The notes under the pieces: generated by a model
Told to the model about the DNA's origin: nothing
Databases searched by the model: none
The model's input: the letters and a program-made list of their open reading frames with translations, nothing else
Assembly (NCBI GenBank): GCA_944393325.1
Contig: CALXZU010000004.1
Location: 1-57,618, forward strand
DNA: 57,618 nt
Reading direction: 5' to 3'
Source: an uncultured Clostridia bacterium
GTDB taxonomy: Bacteria > Bacillota > Clostridia > TANB77 > CAG-508
Program-made: the position numbers and the translations under genes
Shown: piece after piece, positions 1 to 57,618 of the stretch
How the letters are laid out: every line of letters starts with the position of its first letter
Position numbering within the stretch: position 1 is the first letter of the stretch

Positions 1-186
1 TAAAAGGTAAATAGTAACATCCGCCAGTTCTTCGCCTAAATCATCCTTGTTTTTTCTCCATGCTTCATAGGCTTCTGACATTTCTCCATAAGTCAGACAG
101 AATTCCTTATTTATATCTGTTACATTAAATCCTTTATTAACTTTATTTTGATATATTTCTTTTTGTAATTTCTTTAAATCTACCAT
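1..186 (-). CDS. MazG-like nucleotide pyrophosphohydrolase (runs off the window start)
   Basis: Hand translation MVDLKKLQKEIYQNKVNKGFNVTDINKEFCLTYGEMSEAYEAWRKNKDDLGEELADVTIYLL; E..E..E / EELAD motif; not in the ORF track. Confidence 0.72.
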   Translation of the reverse strand, partial: MVDLKKLQKEIYQNKVNKGFNVTDINKEFCLTYGEMSEAYEAWRKNKDDLGEELADVTIYLL

Positions 187-357
187 TCCCATTCCTTCTT
201 TCTATTTATTTTTTAATACGTATTTCGAGAGCATCCTATTGTTTTCCTTCATAAATATTTTAGCATATATAATTTTTGTTGTAAATTTCAAACTAAACTT
301 TTTATAAATCTGTACAAATATATAGAAAAATAAGTTCTATAATGTTATACTTATTGT

Positions 358-711
358 ATGGAGGTAGTAACAATGATACATGAAATGAAATTAAACAATA
401 AAGCATTTAATAATATCAAAAGTGGTATAAAAAAATTTGAACTTAGGCTTTACGATGACAGGAGAAAAAATATAAATTTAGGAGATACTATTATATTTCA
501 TAACTTAAATAATCTAAATGACACTATTTCTGTCACTGTTCTTGCATTATTAAGATACCCTTCTTTTGCGGATTTTTTTAAAGATATTGATTACAGACTT
601 TGTGGAACCGCAAATAGTTTAGAAGAAAAATTAAAGCTCGTACATACTTTTTATACTCTTGAACAAGAACAAGAAAATGGAATACTTGCGATAAAAATCC
701 AATTAATATAA
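358..711 (+). CDS. ASCH/PUA-like domain protein
   Basis: HEMKL...IKSGIKKFELRLYD...GDTIIF pattern typical of ASCH proteins. Confidence 0.7.
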   Translation: MEVVTMIHEMKLNNKAFNNIKSGIKKFELRLYDDRRKNINLGDTIIFHNLNNLNDTISVTVLALLRYPSFADFFKDIDYRLCGTANSLEEKLKLVHTFYTLEQEQENGILAIKIQLI

Positions 712-718
712 TTAGATA

Positions 719-757
719 CACACAAAAGACGCCGACAATGTCAGCGTCTTTTGCGTG
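719..757. terminator. Bidirectional intrinsic terminator between convergent genes
   Basis: CACACAAAAGACGC...GCGTCTTTTGCGTG inverted repeat. Confidence 0.7.
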
Positions 758-770
758 ATAGTATTAAACC

Positions 771-1208
771 TTATTTACTCATAATGATTGTTTTTTCTGC
801 CTTTGACACGTATTCCGTCAATTTAGCAAATGTCTCAGCATACGAAAATGCTTGCGGTGGCACAAAGCCAAACTTATTTTTCAATTCCGCTAATGAAATT
901 GGATAAACTAGTTCATAAACCTTAATTATTGGATAAGCATATTTAGATTTCTCACCTATATTAAAATCATGGTTTCCATCCCCATCGCTATCCAATTTTT
1001 CTGGATATTTCACAATATCTCCAATTTCTATTACATATTTTAGTTCACTTTGTGGTGCAGTTACATAAACATACAAAAATTTAAAACTTTTTTTTGGTAT
1101 ATAGTTTCTAAATTCATGATTTTTTGTTCCTTGCACTATCTTAGAAGTTGGTTCTGGATTAATACTTACATATATTCCATTAGTTAATTCATCATTCATA
1201 TTTTTCAA
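771..1208 (-). CDS. ASCH/PUA-like domain protein
   Basis: YVSINPEPTSKIVQGTKNHEFR and YPISLAELK...PPQAF, typical of ASCH-like proteins. Confidence 0.6.
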   Translation of the reverse strand: MKNMNDELTNGIYVSINPEPTSKIVQGTKNHEFRNYIPKKSFKFLYVYVTAPQSELKYVIEIGDIVKYPEKLDSDGDGNHDFNIGEKSKYAYPIIKVYELVYPISLAELKNKFGFVPPQAFSYAETFAKLTEYVSKAEKTIIMSK

Positions 1209-1373
1209 ACTCCTTGATAAAATAATAGATACTATAATGTCTAAACAACATATACGGATTGTTAATCCAGTTTATCACAATATCATATAAAATATCAAGA
1301 CCTTTAAATCCTAAATCTTCTTTTAAGAAGCTGTAGTTGATAAATCTTTTTAATCTATAAATTGTAATTTGTA

Positions 1374-1847
1374 CTACTCATATTTTTGTATAATAGTATT
1401 TAATTTATCAACATTCTCTTGTGAAAAGAATTCACATCCATATAGTGAGCTCTCACCTATATTTATAGCCATCCCATAATCTTCAGAATAATTTGATTGT
1501 TTTATTGTTTCTTTTTTCATTTCATTAATAATATTTTCTATTTCAATTAAATCATCTTTAGAAACACTTCCAACTTTAGAGAACTTATCTTTTGGTGCTC
1601 CTTCTTTAGTTAATTCATCAATTATTTTACTCTTGTAAACATTCCCATCCTTATTTACTTTTATTACCATCTTATATGGATAATCATAAGTTGTTTTTTC
1701 TATTAAAATTTTACTAATATCTTTTTTTATATTTTGATTTTCATATCCTATTTTATTATAACCCCTTTTATAGCCTACAAAATATCCTATTATTAAAACG
1801 ATAATAATTAATAATATTACTATAATAATTTTTAATCCTTTTTTCAT
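1374..1847 (-). CDS. Hypothetical membrane-anchored/secreted protein
   Basis: 157 aa ORF with N-terminal K-rich then hydrophobic segment. Confidence 0.6.
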   Translation of the reverse strand: MKKGLKIIIVILLIIIVLIIGYFVGYKRGYNKIGYENQNIKKDISKILIEKTTYDYPYKMVIKVNKDGNVYKSKIIDELTKEGAPKDKFSKVGSVSKDDLIEIENIINEMKKETIKQSNYSEDYGMAINIGESSLYGCEFFSQENVDKLNTIIQKYE

Positions 1848-1871
1848 ATCTGTTTTCCTTTCAATTTATTA

Positions 1872-2066
1872 TTAAATAGTTGAGAAAATAATTAATAAAA
1901 TTCCAACTATTACAAAAATACCACCCCATACTCTAAGAACAATTTTTATTTTAGGACTTTTTAATAATTTATCTGGAAGCCTAGGATTTTTAAGTCCCAT
2001 AAAGAACTGAGGAATTAAAATCATAACAATTGCAACTATTGTAATTAAAATTCCTGTAATTAACAT
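1872..2066 (-). CDS. Small two-TM membrane protein
   Basis: 64 aa, two hydrophobic stretches, GGAG RBS. Confidence 0.55.
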   Translation of the reverse strand: MLITGILITIVAIVMILIPQFFMGLKNPRLPDKLLKSPKIKIVLRVWGGIFVIVGILLIIFSTI

Positions 2067-2118
2067 ACAATATCTCCTATTTACAAATTACTATTTTTTA
2101 TAAGCTACTAATTGTAAT

Positions 2119-2364
2119 TTAGTGAATAATATGTGCTGTTATAATTGTATAACTATATGAGTTAATAGTTATTTGTATATTATCAATTTTGCAATACCAA
2201 TTCTTTCCTTGTTTATAAATATTACAATCTTTATCTAATATTTTATTTTTACAGTATTCAACTACATCATTAGTATTCAATTTAAGATTTTTCTTAATTC
2301 TATCAATACCCATTTCAGTAGTATGAACTTTATCTATATTGGATAATAATATTTCTTTATTCAT
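2119..2364 (-). CDS. DUF3781-like small protein
   Basis: HTTEMGIDRIKKNL...KQGKNWY...NSYSYTIITAH pattern. Confidence 0.65.
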   Translation of the reverse strand: MNKEILLSNIDKVHTTEMGIDRIKKNLKLNTNDVVEYCKNKILDKDCNIYKQGKNWYCKIDNIQITINSYSYTIITAHIIH

Positions 2365-2564
2365 TTATTATCAACTCCTAGGATTTTAATTTCTATTCAC
2401 TTACTTTTTTATAAATGTTATATAAAAAGTTACTATTTTATTATTAAAAAATTTATTTTAATTCTCAGATAAAAGTTTTATTAATCTAACATTTTTGTAT
2501 GGCAACATTTCTAATTTCATAATTTTATCTCCATATATATAAAATATTACATTTTTTATACATT

Positions 2565-2801
2565 GTGAACTACCCATTGTCTAAAGCGAGGTTGTTTAAA
2601 AAGTATGGAAATTTTTTAAAAATTATGTTTACAAAAACGTAATCCCTATTTTTACATTAAATATTATATAAAATAGTTTGATTTTACTGTTTTATATAAA
2701 AAATCAATGTAAAAGTGGTAAGAAATTTGTTGCACTTTTTGTTGAATAAAAAAATTCGACTTTTTAAACAGCCTCTCTAAAGCCAATGGGATTGCGGTTG
2801 C
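2565..2801. mobile_element. IS200/IS605-type terminal hairpin remnant interrupted by a MITE
   Basis: Removing 2588-2775 and one TSD copy gives GTGAACTACCCATTG-TCTAAAGC-CAATGGGATT, with a perfect CCCATTG/CAATGGG stem. Confidence 0.55.
2588..2775. mobile_element. 188-bp MITE (non-autonomous IS derivative)
   Basis: 17-bp TIRs GAGG(T/C)TGTTTAAAAAGT with 1 mismatch; 8-bp TSD TCTAAAGC at 2580-2587 and 2776-2783; no ORF. Confidence 0.8.
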
Positions 2802-2903
2802 CTATATTTCAAACAATTCTCCTTGTACAACATCTGCAATTTTTTTAGCAGCAATCTTAGTTACTCCACTTGCTGAAAAATATGTTACTAAAATTTTACT
2901 CAT
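2802..2903 (-). pseudogene. Flavodoxin N-terminal fragment
   Basis: MSKILVTYFSASGVTKIAAKKIADVVQGELFEI* with FSASGVT FMN-binding loop; stops at the edge of the IS-end remnant. Confidence 0.75.
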
Positions 2904-2921
2904 ATAAATCAAATCCTTTCT

Positions 2922-3116
2922 TTATTTATCAATTAAATCATACCTTTTAAATATAGTAATAATCATACTATATACCAGTTTTTTACTTAATAACTCTCTA
3001 AATTTAGTAGTTTTGCTTTTTCCTTCGTTTCTTAAAATTGCTAACTCTTTTCCTAATTTTTCATATTCACTTAAAATATCGTCTAAAGCCCTTTCAAATC
3101 TTTCTAATTTTTCCAT
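2922..3116 (-). CDS. Hypothetical small coiled-coil protein
   Basis: 64 aa ORF, GAAGGTG RBS, co-oriented with neighbours. Confidence 0.55.
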   Translation of the reverse strand: MEKLERFERALDDILSEYEKLGKELAILRNEGKSKTTKFRELLSKKLVYSMIITIFKRYDLIDK

Positions 3117-3138
3117 ATTAATTTCACCTTCTTTTTCT

Positions 3139-3621
3139 TTAAAAGAATTTCACTTCATTTCCATGTTCTTTTATAATATTTACTAAATCCACTGTTCTAA
3201 TCCATAATGTAGCTGTATTATCATTAGGGTGTATTCCTAAGAATTTAGGTTCTTCTAAAAATTCTTTATCAAGATAAAATTTTACTATACAATCCTCATC
3301 ATTTAAAATACCAAAAGGAGTTACTGAACCTGGTATTAATTTCATAATTTTCATCAAATCATTTTCAGATGCAAAACTCAAACGTCTAGTGTTATTATTA
3401 ATACTAAACTCCTTTAAATCTATCTTTTTATTTCCTCTTATAGTTATTAAATAATAATTTTTCTTTTTATCATCACGAACAAAGAGATTTTTTGCATCCT
3501 GATTAGTATATGGAAGTTTTATTTTTGATGCTTCTTCCATATTGTATACAGCTTTATGATTTGTTATTTCATAAGATATATTTTTCTCGTTTAAATAATC
3601 ATATATTCCTTGTTTATTCAT
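3139..3621 (-). CDS. proX: Prolyl-tRNA editing protein, ProX/YbaK family
   Basis: AKNLFVRDDKK, RLSFAS, PGSVTPFG, HPNDNTAT motifs. Confidence 0.85.
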   Translation of the reverse strand: MNKQGIYDYLNEKNISYEITNHKAVYNMEEASKIKLPYTNQDAKNLFVRDDKKKNYYLITIRGNKKIDLKEFSINNNTRRLSFASENDLMKIMKLIPGSVTPFGILNDEDCIVKFYLDKEFLEEPKFLGIHPNDNTATLWIRTVDLVNIIKEHGNEVKFF

Positions 3622-4163
3622 TTTGACTCCTTTTGGATTTTCTTGGCATATATAATTTTTCCATATTTACTTTTTCATGTTCTAATAATTTAACTTTTTT
3701 ATCTATTCCGCCTGCATATCCAGTTAAATTTCCATCTGTTCCAACAACTCTGTGACAAGGAATAATAATAGAAATAGGATTATGCCCGACAGCTCCTCCT
3801 ACGGCCTGTGCTGACATTTTCTCCTTTCCTAATTTTTTTGCTACTTCCTCAGCTAATTTTTTATAAGTAATCACTTCTCCATATGGAATTTTTATAAGTA
3901 ATTCCCACACAATTTTTTGAAAGATTGTTCCATTTAATGAAATCTTTAAATCAGAAATCTTAGGCTTTTTATCTGAAAAGTATTTATCTAACCAATTTTT
4001 AGTTTCAATCAGTATTTTATTATCATCGTTTTCTATAATTTCTTCATTTATATTATTTAAAAAATACTTCTGACCTTCTATCCATAACCCTATTAATTTA
4101 TTATCTTTGCTTGCTAATAATAATTTCCCGAACAGGGGAATTATAATAAGTTTTATATATCAT
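3614..4163 (-). CDS. ogt: Methylated-DNA-protein-cysteine methyltransferase, one apparent +1 frameshift at 4130
   Basis: IIPCHRV active site; removing one base at 4130 restores MIYKTYYNSPVGKLLLASKDNKLIGLWIEGQKYF...GTIFQKIVWELL. Confidence 0.85.
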
Positions 4164-4183
4164 CTTTTATCCCCTTTCACAAT

Positions 4184-4798
4184 TTAATCAAATTTTGTTT
4201 TCCAATTTTCAGTCTTAAAAGCATCAAAACACATTTCTATTTGTTCCTTGTTTACTTTTTCTACTGCTAAATTCTTAGGTAATTCTTCTATTCCGAAAAA
4301 TTTTGTCTCTATTGTTTCAATATTTTTAATAAACTCTCCACCTAATATTGTACATTGTGAAAAGATTTTACAGACACCGTAAGCATATATAGGTATATTG
4401 TGTTTGTTTCTATCCTGAATTGCAATTATTTTTTCTACTTTAACATCTAAACCAGTTTCTTCTTTTACCTCTTTTATAGTATTAGATTTTACAGATTCTA
4501 AAACATCACACCAACCACCAGGAAGACTCCATGTACCATTATTTTCATGAACAAGTAATATCTTATCATTTTTAAATATTGCAGCTCTTGTGTCTATTTT
4601 AGGTGTTTGATAACCTTCTTCATTGCAAAACAAATCTTTTACTTTCTCTAAATTTAATTTACTTTTATTTTCGATTATTTCTGCTGATATTTCTCTTAAT
4701 CTTTCATATCTTTCTTTGTCATAATTATTATTTGTATAAGCAAGTCCTGCTTGTGCTAAGGCTTGTATTTCCATTGCCCATTTTAGCCATTGTTCCAT
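4184..4798 (-). CDS. NUDIX hydrolase with Nudix_N domain
   Basis: EIQALAQAGLAY N-domain, GYQTPKIDTRA, GG...E.....KEVKEETG Nudix box. Confidence 0.88.
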   Translation of the reverse strand: MEQWLKWAMEIQALAQAGLAYTNNNYDKERYERLREISAEIIENKSKLNLEKVKDLFCNEEGYQTPKIDTRAAIFKNDKILLVHENNGTWSLPGGWCDVLESVKSNTIKEVKEETGLDVKVEKIIAIQDRNKHNIPIYAYGVCKIFSQCTILGGEFIKNIETIETKFFGIEELPKNLAVEKVNKEQIEMCFDAFKTENWKTKFD

Positions 4799-4831
4799 CT
4801 TATTTACTCCTATCTATAACTTTTTATAATA

Positions 4832-7361
4832 CTATTCTGTTTCTTGAGTTGTAGTATTAGTATTATTTACAGTAATACTATTATTAGTTGGAACAGTATT
4901 AGAAACATTTGTATTTGAACTATTAGTTATATTAGTATTATTTGAATTTACTATATTTGTATTAGAATTTGTATTATTTTTATTTGTATTAGAAATATTA
5001 GATGTGTTATTATTCGGTCTTGATACATTTTCTGTATTATCTGATATATTATTAGTAGTATCTTCATCATCTTCATTATTATTTATTGTATCCCTACTAT
5101 CTGCTGGTTCTGTTATTCTTGGCGGTTCTTTTTCATCTATTTCTTCTGTAATATTTTCAACTATTCCGTCAGTACTGTTATTATTGTTTGTTTGTTGATT
5201 TTCGTTATTATTTAATTTTTCGCCTTTATGTTTATCACAATCATCTGGTGTTGTAAACCATAAGAAATATTCTGTATATGTATCCGGGCATCCTGTATTT
5301 GCAACTTTTCCAGTTTCTGAACATATTGTAATTGCAAGAACTCCTGATGGTTTCTCAAAACTTGCCTTTTGTAATCCTGCATGTATTCTTGACATAACAT
5401 TTGCCCAAATAAGTCCTGCCGGATTTCTTCCATTAAAATCTATACTTTCATTTTGGTCAAAACCATACCATGTTACTGCTGTATAATATGGTGTAAAACC
5501 ACAAAGCCATCTATCGTAATTCTCATCAGTAGTTCCAGTTTTTGCTGCAACATCTACTCCTGAAATTTCACAATAAGTTGCTGTTCCATTTTCTCCTAAT
5601 ACTGGTTCTGTAAGAAGACTCTTTAATATATAAGCAACTTCTTTTGAAAAAACTCTTCTTTTTTCCTGTTTACTTTCTAAAATTTTATCTCCATTTTTTC
5701 TATCTATTCGTGTATAAAATGTAGGTTCAATATATATACCATCATTTGCAATCGTGCTATATGCACCTGCCATTTGTAAAGGACTTATTCCTTTATCTAA
5801 TCCCCCTAAAGCTAAAGGTAAACCTTCATCATTTTCAGTTAAAGTAGTAATTCCCATTTTTTCTAAATATTTAATAGAAGTTTTCGGTGTTAATTCTTCC
5901 ATTATTTCTACAAAAGGTATATTTTGTGAAGATTCTACAGCTCTTCTTACGGTAATTTCACCTAATGCTTTATTATAGTCTACTGGATGATATCCATTTT
6001 CAAAATCTTTTTCTGTATCATCATATATTGATGATGCTGTAATTATTTTCTTATCAATAGCAGGTGCTAAAACCGCAAGTGGTTTTATTGAAGAACCTGT
6101 TTGTCTCGTACTTTGAGTTGCTCTATTAAATGGTCTTGCAATATCTTTTTTACCCAAAGCTCCAACACAAGATAATACATTTCCAGTTTTATGGTCTATT
6201 ACTACCATAGCTGCTTGTGAATTATCTCCTCCAATATTTGATTTTAAGACATATTTGCTTTTTTGGAATTCTTTTTCAGTTTCCTCTTGTATTTTACTAT
6301 TTTCAGTACTATGTATAGTTAACCCTGCCATATTTATATAATTAGTTGCGAATTCTTCAGAAATGTTGTATTTTTCTTCAATATCATTTGTTATTTCTGT
6401 AATTAGAGCATCTGTATGATCTGAATAAATACCATCACTTTTAGCCTCTACATTTCCATTTTTAAAATTCAAACCAGAATTCACATTTGAAACAGCTTCA
6501 TTATAAGAACTTTCATCAATATAGCCTAATTCTTTCATTTTATCTAATACTGTAATTGTTCTATTTTTTATTTTTTCAGAATTATCTGTTTCACCAAATG
6601 GATTATATGAATTAGGTGAGTGGTTTATTCCTGCTAAGAATGCGCACTCTTCTAAGTTTAATTCAGATGCCGATTTATCAAAATAATATTTAGCACCACT
6701 ATCCACTCCATAAATACTTGGACCAACATAGATAATATTTAAATAACCTTCTAATATTTCTTCTTTTGAAAGTTTGGTTTCTAAAAGCCATGCTTTCCAC
6801 CATTCTTTTACTTTTCTTATAACACTATCTGTATTATCTCCTGTTATATTTTTCACTAATTGTTGTGTTATCGTACTTCCACCGAATGAAGAAGAACCAA
6901 AATGTATTACATAATTAAATATTGCAGAAGCAGTTCTTTTTATGTCTACACCACTGTGTTTATAAAATCTTTCATCTTCTATTGCCACATATGCACTTTT
7001 TAAGTTATCAGGCATTTCTTCAAAACTTATATTTGATTTTTTCTTTTCATCACCGAAGTTTTGCAATGGTATTGCCGTCACTATCAATTACAATAGAACT
7101 TTCATTAGACACCATATCTACTGCCAAAGTTGTCCATCTATTTGCAGACACTCCTAAAGCAATACCAAGTACCAAAATTACTAAAGCTACTATACTTAAT
7201 ATAATTTTTTTTCTTCTTCTTTTCTTCTCCTTATTTGTCATTTTTTTCTTTTTACTATTTTTTATTTCTTTATTTATCTGCCTATTTTTATTTTTTTTCA
7301 TTTCTTTAACAGCTTTTGGTTCTTCATCTTCATCAAACCTTTTAGCTTTTTTCCTACTCAA
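4832..7361 (-). CDS. Class A penicillin-binding protein (PBP1A), apparent +1 frameshift at 7055
   Basis: TM anchor in 7050-7361; transglycosylase EDERF and GGSTITQQLVKN; transpeptidase GSSIK, SQN, KTGT; Asn/Thr-rich tail. Confidence 0.9.
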
Positions 7362-7500
7362 ACTTCATCACCTCTTTATTTTAAGCATTTATAGTATATC
7401 ATATTTTTTCTAAAATATAAAGTCAAAAAAACATTGCACAAAATTCTAAAAACTTATTGATTTTTTTATTATTTTAATATAACATAATTATGAACGGAGT

Positions 7501-8499
7501 GTGACACATATGATAAAAAGAGAAGAAAATCCAGATTATTTGAATGCATTTTTAGATTATTCAACCACTATTTTAAATAAATCACCTAATAGTGTTAAAG
7601 AATATAATTATGATTTAACAATGTTTCTAAAATTTATTAAAATGCATTTTGGATTAACTAATGAAACTGATTTTAGTAAGATAGAAATTAAAGATTTATC
7701 TTATGATACAATTAAAAAAATAGAACTTGATGATATTCATGCTTTTCTAGGCTATTTAACAAATACTTTTAATAGCAAATCTGCTACAAGAGCAAGGAAA
7801 ATTTCAACTATTCGTATATTTTTTAAATATTTATCGCAAGAGGCTAGTAAAAAATTTCTACTTGACCATAATCCTGCTTTAAATTTAAAAACACCAAAAA
7901 AGGATAAAAGGTTACCTAAATACTTATCTTTAGACGACAGTAGAAAACTTTTAGATGCTGCTTCTAATGAAGATAATAGAAACCATGAAAGAGATTATGC
8001 AATTACTACTTTATTTTTAAATTGTGGTATGCGTTTATCAGAGCTTGTTGGTATTAATATTAACGATGTTGATTTTAATGAATGTAAAATGACTGTTATT
8101 GGTAAAGGTAATAAAGAAAGAACTATTTATTTGAATAAGGCCTGTATGAAAGCAATTTCTGACTATTTAAGTGTTAGACCAAAAATAATATCTCATGATA
8201 ATAAAAATTCTGATAAAGCCTTGTTTTTGAGTGAAAGAAAAGAAAGAATTAGCAGGAGAACTGTCCAATATATTGTAAATAAAGAGCTTTTAGAAGCCGG
8301 TTTAGATAGTAGAAAATATTCAGTTCACAAATTAAGGCATACTGCTGCCACACTTATGTATCAATATGGTGAAGTGGATATTAGAGCTCTTCAAGAACTT
8401 CTTGGGCATGAAAGTATTGCAACAACTGAAATATATACACATGTTAGTAATGACCAAGTAAGAAGTGCGGTTGAGCGAAATCCTCTTGCAAATATTTAA
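7501..8499 (+). CDS. xerC: XerC/XerD-family tyrosine recombinase, probably chromosomal
   Basis: CGMRLSEL, GKGNKER, HKLRH, LGHES, TEIYTH catalytic motifs. Confidence 0.8.
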   Translation: MTHMIKREENPDYLNAFLDYSTTILNKSPNSVKEYNYDLTMFLKFIKMHFGLTNETDFSKIEIKDLSYDTIKKIELDDIHAFLGYLTNTFNSKSATRARKISTIRIFFKYLSQEASKKFLLDHNPALNLKTPKKDKRLPKYLSLDDSRKLLDAASNEDNRNHERDYAITTLFLNCGMRLSELVGININDVDFNECKMTVIGKGNKERTIYLNKACMKAISDYLSVRPKIISHDNKNSDKALFLSERKERISRRTVQYIVNKELLEAGLDSRKYSVHKLRHTAATLMYQYGEVDIRALQELLGHESIATTEIYTHVSNDQVRSAVERNPLANI

Positions 8500-8530
8500 C
8501 CCCCAGACCTAATAGCCTAGGGGTTACTTG

Positions 8531-8854
8531 TTATGTTACTATCCCTTCTTCATCACTTTTGAGTTCCTTACTTGGCAAGTTTTTTAGATTGGCCTCGCCT
8601 CCGAACATATCAAGCCACTCACTAAAAAGTGCTTGACGTGCAATCCCAGTACGTGCTTTGTTTTGAATTTCTTCAAGAGAAGTAGCTTTTAGGATTGCAT
8701 CAAATGCAATCCCTTTACTCCATGCAGTGCTTAGAAGTTCACCAACACGAGGCGAACCTTGATCCAATGCTTCATGAAGTAAAGTCCAGTAAGGATAAAG
8801 AGCTTTAGCCTTTCCCTTAAAATCATCAGGATAATACATAATTCCTCCTATCAA
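8531..8854 (-). CDS. Orphan hypothetical protein with higher GC than flanks
   Basis: Open frame with AGGAG RBS; GC-richer codons. Confidence 0.55.
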   Translation of the reverse strand: MIGGIMYYPDDFKGKAKALYPYWTLLHEALDQGSPRVGELLSTAWSKGIAFDAILKATSLEEIQNKARTGIARQALFSEWLDMFGGEANLKNLPSKELKSDEEGIVT

Positions 8855-8950
8855 AATTCTTTTACCTTTTGTTGCCTTTTAAATTTGTGTAAAAATAGGA
8901 AACTACTTAATGTATATTTTTATTATAATATATATTATGCTAAAAATCAA

Positions 8951-9756
8951 TTATTTTTTCTCAAATATTTTTACATAAAATGGTTCAATTTCTGGAAGTA
9001 ATGTGTTTAAATATATTGTATTAAAATCTTTATCTTGGATTTTTATATTAGGAAATGTTTTTATCATTTTCCTATTTCCCCAAAATTTATTTATAAAATT
9101 ATCTAAACTTTTGTTTTCTTTTACTTTATTATATTTTTCTTTTATTTCTTCTTCATTATAGATTGGAATATTGTTTTCAACAACCATTCTTGTTATGAAT
9201 TGGTCTTGTGCATAACATGTTAGAGCACAATTAATTATTAAAAATATAGTTATAATTCTTACTGCGTTTTTAAGTACTCTTTTAGGTATTTTTTCTTGTA
9301 ATTTATTACATATTTTGTCTATCATAGGATTTATTTTTCTTACTAAAAACACTGTTAAAATTCCCCAAAATATTGAGTAAAGCAAACATACCCTACCATT
9401 TACATTCAATATTTTTCCGTGTATAATCCCACCATCTTGTCTCTAAGATTACCTCTATTAAAAAACTAAATATATATTCAGTTGCTGTTCCTATAATATA
9501 ACCACCTAAAAATAAAGTTAAATTATTTTTATTAAAATATTTTGAAAACAATAATATAAAAACTGCTCCTATTCCATAAATTCCAAGGAAAGGTCCATAT
9601 AGAAAACTTTGTCTTGATTCTAATAATCCGCGTAGTTATTAAGCAAAATATTGTTTCTATAATATATCCTATAAAACTATAAATTATAAAATAAGTACAA
9701 ATTTTCCAAAGGTTTGTTCCTAATATTTTATATTCAAGTTTATCTGTTTTTTCCAT
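8951..9756 (-). CDS. Putative ABC transporter permease (CmpB/DUF1113-like), two apparent +1 frameshifts at 9630 and 9419
   Basis: YSFIGYIIET...GPFLGIYG...WWDY...LNVNGRVCL reconstructed across three frames. Confidence 0.78.
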
Positions 9757-9764
9757 AATTTCTC

Positions 9765-11531
9765 CTAAATTAATTTTTCTAATTCTTTTATTTTTTCGTT
9801 ATAAAAATCAATTGCACTTTTATATACATCTTCTTTTTCTAAATCTATATCGACCATTTTTAATAATTCTATGGATTTTTTTGAACATCCTTGTTTTAAC
9901 ATCTCAATATATTTTTTTATAAATGTTTCTCCTTGTCCTAAAATATTATTTGCAATATTTATTGCACATGATATTCCAGTCGCATATTTATATACATAAA
10001 AGTCTGAATAAAAATGTGGTATTCTTGCCCATTCATATTTTATTTTTTCATCTACTATCATATTATTTCCAAAATATTTTTTATTTAAATCATAATAAAT
10101 ACTATTAAGGTTTTCACTAGATAATGTATTTCCATTTTCAATTTTCTCATGAACTGTTTTTTCAAATTCAGCAAACATAGCTTGTCTAAATAATGTGGCT
10201 CTTATCATTTCTAATAATTCATATAATAATTCAGCTTTTTTTACTTTATCTTTTTCATTTTTTATCTGGTAATTGCTAAGTAATAATTCATTTACAGTTG
10301 ATGCTACTTCTGCCACCATTATTGTATAATTTGCATCTATTATTGTTTGATTTGAGCTTGAATAATATGAGTGCATGCTATGTCCAAGTTCATGTGCTAT
10401 TGTACTTACATCTCTTTTAGAATTTACAAAATTTAATAATACAAATGGATGTACATTATATATTCCCATACTGTATGCTCCTGATTTTTTATTAGCTTTT
10501 GCATATACATCTACCCAATTATTATCAAATGCTTCTTTTAATTTATCTGTATATTCTTTTCCCATTACAGATAATGCATTTTCTACTTCTTTTCTTGCCT
10601 CTTCATATGTTATTTCATCTTTTTCTTCTTCAAATGGATTTACATATAAATCATACATATGAAAATCCTCTTTTTTCAATAATTTTTTCTTTAAATTTAT
10701 AAATTTATGATTTACTTCTAATCCTTTATCTATTGCTTTTATTAATTCATCATATACTTTAATACTTGCATCATCATTTTTAGTTGCCATATCTAAACTT
10801 GATTTATATTTTCTTAATTTAGCTGTAACAGATGTCATTTTTACATTTGATAAGTATAGTTCTGATATTGTATTTATAAATTTACTATATTTATCATACA
10901 TTAAATTAAATGCTTGTTTTCTTACATTTTCATTTTTACTTTTTAAGTAAATTGTATAATTACTTTCTGTTAATTCTTGTTCTTTTTCATTTTCATCTTT
11001 TAACTTTCCGAATTCAAATTCAGCATTTGTTAGAATTTCAAATGTATTTTCAGGTGATGAAAATATTTCTGAATAATTAGCAAGTAAATTTTCTTCTTCT
11101 TTGCTTAGAATATGTTCTTTTTCTTTTAGTATATCTAAGATATCTCTTTTATATCTTAAAAGTTTTTTATCTTCATTCAAATATTTTTCTATTATTCCAT
11201 TTTCAGAATATGTTATTTCTGGTTCTATAAATGAGGTTTTTGTTCCAAACTCTGTTCCTAAACTTTCTACTTCTTTATATAATTTTATGCCTTCTTGATT
11301 TGACATGTCTAAATTATAATAAAGCATTCCATATCCGTATAATTTTTCATATTTTTCTAATGCTTGTTCATATATTTTATAACAATTATATAAATTGTCT
11401 GAACTATTACACAATTTTCCTTGATAAGAATTAATTTTTTCTAAGTCTTTTTTTAAACTTTCTTCCATATTATTAAAATCTTCTTTATTTTCAAATATTT
11501 CTTCTAAATTCCATTCATATTTTGAACTCAT
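9765..11531 (-). CDS. pepF: Oligoendopeptidase F (M3B)
   Basis: HELGHSMH zinc motif, GAYS, WARIPHFY. Confidence 0.93.
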   Translation of the reverse strand: MSSKYEWNLEEIFENKEDFNNMEESLKKDLEKINSYQGKLCNSSDNLYNCYKIYEQALEKYEKLYGYGMLYYNLDMSNQEGIKLYKEVESLGTEFGTKTSFIEPEITYSENGIIEKYLNEDKKLLRYKRDILDILKEKEHILSKEEENLLANYSEIFSSPENTFEILTNAEFEFGKLKDENEKEQELTESNYTIYLKSKNENVRKQAFNLMYDKYSKFINTISELYLSNVKMTSVTAKLRKYKSSLDMATKNDDASIKVYDELIKAIDKGLEVNHKFINLKKKLLKKEDFHMYDLYVNPFEEEKDEITYEEARKEVENALSVMGKEYTDKLKEAFDNNWVDVYAKANKKSGAYSMGIYNVHPFVLLNFVNSKRDVSTIAHELGHSMHSYYSSSNQTIIDANYTIMVAEVASTVNELLLSNYQIKNEKDKVKKAELLYELLEMIRATLFRQAMFAEFEKTVHEKIENGNTLSSENLNSIYYDLNKKYFGNNMIVDEKIKYEWARIPHFYSDFYVYKYATGISCAINIANNILGQGETFIKKYIEMLKQGCSKKSIELLKMVDIDLEKEDVYKSAIDFYNEKIKELEKLI

Positions 11532-11680
11532 ATTTGCCTCCTTCTTATATATTATTGTATTGTTCTTATTTATTATTCATTGTAATTTTAACATAATTCT
11601 ATTTTCTAAACAATACAAAAATTAAAAACAGGTAAAATTACGTTCCAGTTGTAACGTATTCTACCTGAAAACTTACTAAC

Positions 11681-12153
11681 CTACAAGTTTTTTACAAATG
11701 CTTTTTTACCTGTAAAGCCCATTTTCTCCCAAAAAATTCTTGCCCCTTTTCCAACAGGACATAAAAATATTTTTTTATGCCTATTTTCCTAGCCAATTTT
11801 TCTAACTCATTATAGGATTTTCTACCATATCCTTGTAATTGGTACTCCCTATCCACGATAAAATTTGCGATTTCTAATGTTTTCCGTTCTAAAAAAAACA
11901 TTACTTCAACATATGCAACGACTCTTCCGCATTCGTCTTCATACACTAGTTGTTTAAACGAATCTTCTGGTTGAAAATAAAGCTCTTTTAAAAATTCTTG
12001 GTAAGTTGGAAGATTTTTTCTTAAGTCCCATTCATCGCTTTTTTGCCCTATCTCGATGCTATATCCTACTTTATACGAGCAGTTGATGTAGCATTGGTAA
12101 TCCTGCATTTTTGCTTGTAGCCGTCTAATTCCTCTTGTATTAGTGTTTTCCAT
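11681..12153 (-). CDS. GNAT acetyltransferase, apparent 1-base deletion in an A7 run near 11770-11776
   Basis: FIVDREYQLQGYGRK acetyl-CoA motif; one more A restores IKKIFLCPVGKGARIFWEKMGF. Confidence 0.7.
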
Positions 12154-12217
12154 AAGGATATCTCCATATTCTACTAGGTTATATTTATATATTAACATCT
12201 TTTACATAAAGTGTCAA

Positions 12218-12806
12218 TTATAATATAATCGGACTTATTTGTTCTCCATCTAAAGCATATTTTATTGTTTTTATTAAATAATTTTCATCAAAGACTATAG
12301 ACCTAGGCTTTGTTATTGGATTATCTTGTCTAAATGGTACAAAATAATAATTTCTTCTATTTAGCAATTTACCTATGTTTTCTGCATTGCCACTTAGTCC
12401 ATTATTTGTAGATGGTGCAATAACAAGTGGCCTATCATTTCTTAAATGTGATTTGCATGCCATAACTGCTGGCGTATCTATTATATCCGAAGCTAGTTTT
12501 GCCATTGTATTTCCGAGAACAAGGTGCAACTACCATTATATCTGTCATCTTTTTGGGTCCAATTGGCTCTGCTTCTTGTATTGTATGGATTATTTTTTTC
12601 TTTGTTATTTCTTCTATTTCTTCTATAAAGTCTTTTGCTTTTCCAAATTTTGTGTCCATTTCATAACTATTATTAGACATTATTGGTATTATTTCTGCTT
12701 TTTCTTTTTCTATTAATTCTTTTATTTTTGGAATTGTTTTCTTAAATGTGCAAAAAGAGCCTGTAAGTACAAAACCTATCTTTTTTCCAACTAACTCCAA
12801 TCTCAT
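12218..12806 (-). CDS. spoVFB: Dipicolinate synthase subunit B, apparent +1 frameshift at 12515
   Basis: KKIGFVLTGSFCT, AEPIGPKK, APC(S)GNTMAKLA, VPFRQDNPITKPRS. Confidence 0.9.
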
Positions 12807-12853
12807 TCCTCCTTTCATATAATCTTTATATATCATATGAAAAAATGAGATTT

Positions 12854-12916
12854 TTCGACATTATTTCAATGAATAGTCAATATATAATCGACACTTTTTA
12901 ACAATTTTAGTCGACA
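12854..12916 (-). promoter_or_regulatory. Three Spo0A-box-like heptamers upstream of spoVFB
   Basis: TGTCGAA (12854-12860), TGTCGAT (12887-12893), TGTCGAC (12910-12916); the last two lie in a 13-bp direct repeat TCGACACTTTTTA. Confidence 0.35.
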
Positions 12917-13454
12917 CTTTTTAAATAATTTATTATTTATAAAATAAAAATTGAGCCTAAATTTAGGTAGACTCAATTGGACTTTGGATTTCAGAACCAT
13001 TGTCGGTCGAACACCTAGCCAACTCTCAAAGGAATTGCCATCAGAGACGAACAAATCACTGTCAGCCCTTGCATAGCCACTACCCATAGCTCCTGGATCA
13101 AAGTAGCAGTAAAAGCCGTCGAAATCAACACCAGGCGAAGCTAGCCAATAGTTTAGTTCTTCACGTCTATACTCAAAATACTCTATATCTGACTTTTTAA
13201 TACTTTGAGCATTAACCATTTGCCTTGTACTTAGGGTAAATACTTCCATCTGGGAACTTTACCAGCCCTAGCAATTCATATGGGATTTCATCAGGCAAAT
13301 CTTTACTTGTAAATACCTGCTCTTTGCTCACTCCACTCTCTTCTGGTGTAATTACCAGTTTCCTTCCTCCTGGATTAGGAAGAACAATAGTCTTCGGCAG
13401 TTCGGCAAGTCGAATTGTAGGTTTAACGTCCATTTTTGTCCTTTTTCTAAACAT
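12866..13454 (-). pseudogene. Disrupted GC-richer hypothetical gene with YWLASP...GVRP motif
   Basis: Two overlapping ORFs (13212-13454, 12866-13249) with a frame break near 13210-13250. Confidence 0.45.
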
Positions 13455-13508
13455 TTCTGCAGTAGCTTTTGCTACCTTGTTATATAATACTATATTTTAC
13501 ATAATATT

Positions 13509-13844
13509 TTAAAAATAAATCTCACTTTTAAAATATCTTTCTTGAAATTCTGTTAATGCTTTTATTTGCTCTTTTGTATACATTTTATTTTCTGGAACAA
13601 TAATTAATTTATCATCTTCTTCATTTAACCTTTTAATAACAGCAATACATTTACCAGTAAACTCTTTTATTGGCTCAAATATTCCTAACACATAAGCATC
13701 TAACTCTTCCCCATCTCCACTAATAGTATCTGGAATATAACCATAATTTACAGGATAAATCATATCAAAATTAGGATGCTTAGAACCAAGAGGTCTATCA
13801 ACTTTAACTTTTACAATTTTACCAATATAATCTTTACTATCCAT
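13509..13844 (-). CDS. Short soluble inorganic pyrophosphatase-family protein
   Basis: YPVNYGYIPDTISGDGEELDAYVL, DDKL motifs. Confidence 0.85.
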   Translation of the reverse strand: MDSKDYIGKIVKVKVDRPLGSKHPNFDMIYPVNYGYIPDTISGDGEELDAYVLGIFEPIKEFTGKCIAVIKRLNEEDDKLIIVPENKMYTKEQIKALTEFQERYFKSEIYF

Positions 13845-13926
13845 CTAAAACTCCTTTTCTATTTTTATCAATTGATTTATATCATATTTCTTATAATTTT
13901 TAAATAAAATTAAATGGTGAATATTA

Positions 13927-15237
13927 TTGAAAAGAACTAAGAAATTTATAATAAATGGAACTATACTTACTCTAACTGCTTTAATTACAAGAAGTATAAG
14001 TATGGTATTTAACATATATGTATCGAATAAAATAGGTTCAGAAGCAGTAGGTGTATTTTCTTTGGTTATGTCTGTTTACCTATTTTTTATAACACTTGCA
14101 ACATCTGGACTTAGCCTTGCTTGTACATACTTAGTATCACAAGAATTTGCAAAAGGAAATTTTCAAGAAGGATTAAAAGCAGTTAAAAGTTGTAATTTAT
14201 TTGGTCTATTATTAGGGATTGGAAGTAGTATATTAATAATATTGCTATCTAATATAATATCTGTAAATTGGTTAAATTGTAAAGTAAGTTCTATACCATT
14301 TTATTTAATAGCAATCGGACTTCCTTGTATTGCAATCTCTTCTGTTATAAATGGATATTTTTCCGCAGTAAGAAAAGCATATAAATCTGCAATATCACAA
14401 GGTTTAGAACTTATTGTAAAAATAATTATAAGTATTTTATTATTAACTTACTACCCACTTCATAGTGTAGAAAGTATTTGTATTTGTTTAATTTTAGCAG
14501 ATGTAATATCTGAGATATTTTCGTGTACTTTTTTACTTATATTATTTAAAATAGATAAATCATTTTTTAATAAAAGATATAAAATCCCAGGATTACAATA
14601 TAAGAAAAAAATTTTAAGCATAACACTTCCTGTTTCAATAACATCATATATACGTTCAGGGCTATCTACTTTAAAAGAATTTATTGTTCCTAATAGGCTT
14701 GTTTTATTTGGACTTCCATATTCTATTGCTTTATCTGAATATGGAAGAATAACAGGTATGGCTATGCCTGTTATCATGTTTCCTACAGTTTTTATTTTTT
14801 CTTTTAGCTCTTTAATTATACCTGAATTTTCAAGTTTACTTGCTAAAGGATATAAAAAAAGAATTATTAATGTTAGCCATAAAATATTTGCAATTGCTAC
14901 TATTTTCTCTATAATCGTTGCTGTTATTTGTTTTGTATTTGCAAACAATTTAAGTTTAGCTATATTTCAAAATTTAGAGCCTGCAAAATACATCAAAATG
15001 CTTTCTCCTTTAATTGTACTAATGTATATTGATAATATCATAGATAACATGCTTAAAGGTTTAAATAGGCAATTTAAGGTCATGCTATGCAATATAGCAG
15101 ACCTTGTTATAACAATCTCTCTTTTATATTTTTTACTACCTATACTTGGAATAAGTGGTTTTATTATTTCCATGTATGTAAGTGAAATTTTTAATTTTAC
15201 AATAAGTTATTTAGAATTAAGAAAAACAACAAAATAA
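13927..15237 (+). CDS. SpoVB-like / MurJ (MOP) family flippase
   Basis: Multi-TM 436 aa; IGSEAVGVFSLVMSVY and YGRITGMAMP segments resemble SpoVB. Confidence 0.72.
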   Translation: MKRTKKFIINGTILTLTALITRSISMVFNIYVSNKIGSEAVGVFSLVMSVYLFFITLATSGLSLACTYLVSQEFAKGNFQEGLKAVKSCNLFGLLLGIGSSILIILLSNIISVNWLNCKVSSIPFYLIAIGLPCIAISSVINGYFSAVRKAYKSAISQGLELIVKIIISILLLTYYPLHSVESICICLILADVISEIFSCTFLLILFKIDKSFFNKRYKIPGLQYKKKILSITLPVSITSYIRSGLSTLKEFIVPNRLVLFGLPYSIALSEYGRITGMAMPVIMFPTVFIFSFSSLIIPEFSSLLAKGYKKRIINVSHKIFAIATIFSIIVAVICFVFANNLSLAIFQNLEPAKYIKMLSPLIVLMYIDNIIDNMLKGLNRQFKVMLCNIADLVITISLLYFLLPILGISGFIISMYVSEIFNFTISYLELRKTTK

Positions 15238-15241
15238 CTAT

Positions 15242-15895
15242 TTAAATCATGATTTCACATTTAATATTACCATTTAAATTTTCTTTAAAAATATCTGCAT
15301 CTTCTTTTGTACCTACAATTAAGCCGTAATGTATAGGAACAGCAATTTTAGGATTTATTTCATTTACTAAATCTGCTGCTTCCTTTGCTGTCATTGTATA
15401 TGTTCCTCCTACTGGTACAAATGCCACATCGCATTTAACTTTTCTATTTTCTTCAGTTATATCTGTATCTCCAGCAATATAATAACTAACATCTTTTAAA
15501 CGAAGAATATATCCTATCCAATTTTTCTCTTTTGAATGGAAATTTTTATTTACATTATAAGCTGGAACAGTTTTAAAATCAAGATTATCTTTTAAATAAT
15601 AGTTATCAGGTGAAACATCAAAAATACTTCTTTCGAGCAAACCTATATCACTTAAAATTTTTATAACTTCATTATCCTCATACATTTCATTAGGTATTAT
15701 TATTTTAGTTGTATCTTTTTTTACTTTTAAAATATCTTCTGGTGAAAAATGATCATAATGTGAATGTGTTATAAATATATAATCTGCATCATTATAATTT
15801 TTATCTATTTTATATGGATCAAAATAGATAATTCCAACTTCCTGATTTTTAATTTTTATTGAACTGTGACATAATACTTCTATATTTTCTAACAT
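15242..15895 (-). CDS. MBL-fold metallo-hydrolase
   Basis: THSHYDH, AGDT, PIHYG motifs. Confidence 0.88.
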   Translation of the reverse strand: MLENIEVLCHSSIKIKNQEVGIIYFDPYKIDKNYNDADYIFITHSHYDHFSPEDILKVKKDTTKIIIPNEMYEDNEVIKILSDIGLLERSIFDVSPDNYYLKDNLDFKTVPAYNVNKNFHSKEKNWIGYILRLKDVSYYIAGDTDITEENRKVKCDVAFVPVGGTYTMTAKEAADLVNEINPKIAVPIHYGLIVGTKEDADIFKENLNGNIKCEIMI

Positions 15896-16707
15896 AGAAC
15901 TTCTCCTTTCATTATCTTTTCTAACACATATGCTACTCCATTTTCATTATTGGTTTTTGTTATATATTTTGCAAAGGATTTAACCTCATCATTTGCATTT
16001 CCCATTGCAATACTTAATCCTGTTTCTTTAAACATAGAAATATCGTTGTAGTCATCACCTATTGAAACTGCATATTTTAAATCAATATTTAATACTTCAC
16101 ACATGTTTTTTACTCCAAATCCTTTTGATGTCTTTTCATCTGCTATATCATAATATGTAACTTCTCTTGGCTTTTCATAAGGATTTGTTAAACTTTTTGA
16201 TTGGTTTTTTATTCCTACATATTGTATTTCTTCTATTTTAGGTTTTAAATCTCTAATTTTCTCAAAATTGCTATCTTGAATTAAACATTGCATAACATCT
16301 GTTTTTTCTAAAAAGTTTTCTATAGGTTCTGATAATATGTTTTCTTTTTCCACTCCTCTTTCTTTAGTAGAAATTCTACCGATTTCGGTATTCATAATAA
16401 AATTGACATCATTTTCTTTAGCTAAATTATAAATCTCTATGCAAGATTGTTTTTTCATTGGATTTTTATAAATACATTTATTATCTTTATAATTATATCC
16501 ATAAGCTCCATTTGAAGTAATTATATAATTACTTGCATTACATAATTTACTCACTTCTATTGTACTTTTTACTGGTCTTCCAGAGCATATAATCACTTTT
16601 ATTCCTTTACTTACTGTTTCCTTAATTACTTTTTTTGTTATATCCGAAATTTCTCCTAAATCATTTCTCAACGTTCCATCTATATCTATAAAAATGGCTT
16701 TATACAA
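15889..16707 (-). CDS. Cof-type HAD-IIB hydrolase
   Basis: DIDGTL, SGR, K..G, GDDYND, AMGNA motifs. Confidence 0.9.
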   Translation of the reverse strand: MYKAIFIDIDGTLRNDLGEISDITKKVIKETVSKGIKVIICSGRPVKSTIEVSKLCNASNYIITSNGAYGYNYKDNKCIYKNPMKKQSCIEIYNLAKENDVNFIMNTEIGRISTKERGVEKENILSEPIENFLEKTDVMQCLIQDSNFEKIRDLKPKIEEIQYVGIKNQSKSLTNPYEKPREVTYYDIADEKTSKGFGVKNMCEVLNIDLKYAVSIGDDYNDISMFKETGLSIAMGNANDEVKSFAKYITKTNNENGVAYVLEKIMKGEVLC

Positions 16708-16723
16708 TTTTTTCCTCCCATAA

Positions 16724-17353
16724 TTATTTTTTACTCTTAATTTTATTGTTATTAACTGTTTCTAATAATTTTTTATTATATTCATATCTTTCTTCTTTTC
16801 TTTTTAATTTCCTTTTAGAAACATTTACTTCATGATAAGATATTAATATTAATAATATCAATAATACTACTAATGTTATTTTACTCCTTAATATTTTTGT
16901 TATTGTTCCAAAGCCAGAAAGTTTAAACACATATTTTCCTTCTATATCTTGAAACTCTACATATCCCCTATCTTCTGTTTCATTATTATCTCCTTTTGTT
17001 ATATAAACATCTTCACCATTCTTTTCTTCCAATCTTATAATCCTATGTGTATTTATATAATCGCCTACATGAAAAGATATTATATCTCCAACTTTTAAAT
17101 TTTCTTCTGATGCTTTTGTTATAAAAATAACATCATTTGTCATTATTGTAGGTTCCATACTTTCTGATACTATAACAAAACTTTTTATCCCTAAAAAACT
17201 TGGCAATTCATCTGGATTTATATATGTTTGTACTAATAATGTTACATTGAATATAATTAAAAATAATATTATTATACAAGTTGATGTGCTAAATATTCTA
17301 CCTAATCTATATAAATGTTTACTTGACTTATCAAAATCACTAAGTTTATACAC
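16724..17353 (-). CDS. Signal peptidase I, SipW/ER type
   Basis: VSESMEP, THRII, TKGDNN (Ser-His dyad type). Confidence 0.85.
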   Translation of the reverse strand: MYKLSDFDKSSKHLYRLGRIFSTSTCIIILFLIIFNVTLLVQTYINPDELPSFLGIKSFVIVSESMEPTIMTNDVIFITKASEENLKVGDIISFHVGDYINTHRIIRLEEKNGEDVYITKGDNNETEDRGYVEFQDIEGKYVFKLSGFGTITKILRSKITLVVLLILLILISYHEVNVSKRKLKRKEERYEYNKKLLETVNNNKIKSKK

Positions 17354-17464
17354 TTTTATTTTCCTTTCTCTTTTGTTTCTTAAACCATTATAAATATACC
17401 ATAGAACTAAATACTTTTCAATAGATTAGAAAAATTCTTTATAAGTTAGGGCTTAATTTAAAAA

Positions 17465-18394
17465 TTAAATAAATTGTTCTCTTTTTAATCCTGTTACTCT
17501 TTCTATTATGTCTATATCGATATTTTCTCTTAACATATTTTTAGCATCTTGTATTTTTCCTGTTAGTATTCCAGCTTTTTTGCCAGTATTTCTTGCCTCC
17601 ATTATTGTTCTTTTTCTGTCTTCCCTTAATGCTCTCATTGTTTCAACCATAGCACTTTTTCCTCCTTCTTCTTTTATTTTACTTTCTAAGATTTTTATAT
17701 ATTTATTAGCTACATCTTTTCCTAAATCTTTTACTAATATATATTTTATCATTCTTACCATTTCATCTATTTCATCTTCTTTTATATCAGGAATTATTTC
17801 ATCTAAAACTGCTATTAAAGTTTCTTCTCTTCTTGCTTTTTCTATTATTATTGCTTTCCCAAGTAATGTACTTTCTTTTGATATTATTTCCTTTAAACTG
17901 TAGTCTTTAGATTCTAGTAGTTTATATTCACCTATTCCTTCATAATGTTTATCTATTTTTACTTTATTTCCGTATTCTTCTTGTAATTCTACTATACTTC
18001 TTGCTGGCTTCCAGTCGCCTATTCCTGTAAATATTACTATCTTTATTACTTTTGCTATTTTCTTTGATTTTTCTACATTTTGCATATAACTTCTATTTAT
18101 TAATTCTGTTTCATATTCAAATATTTTATATGCCATATATGTATTTTGTGTGGATTGATGTTCTATTAAAAAATATACTTCTTTATCTTTTAGTTTGTAT
18201 AAAACATCTACCATTCTTCCTCTATAATCTCTTGTTGTTAACTCATTTCTTACTGTCTCTATTTCTATTTTTTCAGTTTCTTTTCCTAATGTCTTTTTTA
18301 TTATACTTTCTACTTCATTTATTCTATCTAATATTCGTTTAAATAATTTATCATGTTCATTATGTATATATTTTTCTTCTTCGAGTTCTTTCAT
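17465..18394 (-). CDS. Rpn-family recombination-promoting nuclease / PD-(D/E)XK putative transposase
   Basis: HDKLFK, DVLY, LIEHQS motifs and AKNML..NIDIDIIERVTGL C-terminus. Confidence 0.8.
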   Translation of the reverse strand: MKELEEEKYIHNEHDKLFKRILDRINEVESIIKKTLGKETEKIEIETVRNELTTRDYRGRMVDVLYKLKDKEVYFLIEHQSTQNTYMAYKIFEYETELINRSYMQNVEKSKKIAKVIKIVIFTGIGDWKPARSIVELQEEYGNKVKIDKHYEGIGEYKLLESKDYSLKEIISKESTLLGKAIIIEKARREETLIAVLDEIIPDIKEDEIDEMVRMIKYILVKDLGKDVANKYIKILESKIKEEGGKSAMVETMRALREDRKRTIMEARNTGKKAGILTGKIQDAKNMLRENIDIDIIERVTGLKREQFI

Positions 18395-18894
18395 ATCTTC
18401 CTCCTTCTATTTTATAGTATTTTTATTGCACATACAATATTTATTCTTTAGTAAATAAAACTATTTTTATATAATTTTCTTTCATTTTCTCTTCTAATCA
18501 CATTCTTTCTTATTTTTTCTTATTGTTTTTTGCTTTAAATATCAAAAATACTAATAATTGGTAAGATATAAGCACATATTTAGCTATAATAAAACCATAA
18601 ATTAAACCACCTCTTTTTATTTTTTTCATTCTGGAATTTCAAGAGAGAACCTCTTTATTTAAAGATTTTTTAAATCTTTTTTGATTAAAGTATAACCATA
18701 ATACTAGTTTTTTTCATTTATGTCAATAAAAATATCAAAATCTATGAATAAAATATAAAAATTTACAAAACGTTCACAATTAAAAATCATATTCTTATCA
18801 AATTGTAATAAAAATGTAATATTATTTCTATTTACGTAGATAGATTTTACAGGTATAATTATTTTATACAAAATTATCATAAGGAGTTCTATTA

Positions 18895-19323
18895 ATGGAT
18901 AATAATACTTTACTTGTTTCTGAAAAAGATCAAAAAGCATATTTACCATATAAATATAGTGATATAGAAAGAATTTATAATGAAAATAAAAATAAATATT
19001 CATCATGTGAAGATGTTATTAATAAAGAATATATTTTACCTTTAAATAGATTTAGACATAGTATAAGTTCAAGATTTAGAGAAACTATAAATTTAGTTTT
19101 AAATAAGGAAAAACAATCTTTCTTTAAAGCCTTAGATTTAGCATTTGAGCTTATGCTACAATATAAACTAAATCCAATTATAATTGCTGCTTGTAAGAAT
19201 TTAGAAGAGCTTGACATATATTTAGATTGTTTAGAAGAAGATGAACTATTTGACTTTAGATGTTTTAACATTAAATTCGAGGTAACTCCTAAAGTTTATA
19301 CAAGAGAAAAAAAGCCATTTTAA
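18895..19323 (+). CDS. Hypothetical protein
   Basis: 142 aa ORF with AAGGAG RBS. Confidence 0.6.
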   Translation: MDNNTLLVSEKDQKAYLPYKYSDIERIYNENKNKYSSCEDVINKEYILPLNRFRHSISSRFRETINLVLNKEKQSFFKALDLAFELMLQYKLNPIIIAACKNLEELDIYLDCLEEDELFDFRCFNIKFEVTPKVYTREKKPF

Positions 19324-20639
19324 GGCTTTTTCTTTTTCTCTAAATCAGGTCTATATAAACTATATTTTAAATCTTCTTTACTATATTTACTTGGTTTTAA
19401 ACCTACTCTATCTCTCATATAATCAAGCAATAATATCGCAAAAATTGTTGTTAAACATCCTATAATTATAAATGTGTTTGCTGTTGTAGTAATCTCCAAT
19501 AATAGGGCACATATTAATGATATTATTGCTGTAAATAAATTTGATGATAAATTTCTTAACGCTGTTAATTTTGGTCTTATTCCTCTATTTGTGAAATTAT
19601 TTAAATATCTTGCAAGTAATGCTCTATATGGTCCTTTTGTAGCATATTGTATTAAAAATAGTAATACTATTAATATTAATGATGATTTAGACAATGCATC
19701 TTTACCAATAAAACCTATCAATATACATGAAACTGTTGTTGGTATTGTTAAAAAAGCTATTGTTTTATTTCTAAAAATTTTATGTATTTTTTCGCTATAT
19801 CGTGCGGTTATTGCAGCTCCTAATTGTAAAATCGCAAATATTATTCCAAAATATGCTTCTGGTACTTGCATTTCACTTAGCATACTGCTTCTTAAGTTTA
19901 CTATTCCCATAACCAATCCTAAAAAGATTGCATTTGCAAGTAACAAAAGTTTTACTCTATTTGATTTCATTGAAAATCTTACTGAATCTTTTATTTGTTT
20001 TATATAGGTTCTTAAAGAAACTGGTTTTACTCTATCTTCCACTAGTACAGTATGTCTAAATTTGAATGATATTACAGTAGATAATATACAACATAAAAAA
20101 CATAATATCATAGGAATATATCCATTTATTGCAAATGTTAAGCCTGCAATTACTGAAGATATTGCATCAAATATATAAAAATATGAAGATGACTTGCCAT
20201 CTATCAAGGCAAAAACCTTTCCTCTTTTTTTACTTGCAGGTAATGAATCATAAAGTATATTTTGCTCACATATTCCTTTTATTGAAAATCCTAATGCATA
20301 TACAAACTGTATTATTAACAATTCATAATAATTTTGCATAAATATCATTGCTAAAATACTTAATGAATATAATATATTTCCAATTATTAAGCAATTTTTC
20401 TTCCCTATCCTATCCACTACACTAGTTATTGGTAGTTGCCAAAATGTATTTGCTAAAGTATAAAATGCATCTGCAAATAATACTTGAGAAGCTGAAAAAC
20501 CTTTTATTTGTGTTAAAAATAAGAAAATAATAGGAAAATAGAATAATAAATCCCAAGATACTGTCTTATATATTGGAAATATTCTTACATTTTTCTTCTT
20601 ATGCCTTATAATTTTTCTTTCTTTTGTTTCTCTCATCAT
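19320..20639 (-). CDS. MFS transporter
   Basis: About 12 TM segments; VVDRIGKK loop motif. Confidence 0.85.
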   Translation of the reverse strand: MMRETKERKIIRHKKKNVRIFPIYKTVSWDLLFYFPIIFLFLTQIKGFSASQVLFADAFYTLANTFWQLPITSVVDRIGKKNCLIIGNILYSLSILAMIFMQNYYELLIIQFVYALGFSIKGICEQNILYDSLPASKKRGKVFALIDGKSSSYFYIFDAISSVIAGLTFAINGYIPMILCFLCCILSTVISFKFRHTVLVEDRVKPVSLRTYIKQIKDSVRFSMKSNRVKLLLLANAIFLGLVMGIVNLRSSMLSEMQVPEAYFGIIFAILQLGAAITARYSEKIHKIFRNKTIAFLTIPTTVSCILIGFIGKDALSKSSLILIVLLFLIQYATKGPYRALLARYLNNFTNRGIRPKLTALRNLSSNLFTAIISLICALLLEITTTANTFIIIGCLTTIFAILLLDYMRDRVGLKPSKYSKEDLKYSLYRPDLEKKKKP

Positions 20640-20794
20640 TTTCTCCTTTTACTAACAAATAATAACAAAAATATAAATGTTTTACAAGTTTTTTGACCTA
20701 AATTTTGAAAAATTTTTCAAAATTTTCAATTTTTTATTTTAATTTATGCTTTTATTTTTATAATATTTTTAATTTTTTTACACAAAATATAATT

Positions 20795-21526
20795 ATGAAT
20801 CAGATTTTAATAACAAATTTAGATAAAAAAAATGCTGATAATGAAAATGTCATTGTCAGTTCAAATGAATTTAATAATTATAATAAAAAAGAAATACTTG
20901 ATAATTATACTATCCCTACTTATTACAACAATTACACAGATAATAAAATAGAAAAAAACAAAAAGTTTTTTAAACTACAATTCATTTTTTCTATTTTAAT
21001 CATTTTTACAACTATTTCTTTTTCTATTTATTATATTTACTCTTTAAAAAACAGAGAAAAAATCTCAGAGAATATTATTGGTAATTATAATATCTATAGA
21101 CTTTATGCAAATAATGAAGGAACTTCAGAAAAAACTATCGATAACAATCTTTTTGGCATTATTGAAATACCTAAAATTAACCTTTATTATCCAATTTTCT
21201 CAACTCTTTCTGAAGAAAATTTAAAAGTTTCTCCTTGTAAGTTTTATGGTTCTAATTTAGAGGAAAATACAAATATTTGTATAGCAGGACATAATTATAA
21301 TAATGATTTATTTTTTAGCCAAATAAATCAATTACAACCTCAAGATGAAATTTATATTTATGATTATACTGGTGTTAAATACACATATCAAGTAACTGAA
21401 AATTATGAAGTAAAAAAAGATGATCTTTCTCCTATATACATTTACAATGAAAATCAAAAAAATCTTACTCTTATTACTTGTAATAATTTAAATAATAACA
21501 GAATCATTATAAAAGCGATTCAGTAA
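20795..21526 (+). CDS. Sortase (class D/C-like), probable start at ATG 20795
   Basis: IAGHN, TLITC...R catalytic motifs, single TM. Confidence 0.85.
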   Translation: MNQILITNLDKKNADNENVIVSSNEFNNYNKKEILDNYTIPTYYNNYTDNKIEKNKKFFKLQFIFSILIIFTTISFSIYYIYSLKNREKISENIIGNYNIYRLYANNEGTSEKTIDNNLFGIIEIPKINLYYPIFSTLSEENLKVSPCKFYGSNLEENTNICIAGHNYNNDLFFSQINQLQPQDEIYIYDYTGVKYTYQVTENYEVKKDDLSPIYIYNENQKNLTLITCNNLNNNRIIIKAIQ

Positions 21527-21587
21527 TTTAAAAACAATAAAAGAGTAGAAAATCTCTACTCTTAATATCTATACATAAATTTATTAA

Positions 21588-22007
21588 CTAAATATTTCTA
21601 TAATCTTTAATTTTCTTATAAGCATATATTGCTGATATACCAAATACAACTACTAAAGCAGCAATTGGAAGACTATCACCTAAACCAGTACTTGGTAAAT
21701 TTGAATTGTTATAAACACTAGAGTTTCTATTAGTATTATTATTCCTGTTAGAGCTACTATTATTAGTTCTGTTTGTATTATTTGTACTATTATTTGTTCT
21801 ATTAGAACTATTATTAGTTGAATTAGAACTATTATTAGCACTATTTGATGTGTTACTAGAATTATTTCCAGAAGAACCATTTAATTGGTTTGTTATATCT
21901 GTAAAATTACTCAAATTTTCTGCTGCATTAACTGTTGTTGTAAATAAAATTACCATTACACTTAAAATTAAACTAAAAAATACTTTTAATAAATTTGATT
22001 TGTTCAT
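21588..22007 (-). CDS. Small LPXTG cell-wall-anchored protein with Asn/Ser-rich linker
   Basis: Signal peptide ending VNA-AE, LPSTG, hydrophobic segment, KKIK tail. Confidence 0.82.
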   Translation of the reverse strand: MNKSNLLKVFFSLILSVMVILFTTTVNAAENLSNFTDITNQLNGSSGNNSSNTSNSANNSSNSTNNSSNRTNNSTNNTNRTNNSSSNRNNNTNRNSSVYNNSNLPSTGLGDSLPIAALVVVFGISAIYAYKKIKDYRNI

Positions 22008-22221
22008 TATTTACTCTCCTCTACTTTTTAGATTTTTTACTATTATTATTTATACAAACATTAATTATTATACCATTTTTATAAATAAAATTCAAGTATT
22101 TGCATAAATATAACAATAATAAAATTTTTCTTACGTTCTTCGCTTTTAATTTTATACTTAAAAATATAATTCGTCAATAGGTTTTAACATTTTTTTATTT
22201 TACATTTATATTACAAAACTA

Positions 22222-23313
22222 TTACACATTAAACTTAAATAAAACAATATCTCCGTCTTGCATAATATAATCTTTTCCCTCTTGACGAACTAACCCTTTT
22301 TCTTTAGCAACGTTCATACTTCCACACTCCATTAATTCCTCAAAAGAAATAACTTCTGCTTTTATAAAACCTCTCTCAATATCAGAATGTATTTTACCTG
22401 CAGCTTGTGGTGCTTTAGTACCTTTTTTAATTGTCCAAGCTCTAACTTCAGGTTCTCCTGCTGTTAAAAATGACATTAACCCTAATAAGTCATATGATTT
22501 TTTAATAACTTTATCTAACCCAGACTCGTCTAAACCTAAAGCATCAAGCATTTCTTTTTTATCATTATCATCTAATCCTGATAATTCTTCTTCAATCTTA
22601 ACACATAATGGAATAACTTCAGCATTTTCTTTTGAAGCATATTCTTTAACTTTTAAAACAAGTGGGTCATTATCTACATTTTCCATTTGTTCTTCAGAAA
22701 TATTTGCAATATAAAGAATTGGTTTTGTTGTTAATAAAAACATATCTTTAACTAATTTTTGTTCATCTTCGTTAAATTCTAATGCTCTTGCAGAAATTCC
22801 ATTTTCTAAATTTTCTTTGATTCTTTCTAATAAATCAACTTCTTCTTGGTAACTTTTGCTAGCTTTTAAATTCTTTCTTGCTTTATCTAACCTTTTATTT
22901 ACAGTTTCTATGTCTGCAAAGATTAATTCTAAATTAATAGTTTCAATATCACGAACAGGATCAATACTACCATCTACGTGAACAATATTGCTATCATTAA
23001 AACATCTAACAACTTCACAAATAGCATCTGTTTCACGTATATGTGATAAAAACTTATTACCAAGCCCCTCACCTTTACTAGCACCTTTAACTAAACCTGC
23101 AATATCAACAAACTCAATAACTGCATGTGTTATTTTTTGAGGATTATACATTTTAGCTAGGCTATCTAACCTTTCATCTGGAACAGGAACAACTCCTACG
23201 TTTGGTTCAATTGTACAAAAAGGATAATTTGCACACTCTGCTCCAGCTTTTGTAATACTATTAAATAAAGTACTCTTTCCTACATTTGGAAGACCTACAA
23301 TTCCTAATTTCAT
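22222..23313 (-). CDS. ychF: Ribosome-associated ATPase YchF
   Basis: GIVGLPNVGKST, NYPFCTIEPN, DIAGLV, TGS domain. Confidence 0.96.
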   Translation of the reverse strand: MKLGIVGLPNVGKSTLFNSITKAGAECANYPFCTIEPNVGVVPVPDERLDSLAKMYNPQKITHAVIEFVDIAGLVKGASKGEGLGNKFLSHIRETDAICEVVRCFNDSNIVHVDGSIDPVRDIETINLELIFADIETVNKRLDKARKNLKASKSYQEEVDLLERIKENLENGISARALEFNEDEQKLVKDMFLLTTKPILYIANISEEQMENVDNDPLVLKVKEYASKENAEVIPLCVKIEEELSGLDDNDKKEMLDALGLDESGLDKVIKKSYDLLGLMSFLTAGEPEVRAWTIKKGTKAPQAAGKIHSDIERGFIKAEVISFEELMECGSMNVAKEKGLVRQEGKDYIMQDGDIVLFKFNV

Positions 23314-23382
23314 TCTTTATCTCTCCTATTTTATTTTTATCATTATTTTTATATTTATTTTTGTTTTTCTTTTTTTATTATT

Positions 23383-25320
23383 TTATTTAGCTTTGTTTTT
23401 AATCTCTTCTAAAAGTTTATTTTCAAATTCATCTAAGCTCATACTACCTATATCTCCATCTTTTCTTGAACGTATAGAGACTTTATTTTCATCTACTTCT
23501 TTTTGACCTATAACTAACATATAAGGAACTTTATGAAGCTGTGCCTCACGTATTTTATAACCTATTTTTTCATTTCTATCATCAATATGAACTCTTATTT
23601 CCTCTTTTAGAAGTTCTTCTTTTAATTTATTACAATAATCTACTTGGTTATCAGTAATCGGTAAAATTCTAACTTGTTCTGGAGAAAGCCATAAAGGTAA
23701 ATTTCCTTTTGTTTCTTCTAATAAAAATGAAATAAATCTATCAGAAGAACCAAGTATTGCTCTATGAATAACAACAGGTCTATGTGCTTTTCCATCTTCT
23801 GCTATATATTCAAGCTCAAATCTTTCAGGTAAAGCAAAATCTAATTGACAAGTAGGGATAGTTACATCATGATTTAGAGCTGTTCTTATTTGGATATCAA
23901 TTTTAGGTCCATAAAAAGCTGCTTCACCTTCTGCTTCATAAAAATCGATATTTAATTCTTTTAAGATTTCTCTTAATTGACTTTCTGCTGTCTCCCACAT
24001 TTCATCATTATCAATGTATTTTTCTTTATTATTTTTATCTCTTAAAGACAATCTATATTTAAAACTAGATGCAGGAAAACCAAAATCTTTTTGATAAACT
24101 TCTGTAATTAAATTTAGAATTTTACCAACTTCTTCTTTAATTTGGTCAGGTCTTACAAAAAGATGAGCATCATTTTGGCACATTTGACGAACTCTTTCTA
24201 ACCCACAAACACTACCACTTGCTTCATATCTAAAGTCATGCGCAAGTTCACCAATCTTTATTGGTAAATCACGGTATGAACGCATTTTGCTCTTGTAAAT
24301 CAGCATATGATGAGGACAATTCATTGGCCTTAAAACCATTTCCTCATTATCCATTTTCATAGCAGGAAACATATCATCTTTATAATGATCCCAATGTCCA
24401 CTAACCTTATATAACTCAACATTTGCAAGTGAAGGAGTATATACATGTTCATAGCCTAAAGCTAATTCTTTATCTTGTATATATCTTTCTAAAATCATTC
24501 TAATAGTTGCACCATTAGGTAAATACATAGGAAGACCTGCACCTACTAATTTATGAGTCATAAAGATTTCTAAATCTTTCCCTATTTTTCTGTGGTCTCT
24601 TTGTTTAGCTTCTTCTAAGAATTGTAAATATTCTTCAAGTTCAGATGCTTTAGGGAAAGAAATTGCATAAATTCTTTGAAGCATTTTATTTTTTTCATTA
24701 CCCCTCCAATAAGCCCCTGAAGAAGATAAAATTTTAACACATTTAATTTTACCAGTACTTTCCAAATGAGGTCCTGCACATAAATCTACAAAATCACCTT
24801 GTTTATAAAAACTAATCTCTTCACCATCTTCTAAATCATTTATTAATTCTTGTTTGTAAGGTTCTTCTTTCATTAAATCTAACGCTTCATTTTTAGGCAA
24901 AGAAAATCTTTCAATTTGTAAATTTTCTTTAATAATTTTTTTCATTTCTTGTTCAATATTTTCTTTATCTTCATCAGTAAAAGGTTTTTCTACATCAAAA
25001 TCATAATAAAAACCATTTTCAATAGCCGGTCCAATTGCAAGTTTGCTGTCTGGAAATAACCTTTTTACAGCTTGAGCCATTATATGAGAAGTTGTATGCC
25101 AATATGCTTTTTTCCCTTCTAAATCATCTTCCTTAAAAGTATGAATTACTAAAGAGCAATCTTTTTCTAATTCATATCTTAAATCTTTAACCTCTCCGTC
25201 AATTTCTCCACAAGTAGCTACTCTTGCTAAGCCTTCACTGATTTTTTTAGCAACATCTAAAATAGTACTTTTTTCCTCTACTTCTAAAATAGAGCCATCC
25301 TTTAAACTAACTTTAATCAT
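23383..25320 (-). CDS. thrS: Threonine--tRNA ligase
   Basis: TGS, HTTSHIMAQA, DLCAGPH, RPMNCPHH, GEAAFYGPKID. Confidence 0.97.
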   Translation of the reverse strand: MIKVSLKDGSILEVEEKSTILDVAKKISEGLARVATCGEIDGEVKDLRYELEKDCSLVIHTFKEDDLEGKKAYWHTTSHIMAQAVKRLFPDSKLAIGPAIENGFYYDFDVEKPFTDEDKENIEQEMKKIIKENLQIERFSLPKNEALDLMKEEPYKQELINDLEDGEEISFYKQGDFVDLCAGPHLESTGKIKCVKILSSSGAYWRGNEKNKMLQRIYAISFPKASELEEYLQFLEEAKQRDHRKIGKDLEIFMTHKLVGAGLPMYLPNGATIRMILERYIQDKELALGYEHVYTPSLANVELYKVSGHWDHYKDDMFPAMKMDNEEMVLRPMNCPHHMLIYKSKMRSYRDLPIKIGELAHDFRYEASGSVCGLERVRQMCQNDAHLFVRPDQIKEEVGKILNLITEVYQKDFGFPASSFKYRLSLRDKNNKEKYIDNDEMWETAESQLREILKELNIDFYEAEGEAAFYGPKIDIQIRTALNHDVTIPTCQLDFALPERFELEYIAEDGKAHRPVVIHRAILGSSDRFISFLLEETKGNLPLWLSPEQVRILPITDNQVDYCNKLKEELLKEEIRVHIDDRNEKIGYKIREAQLHKVPYMLVIGQKEVDENKVSIRSRKDGDIGSMSLDEFENKLLEEIKNKAK

Positions 25321-25384
25321 ATCTAAAAACCTCCTTTGTTCATGGGGACTTTTCCTTTACTAACACTTATGTCGCATTTTGGAC

Positions 25385-25625
25385 ACATCTTTGCATCAAA
25401 AAACTCCCATGGACTTTTATTTCCATAGGAGTGCTTATTTAAACACGGTTCCATCCTATTTTTAACTTAATTAAAAAGATTGTAACGTATCTTTAAACGT
25501 CTGGCTTATTCACCAGAAACTTTGAAGAGTTAGTTTTCAAATAGCTTTCCTTAAATTAGCTTCCAGCCTATGACTAATTCTCTCTAAAAGTAATTTCTAT
25601 TCTACTTTTCTCTTACTTGTTTTTA
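25385..25625 (-). ncRNA. T-box riboswitch leader of thrS
   Basis: T-box AATAGGATGGAACCGTG at about 25444-25460 followed by terminator CTCCTATGG...CCATGGGAG-U tract; AG-rich stem I upstream; boundaries approximate. Confidence 0.8.
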
Positions 25626-25752
25626 TCTTATGTAAATAGTTTAATATCTTTTTTGCGAAAAGTCAATAGAATTTATTTACTTTTTTGTTTTTTTGTTATA
25701 TAATTTTAAAGGTTTGTATTAAATTTCTTTTTAAATCAAAAGAAATATCCAT

Positions 25753-25828
25753 GCTTCCATAGCTCAGTAGGTAGAGTGCTACCTTGGTAAGGTAGAGGTC
25801 ACGGGTTCAATTCCCGTTGGAAGCCCCA
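25753..25828 (+). tRNA. tRNA-Thr(GGT)
   Basis: 76-nt cloverleaf: GCTTCCA/TGGAAGC acceptor, CTACC-TTGGTAA-GGTAG anticodon arm, TTCAATT T loop, encoded CCA. Confidence 0.96.
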
Positions 25829-25873
25829 TGAAGAAACATTTTTTATGTTTCTTTTTTATTTTAATTTGAAATT

Positions 25874-26224
25874 TTATTTCTGTTTTTCCCATATTCTTAA
25901 TATGTTTTTCTTATCATAATCTATCAATTTAAATAACCCTAAAAATCTATATTTTTCTTCATTATTATTTTCAACTTTTTCTTTTATAAATAAATATGTA
26001 TATTTGACATCAGTATAGAAATTATTATTTTCCATATCTTTTTGACTTAATTCTTCAAACCATAATCTATTCTTACATCTCATTTTATTAGTGTTATTAT
26101 TTTTTATTACATAAACATTATATCTTCTTTTATCTATGTTTGATAAATAACTATATACCTCACTTTCTTTTGAAAATATTATTTCTTCTTCTATTTTTTT
26201 GTTATCTTTCTCCATTTTTAACAC
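25874..26224 (-). CDS. Hypothetical protein
   Basis: 116 aa ORF; YRFLGLFKL ending loosely resembles nuclease-associated SRA-like domains. Confidence 0.45.
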   Translation of the reverse strand: MLKMEKDNKKIEEEIIFSKESEVYSYLSNIDKRRYNVYVIKNNNTNKMRCKNRLWFEELSQKDMENNNFYTDVKYTYLFIKEKVENNNEEKYRFLGLFKLIDYDKKNILRIWEKQK

Positions 26225-26327
26225 CTCTTTCCTTCTATACTATTTATATTACATTTTTAAAAATCCTTCTATCATGTCGGTCACAAAATGTAGAAAAAAG
26301 TAGCTTTAAAACTACTTTTTTATCTTT

Positions 26328-27290
26328 TTATATTCCACTATTTTCTTCTATTCCTGTTGCAATCACTGTTACATTTACTTCATCTTTTAAGTTTTCATCA
26401 ATTACTGTTCCAAAAATAATATTTGCATCATCATCTACTTTATCATTAATTACTTTTATTGCACTATCAATTTCTGTTAAACTCAAGTTTTCTCCTCCAG
26501 TTACATTGAATATTACACCTTTTGCACCGTCAATTGTATTTTCAGTTAATGGATTTGCAATTGCTTGTTCTACTGCTTCTTTTACTCTTAACTCTCCTTC
26601 TGCTTTTCCTATCCCCATATATGCTTTTCCTTTATAACTAAATATAGTTTTTATATCTGCAAAATCAAGATTTATTTGACCTACTGTTGTTATTAAATCT
26701 GTTATACTTTGTATTCCTTGTTTTACGACATCATTTGCTAAGAAAAATGCTTCTTTTAAAGGAGTATTTTTATTTGCTACTTTTAATAAATTATCATTTA
26801 ATATTACAATTAATGCATTTACATTTTCTTTTAATCTCTCTATTCCTGCTTTTGCTCTCATATCTCTTAATTTTCCCTCAAACATGAACGGTTTAGTAAC
26901 AAATCCAACAGTTAAAATTCCCATTTCTTTTGCCACTTCTGCAACTACTGGTGCTGCTCCTGTACCAGTTCCTCCTCCCATGCCTGCTGTTACAAAAAGC
27001 ATATCTGTATTTTGAAGAATATTTTCAATTTCACTTTTGCTTTCTCTTGCTGCCCTTTCCCCAACAACTTCATTTGCTCCTGCTCCTAATCCTTTTGTTG
27101 TTTCTTTTCCTATTTGTAATACATTTCTATAATTTATTCTTTTCAATATTCCCATTTCAGTATTTATTAAATATGGTTCTATATTTTTTACATTTTCATT
27201 TATGATATGGATTACTGCGTTATTTCCGCCTCCACCTACTCCAATTACCTTTATTTTTACTCCATTATCGACACTTTCGTTATTCCACAC
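26328..27290 (-). CDS. ftsZ: FtsZ-family GTPase lacking the C-terminal linker and peptide
   Basis: KVIGVGGGGNNA, GLGAGA, GMGGGTGTG, NLDFAD (T7 loop); ends VIATGIEENSGI at 320 aa. Confidence 0.88.
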   Translation of the reverse strand: MWNNESVDNGVKIKVIGVGGGGNNAVIHIINENVKNIEPYLINTEMGILKRINYRNVLQIGKETTKGLGAGANEVVGERAARESKSEIENILQNTDMLFVTAGMGGGTGTGAAPVVAEVAKEMGILTVGFVTKPFMFEGKLRDMRAKAGIERLKENVNALIVILNDNLLKVANKNTPLKEAFFLANDVVKQGIQSITDLITTVGQINLDFADIKTIFSYKGKAYMGIGKAEGELRVKEAVEQAIANPLTENTIDGAKGVIFNVTGGENLSLTEIDSAIKVINDKVDDDANIIFGTVIDENLKDEVNVTVIATGIEENSGI

Positions 27291-27348
27291 TTTTAATTCC
27301 TCCTATGTTTTACATTTAATATTTCTTTTTTCTAATTTTACCTTAAAA

Positions 27349-27377
27349 AGTATAACACTCTATTTTAATTTTGTCTA
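27349..27377 (-). promoter_or_regulatory. SigA-type promoter of the ftsZ-like gene
   Basis: TAGACA-17 bp-TATACT with TG extended -10. Confidence 0.55.
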
Positions 27378-27404
27378 TGAAAATAGAAAAAAAGAAAATA
27401 AACC

Positions 27405-28064
27405 TTAATTAGGCTGATTTTCTTTTTTGCTTATATTTTTAATTGCTTTTTTTCTTATTCTTTGGATAGCATTATCTACTGACTTTACTGGAGAATCTAA
27501 CTTCTCTGCAATCTTAACATAGCTTTCTCCTTTTAAAAATCTGTCTAACACTTGTTTTTCAAATTTACTTAAATTTTTATTTACTGCATCTTCTACTTCT
27601 TTATAGTACTCTTGTTTCATTATTGTATCCAATGGATCTTCTATTGTTTTACTATTAAAAGTTTCAAGTAATTCTACACTTTCATCATCATTATTATCAT
27701 ATGCTGACATGTTTAATGATAAATACGAATTAAGTGGCATGTGTTTTTGTCTGTTAGAACTTTTAATAGCTGTTATTAATTGTCTTTCTATACATATATT
27801 AGCAAATGACTTAAAAGAGTTCTGTTTTTTTGCATCAAAACTTTTTATGGCTTTAAATAATCCTATCATTCCTTCTTGAACTGTGTCTTCTTTTTCTGCT
27901 CCTATTATAAAATATTTACTTACCTTCATATTCACAAGTTCTTTATATTTATTTAGAATATAACTTAAAGCCTCTTCATCTCCTTCATGTATTTTGTCTA
28001 TTATTTGTTCATCTGTTAAATTATAATATCTATCAGTTGTAAAAAATACATCCTTTTTTTGCAT
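27405..28064 (-). CDS. sigH: RNA polymerase sigma factor SigH
   Basis: YFIIGAEKEDTVQEGMIGLFKAI, SNRQKHMPLNSYLSL, KSVDNAIQRIRKK. Confidence 0.93.
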   Translation of the reverse strand: MQKKDVFFTTDRYYNLTDEQIIDKIHEGDEEALSYILNKYKELVNMKVSKYFIIGAEKEDTVQEGMIGLFKAIKSFDAKKQNSFKSFANICIERQLITAIKSSNRQKHMPLNSYLSLNMSAYDNNDDESVELLETFNSKTIEDPLDTIMKQEYYKEVEDAVNKNLSKFEKQVLDRFLKGESYVKIAEKLDSPVKSVDNAIQRIRKKAIKNISKKENQPN

Positions 28065-28160
28065 GTGTCAATGTTACCTCCAAAGTGCTTTTTAATATTA
28101 TATATATCTAAAATACTGTTGTCAAGTAAATTTGCTATATTTCGTGGATTTTTATGCTTT

Positions 28161-29888
28161 TTAGTCGCCCATAAGCTCATTTTTGAACATATCCCAAACT
28201 TCTTCTGTTTCCATATCTTTTTCCCAAGCTGCTACTCCTGCTAAATTATTTTCTTTTATTAAAGATATTTTTGCCTTTAAAGAATCGATGTCTTCTATCC
28301 ATATTTCTTTTTTATTGTTTCCATCCATATATTCTACATAATTTTGTTTTAATTCATCATCCCAAGTTTTTTCTACTCCTTCTGGGATAACACTTTCTAT
28401 ATCTTTCATAGAAACTGTATTTCTTCCTACTATTTCACCTGAAGAATTAGTTGTCCATATTCTTGTATAGAAAGGTACTGCTAAAATTAATTTTTCTTCT
28501 TCTATTTCTTCTGTTTGTAAAAACTTAACCAAATTTAAATTCACCCAATTATATCCCGCTGTTGTTCCTGGTTTTGTACTTGATGTTCCGTTTTGATCAT
28601 AAGCCATGAATATGATATAATCCGCAACATCTCCTATTACATGTCTATCAAAACACATAGACCACGTATCAGCTCCATCTGGTGCTGTTACATCAACAGA
28701 TAGTACTTTTCCTTTTTCTTTTAATCTTGGTGTTAGTTCTATTATAAATCTTGAGTACATGTCCACATCTTCTGCATACATATTTTCAAAATCTATATTT
28801 ATACCATCTAAATTATATTGTTCGCATTTTTCTACAATTTCTTCTATTAATTTTTTTCTATTTTCATAACTATTCATTATATTAGATGTAACATCTAAAC
28901 TTTCTCTTGCCGCATATGCGTTTGATACCATTGGCCATATTTTATATCCATTATTATGTGCCCAGTTTATATAGTTTTCTCCATCTTCCCCTATATTTTC
29001 TTGTAAATCTCCTTCTTCATCTATATAGAAAAATGCAGGTGATACAACATTTATTCCATCTATCGTTGTTCCGCTTCTATCTGGTGCTGTTACATATTCT
29101 GAAAAATAATCCCAAACAAGATTTATCTTTCCATCTATTTGTTTTTCTTCTACTCGCTTTTCCCTTGCAACAACTTCATTTTCTAATATATTTGATTTTA
29201 TTATACCTATTTTTCCATCACTAGTTCTAATTCTTGCATAATTACCATCTACAGATATTACAATAACCGCTTCACCTTTATCTATTCTATCAACTGTTCT
29301 TGATATAAAATTACTAGAAGATTTTACTGCTGTATTTTTTGTAACATTTGCTCTTCTTTGTTCTCTATCCAAAGAATCCATAGTAATTACTTTAGTTTCT
29401 GGTATATTCTGAATTTCTATATCATAAACATCAGACATTTCAGATATTGGTAAATATATCTCTCCATCTTTTTCTTTTGCATGTGCTGAAATCTCTTTAT
29501 CTGTACCATTTATATTGATTATATTCTCATCAAAACCAATTTCTGCAATTTTATTTCCATATGTAGTTATTATTTTATTTGTTTCTTCATCTAAATACAT
29601 ATATTTATCAAAAAAATTACTAATATCTGCTTCTGATAAATATATAATATCATTTTCTATTAAAATGTCATTTCTTAAATCAACTGTTACATTTTTATTA
29701 TTAATCACCAGATTTGTTGTTTCATTGTTATCTAAAATAATATAATTATTTAAAATCATAGCTATTATAAAAATAATAAACAATGCTATAATTGTAATTA
29801 CTGTTATTTTCACAGCTTTTCTATTTCCATTTACTACCTCTTTAGCTCTCTTTGGTTCTTTTTCCACTACTCTTTTTCCTTTTCCCAT
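28161..29888 (-). CDS. GH18 glycosyl hydrolase with N-terminal TM, amine-oxidase-like stalk and SH3-like domain
   Basis: LDGINIDFE catalytic motif, FMAYDQ, LAVPFY, GVAAWE. Confidence 0.85.
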   Translation of the reverse strand: MGKGKRVVEKEPKRAKEVVNGNRKAVKITVITIIALFIIFIIAMILNNYIILDNNETTNLVINNKNVTVDLRNDILIENDIIYLSEADISNFFDKYMYLDEETNKIITTYGNKIAEIGFDENIININGTDKEISAHAKEKDGEIYLPISEMSDVYDIEIQNIPETKVITMDSLDREQRRANVTKNTAVKSSSNFISRTVDRIDKGEAVIVISVDGNYARIRTSDGKIGIIKSNILENEVVAREKRVEEKQIDGKINLVWDYFSEYVTAPDRSGTTIDGINVVSPAFFYIDEEGDLQENIGEDGENYINWAHNNGYKIWPMVSNAYAARESLDVTSNIMNSYENRKKLIEEIVEKCEQYNLDGINIDFENMYAEDVDMYSRFIIELTPRLKEKGKVLSVDVTAPDGADTWSMCFDRHVIGDVADYIIFMAYDQNGTSSTKPGTTAGYNWVNLNLVKFLQTEEIEEEKLILAVPFYTRIWTTNSSGEIVGRNTVSMKDIESVIPEGVEKTWDDELKQNYVEYMDGNNKKEIWIEDIDSLKAKISLIKENNLAGVAAWEKDMETEEVWDMFKNELMGD

Positions 29889-29975
29889 TTGTATTTCTCC
29901 TTATAATATTTTTTTACCTTCTTAATATAACATAACTATTATTTTCTATAAATAGTTTTTAGAAAAAATTAATAA

Positions 29976-30656
29976 TTATTTTTTAATTGTTTTTAGAAAC
30001 TCTTTTTGTTCTTTGCTTAATCTATATGATTCCCTTGCTTTTTGTATTGCTTTATTATATGTAAAATCATCTAAAATAGCCTCTTTTTCTAAGTATCTAA
30101 CAGTTCTTTCATAATATTTAATTATACAAATAGATATCGCCCATGCTAATGCCATTTTCACATAATATCTATCTGATTTTATATTATTAAAAATTTTGAA
30201 ATTCTCTTCTAAATATTTTTCATCTATAAAATATCCAAGTATCATAACTATTGCAAATCTAAGTTCAAATTCTTTATCTGATTTTAAATATTTTTGTATG
30301 AATTCCCACATTTCTTCTTTATATTTTTTTGTTATCTTTAAACTTGTACAAAAAGTATCACAAGTAGCCCAATTATCAATTTTAGGCACAAATTCTTCTA
30401 TATATTTTAAAATAGTATTGATTTTTTCTTTTGCTCCTCCTATTACCATTCCTTGAAGCATTATTTCTTCGTAATAGTTATCATTTATATTTTCCATTAA
30501 TTCTTTCAGTGTGTATTTTTTTAATAGTTCTTTTGCTAACTTTCTAAGTTCTGGTATTCTTACACCTATTATATTTACAACTCCTGGGCATAGTCCTTTT
30601 TGAAATTCTTGATACTTTTTATCTTGAAGACTATATAATGTTTTTTCTATATCCAA
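29976..30656 (-). CDS. DNA alkylation repair protein, AlkD-like
   Basis: GVRIPELRKLAK, IDNWATCD, YYVKMALAW. Confidence 0.85.
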   Translation of the reverse strand: MDIEKTLYSLQDKKYQEFQKGLCPGVVNIIGVRIPELRKLAKELLKKYTLKELMENINDNYYEEIMLQGMVIGGAKEKINTILKYIEEFVPKIDNWATCDTFCTSLKITKKYKEEMWEFIQKYLKSDKEFELRFAIVMILGYFIDEKYLEENFKIFNNIKSDRYYVKMALAWAISICIIKYYERTVRYLEKEAILDDFTYNKAIQKARESYRLSKEQKEFLKTIKK

Positions 30657-30672
30657 TTAAAATTCCCCATTT

Positions 30673-31236
30673 CTATTTCATTCCTAGTTCTCTATTTATG
30701 CTATATAAAAGTTTATCTAGTTTATGATTATAACGTGATATTTTCTTTAATATGCTTCTTTTATCTACCATATTTACTATATCTTCTCTAATTTCTTCTA
30801 CACTCGTTATTTTATGTTCTAAATTAATTTCTTGATTATATAAAAATTTTTTTATTAAACTTTTTTTAGGTTTATTTTCATATATGTAATTTATTTCTTC
30901 ATTTAATCTACTTGCTTCTTCCATCAGTCTATCTGCATTATTATAAAAATTATATCTATTACGATTTCTTGATAATTTATTTAAATTTCTCCTAAAATTT
31001 ATAATTTTATATCTCATTTCTTCTAATTCTTTTTTTAATTCTATGATATTTCTACTATCCCTTTCTTTTGCTCCATGAATTACTTCTATTACAACTCCTG
31101 TTGTACATGCAATTATAAAACTTAAAGATATATTTGTGACTATTTCTACATCTCTATAGTATGCAACTATTGTAAGTGCAACTAATAACAATATTATGAA
31201 CATCATAACTAATACTACTTTTTTATAATTTTCCAT
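30673..31236 (-). CDS. Hypothetical membrane protein
   Basis: Two N-terminal TM segments then coiled coil. Confidence 0.6.
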   Translation of the reverse strand: MENYKKVVLVMMFIILLLVALTIVAYYRDVEIVTNISLSFIIACTTGVVIEVIHGAKERDSRNIIELKKELEEMRYKIINFRRNLNKLSRNRNRYNFYNNADRLMEEASRLNEEINYIYENKPKKSLIKKFLYNQEINLEHKITSVEEIREDIVNMVDKRSILKKISRYNHKLDKLLYSINRELGMK

Positions 31237-31375
31237 TTCAACATCCTTCTTTCTTATTTTTTTGTTTATAATATCATAAGTTTAAGAATTGTTCAAGAAA
31301 AATATAATTGTTTAAAATAAGAAGATTCTTAAAAATATTGATTTATTATATTTTAGAAAGTTTTTTATTTTTACA

Positions 31376-31410
31376 ATAAATATCCACCAGCTTAGCTAGT
31401 GGATATTTAT
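31376..31410 (-). terminator. Terminator after the cotJC 3' fragment
   Basis: ATAAATATCCAC...GTGGATATTTAT inverted repeat. Confidence 0.65.
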
Positions 31411-31604
31411 TAATCACATTTATTATTCATATAAAATTTTTTCATTGCAAGTTTATCTTGCACTCCACGAAGCGCTTCTCCAAATCTCTGGAAGTGTACT
31501 ACTTCTCTTTCTCTCAAATATCTTAATGGGTCTAATACATCTGGATTATCTCTACATAAATCAATTAATTTTTCATAAGTTGCCCTAGCTTTTTGTTCTG
31601 CTGC
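31410..31604 (-). pseudogene. cotJC: cotJC (Mn-catalase family) 3' fragment
   Basis: AAEQKARATYEKLI...DPLRYLREREVVHFQRFGE; similarity begins at the GCAGCAGA core (31597-31604). Confidence 0.88.
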
Positions 31605-31623
31605 ACCTTTGAAAGTACAACAA
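31597..31623 (-). other. Recombinase-proximal attachment junction: core plus attP arm
   Basis: Minus strand TTGTTGT-ACTTTCAAAGGT-GCAGCAGA, directly after the recombinase stop codon. Confidence 0.85.
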
Positions 31624-33186
31624 TTAAATTTTCCAATGTATTTCAATAGGTTTCTTCTTTGTTTCTGGGTCTTTTGCTCCTACTTCTATGTAATCAATTA
31701 AGTTTTCAACCATCTCTCTTGTTAATTCTGTTACATTAGTATACTTTTCTAATATATATTTTTTATTATTTAAAGCATCTTGCTCATTATCAATCTTCTG
31801 TAATTTTTGTTTTCTTTCATTCAATATTTTTTCAAGGTTTTCTTTTTCTTTATTAAAATTTTTGTTAAATTCTAAAAATTGTTCTTGCGTTATTATTTCA
31901 TTAACTTTATCCAAATATAAATTTTGTATAATTTTTGTTTTTTTATCTATAGTCATTTGATATTGAGAAATTTCTTTTCGCAATTCTTCCTTTTCATTTT
32001 TAAATTGTTTTAAAATAATACTTTCTTTTAATTCATCAACATTTAAATATTGTTCTATTAATGAATTCAGTTCCTTTAATACTGTCCTTTTAAGTACATT
32101 TTCTGATATGAAACTACCCTTGCAAGATGATTTATCGATTTGTCTTGTTGGACATCTTAAATATCTATCTTCACGAGTTTTACTACTTTTTAGAATATAG
32201 CCACAATATTTACATTTGCACTTTTTAGCAAATACTCCTATTTTTCCACCTTCAAATGGTTTAAAATTATTATTTACTTTTTTTTGTACCCTATTCCATA
32301 ATTCTATATCAATTATTGGTTCATGTGTATTTTTTACTATAACCCATTGATCTTTTGGTTTTGGTTTATTCTTTTTACTTTTATATGAAATACTACCATA
32401 TCTACCTTGTACCATATTTCCTATATACATCTCATTTGTTAACATACTTGAAATTGAAGAATACTTCCATAATGTTCCTGTTTTTCCTTTAGGTTTTTTA
32501 TATGCAATTCCTTGTTCTAATTTATATTGTGTAGGGTTTGGTATTCCTCTATTATTCAATATTCTAGCTATTGCTGTTTTCCCATAACCTTGATCATATA
32601 ACTTAAATACTTCTCTTACAGTTTGTGCAGCCTCTTCATCTATAATTAAATGCCCTTTTTTATCTGGATCTTTTTTATATCCATATAATGCTATTCCTCC
32701 AGTAAATAAACCATTTTTTCTTTTATTTTCTAAAACAGTTTTTATATTGTCTGATAAATCTTCTAAAAACCATTCATTTACCAGTCCATTAATTTGCCTT
32801 GACTTTTTATTTCCTTTTATATTAGTATCAGCATTATCAACCAAACCAACAAATCTTATTCCCCATTCAAGGAATAAACCATTTATGTATTTTTCTACTA
32901 ATTCCAATTCTCTTGTAAACCTGCTTTGACTTTTACATAAAATAATATCGATTTTTCTTTCTTCAGCTAACTTTAATACTTTATTAAAATCAGGTCTATT
33001 TCTATCTGCACCAGTATAATCATCATCACTATAAATACCTTCTATATCCCAACCTTGTTTTATCGCATACTCGGCTAGCATAAGTTTTTGGTTTTTTATA
33101 CTTGTACTATCATCCTCCTCATTTTCTTTATTTCTATCTTCCTCTGATAATCTGCAATATATTGCTACTTTTAATTTTTCGTTCAT
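31624..33186 (-). CDS. Large serine recombinase, SpoIVCA-like
   Basis: IYCRLS catalytic Ser, YSDDDYTG, SRFTR, recombinase domain, zinc ribbon CKYCG...RC...C, coiled coil. Confidence 0.93.
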   Translation of the reverse strand: MNEKLKVAIYCRLSEEDRNKENEEDDSTSIKNQKLMLAEYAIKQGWDIEGIYSDDDYTGADRNRPDFNKVLKLAEERKIDIILCKSQSRFTRELELVEKYINGLFLEWGIRFVGLVDNADTNIKGNKKSRQINGLVNEWFLEDLSDNIKTVLENKRKNGLFTGGIALYGYKKDPDKKGHLIIDEEAAQTVREVFKLYDQGYGKTAIARILNNRGIPNPTQYKLEQGIAYKKPKGKTGTLWKYSSISSMLTNEMYIGNMVQGRYGSISYKSKKNKPKPKDQWVIVKNTHEPIIDIELWNRVQKKVNNNFKPFEGGKIGVFAKKCKCKYCGYILKSSKTREDRYLRCPTRQIDKSSCKGSFISENVLKRTVLKELNSLIEQYLNVDELKESIILKQFKNEKEELRKEISQYQMTIDKKTKIIQNLYLDKVNEIITQEQFLEFNKNFNKEKENLEKILNERKQKLQKIDNEQDALNNKKYILEKYTNVTELTREMVENLIDYIEVGAKDPETKKKPIEIHWKI

Positions 33187-33282
33187 TTTATCAATTTCCT
33201 CCTAAATTAAAATTCAATAAAATGAACCAACACTATAATATATTTTATAATATAATGTTGGTTTCGTAAATTGTATGTTGGA

Positions 33283-33384
33283 TTATTTATTGATACTTAA
33301 ATTAACTATTTTTTGCCAGACTTCATTAAATTTTTTTCTTCTTTCCTCATCATTAGTTGAAATAAATACATTTATTATATCCAT
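33283..33384 (-). CDS. 33-aa ORF upstream of the recombinase, candidate directionality factor
   Basis: GAGGTG RBS then MDIINVFISTNDEERRKKFNEVWQKIVNLSINK*; not in the ORF track. Confidence 0.55.
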   Translation of the reverse strand: MDIINVFISTNDEERRKKFNEVWQKIVNLSINK

Positions 33385-33458
33385 GACAGCCACCTCATTT
33401 AATGATATTCAAATTTTTCATTTTTATAAACAGATTTTAATATTTGTATTATTATTAT

Positions 33459-33941
33459 TTACATTTCATTATTTATTATTTCATCTGCTAACTTTTCTAT
33501 TTCAACGGGAGAATGTAGTTCCATGAGTGTCAAAATATAGTTTCCGAATAATTTGCTTGTTATTTTTAAATTTCCAGAACTTTTTAAATTTTCTCTTGCA
33601 ACTATTCCATAAGACGCTACTTGTTTTCTTGTAATAAATTCTGTTTTTTCTTCTTTTTCTAAAGCTATCCTTTCAAAATAACTTTCATCTTTAGTAGCTT
33701 TATCAATATCAATTCCTAGTGAAATAATAATTCCCTTATCTACTTCTTGCATTTCTTTTGAATTTAATGTTCCTATATAATATCTTAATCTTTCTTTATC
33801 AATGACTCTTATTTGCTCAAGTAAAATTAAAGAATTTTTAGGTAATCTTTTTGCATCACCTTTTATAAAAATGTGAGTAGGCAATTTTGCCTTAACTTTT
33901 ACTTTACTTGTAATAGGTGCAATTATTACTGTTGGACTATA
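33459..33941 (-). pseudogene. 5'-truncated PemK/MazF-family toxin with C-terminal extension
   Basis: YSPTVIIAPITS...LPTH...LLEQIRVIDKERL...IGTL; N-terminal segment and start absent. Confidence 0.75.
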
Positions 33942-33959
33942 AATATAAGAAGTTCGTTA

Positions 33960-34100
33960 GTTCCATTAAACACATACCGTTCAATAAAAACTCAAAACAA
34001 ACTGCTTAATATATTTGATATTTATGAGGATAATATTACTCCAAAACAATTTTTGAAAACATTTGTAACCTATCTTAGATACAAAAAAAATAAGAAATAA
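33960..34100 (+). pseudogene. Possible 3' remnant of an unknown divergent gene
   Basis: VPLNTYRSIKTQNKLLNIFDIYEDNITPKQFLKTFVTYLRYKKNKK* with no own start or RBS. Confidence 0.35.
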
Positions 34101-34138
34101 GTTAATAGATTTTATCTTAAAACTTATTTCTTGTTTTT

Positions 34139-35323
34139 TTATTTATAAATATACTCTTTATAGTCTTTTAATATTCCCTCTACTCTTTCTTCAAATGGTT
34201 CTCTTACTAATGCATTAATTTTATTTCCACTAACTCTCATTGCATTTTGAAAATCTTTTAACCCTATATCGTTTTCTATTAAATTGAAAACAGGAGCATT
34301 TTGTTCTAATTTTTCTTCTGATTTTTTTATTACATTAATGTCAAACTTTGAAAATACCATATCTGGTCTTTTATCCATTATCTTATTAAATGTTTCTTCA
34401 GAATTTTTAGCAGTTGCAACAACCTCTGCATAATCTATATTATTTATTGTATTAACCAATCTATTTAATATATTATCATTATCATAAGAAACTAACACTT
34501 TAATTTTGTCTTTTAAATAATTTCTATTATAATCTTCATTCATTATTTTTACAATTTCATTAACTCCTTGATTTAAAGCATTTCCTATTACTACATCTTT
34601 CTTATTTATTGTTCTAACAATATTTCCATTTGCAGTAACAAGATTATATTTGCTTTCCATATCATCATTATCTCTGTAATTTACTTTACCTATGTTTTTA
34701 TAATTTTTTTGGAATATTTCTTTAGTAGACTCAAATTGTTCATCTGTGATTTCAAATTTTTCTTCATTTTCTTTTGCTAATTCTCTTAATGGAGCGAATC
34801 TAAATATTCTCCATTCATTTATTTTATAATTAGAATTTAAAAATTCTCCAAGTTCTTCTATGTAATCAATATTTAATTTTGTTACAACAGTATTTATTTT
34901 GATTCTAATATTTTTACCGTTTAAAATATCTAATACTTTTTTTATTTCTGCAAAATGATTTTTACCTCTACCCATTTGTTCATTTATATCATCATTAATT
35001 GTATCTAATGATAATGTTATAGTATCTAAATAATTTATTGCTTCTCTCATTTTTTCATTATTTGCAATTATAGAACCATTTGTTATTAATTTACTTTTTA
35101 CTCCGTTTTGTTTTGCTATTTTTAACAATTCTATAATATTAGGATATAACAATGCTTCTCCTCCAGAAAAAGTTATATAATTCACACCTGCTCTTATTAA
35201 TTTCATAAGAACCTCTTTGTTTTCTTCAAGACTTAATTCTGGAATATTTCTAAATCCATGACAATAAGCACATTTTTGATTACACCTTGTTGTAATTAAC
35301 CAACATACTTCTCTTTTCTTCAT
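34139..35323 (-). CDS. Radical SAM protein fused to a C-terminal receiver-like domain
   Basis: CNQKCAYC, SGGE, TNGS motifs; C-terminal KIKVLVSYDN...EVVATAKNSEETFNKIMDKRPDMVF. Confidence 0.75.
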   Translation of the reverse strand: MKKREVCWLITTRCNQKCAYCHGFRNIPELSLEENKEVLMKLIRAGVNYITFSGGEALLYPNIIELLKIAKQNGVKSKLITNGSIIANNEKMREAINYLDTITLSLDTINDDINEQMGRGKNHFAEIKKVLDILNGKNIRIKINTVVTKLNIDYIEELGEFLNSNYKINEWRIFRFAPLRELAKENEEKFEITDEQFESTKEIFQKNYKNIGKVNYRDNDDMESKYNLVTANGNIVRTINKKDVVIGNALNQGVNEIVKIMNEDYNRNYLKDKIKVLVSYDNDNILNRLVNTINNIDYAEVVATAKNSEETFNKIMDKRPDMVFSKFDINVIKKSEEKLEQNAPVFNLIENDIGLKDFQNAMRVSGNKINALVREPFEERVEGILKDYKEYIYK

Positions 35324-35410
35324 TATTTTAACATCCTTCCTATATTATGTATGTTGATTATATACCAATTTTTACCATTTGTCTATTATCAAAACAGCAA
35401 CAGCTGTTCA

Positions 35411-37325
35411 ATCGAGTAGGAACTAAGTGATTATTTCACTTAGTGTCCTCTCACACCACCGTACATACCGTTCGGTATACGGCGGTTCAATAGAATTAAT
35501 ACTTTAACAGTGTATACTAGAAAGACTTAGATATCCTAATCTTTCTAGTGTTTTATTATTTAAAGCTATATGCATTTCTGGCGTATTCGATATTCTCCAA
35601 TATGATTTCCTTGAATTTGCTATTCTGTAAGCTTTATCTTTATTTATTCCCATTTTTATCAGGTTATCATATTTTGTTTTGATTTTCTTCCATTGTTTCC
35701 AATAGCACATTCTTATTCTTCTTCGTATCCATTCATCTAGTTTTTGTACTATCTTTTTCATGTTTGCTATTTTGAAATAATTTACCCGACCTCTTATTAC
35801 TTGTCTCAGCTTTAGAAATCTTGTTTCCATACTCATTGCGTTACTCCTTGATGTTATTTCTCGTATTTTATCTTTGAATTTCTCTATTGACTTTGCGTGT
35901 ATTCTTATTTCAACTTCTCCTTTGCTTTGATAAAAAGAAAATCCTAGGTATTTTATTCTCCATGGTCTATCAACTTTGCTTTTCTCTCTGTTTACTCTTA
36001 GTCTTAATTTCTTCTCAATGAACTTGGTAATGCTTTCCATTACTCTTTCTGCTGCTTTTCTACTCTTGGTAAAGATTATACAGTCATCTGCATAGCGAAC
36101 AAACTGCAATCCTCTTTTTTCAAGTTCTTTGTCTAGTTCATTAAGCATAATGTTACTTAGTATTGGAGATATGTTTCCTCCTTGTGGTGTTCCTTTTTCT
36201 GTCTTTTCAAATACTCCATTTACTAGTACTCCTGCTTGTAGATACTTTCTTATTAGCGACACAACTTTATCTTCATTTACTGTTCTTCTGATTATTGATA
36301 TTAGCAAATCTTGGTTTACTGTATCAAAGAATTTCTCTAAGTCTAAGTCTACTACCCATTTATATCCATTATTCATTATTTCTTTAGCCTTTAGTATTGC
36401 TTCGTGGCAACTTCTATTTGGTCTGAATCCATAACTATTTCCTGAAAATATTGGTTCATAGATTTTGCTTAATTGTTGTGCTATTGCTTGTTGTATCACT
36501 CTATCTACTACTGTGGGTATTCCTAGCTTTCTTTTGTTTCCGTCTGCTTTTGGTATTTCTACCCTTCTTACTGCCTTGGGATTGTATTCCCCTTTCCTAA
36601 TGTCTTCCTTGATTTGTTCGCCGTTTTCTTTCAGATATTGTAGAAGTTCATCTACCTGCATATCGTCAATTCCACTAGCTCCTTTATTTCCTTTCACTCT
36701 TTTATATGCTAAGTTCATATTATCTCGTGAAAGTATTTCCTCAAGTATTTCATTAGTTACTGTTTTAGTATCGATTTCTTCTAATTCAGACACATCAAGA
36801 ACACTAGGTACTTCTACTTTACCTTCAGTTTCCAACCTATTCTCTTGTAGATAGTCTTCTATTCGAAGTTGTCTACCATTTTCATATTCTTGATTACCTT
36901 TCATTAAAACAAATCCTCCTATCGTTCAACCCTTCACAATTCGTATATATCCAAATTGCTACTATGGTATCTGCTGACTTCTGATATTTCATTCTAATAT
37001 CACTATTAGCATTTTCATATCTATTTCAAGATATTTCCAAAATACCAGACCTCCCCAGGTAAGAACAACAACCTTCATCTCATATATCTGCCACATTTAC
37101 TGTATGAGCTTCGGATAGTTACTAGGGCTTTGCTTTGTTTAGCAAGCTCGCCCAACTCAATTCAGCCTTATATGTGATTTCTGTTCGTCAGACCGAGATT
37201 TTGCAACTCTGGCTTCTTTCAGATTCCTCCTCACGAAGGACACCCTTGCCATTTACTAACAGTTCGCCACTATCAGGCACTGTATGGGACTTTCACCCAC
37301 AAGTTGTTGCCCATGCTGGGCACAC
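35411..37325 (-). mobile_element. Class C (IIC) group II intron, 1915 nt
   Basis: 5' GTGTGCCC, domain V GAACCGCCGTATACCGAACGGTATGTACGGTGGTGT, domain VI ending CTCGAT; inserted just after an intrinsic terminator. Confidence 0.93.
35504..36904 (-). CDS. ltrA: Group II intron reverse transcriptase/maturase, no endonuclease domain
   Basis: LGIPTVVDR, GTPQGGNISP, RYADD, domain X. Confidence 0.93.
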   Translation of the reverse strand: MKGNQEYENGRQLRIEDYLQENRLETEGKVEVPSVLDVSELEEIDTKTVTNEILEEILSRDNMNLAYKRVKGNKGASGIDDMQVDELLQYLKENGEQIKEDIRKGEYNPKAVRRVEIPKADGNKRKLGIPTVVDRVIQQAIAQQLSKIYEPIFSGNSYGFRPNRSCHEAILKAKEIMNNGYKWVVDLDLEKFFDTVNQDLLISIIRRTVNEDKVVSLIRKYLQAGVLVNGVFEKTEKGTPQGGNISPILSNIMLNELDKELEKRGLQFVRYADDCIIFTKSRKAAERVMESITKFIEKKLRLRVNREKSKVDRPWRIKYLGFSFYQSKGEVEIRIHAKSIEKFKDKIREITSRSNAMSMETRFLKLRQVIRGRVNYFKIANMKKIVQKLDEWIRRRIRMCYWKQWKKIKTKYDNLIKMGINKDKAYRIANSRKSYWRISNTPEMHIALNNKTLERLGYLSLSSIHC

Positions 37326-37326
37326 T

Positions 37327-37370
37327 AAAAAAGCAGCAGACTATGAATTATATCATAGTCTGTTGCTTTT
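37327..37370 (-). terminator. Intrinsic terminator serving as IIC intron 5' exon target
   Basis: AAAAGCAACAGACTATGA-loop-TCATAGTCTGCTGCTTTTTT then A, then intron. Confidence 0.85.
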
Positions 37371-37385
37371 TATAACTTTCAATAA

Positions 37386-37883
37386 CTATAATCTTAATAA
37401 TATCAGGTATATTATAATTGATATTATTATAATTATTATGATGAGCATTATTTGCAATTCATATTTATAAAAAAAATCTATTATTTTATATTTTAATTTT
37501 TTTACAAATAGAATTACATTAGAATTTTTTATTTTTGAAAAATGTTTTGTTTTTCTATTTGGAACATTTAATTTAATTCTATTTAAAGAATTCTTACATT
37601 TTTCCTTTACATTAGAAAAGGAAAGTTGAACTTCTTGCCATTTTTCGTCAATTTGGTATTTATATTTAGTATTATAATTATTTTGAAACTCTGCAAATTT
37701 TTCTTTTAATATTGGTGAAATTTTAGCAATACCTATCCCTATAAAATATATCAATTGCTGTATTGCTATTATAAAAATTTTAAATAAAAATACAATTCCT
37801 TTACCTATTAAAATAATAATATTCCAAATAAAAAACCACTTTATAAACTCATCAAAAAAATTCCGTTCATTATTTTCGCTCAT
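37386..37883 (-). CDS. Hypothetical membrane protein
   Basis: 165 aa, N- and C-terminal hydrophobic segments, GGAGG RBS. Confidence 0.6.
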   Translation of the reverse strand: MSENNERNFFDEFIKWFFIWNIIILIGKGIVFLFKIFIIAIQQLIYFIGIGIAKISPILKEKFAEFQNNYNTKYKYQIDEKWQEVQLSFSNVKEKCKNSLNRIKLNVPNRKTKHFSKIKNSNVILFVKKLKYKIIDFFYKYELQIMLIIIIIIISIIIYLILLRL

Positions 37884-37972
37884 TTTTCTTCCTCCACATA
37901 TAGATAGCTTTGAAAGTTAAAGTTAGGGGTACTACAAATAGTAATACCCCTAACTCATTATGCTATTTCTCC

Positions 37973-39928
37973 TTAACTCAACCTCATTCTATAAACTTGT
38001 GTACTATTTTGTATGAACAAATATGTACAAGCATTTTTCATATCCTCTCTGATAAAAATTTTGGAATCTTTATTTACGACTCCAATATTTATCTGACTGA
38101 CTGTTGACTCTTCAACTGTTTTACCTGATTTCAAGAACAGAACTCTTTTATCAGCTGGAATCACAAGCATCCAGTTGAAATAGATACTATTCTTAAGATT
38201 GAGTCCTCCGAATGAAAACGCTCGGAATTGTTTGAGAACTCTTCCTTTACGTCTGACTATATAACAGTCATATCCATTCGAATTTCTCCTTTTGTTGATT
38301 ACACACCAATTTTTACTTATGCTATCATACTTGATAGCTCTTGGGAACTGTTCCATCAGCTGTTTTTTCTGCTGACCGTTAACCTTGATATCCAAATGCC
38401 CAGCTCCATTTATTGCACATATACAGTAATCTCCATCTCTATTAATCTCATAGATAAATGGATTATCCTCTGCATTTGCAACTGTTACTGCGCAATTATC
38501 AACAGTCATATAGACTTTAATCAGCTCGTTTTTACCATTCACATAGAATAAATAATCTCCACTGATTTTTAGTCTTGAACTCTGCTTTAAAATAATAGCT
38601 GAATACAATTTCTTTCCAGCTTTATTGCAGATTTCCAGATTACAGGCAGGATTATTAGAATCTCTACACTTCTTTAATTTCTCTCCAAATGAACAATTCC
38701 CATAAAGAGAATTAAATTTTCCAAAGAGAGTATAAAAGAACTGCTTTATTCTACTTATTGCCCTAACGCTAATGGTAATCCCATTTCCCAAAAAATACAT
38801 TTCCTTTACACGAGAATCAACCTCTTTTTCTATTGTACTTCCATCTGAATTAATGTGAATAGCCTTTTCATTAAAGTCAAAATAGGTTGAATCGTCTATA
38901 ACCTTTCTGACTTCATTATCTGGAAATATTGCATATCTTCCATACGAAATCGAAGTTACGCTATAAGTTCTAAATGTTTCTAAGGCATTTTCACTAGAAG
39001 ACTTACAGACTGGACATTTTGAATATCTTGAAGAATTGTAATAATGACCTTTTTTACACTTTTTCAGGCTTTTCCTCGTTAATTCGAGTGAATCCAAGAT
39101 ATTAAATCTTTTTCCACCTTCAAAGATTTTTAGGAAGTCATTTTGCAATCCCTCAGACATCCATGCTACATGTTCAATCTTAAAGCTGTCAAGTTTTTTC
39201 AGATTATGATTACCAATAATTGAAATACGATTCAATGCTTTTAAAGGTTGATCATAATCACGTGCAAGTGGATATACACCATCAAATGGATTAAATCCAA
39301 CAAGCATTTCAAAAACAACAACAGCTAATGAGAAACAATCGGACTGTTGTGTGTATTGGTCAATAACAACGCCATTTGCACTAAAGTCCCTTACTTGAGG
39401 GTCAATGTACTCAACTCTTCCTGTTTTATCGGCTTCATATCGTCCTTCAATTCCCCATGTATCAGTATCACATACAAAAACATCTCCATCTCTTGTCATG
39501 AACTGATCGGCATGGAAATCACCGATAATAATTCCTTCTGAGTGTAAATCTTTTACAAGTTCTGCTAATTTACACGCTATGTTAAGAATTTTTCTCTCAT
39601 CCATTGCGTGTTTTCTAGCCTTAATTTGAAAATCTTTAAGACTTACACAATTTTTAAGCATAGGCATTGTGTATCCACAGCATCTTCCATTGCATCTAAT
39701 GATTTCTTCTGGCAAAGCAGCATTTGGGAAACGACTCTTATATTTTATCAGCTCCCTAAGTTTTGCTTCCTTTTCCCGAATATTAGAATAATCAGTAAGT
39801 GCAAATATCTTAATTACCTTTTCGTTCTTGTTATCATAGTAAATAATTGATTGATCTCCAACTGGTCCTTCGGTAAGTTTACTAAGAAAATTAAGATAAG
39901 ACTTTTTGCTTGCAAAATCGTAACGCAT
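37973..39928 (-). CDS. Ser/Thr protein kinase-like protein, YegI/TerY-associated type
   Basis: KVIKIF, IGDFHADQF, CDTDTW, SDCFSLAVVVFEML, HYY...CPVC knuckle, beta-rich C-terminus. Confidence 0.75.
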   Translation of the reverse strand: MRYDFASKKSYLNFLSKLTEGPVGDQSIIYYDNKNEKVIKIFALTDYSNIREKEAKLRELIKYKSRFPNAALPEEIIRCNGRCCGYTMPMLKNCVSLKDFQIKARKHAMDERKILNIACKLAELVKDLHSEGIIIGDFHADQFMTRDGDVFVCDTDTWGIEGRYEADKTGRVEYIDPQVRDFSANGVVIDQYTQQSDCFSLAVVVFEMLVGFNPFDGVYPLARDYDQPLKALNRISIIGNHNLKKLDSFKIEHVAWMSEGLQNDFLKIFEGGKRFNILDSLELTRKSLKKCKKGHYYNSSRYSKCPVCKSSSENALETFRTYSVTSISYGRYAIFPDNEVRKVIDDSTYFDFNEKAIHINSDGSTIEKEVDSRVKEMYFLGNGITISVRAISRIKQFFYTLFGKFNSLYGNCSFGEKLKKCRDSNNPACNLEICNKAGKKLYSAIILKQSSRLKISGDYLFYVNGKNELIKVYMTVDNCAVTVANAEDNPFIYEINRDGDYCICAINGAGHLDIKVNGQQKKQLMEQFPRAIKYDSISKNWCVINKRRNSNGYDCYIVRRKGRVLKQFRAFSFGGLNLKNSIYFNWMLVIPADKRVLFLKSGKTVEESTVSQINIGVVNKDSKIFIREDMKNACTYLFIQNSTQVYRMRLS

Positions 39929-40177
39929 AATTTCCTCCTATCATAGAGTTTCCTTTTTGTGGGATATAGCATATGATTGGTAGATTTTACTACCATTGTC
40001 AAAGTTCTTAGTTAAGAATTTTGAAAAAAACTCTTTAACTGCAAATATTTTATCATTTTTTATCATTTTTGTCAATATTATGTAAATATAAGTTGCTATT
40101 AGCAATATTGTTAATTAATAATTTATTATAATTATAGAAAAGAAGCCCAAATATGGACTTCTTTTCTATAGCTCATT

Positions 40178-41200
40178 TCAAGACCACTTTTTAATAATCC
40201 TTCTTATAAATTGTGTACTTTCAGGAACATATGCGTTGAGATTATCAGCATTTATTATATAAAAAGCAAATATCTCAGCAAAATATTCTTCTTTAGAAGA
40301 AATAGCATAGTAAAACTCTTTTTCAAGTTTATAAAAGTTTACTAGCCTCATTTTTTCTGAAAAGCACACTTTTTCAAAGTAATTTTTATTACTAGCAAAA
40401 TTTTCTTTGTAGTCTAAATAGTGTCCGAATTCATGCAATGTGGTCTTTTTGATATCTGGTGCTGAGCTTCTTATAATTATCTTCTTATTGAAACTCGAAC
40501 ACAATCCATAAATAGAATTTCCCTCAATTTCTTCATGAGAAATCCTTATTTTCCACCTATCATTTATAAATCTTCGTTGCAATTTAATAGGTAGCATCAA
40601 AAAAGCATCTTTTACACTCTCTACTTGGTCATTAATTACATCCCGACCTATTTCAATATAATTAGGTAATTGAAAAATATTTTCATTAAAAATTTCACCA
40701 GTTACCCATTTCTTTAAATAAAGATATAGTGATGATAGCTTTTTGCTTGTATAATTTCCTTCTGTTTCTATAACAAACGAAAACATTTCAGAAAATATTT
40801 GTATTTCGTCATAATGGAAAACTTCTCTAAAGGTCATAAATAGTCTAATTTCATTTTCTTTATCTTTTATAATTCGATTAAATGTTTTTGAGTTTTGAAG
40901 ATTTGCATACTCTATATAGACATAACAAGCCATAGCTTTCCAAATAATATTGTCCAATACAGTAGGAATAGATATGTTAATCCATATCTTTTTATCATTT
41001 CCATTAGCAAAATACTGCACAAATGCACCACCACATTCTTCAGGCATATTGTCAGTTATAATCAATTGCCACATATCCTCTATGAAACGCTTTTTCCAAA
41101 ATGCAGGCACTTTTCCTAATTGCTTGTTTAAAGATTCAATTCTCCTTTTATTTAGAGTTTTGGAATGAAGTATTGGAGCTCTTTTTGAACTATTAAACAT
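40178..41200 (-). CDS. ATLF/PPEP-1-like zinc metallopeptidase with a degenerate N-terminal repeat
   Basis: TLHEFGHYLD plus EEYFAE; two internally similar halves. Confidence 0.7.
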   Translation of the reverse strand: MFNSSKRAPILHSKTLNKRRIESLNKQLGKVPAFWKKRFIEDMWQLIITDNMPEECGGAFVQYFANGNDKKIWINISIPTVLDNIIWKAMACYVYIEYANLQNSKTFNRIIKDKENEIRLFMTFREVFHYDEIQIFSEMFSFVIETEGNYTSKKLSSLYLYLKKWVTGEIFNENIFQLPNYIEIGRDVINDQVESVKDAFLMLPIKLQRRFINDRWKIRISHEEIEGNSIYGLCSSFNKKIIIRSSAPDIKKTTLHEFGHYLDYKENFASNKNYFEKVCFSEKMRLVNFYKLEKEFYYAISSKEEYFAEIFAFYIINADNLNAYVPESTQFIRRIIKKWS

Positions 41201-41299
41201 AACAACTCCTCCTTATGGTCGAAACAAGCTATTTATTAAGTTATACACCATATATATTATCATTTTTAAAATATTATGTCAAGTTTCTTTTTCTACCTA

Positions 41300-51457: not shown

Positions 51458-51673
51458 TAAATCTTCTTGTAAATTTGCAATTGGATCTCCTTTACAAGCA
51501 AGTACTGATGCTGAAAATGGAACTCCAGCTGCAGATTGTGGGTATACATCTACACCATGGTCAGTATAATATGCATCAAGTCCCGCTTCTTGTATTTGCT
51601 CTATTGTAGCATTTTTAGTTAATTGATGCACTATAGTTCCTACCATTTCTAAATGTGCTAATTCTTCTGTTCC
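51450..51673 (-). pseudogene. cotJC: cotJC (Mn-catalase family) middle fragment
   Basis: GTEELAHLEMVGTIVHQLT...DHG...YPQSAAGVPFSA...KGDPIANLQEDLAA; no homologous sequence or RBS upstream. Confidence 0.88.
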
Positions 51674-51750
51674 ATGATGTTGTCAATTAAAAAATTTGTA
51701 GTTATTGGCTGTGAAATGGTATATAAAAAAGTTCACAAAGTGAATTAAAG

Positions 51751-51769
51751 TACACTAAGTGAACTTTTA
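51751..51769 (+). repeat. 19-bp direct repeat, copy 1
   Basis: TACACTAAGTGAACTTTTA, identical to 55594-55612; also the right arm of the hairpin after toxN. Confidence 0.8.
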
Positions 51770-51773
51770 TTTT

Positions 51774-52304
51774 TTAAGCTTTATATTCAGCACTTTTTTC
51801 TTCTAATAGTTTGAAATCACAACTTAGCTCCTTATAAAATTTAGCCATCTTACTTTTACTATTTTTAGTAACTATACTATAAATCTTTTCTGCTTTTTCC
51901 ATAATTTTTGCTTTATTTTCGGGCTTGTTTATGTAAGAATATTGTTCTGAAAGTAGTCTTTTATATCCATAACTTTTACTTTTTATATCTAATAAATAAA
52001 CACTTTCTTGTGGTACTGGTATCATATCTGAAAATCTAATTATACCTAAATCATTTTTTGTTTTAGTATTTCTAATTTTGAAAAAAGTTAAATTATCTTT
52101 ATATGTTTTATGTTTTGGCTTTGGAGAAAATAAAGGTGCAAAATAATAATGTTCTTCAACAATAATCACAACTCCTATGTATGGTCTTTTTTCATTTTTG
52201 TTATAAGCAATATGTTTATCAAATTGACTTAAATATTTAATATAATTATCATCTATAATATAAAAATTTAATTTTCCTAATTTTATTTTCTTTGAATTTT
52301 TCAT
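51774..52304 (-). CDS. Type III toxin, ToxN/AbiQ family endoribonuclease
   Basis: LNFYIIDDNYIKYL...RPYIGV...YFAPLFSPKPKH...LGIIRFSDMIPVP...DFKLLEEK. Confidence 0.88.
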   Translation of the reverse strand: MKNSKKIKLGKLNFYIIDDNYIKYLSQFDKHIAYNKNEKRPYIGVVIIVEEHYYFAPLFSPKPKHKTYKDNLTFFKIRNTKTKNDLGIIRFSDMIPVPQESVYLLDIKSKSYGYKRLLSEQYSYINKPENKAKIMEKAEKIYSIVTKNSKSKMAKFYKELSCDFKLLEEKSAEYKA

Positions 52305-52325
52305 TTATTCCTCCGTATTACAAAT

Positions 52326-52355
52326 ATAGGGGATACTTTTTTAAGTACCCCCATA
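52326..52355 (-). terminator. Terminator between antitoxin RNA and toxin gene
   Basis: GGGGGTACTT-AAA-AAAGTATCCCC with a weak U tract; canonical type III layout. Confidence 0.8.
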
Positions 52356-52361
52356 ATTTTT

Positions 52362-52520
52362 CTGGAAACTCGTTTATAGTAAACTAAAGGCTCGTTTCTA
52401 ACCTAATGTTCAATAGGATATTCGTTTATAGAATTCGCATTCTAAAGGCTCATATCTAACCTAATGTTTAAATTTGCACTTGTTTATGACATTAATCAAA
52501 GGCTTGTGCAACCTAGTTTA
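52362..52520 (-). ncRNA. Type III antitoxin RNA, three pseudoknot repeats
   Basis: AGGTT...AGCCTTT...TAAAC units with periods 52 and 58 nt, between promoter and terminator. Confidence 0.85.
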
Positions 52521-52554
52521 TTTGATAAATTAATTTATCAATATTAGTATATTT

Positions 52555-52583
52555 ATTATACTTCATTTTATTTACAAAATCAA
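52555..52583 (-). promoter_or_regulatory. SigA promoter of the type III TA operon
   Basis: TTGATT-17 bp-TATAAT; perfect 20-bp palindrome TTGATAAATTAATTTATCAA at 52522-52541 just downstream. Confidence 0.75.
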
Positions 52584-52641
52584 TATTTTTTGTTGAATTT
52601 TCATAAATTTCACATACATCAAGTGAATTAATTAATATACT

Positions 52642-54510
52642 CTATTTTTTATCTAGTTCACTAATCTCTTTGCTTTTTATCCATTCATTATATTTTTTTA
52701 TAAGGTTTTGTTCAAAGCCAATATATGAGTTTATATCAATATTTTTATATTGATATGTTTCATATATTTTTTTAAATATAACTGTGATAAAATCTTGATT
52801 TTCTAGTATATTATTATTTTTAATATATTCAGTCAAAGGTTTTATTTTTAACAATAAGGAGTCTTCTTCTATATTTCTACGTTTATAATTCCTATATTCA
52901 AAATCAATTGTTTTTTTGTCTATAATTTCTTGGATTTCATCTATTTTTGTATTGTCACATGATAGAATATACATCAAATCATCAAATCTATATTTCGCGA
53001 TTTTTGGAATTTCCTTATTCTCTACAATGTAATCTTCTAATCCAATATCGTAATCATCCATTTTTTGTAAATTTAATATACAATTAGCATTTTCTCCAAC
53101 TAACCAATTTGAGGCTATTTCTATTCCAACCCATTTTGCTTTTTTATTCCTAGTATCTTCAATTGATAAAATAATATCATTTTCTTTTATTCTCTCAATC
53201 TTTTTTAATTTTTGATAATAACAATATATATTTTGTCCCGTATTTAAATTTCTAAAAAAATCTAGTTCATCATTATAATACAGAATATGATATACATATA
53301 TACTATAAAATATATCTAAATAATAATTTGAATCCACATCGTTGTTCTCTACTAATTCTAAAAAAGCTGATATTATTCCAGAAAGAATTCTAATATTTTC
53401 AATTCTCGTGTTGTGCCATATTTTATTTATATCATCACTAATGTCATAGAAAAATTTTACTAATTGTCCCTTTTTCTCTAATGAAAAATCCATATTGTTA
53501 TCTAAAATTTTATTAGATAATTCTATAAATATTTTTTCGTTTGAAACAATCCTAAATTTTTTACAATCTAATTTACATTCAAACATTTCATGCACAAAAG
53601 TTTTACTAATTTCATTAGTATTACATAAAATTATAACTTTCATATCATATCTGTCAACTAATTCATTAATAATTCCTATGACTACATTGTATCTTGATAA
53701 AACTTGGTACTCTACACTACTTTCATCACTACTTCTATGTTCAGATGTATTATACATTCTTCTGTTACTCATCTGAAGTCTAGTAAGAGCTCTTCTCATT
53801 TTTCTTTTATTTATCCTATCATTTATATCTCCTAATGGTGTAATCCTTTCAAAATCATCAAAGATAAAAATGGAGTTTTGTGATATATCTTTTAATTCAT
53901 AGTCACTTTTTAATATTCCAACCAAAAAGTCTCCTATTATCGGAATTTTGTTAATTAAATTTAATATTTTTTTAGTTATTGAATCATCTTCAGTTTCAAA
54001 AATTGTTTTCATTTCTTTTAATATTGTCTCTCTACCCTCTAAGCCAAAGCATGAAATTTTATAAACTTTTCTATTTTGATACTTATAATAATTATTAAAA
54101 AATCTATTTATTGTATAAGTTTTTCCACTTCCCCAGTCTCCTATTAATAAAAAAGCTCTCTTATCTTTACTATTTAAATATTCATATATTGACTTGTATA
54201 CCTTTTGTGTTTCTTCGCTTTTTAATTCTTTTAATTGCTTTCTTTTTAGATATTTATTTTGATATAAATATTTCCTTATTAGAAAAAACACAAAATATAC
54301 CATAATAGAAATAATAAACAAATAAATCTCTACTTTACAATATTTTATAATTTGTTCATATATTTCTGATATTTTACTTGCTATATTATCGTTGAATATA
54401 AAAATTATCAGTTTTTTTATTGTTTCTCTAGAAGAATCATACATAAACATTAAATATATAATTATATTTGTAATGGATAAACTATTAAATACTTTTACTA
54501 TTTTTTTCAT
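52642..54510 (-). CDS. KAP-family P-loop NTPase with N-terminal TM segments
   Basis: LIGDWGSGKT Walker A, IFIFDDFER Walker B. Confidence 0.8.
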   Translation of the reverse strand: MKKIVKVFNSLSITNIIIYLMFMYDSSRETIKKLIIFIFNDNIASKISEIYEQIIKYCKVEIYLFIISIMVYFVFFLIRKYLYQNKYLKRKQLKELKSEETQKVYKSIYEYLNSKDKRAFLLIGDWGSGKTYTINRFFNNYYKYQNRKVYKISCFGLEGRETILKEMKTIFETEDDSITKKILNLINKIPIIGDFLVGILKSDYELKDISQNSIFIFDDFERITPLGDINDRINKRKMRRALTRLQMSNRRMYNTSEHRSSDESSVEYQVLSRYNVVIGIINELVDRYDMKVIILCNTNEISKTFVHEMFECKLDCKKFRIVSNEKIFIELSNKILDNNMDFSLEKKGQLVKFFYDISDDINKIWHNTRIENIRILSGIISAFLELVENNDVDSNYYLDIFYSIYVYHILYYNDELDFFRNLNTGQNIYCYYQKLKKIERIKENDIILSIEDTRNKKAKWVGIEIASNWLVGENANCILNLQKMDDYDIGLEDYIVENKEIPKIAKYRFDDLMYILSCDNTKIDEIQEIIDKKTIDFEYRNYKRRNIEEDSLLLKIKPLTEYIKNNNILENQDFITVIFKKIYETYQYKNIDINSYIGFEQNLIKKYNEWIKSKEISELDKK

Positions 54511-54544
54511 TTTATTCTCCTATTTTATGCAACCTTTTTATTTG

Positions 54545-54925
54545 CTATTTATTTAATAATGAATATCCACCATCTGGCGTTACTATTGAACCCGTAAATA
54601 TCTTAGATGTTGCTAACATTAAATATACTTCTGCAATTTCTTTTGGTTCTATAAATTTATTAATTGGTATATTTTTAAGCCAAGCTTGTTTCATTTCATC
54701 TGTTACTGTATCCATATAGTTTGTATATACAAATCCTGGTGCAACTGCATTTACATATATTTTAGGGGCTAATTCCATTGCTAAAGTCTTTGTGAAACTA
54801 TTCATACCTGCTTTTGCAGAACAATATCCAATAATACCTGCTCTACCAGAATAATCTATACCTCTAATTGAAGATGTGCTAACAATCCAACCTTCATCAT
54901 TCATTAAATCTATAGCATATTTTGA
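54545..54925 (-). pseudogene. SDR oxidoreductase C-terminal fragment
   Basis: SSIRG, YCSAKAG, VNAVAPG, TPDGG; N-terminal Rossmann fold absent. Confidence 0.8.
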
Positions 54926-55527
54926 ACTATTTTGAAAAATGTATATGCTTCTTCTGATTTTTTGTCATAATCAATAGATGTCGCTATAAATAAATCTGTT
55001 ATTTTTTGATAAGCCATTCTTTCGCTTGTACGAATTACTTTAATTCTTGCTAATAACTCATCAAAATATTGCCTATTTACTTTGCCACCTTTTAAAAATC
55101 TATCATCATCTAAAGCAAAACCTTTTACCATATATTCTTTTATTATTTTGTTTGCCCATTGTCTGAATTTCACTGCTTTTTTTGAGTTTACTCTATAACC
55201 AATTGATATAATCATATCTAAATTATAGTATTTCGTTTTATACTTATGTCCATTTTTTCCAATAGTCTCCAAAATGGAGAATGTTGAATCTTCTTCTAAT
55301 TCCTCTTGTTCATAGATATTTGCTATATGTTTATAAATTGCTTTATCATTAACATCAAATAATTCTGCAATAGCTTGTGCATTTAGCCAAACATCTTCAG
55401 TTTGTAAAATTACTTCTATATTAGTATTTCCTTCTTCATTCGTATAAAATACGATATTATTTTTATTTCCAATTAATTTGTTATTATAATAAACCAACTC
55501 CGTTTTTTGTTTGTTATATATTATCAA
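54910..55527 (-). pseudogene. 3'-truncated RhuM-family protein
   Basis: YNLDMIISIGYRVNS, FRQWA, EYMVKGFALDD, RIKVIRTSER; stops at FFKIVQNML*. Confidence 0.75.
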
Positions 55528-55593
55528 ACAATTGTTCTTTTGTCAATTGATTTATTATATATTTATTATATTTTGTTTAATGATTTTTATTAA

Positions 55594-55612
55594 TACACTA
55601 AGTGAACTTTTA
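55594..55612 (+). repeat. 19-bp direct repeat, copy 2
   Basis: TACACTAAGTGAACTTTTA. Confidence 0.8.
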
Positions 55613-55794
55613 CTTAAAGAATGGTGAAATTTTGAATTCATTCAGTGAACTTACGTACTCTAAAGGGCATTTTTAAGTCGTTCATTTGGTGAATTTTTAC
55701 ATCAAATTTGCTTAAAATTTTTGTTCTTTTAATAACTCTAGGAGGCTTGTCCTTCTACGTGTGTAGGTGATGTGTTAAGCATTACTATCCTGCT

Positions 55795-57312
55795 CTATTT
55801 GTTATTTTTATCTATAAAATATTCAATTTTGTCATCGATGGAATCTATTTTATTATTTTGTTTCTTTATTTCTTCCAACTGAATTTTTATGTTGTCATCA
55901 ATATTTTCTATATTTGGATCTTTTAAAAATGTCAAACCTATAGTAATAAAAATACTAATTATAGCAATAAGAATCGATACCTTTGCTAACCAAGACGTAC
56001 TTTTATAATTAGCAACTAACATTTTATTATTATAAGATACTTCTAGTTGTTCATAACTTTCTAACAATTCTTCATATCTTTTATTTTGGAATTGCAAACT
56101 ATCTTCTAAATATTTATAACTATAAAAATTGTTAGATAATTTTACATTATTAAACATCATTTTATATTTTTGAATTGCTTTTATTGACTTATCATATTCT
56201 CTATAAATTTTACTTTCTTTTTTAGAATAGAATTTATATAAATTATTTCTTATAATAGAAAGTTTTCTACTAAATTCTCCTATGTTATAAAAATATAAAG
56301 TAATAATAAAAAAGTTAATTAACTCAGATTGAATAATAAACATTTTTTGTAACTCATCGGCTTTATATATAACAAGTCTAGCTGACCTATTTATTTCTTG
56401 AGAGTTCTCTTCACAATCAAATATGAATTCAGAATCTATAAATTCATCACTTTTTTCAGTATATCTATATACAACAGATATATTATCTTTCGTTTTGTCA
56501 AAATTAAATACATCATATGTATGTAGAAATCTATTATCCTCATTTAAGTTATAATTTGTAGTATAAACATCGATACTAATAGGAGGTTTATTATTCTTTT
56601 TATTTAAACTAATATATTTAGATATAAAATCAATTGTCCTAGTTTTTATTTCTATTATATAGTCATTTATAATTTTTCTTCTTGTAATATCTGGATTCCA
56701 TGACGTTTTCGTAACTAATGTCTTTTTTCTACTATAATATTTAATATATTCTTCTTCTCCCTCACAATCAGATATTATCAAATTATTTATTTCTTTTTTG
56801 CATTCATCAGAAAGATTAACTTCAAAACTAATCCCAATAAAATCATTTGACAATTCAAACATTGTTATAGAAATAAAATCAACTATTTTATCAAGTTTCC
56901 TATCTTTTGGTGTTATATCAAAATGTTGACAGTATCTATTCATATTATCAGCAGACGCGAATTGCAACACAGCTGATTTTAAATCTTTTTCCATAACAGT
57001 AGAAATTATCTTTTTTGTAACCGGATTTTTCCTAATTAGTTCATTTAGTTCTACATATAAATTACTAATCTTCGCTTTAGGATAAGTATCAAGTATATAA
57101 ATTTGTCCGTTTAATCCGAAGTACCTATTTTTATCTATTTTTGTATTCTTCATTCTAGGAACTTTATCATTATATAATAAATTTTCGTTTATTGATAAAG
57201 GTATTATCTTGCAAGTTTTTAATCTTATGCTTTTTCTTAATCTTTGATAATTTTCAAATATTCTATCTTTAGTAGTTTTTCTCTTTTTGGAATATTTATT
57301 TTGAATTTTCAT
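55795..57312 (-). CDS. Hypothetical 505-aa protein with C-terminal TM and coiled coil
   Basis: Long ORF with AAGGAAGG RBS; no family recognised. Confidence 0.6.
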   Translation of the reverse strand: MKIQNKYSKKRKTTKDRIFENYQRLRKSIRLKTCKIIPLSINENLLYNDKVPRMKNTKIDKNRYFGLNGQIYILDTYPKAKISNLYVELNELIRKNPVTKKIISTVMEKDLKSAVLQFASADNMNRYCQHFDITPKDRKLDKIVDFISITMFELSNDFIGISFEVNLSDECKKEINNLIISDCEGEEEYIKYYSRKKTLVTKTSWNPDITRRKIINDYIIEIKTRTIDFISKYISLNKKNNKPPISIDVYTTNYNLNEDNRFLHTYDVFNFDKTKDNISVVYRYTEKSDEFIDSEFIFDCEENSQEINRSARLVIYKADELQKMFIIQSELINFFIITLYFYNIGEFSRKLSIIRNNLYKFYSKKESKIYREYDKSIKAIQKYKMMFNNVKLSNNFYSYKYLEDSLQFQNKRYEELLESYEQLEVSYNNKMLVANYKSTSWLAKVSILIAIISIFITIGLTFLKDPNIENIDDNIKIQLEEIKKQNNKIDSIDDKIEYFIDKNNK

Positions 57313-57324
57313 TTTTTTCCTTCC

Positions 57325-57618
57325 TTATAAAAAACTTACTATATCTTCAAATGTATCATATCCACTTTCACTATTTATATGTCCTCCATCTGGTATTATA
57401 ATTTGTTCTGTGGCAATTTCATCCGCAAACTCTTTTTCTACTTCATATTTTACATATGGGTCATTATCTGAATAAAAACAAATTATTTCATCTACATACT
57501 GTTTTACATCTTTCAAATTATCAAAGTACATTGATTCATTTACATTATCATATTCTTCATTTATTCCTAAATAATTATTAAATCCACATATAGATATTAA
57601 TTTTTTAATCTTTATCTT
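57325..57618 (-). CDS. Alpha/beta hydrolase, YdeN/RBBP9-like (5' end outside window)
   Basis: Frame open to the window end; YSDNDPYV and GGHINSESG motifs. Confidence 0.75.
   Translation of the reverse strand, partial: KIKIKKLISICGFNNYLGINEEYDNVNESMYFDNLKDVKQYVDEIICFYSDNDPYVKYEVEKEFADEIATEQIIIPDGGHINSESGYDTFEDIVSFL

Follow-up and report, generated by a model that had tools for sequence, protein, structure and literature searches.

The window, that is, the whole stretch of 57,618 nucleotides analysed here, from a chicken-gut Clostridium, carries two separated parts of cotJC on its minus strand. cotJC (594 bp) is the last gene of the cotJA-cotJB-cotJC spore-coat operon; in B. subtilis, cotJ is expressed in the mother cell (sigma-E), and spore formation proceeds without CotJC. 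In a tblastn search with a B. subtilis CotJC query, residues 61-135 aligned to 51673-51449 and residues 133-189 to 31604-31431, both on the minus strand, and no match to the N-terminal part was found anywhere in the window. The identity of the gene was backed by Pfam Mn_catalase matches and by 7,977 homologues. Similarity to cotJC starts exactly at GGA ACA GAA GAA (51673-51662), where the minus-strand translation reads QHH followed by GTEELAHLEMVG. The first-pass annotation had placed a second break just 5' of these codons, noting that the N-terminal third was missing and that both breaks fall in conserved motifs, and all three observations held. The breakpoints lie between GTEE and LAH and between AAE and QKA, in motifs whose residues we take to be di-Mn ligands of the Mn catalase family. 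Alignment with Mn catalases of known structure (Anabaena KatB, 4R42/6J42; L. plantarum, 1JKU) maps them onto the conserved EExxH and AAE helices. Gene pieces, cores and inserted DNA are arranged in the window as follows.

31410-31604, minus strand: 3' piece of cotJC, from about codon 134 to codon 197 and the stop (tblastn and reconstruction)
31597-31604, minus strand: 8-bp core GCAGCAGA, attR of element 1 (site C)
31605-51449, minus strand: element 1 (19,853 bp core to core), carrying an IS and a kinase / vWA / phosphoesterase module
31624-33186, minus strand: LSR1, a 520-aa large serine recombinase (Pfam Resolvase, Recombinase, Zn_ribbon and DUF4368), 20 bp from attR of element 1
51450-51457, minus strand: 8-bp core GCAGCAGA, attL of element 1
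51450-51673, minus strand: cotJC middle piece, codons 62-136, with both cores at its borders (tblastn, translation and reconstruction)
51661-51673, minus strand: 13-bp core GGAACAGAAGAAT, attR of element 2 (site A)
51674-57618, minus strand: right-hand 5.9 kb of element 2 (identity to L001 and gene map)

Element 1 thus sits at codons 134-136 of cotJC (AAE, site C). Element 2 has a total length of 8,582 bp and interrupts the gene at codons 62-65 (GTEE, site A). The remainder of element 2 and the rest of the operon lie on L001, an overlapping metagenome contig that is 100% identical to window positions 45795-57618 (11.8 kb).

L001 6875-7070: cotJC 5' piece, behind cotJA-cotJB on the same strand, 8,582 bp right of the middle piece
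L001 7071-9694: the other 2.6 kb of element 2, including LSR2, past the window end
L001 7342-8901: LSR2, a 519-aa large serine recombinase, 272 bp from attL of element 2, just past the window end

This extension bore out the prediction of a three-piece gene: the 5' piece follows cotJA-cotJB, a matching core, 13 bp long in this strain, flanks the inserted DNA, and a second recombinase lies beyond the window. Joined in silico, the three pieces give an in-frame 197-aa CotJC whose ORF differs from the uninterrupted cotJC of conspecific strains by nine substitutions and no indel; the 3' piece alone carries two substitutions relative to the intact cotJC of three loci (L135-L137) and is otherwise identical to it. 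One of these loci, L135, represents the empty site: its alignment with the joined flanks spans 12.4 kb at 99.4% identity and crosses both junctions without an indel. The double interruption is real, and cotJC carries two independent insertions. Because two unrelated elements cut the gene, each with its own recombinase, two separate excisions are needed to rebuild it, as the annotation had proposed.

LSR1 and LSR2 are only 23% identical. Both have Resolvase, Recombinase and zinc ribbon domains (Pfam) and share, by alignment, a YxRxS motif that includes the catalytic serine; LSR2 also matches the PHROG 95 integrase family (1.8e-99). LSR1 is closer to LSR3, a recombinase found at a third position, site B (41% identity). 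The attP sequence of each element forms its own imperfect palindrome around a GA crossover, and the arms of the two are unrelated (ATTGACAxCATxATGG versus TTGTTGTxC...GCA). For element 2, in which the arms match at 21 of 30 positions, host-specific variants in attL and attR of L002 and L003 place the crossover at the GA dinucleotide at 51664-51663. A patch of seven substitutions left of junction A was considered as attP-derived or co-transferred sequence and rejected, as the attL arms of other hosts are host-specific; its NDV allele is also present in intact relatives.

Across the LSR2 family, a conserved 45-aa ORF lies directly upstream of the recombinase gene. LSR2 is preceded by a conserved predicted sigma-70-like promoter, and the 45-aa ORF is set apart by a terminator hairpin and has a conserved CATAAAT box in front, which resembles the conserved CATATAAT box before cotJA. 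This layout, as read from the DNA, argues weakly for excision. A 62-aa ORF lies downstream of LSR2 and a 33-aa ORF upstream of LSR1; searches of PADLOC, PHROGs and further profiles with these and the 45-aa ORF gave no family match that would mark a directionality factor, and by eye the small ORFs beside LSR1, LSR2 and LSR3 bear no obvious similarity to one another. Inspection of promoters at these loci did not establish a clear sigma-E or sigma-K promoter.

The accessory genes that the first pass had seen running to the right end of the window are those of element 2, and no recombinase is among the genes found by Pfam between 51674 and the window end, as had also been noted.

51774-52304, minus strand: toxN/abiQ, toxin of a type III toxin-antitoxin pair (Pfam ToxN_toxin 1.9e-41; PADLOC AbiQ 5.7e-46)
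52345-52600, minus strand: upstream of toxN, a TTGATT-17-TATAAT promoter-like site, a repeat of about 57 nt in three copies (TAGGTT...AGCCTTT), and a hairpin (by eye)
52642-54510, minus strand: candidate defence protein of 622 aa, a P-loop NTPase (sub-threshold Pfam match to AAA_22; PADLOC PDC-S49 8.4e-15)
54545-54904, minus strand: 3' fragment of a short-chain dehydrogenase (SDR) gene, a pseudogene scar (Pfam adh_short_C2 positions 119-236 of 236)
54910-55527, minus strand: truncated RhuM / PDC-S05, N-terminal half only (Pfam Virulence_RhuM positions 7-126 of 252; PADLOC PDC-S05)
55795-57312, minus strand: 505-aa protein, no family match
57325-57618, minus strand: Ser_hydrolase gene, of which the window contains only the 3' part (full 183 aa at L001 9437-9988)

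The toxin gene has the organization of a type III toxin-antitoxin system (ToxIN/AbiQ), with a ToxN-family protein assigned by profiles and, by eye, tandem repeats and a hairpin before it. The region at 52345-52600 is probably a ToxI-type antitoxin RNA, although it matched no Rfam family and its divergent repeats were missed by TRF. L004, L006 and L007 have an intact host SDR gene whose 3' end shares 97.7% identity with the SDR fragment. The 505-aa protein had no match in Pfam, PHROGs, PADLOC or NCBIfam, and its exact sequence occurs in 133 blocks of the contig collection. PHROGs matches within element 2 were to the integrase and to families of unknown function, with the RhuM N-terminal region weakly matching anti-repressor/transcriptional-regulator families; phage structural, packaging and lysis genes were absent by PHROGs, and the element has no conjugation genes. 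Small and non-phage, element 2 carries cargo of defence type, namely ToxIN/AbiQ, the P-loop protein and a RhuM remnant.

Copies of element 2 share 99.1-99.4% identity between hosts in which the flanking DNA either is 80-88% identical or lacks synteny. Identity of 99% where the host flanks reach only 80-88% indicates that the element spread recently. Relatives of LSR2 that are 63-91% identical, from about 20 Clostridia MAG species, adjoin cotJC pieces that break at residues 62-69; those in Paenibacillus, Ruminococcus and Muricoprocola, at 40-46% identity, likewise lie beside cotJC pieces, and relatives at 46-47% identity on IMG/VR viral contigs adjoin a cotJC piece starting at residue 63. IMG/VR viral contigs of 35-45 kb carry LSR2 relatives (44-49% identity) at their ends. 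Relatives of LSR1 (43-72% identical) in metagenomes adjoin cotJC pieces breaking at residues 133-136, and the AAE/AAD breakpoint recurs in about 45 loci of this family. In many metagenomes, each recombinase family keeps to a cotJC site of its own. The same double allele and layout were found on 23 contigs from two chicken-gut studies, and three-piece cotJC genes occur in at least five other lineages, one of which uses a third site. Double interruption thus recurs in several gut Clostridia; about 4-5 of the 24 informative loci at site C have it, as do about 3 of 23 at site A. Across some 60 interrupted loci, the cotJC pieces gave full-length alignments with no stops, also where the CotJC pieces of the host share only 42-60% identity with those of the window.

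We consider it probable, on balance, that the two independent insertions, each with its own recombinase, are excised precisely in the mother cell, and that the need for both excisions is a by-product. Each recombinase, together with a small directionality factor, would cut out its own element in the terminally differentiated mother cell, as in skin, SPbeta, vfbin and gin; for element 2, the conserved 45-aa ORF that directly precedes LSR2 is the candidate for this factor. The cotJ operon would be transcribed throughout, full-length CotJC would be made only from chromosomes rid of both elements, and both elements would stay in the spore. The two-key requirement would then reflect two parasites on one safe target, with no designed gate. 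The AND-gate suggested by the first-pass annotation thus stands in part: the need for two excisions follows from the layout, and an evolved gate is disfavoured because both elements are recent and polymorphic.

Two other explanations, one technical and one structural, find little room in the evidence. An assembly chimera or a simple deletion, in which the N-terminal third was lost or the contig misjoined, is suggested by the window itself, which lacks the 5' piece, and by unitigs that break inside the middle piece. However, the 5' piece, cotJB and cotJA lie together on one contig in L001, L008 and L199, which contradicts the annotation's own refuting outcome, since the 5' fragment is on the same strand in independent assemblies; Logan contigs from four runs (X1-X4) span both middle-piece junctions with 0 differences; and the unitig breaks coincide with k-mers common to the cotJC of other species, so that we regard this explanation as having a negligible chance of being correct. 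In these runs, loose ends at 51450/51453 and 51673/51674 run on as intact cotJC, which we attribute to other species because the sequence differs from that of the strain. An apparent joint from 50940 to 51751 with 26 letters between was spurious, produced by a short contig that matches on either side over about 20 AT-rich nucleotides. The proximity of the two breaks might also suggest that the LSR in the window serves both, an option that the annotation had kept open, or that the inserts are parts of one composite element. This is very improbable, and the option is not needed: element 2 has its own LSR, with little identity to LSR1 and with unrelated attP arms, and the elements occur separately, with L002-L007 containing only element 2 and about 19 loci having an LSR1-type element by itself.

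The main rival accepts both insertions and denies their developmental excision: cotJC, dispensable and highly conserved, would be a safe harbour that integrases target and inactivate for good. We rate permanent inactivation as plausible, though less likely than excision. Both elements are polymorphic and recent, and frequent double hits fit a gene that incurs no extra cost once broken. Element 2 is decaying internally, as the truncated RhuM and the SDR fragment show, and neither homology nor promoter inspection established a directionality factor or a sporulation promoter. The excised form is also missing from the sequences searched: the excised junction (attB/attP) of the same strain was not found in assembled contigs of X1-X4, where rare excised alleles are invisible, and attP of element 2 had no match in IMG/VR. 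Against this, every one of the roughly 60 interrupted loci has kept its fragments intact, although this does not yet prove selection for reconstitution because both insertions are recent. The double allele persists over many samples in a spore-transmitted gut anaerobe, and LSR excision is precise by mechanism, so that reconstitution would be free of extra cost once a directionality factor is expressed. Moreover, all experimentally studied LSR elements in mother-cell sporulation genes excise during sporulation (PMC4191935, PMC5595907, PMC10747680).

To our knowledge, sporulation gene-intervening elements have so far been described one per gene, and we know of a two-key switch by excisions only from cyanobacterial heterocysts. 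Both cotJC elements lie inside the coding sequence of a sporulation gene, have their own LSR near one end and leave a restored ORF when the att sites are joined; we regard them as related to skin-like intervening elements, the new feature being two elements in one gene. The precedents are skin, SPbeta, gin and yin in mother-cell sporulation genes (PMC4191935, PMC5595907, PMC10747680). Like skin in sigK (SpoIVCA in B. subtilis; CD1231 with the RDF CD1234 in C. difficile), they are LSR elements within a mother-cell gene, with the recombinase at one end and a short core repeat that permits precise rejoining of the ORF. Unlike skin, they are free of phage remnants and interrupt, twice in one gene, a structural/enzymatic coat protein instead of a sigma factor. 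Closest in kind to element 2 is gin in gerE of B. cereus ATCC 10987 (GirC/GirX; PMC5595907), a non-prophage element whose LSR and small accessory factor rebuild a sporulation gene; gin is a single insertion of 28.6 kb with three recombinase genes, whereas element 2 has 8.6 kb, one LSR, defence cargo and a target shared with an unrelated element. In SPbeta, which interrupts spsM (SprA/SprB; PMC4191935, PMC5499854), a small RDF with its own mother-cell promoter sets the timing of excision (PMC4191935). The putative sigma-70-like promoter before LSR2 and the separately insulated 45-aa ORF are compatible with this model, although SPbeta, unlike element 2, is an active 134-kb phage. The nif, hup and fdxN genes of cyanobacterial heterocysts are interrupted and restored by several recombinase-mediated excisions (PMC4874684), and those of Calothrix NIES-4101 are highly fragmented (PMC11249958). 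Like cotJC, they are needed only in a terminally differentiated cell, and they provide a precedent for a multi-excision gene; they differ in phylum, cell type and recombinases, and excision has been demonstrated experimentally there. According to a passage in a preprint, cotJC is a frequent integration target (bioRxiv 10.1101/2021.11.22.469490, citing Abe et al. 2013, Mol Microbiol 90:415); outside that 2013 article, our literature search returned no account of defined cotJC sites, dedicated LSR families or two elements per cotJC.

It is possible, and we put this forward tentatively, that at least three LSR element lineages share cotJC as a docking gene, each at a fixed site of its own, namely GTEE (codons 62-65), DHGV (near codon 102) or AAE (codons 134-136), and that carriers of two elements, a sizeable minority, make CotJC only after two mechanistically independent, developmentally timed excisions in one mother cell, a natural two-key switch in endospore formers. 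If there is no excision, cotJC would be a place where gut spore-formers tolerate the landing of defence islands, which bears on the transfer of anti-phage cargo such as ToxIN from one species to another. If both elements excise, they would provide two orthogonal co-resident LSR/att pairs, with a third from the site-B element, as useful tools for genome engineering. Excision of both in the mother cell would also show how a single developmental target can accumulate independent mobile elements.

CotJC-like sequence in the window lies on the minus strand. When B. subtilis CotJC was used as the tblastn query, residues 61-135 matched positions 51673-51449 and residues 133-189 matched 31604-31431, with no match to residues 1-60 in the window; the identity of the gene was validated by Pfam and homologue searches. 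The minus-strand translation reads QHH up to the break and GTEELAHLEMVG... from it, and CotJC similarity starts exactly at GGA ACA GAA GAA. The first-pass annotation had described a gene cut at these codons, with its N-terminal part missing and no recombinase at this end of the window. This observation is confirmed as written: tblastn and translation agree on the cut, and between the break and the window end Pfam found no recombinase among the genes, which encode, rightwards, ToxN, an AAA protein matched weakly, halves of an SDR (C-terminal) and of RhuM (N-terminal), an orphan of 505 aa and a truncated Ser_hydrolase.

We extended the sequence beyond the window through contigs encoding exactly the 505-aa protein. 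One of them, L001 (ERZ24773469 NODE_695), is 100% identical to window positions 45795-57618 and runs on for a further 9.7 kb.

Gene order on L001, with cotJC read as the plus strand
1st: cotJA, cotJB
2nd: 69-aa Mn_catalase ORF (cotJC 5' piece and four read-through codons)
3rd: 62-aa ORF, minus strand
4th: LSR2, a 519-aa large serine recombinase, minus strand
5th: 45-aa ORF, minus strand
6th: Ser_hydrolase, 505-aa ORF, RhuM', 'SDR, P-loop protein, ToxN
7th: cotJC middle piece
Last: element 1 genes

Everything predicted to lie rightwards, namely cotJB, the cotJC 5' piece, a matching core and a second recombinase, was found on L001, and L008 and L199, contigs from other samples, have the same layout.

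Element 2 measures 8,582 bp from core to core, with GGAACAGAAGAAT cores at L001 7058-7070 and L001 15640-15652 (window 51673-51661), and element 1 measures 19,853 bp, with GCAGCAGA cores at window 51457-51450 and 31604-31597. Once rejoined, attB-A reads …GGAACAGAAGA followed by ATTAGCAC…, attB-C reads …GCAGCAGA followed by ACAAAAAGCTAGG…, and the three cotJC pieces joined in silico encode an in-frame protein of 197 aa. The best homologue of this protein, P0001, is full-length, uninterrupted and 99% identical, and the contigs that carry it (L134-L137) share their neighbours with the window. One of them, L135, aligns at 99.4% identity over 12.4 kb with the locus from which both elements were removed in silico, and shows no indels at either junction. 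Both insertions are therefore polymorphic within what is in effect a single species, with known empty sites. Directly left of junction A and outside the window, L001 7042-7060 (cotJC nt 168-186) differs from conspecific empty-site strains by seven substitutions within 19 nt (background, about one per 250 nt), and these turn NDI into NDV. As the NDV allele is also found in the intact close relatives P0002, P0003 and P0006, the patch looks more like a short tract of recombination or a natural mosaic than like sequence from attP.

Two further contigs, L002 and L003, hold element 2 in cotJC sequences that differ around site A. Host-specific bases there reach GAG/GAA in attL and resume at GAG/CTT in attR, and these bounds confine element 2 strand exchange to GA in the second GAA codon (window 51664-51663). 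Reconstruction of attP2 yields an imperfect palindrome centred on this GA, with arm positions matching at 21/30, a symmetry that would be expected of a serine integrase. The attP1 arms are unrelated in sequence to those of attP2, and LSR1 and LSR2 are only 23% identical, which indicates that the two recombination systems are independent and rules out the option, raised in the first-pass annotation, that one LSR served both breaks.

We then compared the surroundings of related recombinases. LSR2 relatives at 63-91% identity, on genome contigs of about 20 uncultured Clostridium/Clostridia species (mouse, rabbit, chicken), lie on elements of 3-11 kb and adjoin one or both of two cotJC pieces, a 5' piece that ends at aa 65-69 and a 3' piece that starts at aa 62; cotJC pieces also adjoin relatives at 40-46% (Paenibacillus lacisoli, Ruminococcus, Muricoprocola). 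At 80 metagenome loci with LSR1 relatives (43-72%), the adjoining cotJC pieces break at aa 133-136 in nearly all informative cases. cotJC is the dedicated target of both families. LSR2 relatives at 44-49% identity are terminal on IMG/VR viral contigs of 35-45 kb. A cotJC piece starting at aa 63 is present on three of these contigs, so true prophages use site A too. On the IMG/VR contig L148, a cotJC piece of aa 63-136 (11577-11869) adjoins a phage-type LSR. The piece breaks off at AAE with 71 nt of contig left, and is possibly a further case of a cotJC cut twice next to a prophage. Inside element 1 lies a 426-aa DDE_Tnp_1 transposase (window 41490-42770), and NODE_695 ends about there, so this IS is an assembly-breaking repeat.

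The three-piece gene recurs elsewhere, and all three cotJC pieces are present in a mouse-gut MAG (contigs L048/L009). After piece 1-65 comes a 5-kb element whose LSR2-like recombinase is 87% identical; after piece 62-102 comes an element of about 8 kb encoding Fic, Mob_Pre and the 537-aa LSR3, which is 41% identical to LSR1. The last piece aligns from aa 93 to 194, with true cotJC sequence resuming at about aa 100. This locus reveals a third insertion site, DHGV, at about codon 102, and on contig L049 that site is occupied alone.

cotJC-intervening element of a third type, size about 8 kb
L048 6392-13628 and L049 6392-12956: Fic, 537-aa LSR with DUF4368, DUF6076, Mob_Pre relaxase

Unlike elements 1 and 2, the DHGV-site element appears to be mobilisable. 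On the metagenome contigs L060, L083/L128, L085 and L107, CotJC pieces are only 42-60% identical to those of the window, and middle pieces span about aa 60-63 to aa 136. LSR2-like (46-48%) and LSR1-like (53-60%) recombinases both adjoin the middle piece in L060 and L085; within the available locus sequence, L083 and L107 have an LSR1-like recombinase alone. Site A is cut as well in about 4-5 of the 24 informative site-C loci. The cotJC 5' piece of MAG BRZ_BB bin97 reads ...CAA TAT CGG AGG ACC... at L023 ~12110-12125, an in-frame CGG +1 break at which leaving out C restores QYGGPDGE; no in-frame CGG was found in element 2 genes, cotJC, LSR1 or LSR2 of the window lineage.

Element 2 carries AbiQ/ToxN (PADLOC, 5.7e-46), a PDC-S49-like P-loop protein, a truncated RhuM/PDC-S05, an SDR 3' fragment, a serine hydrolase and the 505-aa orphan. 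On this element PHROGs recognised the integrase alone, besides weak regulator-type matches to the RhuM remnant. This profile and the defence-type cargo indicate a small non-phage element with defence genes, most like gin of B. cereus in kind (PMC5595907). In L002-L007, where host flanks are 80-88% identical or not syntenic, element 2 keeps an identity of 99.1-99.4%; this shows that it has spread horizontally and recently, inserting site-specifically. In L004 (16390-16919), and also in L006 and L007, host DNA downstream of cotJC holds an intact SDR gene whose 3' 388 bp are 97.7% identical to the element 2 fragment (window 54540-54927), and behind it lies a stretch of 147 bp with 98.6% identity to mid-toxN (window 51977-52123). 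These shared pieces point to past exchange between element 2 and a host chromosome of this type.

Leader regions of element 2
Window 52345-52600, minus strand: type III toxin-antitoxin leader with a TTGATT-17-TATAAT promoter-like site, repeats and a hairpin before toxN
L001 8940-9225, outside the window, minus strand: conserved leader upstream of LSR2 with a promoter, terminator hairpin, 45-aa ORF and second promoter

In the toxN leader, three divergent repeats, about 57 nt long and each beginning TAGGTT...AGCCTTT, precede the hairpin GGGGGTAC...GTATCCCC; both TRF and Rfam missed the repeats and RNA of this leader. Upstream of LSR2, a sigma-70-like promoter (L001 9220-9192) and a terminator hairpin (9169-9145) precede the conserved 45-aa ORF, which the hairpin insulates and before which stands a CATAAAT box resembling the CATATAAT box before cotJA. 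The second promoter (L001 8970-8942) is the conserved TTGTAA-17-TATAAT of LSR2, flanked by a perfect 11-bp inverted repeat, TTGTAATTTGT / ACAAATTACAA, that is a possible operator.

LSR elements are established in sigK, spsM, spoVFB, spoVR, gerE and yabG (PMC4191935, PMC5595907, PMC10747680), and a passage of a preprint names cotJC as a frequent integration target, with Abe et al. 2013 as its source (bioRxiv 10.1101/2021.11.22.469490). In the literature searched, which did not cover Abe et al. 2013, we found neither a description of a sporulation gene holding two elements nor one of defined sites in cotJC with their own dedicated LSR families. Among heterocyst nif genes, some are known to need several excisions (PMC4874684, PMC11249958).

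The runs containing window sequence were all chicken-gut metagenomes, which we searched as assembled Logan contigs. These contigs confirm the window path over both junctions of the cotJC middle piece; the only intact-cotJC continuations in them differ from the sequence of the window strain and belong to other species. No attP2 was found in IMG/VR. The main rival to excision is permanent inactivation, in which cotJC would be dispensable and serve as a safe harbour; this would also explain the stacking of two elements in one cotJC. About 60 interrupted loci have intact cotJC pieces, and the double allele occurs on 23 contigs from two studies with both elements always present; together with the layout around LSR2, these findings favour excision indirectly and are suggestive, not proof. 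With the conserved promoter of LSR2 and the separately insulated 45-aa ORF, the surroundings of LSR2 are compatible with the SPbeta model. The earlier interpretation is supported as to structure. Two excisions, each by its own LSR, would rebuild cotJC, and we infer that both elements are excised developmentally and that they may act as an AND-gate on cotJC.

Follow-up and report, generated by a model that had tools for sequence, protein, structure and literature searches.

What is encoded on the minus strand at 52362–52541 of a 57,618-nucleotide stretch of DNA (the window) from an uncultured Clostridia bacterium, and why are its three repeats unlike one another? A preliminary description read this segment as a type III antitoxin: three divergent pseudoknots, each with a compensatory stem 2 and a loop hairpin. 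That identification holds, since a toxN gene adjoins the array and the proposed pairs are supported by covariation. The minus-strand locus is, with good probability, a complete toxIN (type III) toxin-antitoxin cassette carrying three unlike pseudoknot units; its toxicity and neutralization are predicted from sequence.

The adjoining gene specifies a 176-residue endoribonuclease of the ToxN/AbiQ family. The product scores 142 bits against Pfam PF13958 (ToxN_toxin), for which the cut-off is 25, and has a PADLOC AbiQ match at 5.7e-46. Its matches in the PDB are 4ATO (ToxN_Bt, 6.7e-22), 7D8O (ToxN_Ec, 2.2e-20), 2XD0 (ToxN_Pa, 1.3e-19), and 4GLK (AbiQ, 4e-14). No toxin of the cptIN or tenpIN type was found: the Pfam scan at E ≤ 0.01 gave PF13958 alone, and the PDB search gave ToxN/AbiQ chains alone. 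Catalytic Ser60 is invariant and Lys62 is retained, corresponding to Ser53 and Lys55 of known ToxN. Residue 59 (PLFSPK), the equivalent of active-site Thr52 in ToxN_Ec and ToxN_Pa, is Phe in the clade and in a more distant locus, L053, but Thr or Ser in six other aligned ToxN/AbiQ proteins; cleavage specificity may therefore differ. Across 41 related loci with a full-length gene, amino-acid identity is 0.81 as against 0.555 at fourfold-degenerate sites, which indicates that toxN is under purifying selection. The window holds a single toxN within its 57,618 nt, as does each related locus.

Read along the minus strand, the elements are ordered as follows: promoter-like site, leader hairpin, three units, AUUAU, terminator, GGAGG, and toxN.

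52555–52583, minus strand: promoter-like site, TTGATT-17 nt-TATAAT (consensus scan, 10 of 12 matches; block conserved in related loci)
52522–52541, minus strand: leader hairpin, UUGAUAAA-UUAA-UUUAUCAA, 8 bp (97.3% of cells paired, 55 distinct arrays)
52466–52517, minus strand: unit 1, 52 nt, with stem 1 at 52514–52510/52504–52500
52509–52506/52479–52476, minus strand: unit 1 stem 2, GCAC/GUGC, with loop hairpin UGAU-UAAU-GUCA at 52498–52495/52490–52487
52408–52465, minus strand: unit 2, 58 nt, with stem 1 at 52462–52458/52450–52446
52456–52452/52421–52417, minus strand: unit 2 stem 2, GAUAU/AUAUC, with loop hairpin UAGAAU-GCGA-AUUCUA at 52444–52439/52434–52429
52358–52407, minus strand: unit 3, 50 nt, with stem 1 at 52404–52400/52392–52388
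52398–52394/52369–52365, minus strand: unit 3 stem 2, GAAAC/GUUUC, with loop hairpin UAG-UUUA-CUA at 52386–52384/52379–52377
52353–52357, minus strand: AUUAU, start of a partial fourth unit (read from the sequence and the 56-array alignment)
52319–52352, minus strand: intrinsic terminator, GGGGGUACUU-AAAA-AAGUAUCCCC followed by a U-rich tail (10-bp stem plus T-run, conserved in relatives)
52310–52314, minus strand: Shine-Dalgarno sequence GGAGG, 5 nt ahead of the toxN ATG (read from the sequence; conserved in relatives)
51774–52304, minus strand: toxN, 176 amino acids, ToxN/AbiQ-family endoribonuclease (PF13958, E = 1.9e-41)

The locus thus displays three of the features by which Blower 2012 defined the toxIN family of type III systems: a ToxN/AbiQ-like toxin; a tandem array upstream; and, separating the repeats from the toxin gene, a short palindromic terminator. 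(A cis-regulatory leader or a small ORF is ruled out: the layout is canonical for type III systems, and no ORF of at least 40 amino acids is present in the array on either strand.) TTGATT-17-TATAAT resembles a σ70 promoter by its match to the consensus. The leader hairpin, present in both the MFE and centroid folds, is better conserved among related arrays in its stem (identity 0.94) than in its loop (0.72). The terminator hairpin is G+C-rich, and the scan for terminator-like sites found this one against 0.1 expected. Taken with the A-run before it, AUUAU gives another copy of the junction motif AA(A/C)AUUA, and may serve as a processing site.

All three units have AGGUU/AGCCU as stem 1, and its starts are spaced 52 and 58 nt apart. 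These spacings match the periods given in the preliminary description, which had also placed stem 1, every stem-2 word, and the loop hairpins where they are found on the minus strand within 52362–52541. Two details require adjustment. That interval does hold the array, but it also takes in the leader hairpin (52541–52522), which lies outside unit 1. In the unit-1 hairpin, three base pairs (UGA/UCA) are conserved as described, but the fourth (U-G) is specific to the window, being paired in 10.9% of relatives.

The 5′ strand of stem 2 lies inside the stem-1 loop, and the two stems cross to form an H-type pseudoknot in each unit. The three stem-2 helices are unlike at four of five positions, yet each pairs; the chance probability of these 14 fixed-register pairs, from base composition alone, is about 3e-6. 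The long loop (1b-2b) carries the extra hairpin along with a conserved strand, UAUAAAC(G/A)A. The published ToxI template comprises two crossing stems, a loop 2a-1b of 1–2 nt, a loop 1a-2a of 3–4 nt, and a variable loop 1b-2b (PMC3401426). The window units share with it the crossing stems, a loop 2a-1b of 1 nt, and the variable long loop, whereas their loop 1a-2a of 0–1 nt is outside the pattern; their stems are longer, their long loop contains a hairpin, and the units run to 50–58 nt. Tandem Repeats Finder, applied to the window, did not detect the array, and further units beyond the three were not found in the window.

Nested-only folding recovers stem 2 and the hairpin in every unit, and the fold of the whole transcript beats shuffled sequences (z = −3.05). 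Single-unit folding energies are no better than those of shuffles (z = −1.2, −1.1, and +0.2), and so the case for the fold rests on covariation.

Relatives of the toxin provided the comparison: 68 loci of species-representative genomes, with toxins 58–100% identical, all from uncultured gut Clostridia MAGs (human, rabbit, mouse, goat, and deer samples). A protein search with the toxin returned 508 cluster representatives at E ≤ 1e-10; among the matches listed, identity was at least 76%. A search of viral contigs for relatives found no close one. About 55 related loci in species-level MAG genomes contain these three units, in unchanged order. In an alignment of 56 related arrays (A1), the proposed pairs hold in 96.3% of cells, as against 29–51% in slid controls, in which the 3′ partners were moved by 1–3 columns. 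Double-sided pair changes numbered 13 versus 5.3 in shuffles, and none of 500 shuffles reached 13.

Each unit varies in its own manner. The stem 2 of unit 1 is built in relatives from at least five word pairs (GCAC/GUGC, ACACU/AGUGU, AAGC/GCUU, ACAUA/UAUGU, and GCAUAA/UUAUGU) and has at least 4 bp in 55 of the 56 arrays; one position of its stem 1 is UA in 36, UG in 14, CG in 3, and AU in 2. Within unit 2, one stem-2 pair changes (GC48/GU4/AU3) and the other four are invariant, and the hairpin stem covaries freely (GC32/AU19/GU4). Every cell of the unit-3 stem 2 pairs, with changes that are one-sided only (GC44/GU11). Covariation supports the crossing stems of the units. Among the points that weigh against the cassette explanation are the loop 1a-2a outside the template, the one-sided changes in unit-3 stem 2, and the single-unit energies.

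Why, then, do the units differ? Between loci, units at the same position are 0.83 (unit 1), 0.90 (unit 2), and 0.92 (unit 3) identical; inside one locus, unlike units are 65–73% identical and differ by indels. The excess of between-locus identity (83–92%) over within-locus identity argues against concerted evolution, and the units have stayed different because concerted evolution is absent. These comparisons indicate that the three units are separately conserved, and orthologous by position. The three unit types are retained even where toxin identity has fallen to 73%.

Conservation is uneven within the units. For the 41 loci with full-length toxN, mean pairwise identity is 96% in stem 1 (all units), 98% in unit-2 stem 2, 96% in unit-3 stem 2, 91% in the loop strand UAUAAAC(G/A)A, 75% in unit-1 stem 2, and 69% in the hairpin loops. 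This pattern, set against 55.5% at the fourfold sites of toxN, points to sequence-level selection on stem-2 words in units 2 and 3, beyond mere pairing. The likeliest benefit of heterogeneity, put forward here as a weakly supported suggestion, may be that the array is safe from out-of-register mispairing or recombinational collapse. Two observations count against it: the geometry of out-of-register mispairing, in which a 1-nt loop would have to cross the stem 1 of the next unit, so that mispairing is kept only as a weak idea; and near-identical arrays (antiQ, 98%; E. coli, 95–97%; Lactococcus), which function without heterogeneity.

Transcription of the array was followed in assembled (Logan) contigs of public gut metatranscriptome runs from separate studies.

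X6, gut: contig 52391–52535, no mismatch; array depth 206, toxin about 2
X16 and X17, chicken gut, same sample: contigs from 52349 or 52348 to 52522; array depth 99 and 122, toxin 0
X14, feces: contig 52349–52500; array depth 3.9, toxin 0
X26, feces: contig 52391–52506; array depth 12–20, toxin 0

Contigs of runs X12 and X15 are likewise restricted to the array, at a depth of about 2. RNA depth falls across the terminator, in the high-depth runs from 100–200 over the array to 0–2 over the toxin. Array RNA is thus in large excess over toxin mRNA, and the drop in depth fits terminator-limited readthrough into toxN. The same arrangement keeps the antitoxin in excess in ToxIN (PMC3401426).

Certain RNA ends recur: 5′ ends at 52519–52523, directly past the leader hairpin (X12, X15, X16, and X17); 3′ ends at 52348/9 (X14, X16, and X17); and a 3′ end at 52391, AG|CCU of unit-3 stem 1, common to three unrelated studies (in X6 and X26 the adapter is attached there, and in X28 a contig ends there). 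These match neither the predicted cuts between units nor an A-rich site of the ToxN type. They may be priming hot spots, G+C-rich within an A+U-rich RNA, or the product of a host RNase, or real ends. Contigs cross both unit junctions unbroken, and the assembled contigs give no sign of processing; unbroken contigs are expected in any case, because standard RNA libraries lose RNAs under about 100 nt.

How would such a cassette work? From one promoter, a transcript would carry the leader hairpin and three non-identical ToxI-type pseudoknots, each folding by itself. The majority of transcripts would end at the terminator, with a minority reading through into toxN. If the solved ToxIN complexes are a guide, as homology suggests, cutting of the precursor by ToxN would fall in its A-rich junctions, presumably within AA(A/C)|AUUA, to give RNAs of 52, 58, and 50 nt. 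The enzyme would then stay bound to the cut RNAs as a closed, inactive ring, probably of 3:3 stoichiometry by analogy; with three units per array, each transcript would supply one ring. The role of the whole might be anti-phage, or stabilization of the element that carries it.

The border motif occurs at all four unit borders: before unit 1 as AUAAAC-UAGG (AUAAAUUAGG in many relatives); between units 1 and 2 as AAACAUUAGG; between units 2 and 3 as GAACAUUAGG; and past unit 3 as AAAAAUUAUGG. ToxN_Pa cuts at AA|AU, and ToxN_Bt at A|AAAA. The internal junctions, AAACAUU and GAACAUU, are poorer in A than these two sites or the known ToxN_Ec site, which counts against the proposed cutting. For ToxIN_Ec, ring assembly, processing, and a cut at GAAAU are documented (PMC8860590). 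More generally, once the ToxIN precursor has been cut by ToxN, the enzyme and the product RNAs remain together as a closed ring, with three copies of each (PMC8860590; PMC3401426).

A different arrangement, which is unlikely, would make the three units an obligate heterotrimer: three non-equivalent pseudoknots, each at a defined edge of the ToxN3 ring, or one covalent chain, such that no single unit suffices. It would account for the presence of exactly three units in fixed order in about 55 species, and for stem-2 words in units 2 and 3 that are conserved (0.98 and 0.96) far above the need for pairing while the unit-2 hairpin stem and unit-1 stem 2 covary freely; known ToxIN complexes are, moreover, 3:3 rings (PMC8860590). 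However, the solved ToxIN rings in the literature are described with one repeat type, single ToxI repeats are reported to neutralize ToxN, and the two non-identical repeats of TenpIN each rescue alone. In L053, where the toxin is 58% identical, two units have the same stem-2 5′ word, GAAC. The abundant RNA contigs that span all three units with no break at the junctions would suit a covalent chain, but are expected regardless, given the loss of short RNAs from standard libraries. Were the heterotrimer true, conservation of stem-2 words would reflect unit-specific contacts or graded stabilities, which would set release of the complex on phage infection or element loss.

Still less likely is that no more than one or two of the units, probably 2 and 3, are true antitoxins, with unit 1 decaying or accessory and the differences between units a product of drift. 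Unit 1 is indeed the least conserved (0.83 between loci as against 0.90–0.92, and 0.75 in stem 2), its loop hairpin is merely 3 bp, and its junction is one base shorter than the others. Nevertheless, at least five word pairs maintain the pairing of its stem 2 (in 55 of 56 arrays) and its stem 1 covaries, which is selection on the fold rather than decay; and no locus with an intact toxin has lost unit 1.

This last point emerges from a comparison of array and toxin integrity in 64 loci free of contig-edge cuts, scored without alignment. All 49 loci with intact toxN keep all three units. Beside a dead toxN (frameshifted, internally deleted, or truncated), the array is kept in 9 of 15 cases and lost or damaged in 6 (Fisher p = 6.7e-5). 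Array damage only beside dead toxins is the order of decay to be expected of an RNA that guards against the protein, and indicates that the toxin dies first as a locus decays. Orphan three-unit arrays beside dead toxN are present at L050, L054, L057, L059, L061, L062, L066, L067, and L068. (Some frameshifts at these loci could be MAG assembly errors.) In one damaged array, L064 (1330–1500), units 2 and 3 have recombined in their common CUAUAAACGA segment, which sets GAUAU opposite GUUUU; the recombinant has a hairpin of the unit-2 type and a tail of the unit-3 type, and the adjoining toxin is reduced to residues 1–97. L064 can be read as a natural experiment, in which a mismatched stem 2 goes together with a truncated toxin.

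The functional proposal of the preliminary description, that unlike units neutralize unlike ToxN variants, including toxins encoded elsewhere, is very improbable: although the units do differ in stem 2 and 3′ tails, and the nine intact arrays beside dead toxN are readable as immunity to toxins encoded elsewhere, such orphans are equally expected from the normal order of toxin-antitoxin decay, the window has one toxN and no extra units, each related locus has one toxN, and the unit types stay constant, independent of toxin divergence.

The cassette borders an insertion into a Mn-catalase (cotJC-like) gene. A fragment of this gene (51404–51646) has its end some 100 nt past the toxN stop, and RNA contigs from other organisms follow the sequence as far as 51667–51674 and then diverge, which marks an insertion junction. 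In 19 related loci, too, this catalase fragment is close to toxN, often about 130 nt downstream; the upstream neighbor varies. On the other side are genes for a 622-residue P-loop NTPase-like protein (52642–54510, minus strand), which matches PDC-S49 in its N-terminal part only (E = 8e-15), and a 205-residue protein (54910–55527, minus strand), which matches PDC-S05 (E = 8e-73). These matches of the neighbors to candidate anti-phage families place the cassette in what looks like a small defense-island-like segment. The palindrome AGTTCAC-N3-GTGAACT occurs in four copies, compared with 0.14 expected: two at 51730–51765 and two at 55592–55651. Together the four bracket about 3.9 kb that contains toxIN and the genes for the 622-residue NTPase-like and PDC-S05-like proteins, and may act as operators or as sites for a recombinase. 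ToxIN_Bt helps its plasmid to be retained through sporulation (PMC4615649); by analogy, an element that interrupts a spore-coat gene might conceivably have a similar stabilizing role.

Understanding of the type III mechanism is unchanged. The generality of unlike units in Firmicutes toxIN systems has been under-appreciated. Surveys for toxIN rely on Tandem Repeats Finder (PMC3401426), and would miss arrays of unlike units such as that in the window; the consequence extends to type III annotation in gut metagenomes. Antitoxins of toxIN systems can be fixed sets of unlike pseudoknots, as in the gut-Clostridia clade, ToxI_Bt, and clostridial arrays. The related arrays offer naturally occurring covariation data on the ToxI fold, and raise the question of why given stem-2 sequences, beyond their pairs, are conserved in each unit.

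How does this array compare with known RNA families and systems? An Rfam scan of 51700–52700 at E ≤ 10 gave no hit on the array. Rfam's sole ToxI model, RF02519 (34 positions, Bt type; gathering score 50 bits), gives 59, 47, and 40 bits for the pAW63 repeats, 27 bits for antiQ, and nothing at E ≤ 1 for the E. coli array (L074). The Rfam miss by itself says little, because RF02519 also misses ToxI of the E. coli/P. atrosepticum type. Since this model misses both the window and the E. coli array, no existing RNA family covers the pattern; coverage by an existing family was what the preliminary description had named as one thing that would undo its reading.

The preliminary description overstated one contrast, namely that the repeats of known systems are typically about 35 nt long and nearly identical. 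In toxIN antitoxins, repeat length is 31–62 nt, in 1.9–5.6 copies (Blower 2012, PMC3401426); ToxI_Bt repeats match at 75%, and those of other clostridial arrays at 69–78%. Blower 2012 (PMC3401426) also includes a 12-nt hairpin insertion in loop 1b-2b in Clostridium sp. HGF2 (entry 70), along with a further three arrays (entries 10, 11, and 30), with units of about 60 nt, that resisted alignment. These resemble the window units in the loop hairpin and in lengths up to 62 nt, but are catalogued as consensus repeats or left unaligned.

ToxIN_Bt (Bacillus thuringiensis pAW63; 4ATO, RF02519) supplies the nearest of the solved toxins, at E = 6.7e-22 and about 35% identity. Like the window, it has about three units; the order promoter, array, terminator, and toxN; an A-rich junction followed by UU(A/G)G; and three non-identical repeats (75% match) with compensatory, position-specific changes. 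Unlike those of the window (50–58 nt, and 65–72% alike), its units are 34 nt and lack a loop hairpin. The position-specific compensated differences of ToxI_Bt are kept on plasmids of B. mycoides and B. cytotoxicus (L069, L075, L076, and L077 are Bacillus plasmids).

ToxIN_Pa and ToxIN_Ec (pECA1039; 2XD0/2XDB/2XDD, 7D8O) belong to the same toxin family (E about 1e-20), and share the H-type pseudoknot with its 1-nt loop 2a-1b and an AGGU...ACCUUU core that equals the window stem 1 (L074). They differ in having 5.5–6.6 near-identical repeats of 35/36 nt (95–97%), a loop 1a-2a of 3–4 nt rather than 0–1, stems of 3–4 bp rather than 4–5 bp, and no hairpin in loop 1b-2b. Near-identity was likewise measured for antiQ (98%) and the Lactococcus array.

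Several clostridial arrays follow an A-B-A plan. In that of C. perfringens p5, the 51-nt A units have an AUCU-UUAU-AGAU loop hairpin, and the 35-nt B unit has no hairpin and a different stem 2; its outer units are identical and its middle unit is hairpin-less, whereas the three window units all differ, all bear hairpins, and keep their order across species. The arrays of a Clostridioides phage (78% match) and a C. botulinum plasmid (69% match; L071, a 1.7-kb toxIN stretch, cassette only) are also A-B-A, each with a compensated middle unit; the conclusions stand without the C. botulinum locus, since the phage and C. perfringens arrays follow that plan as well. L072 and L079 were among the comparison loci for the A-B-A arrays (Clostridioides phage and C. 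perfringens p5).

TenpIN (Nadig 2025, PMC12283969; cryo-EM 2026, PMC13682666) resembles the window in having non-identical pseudoknot repeats missed by Tandem Repeats Finder, but has a toxin of another family, two repeats, and a 2:2 ring. Both of its unlike repeats are functional antitoxins, each of which rescues alone, and the complex is 2:2 (PMC12283969; PMC13682666). In these papers, toxIN repeats are stated to be near-identical, and non-identical repeats are treated as a feature of tenpIN (PMC12283969; PMC13682666). As judged from their repeats, the window clade, ToxI_Bt, and the clostridial arrays contradict that description of toxIN. None of the window's departures from the ToxI template is wholly new, and unit heterogeneity is likewise found elsewhere. 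The window array is a variant design of a known system, in part already on record: three pseudoknots that are non-identical, hairpin-bearing, and conserved by position.
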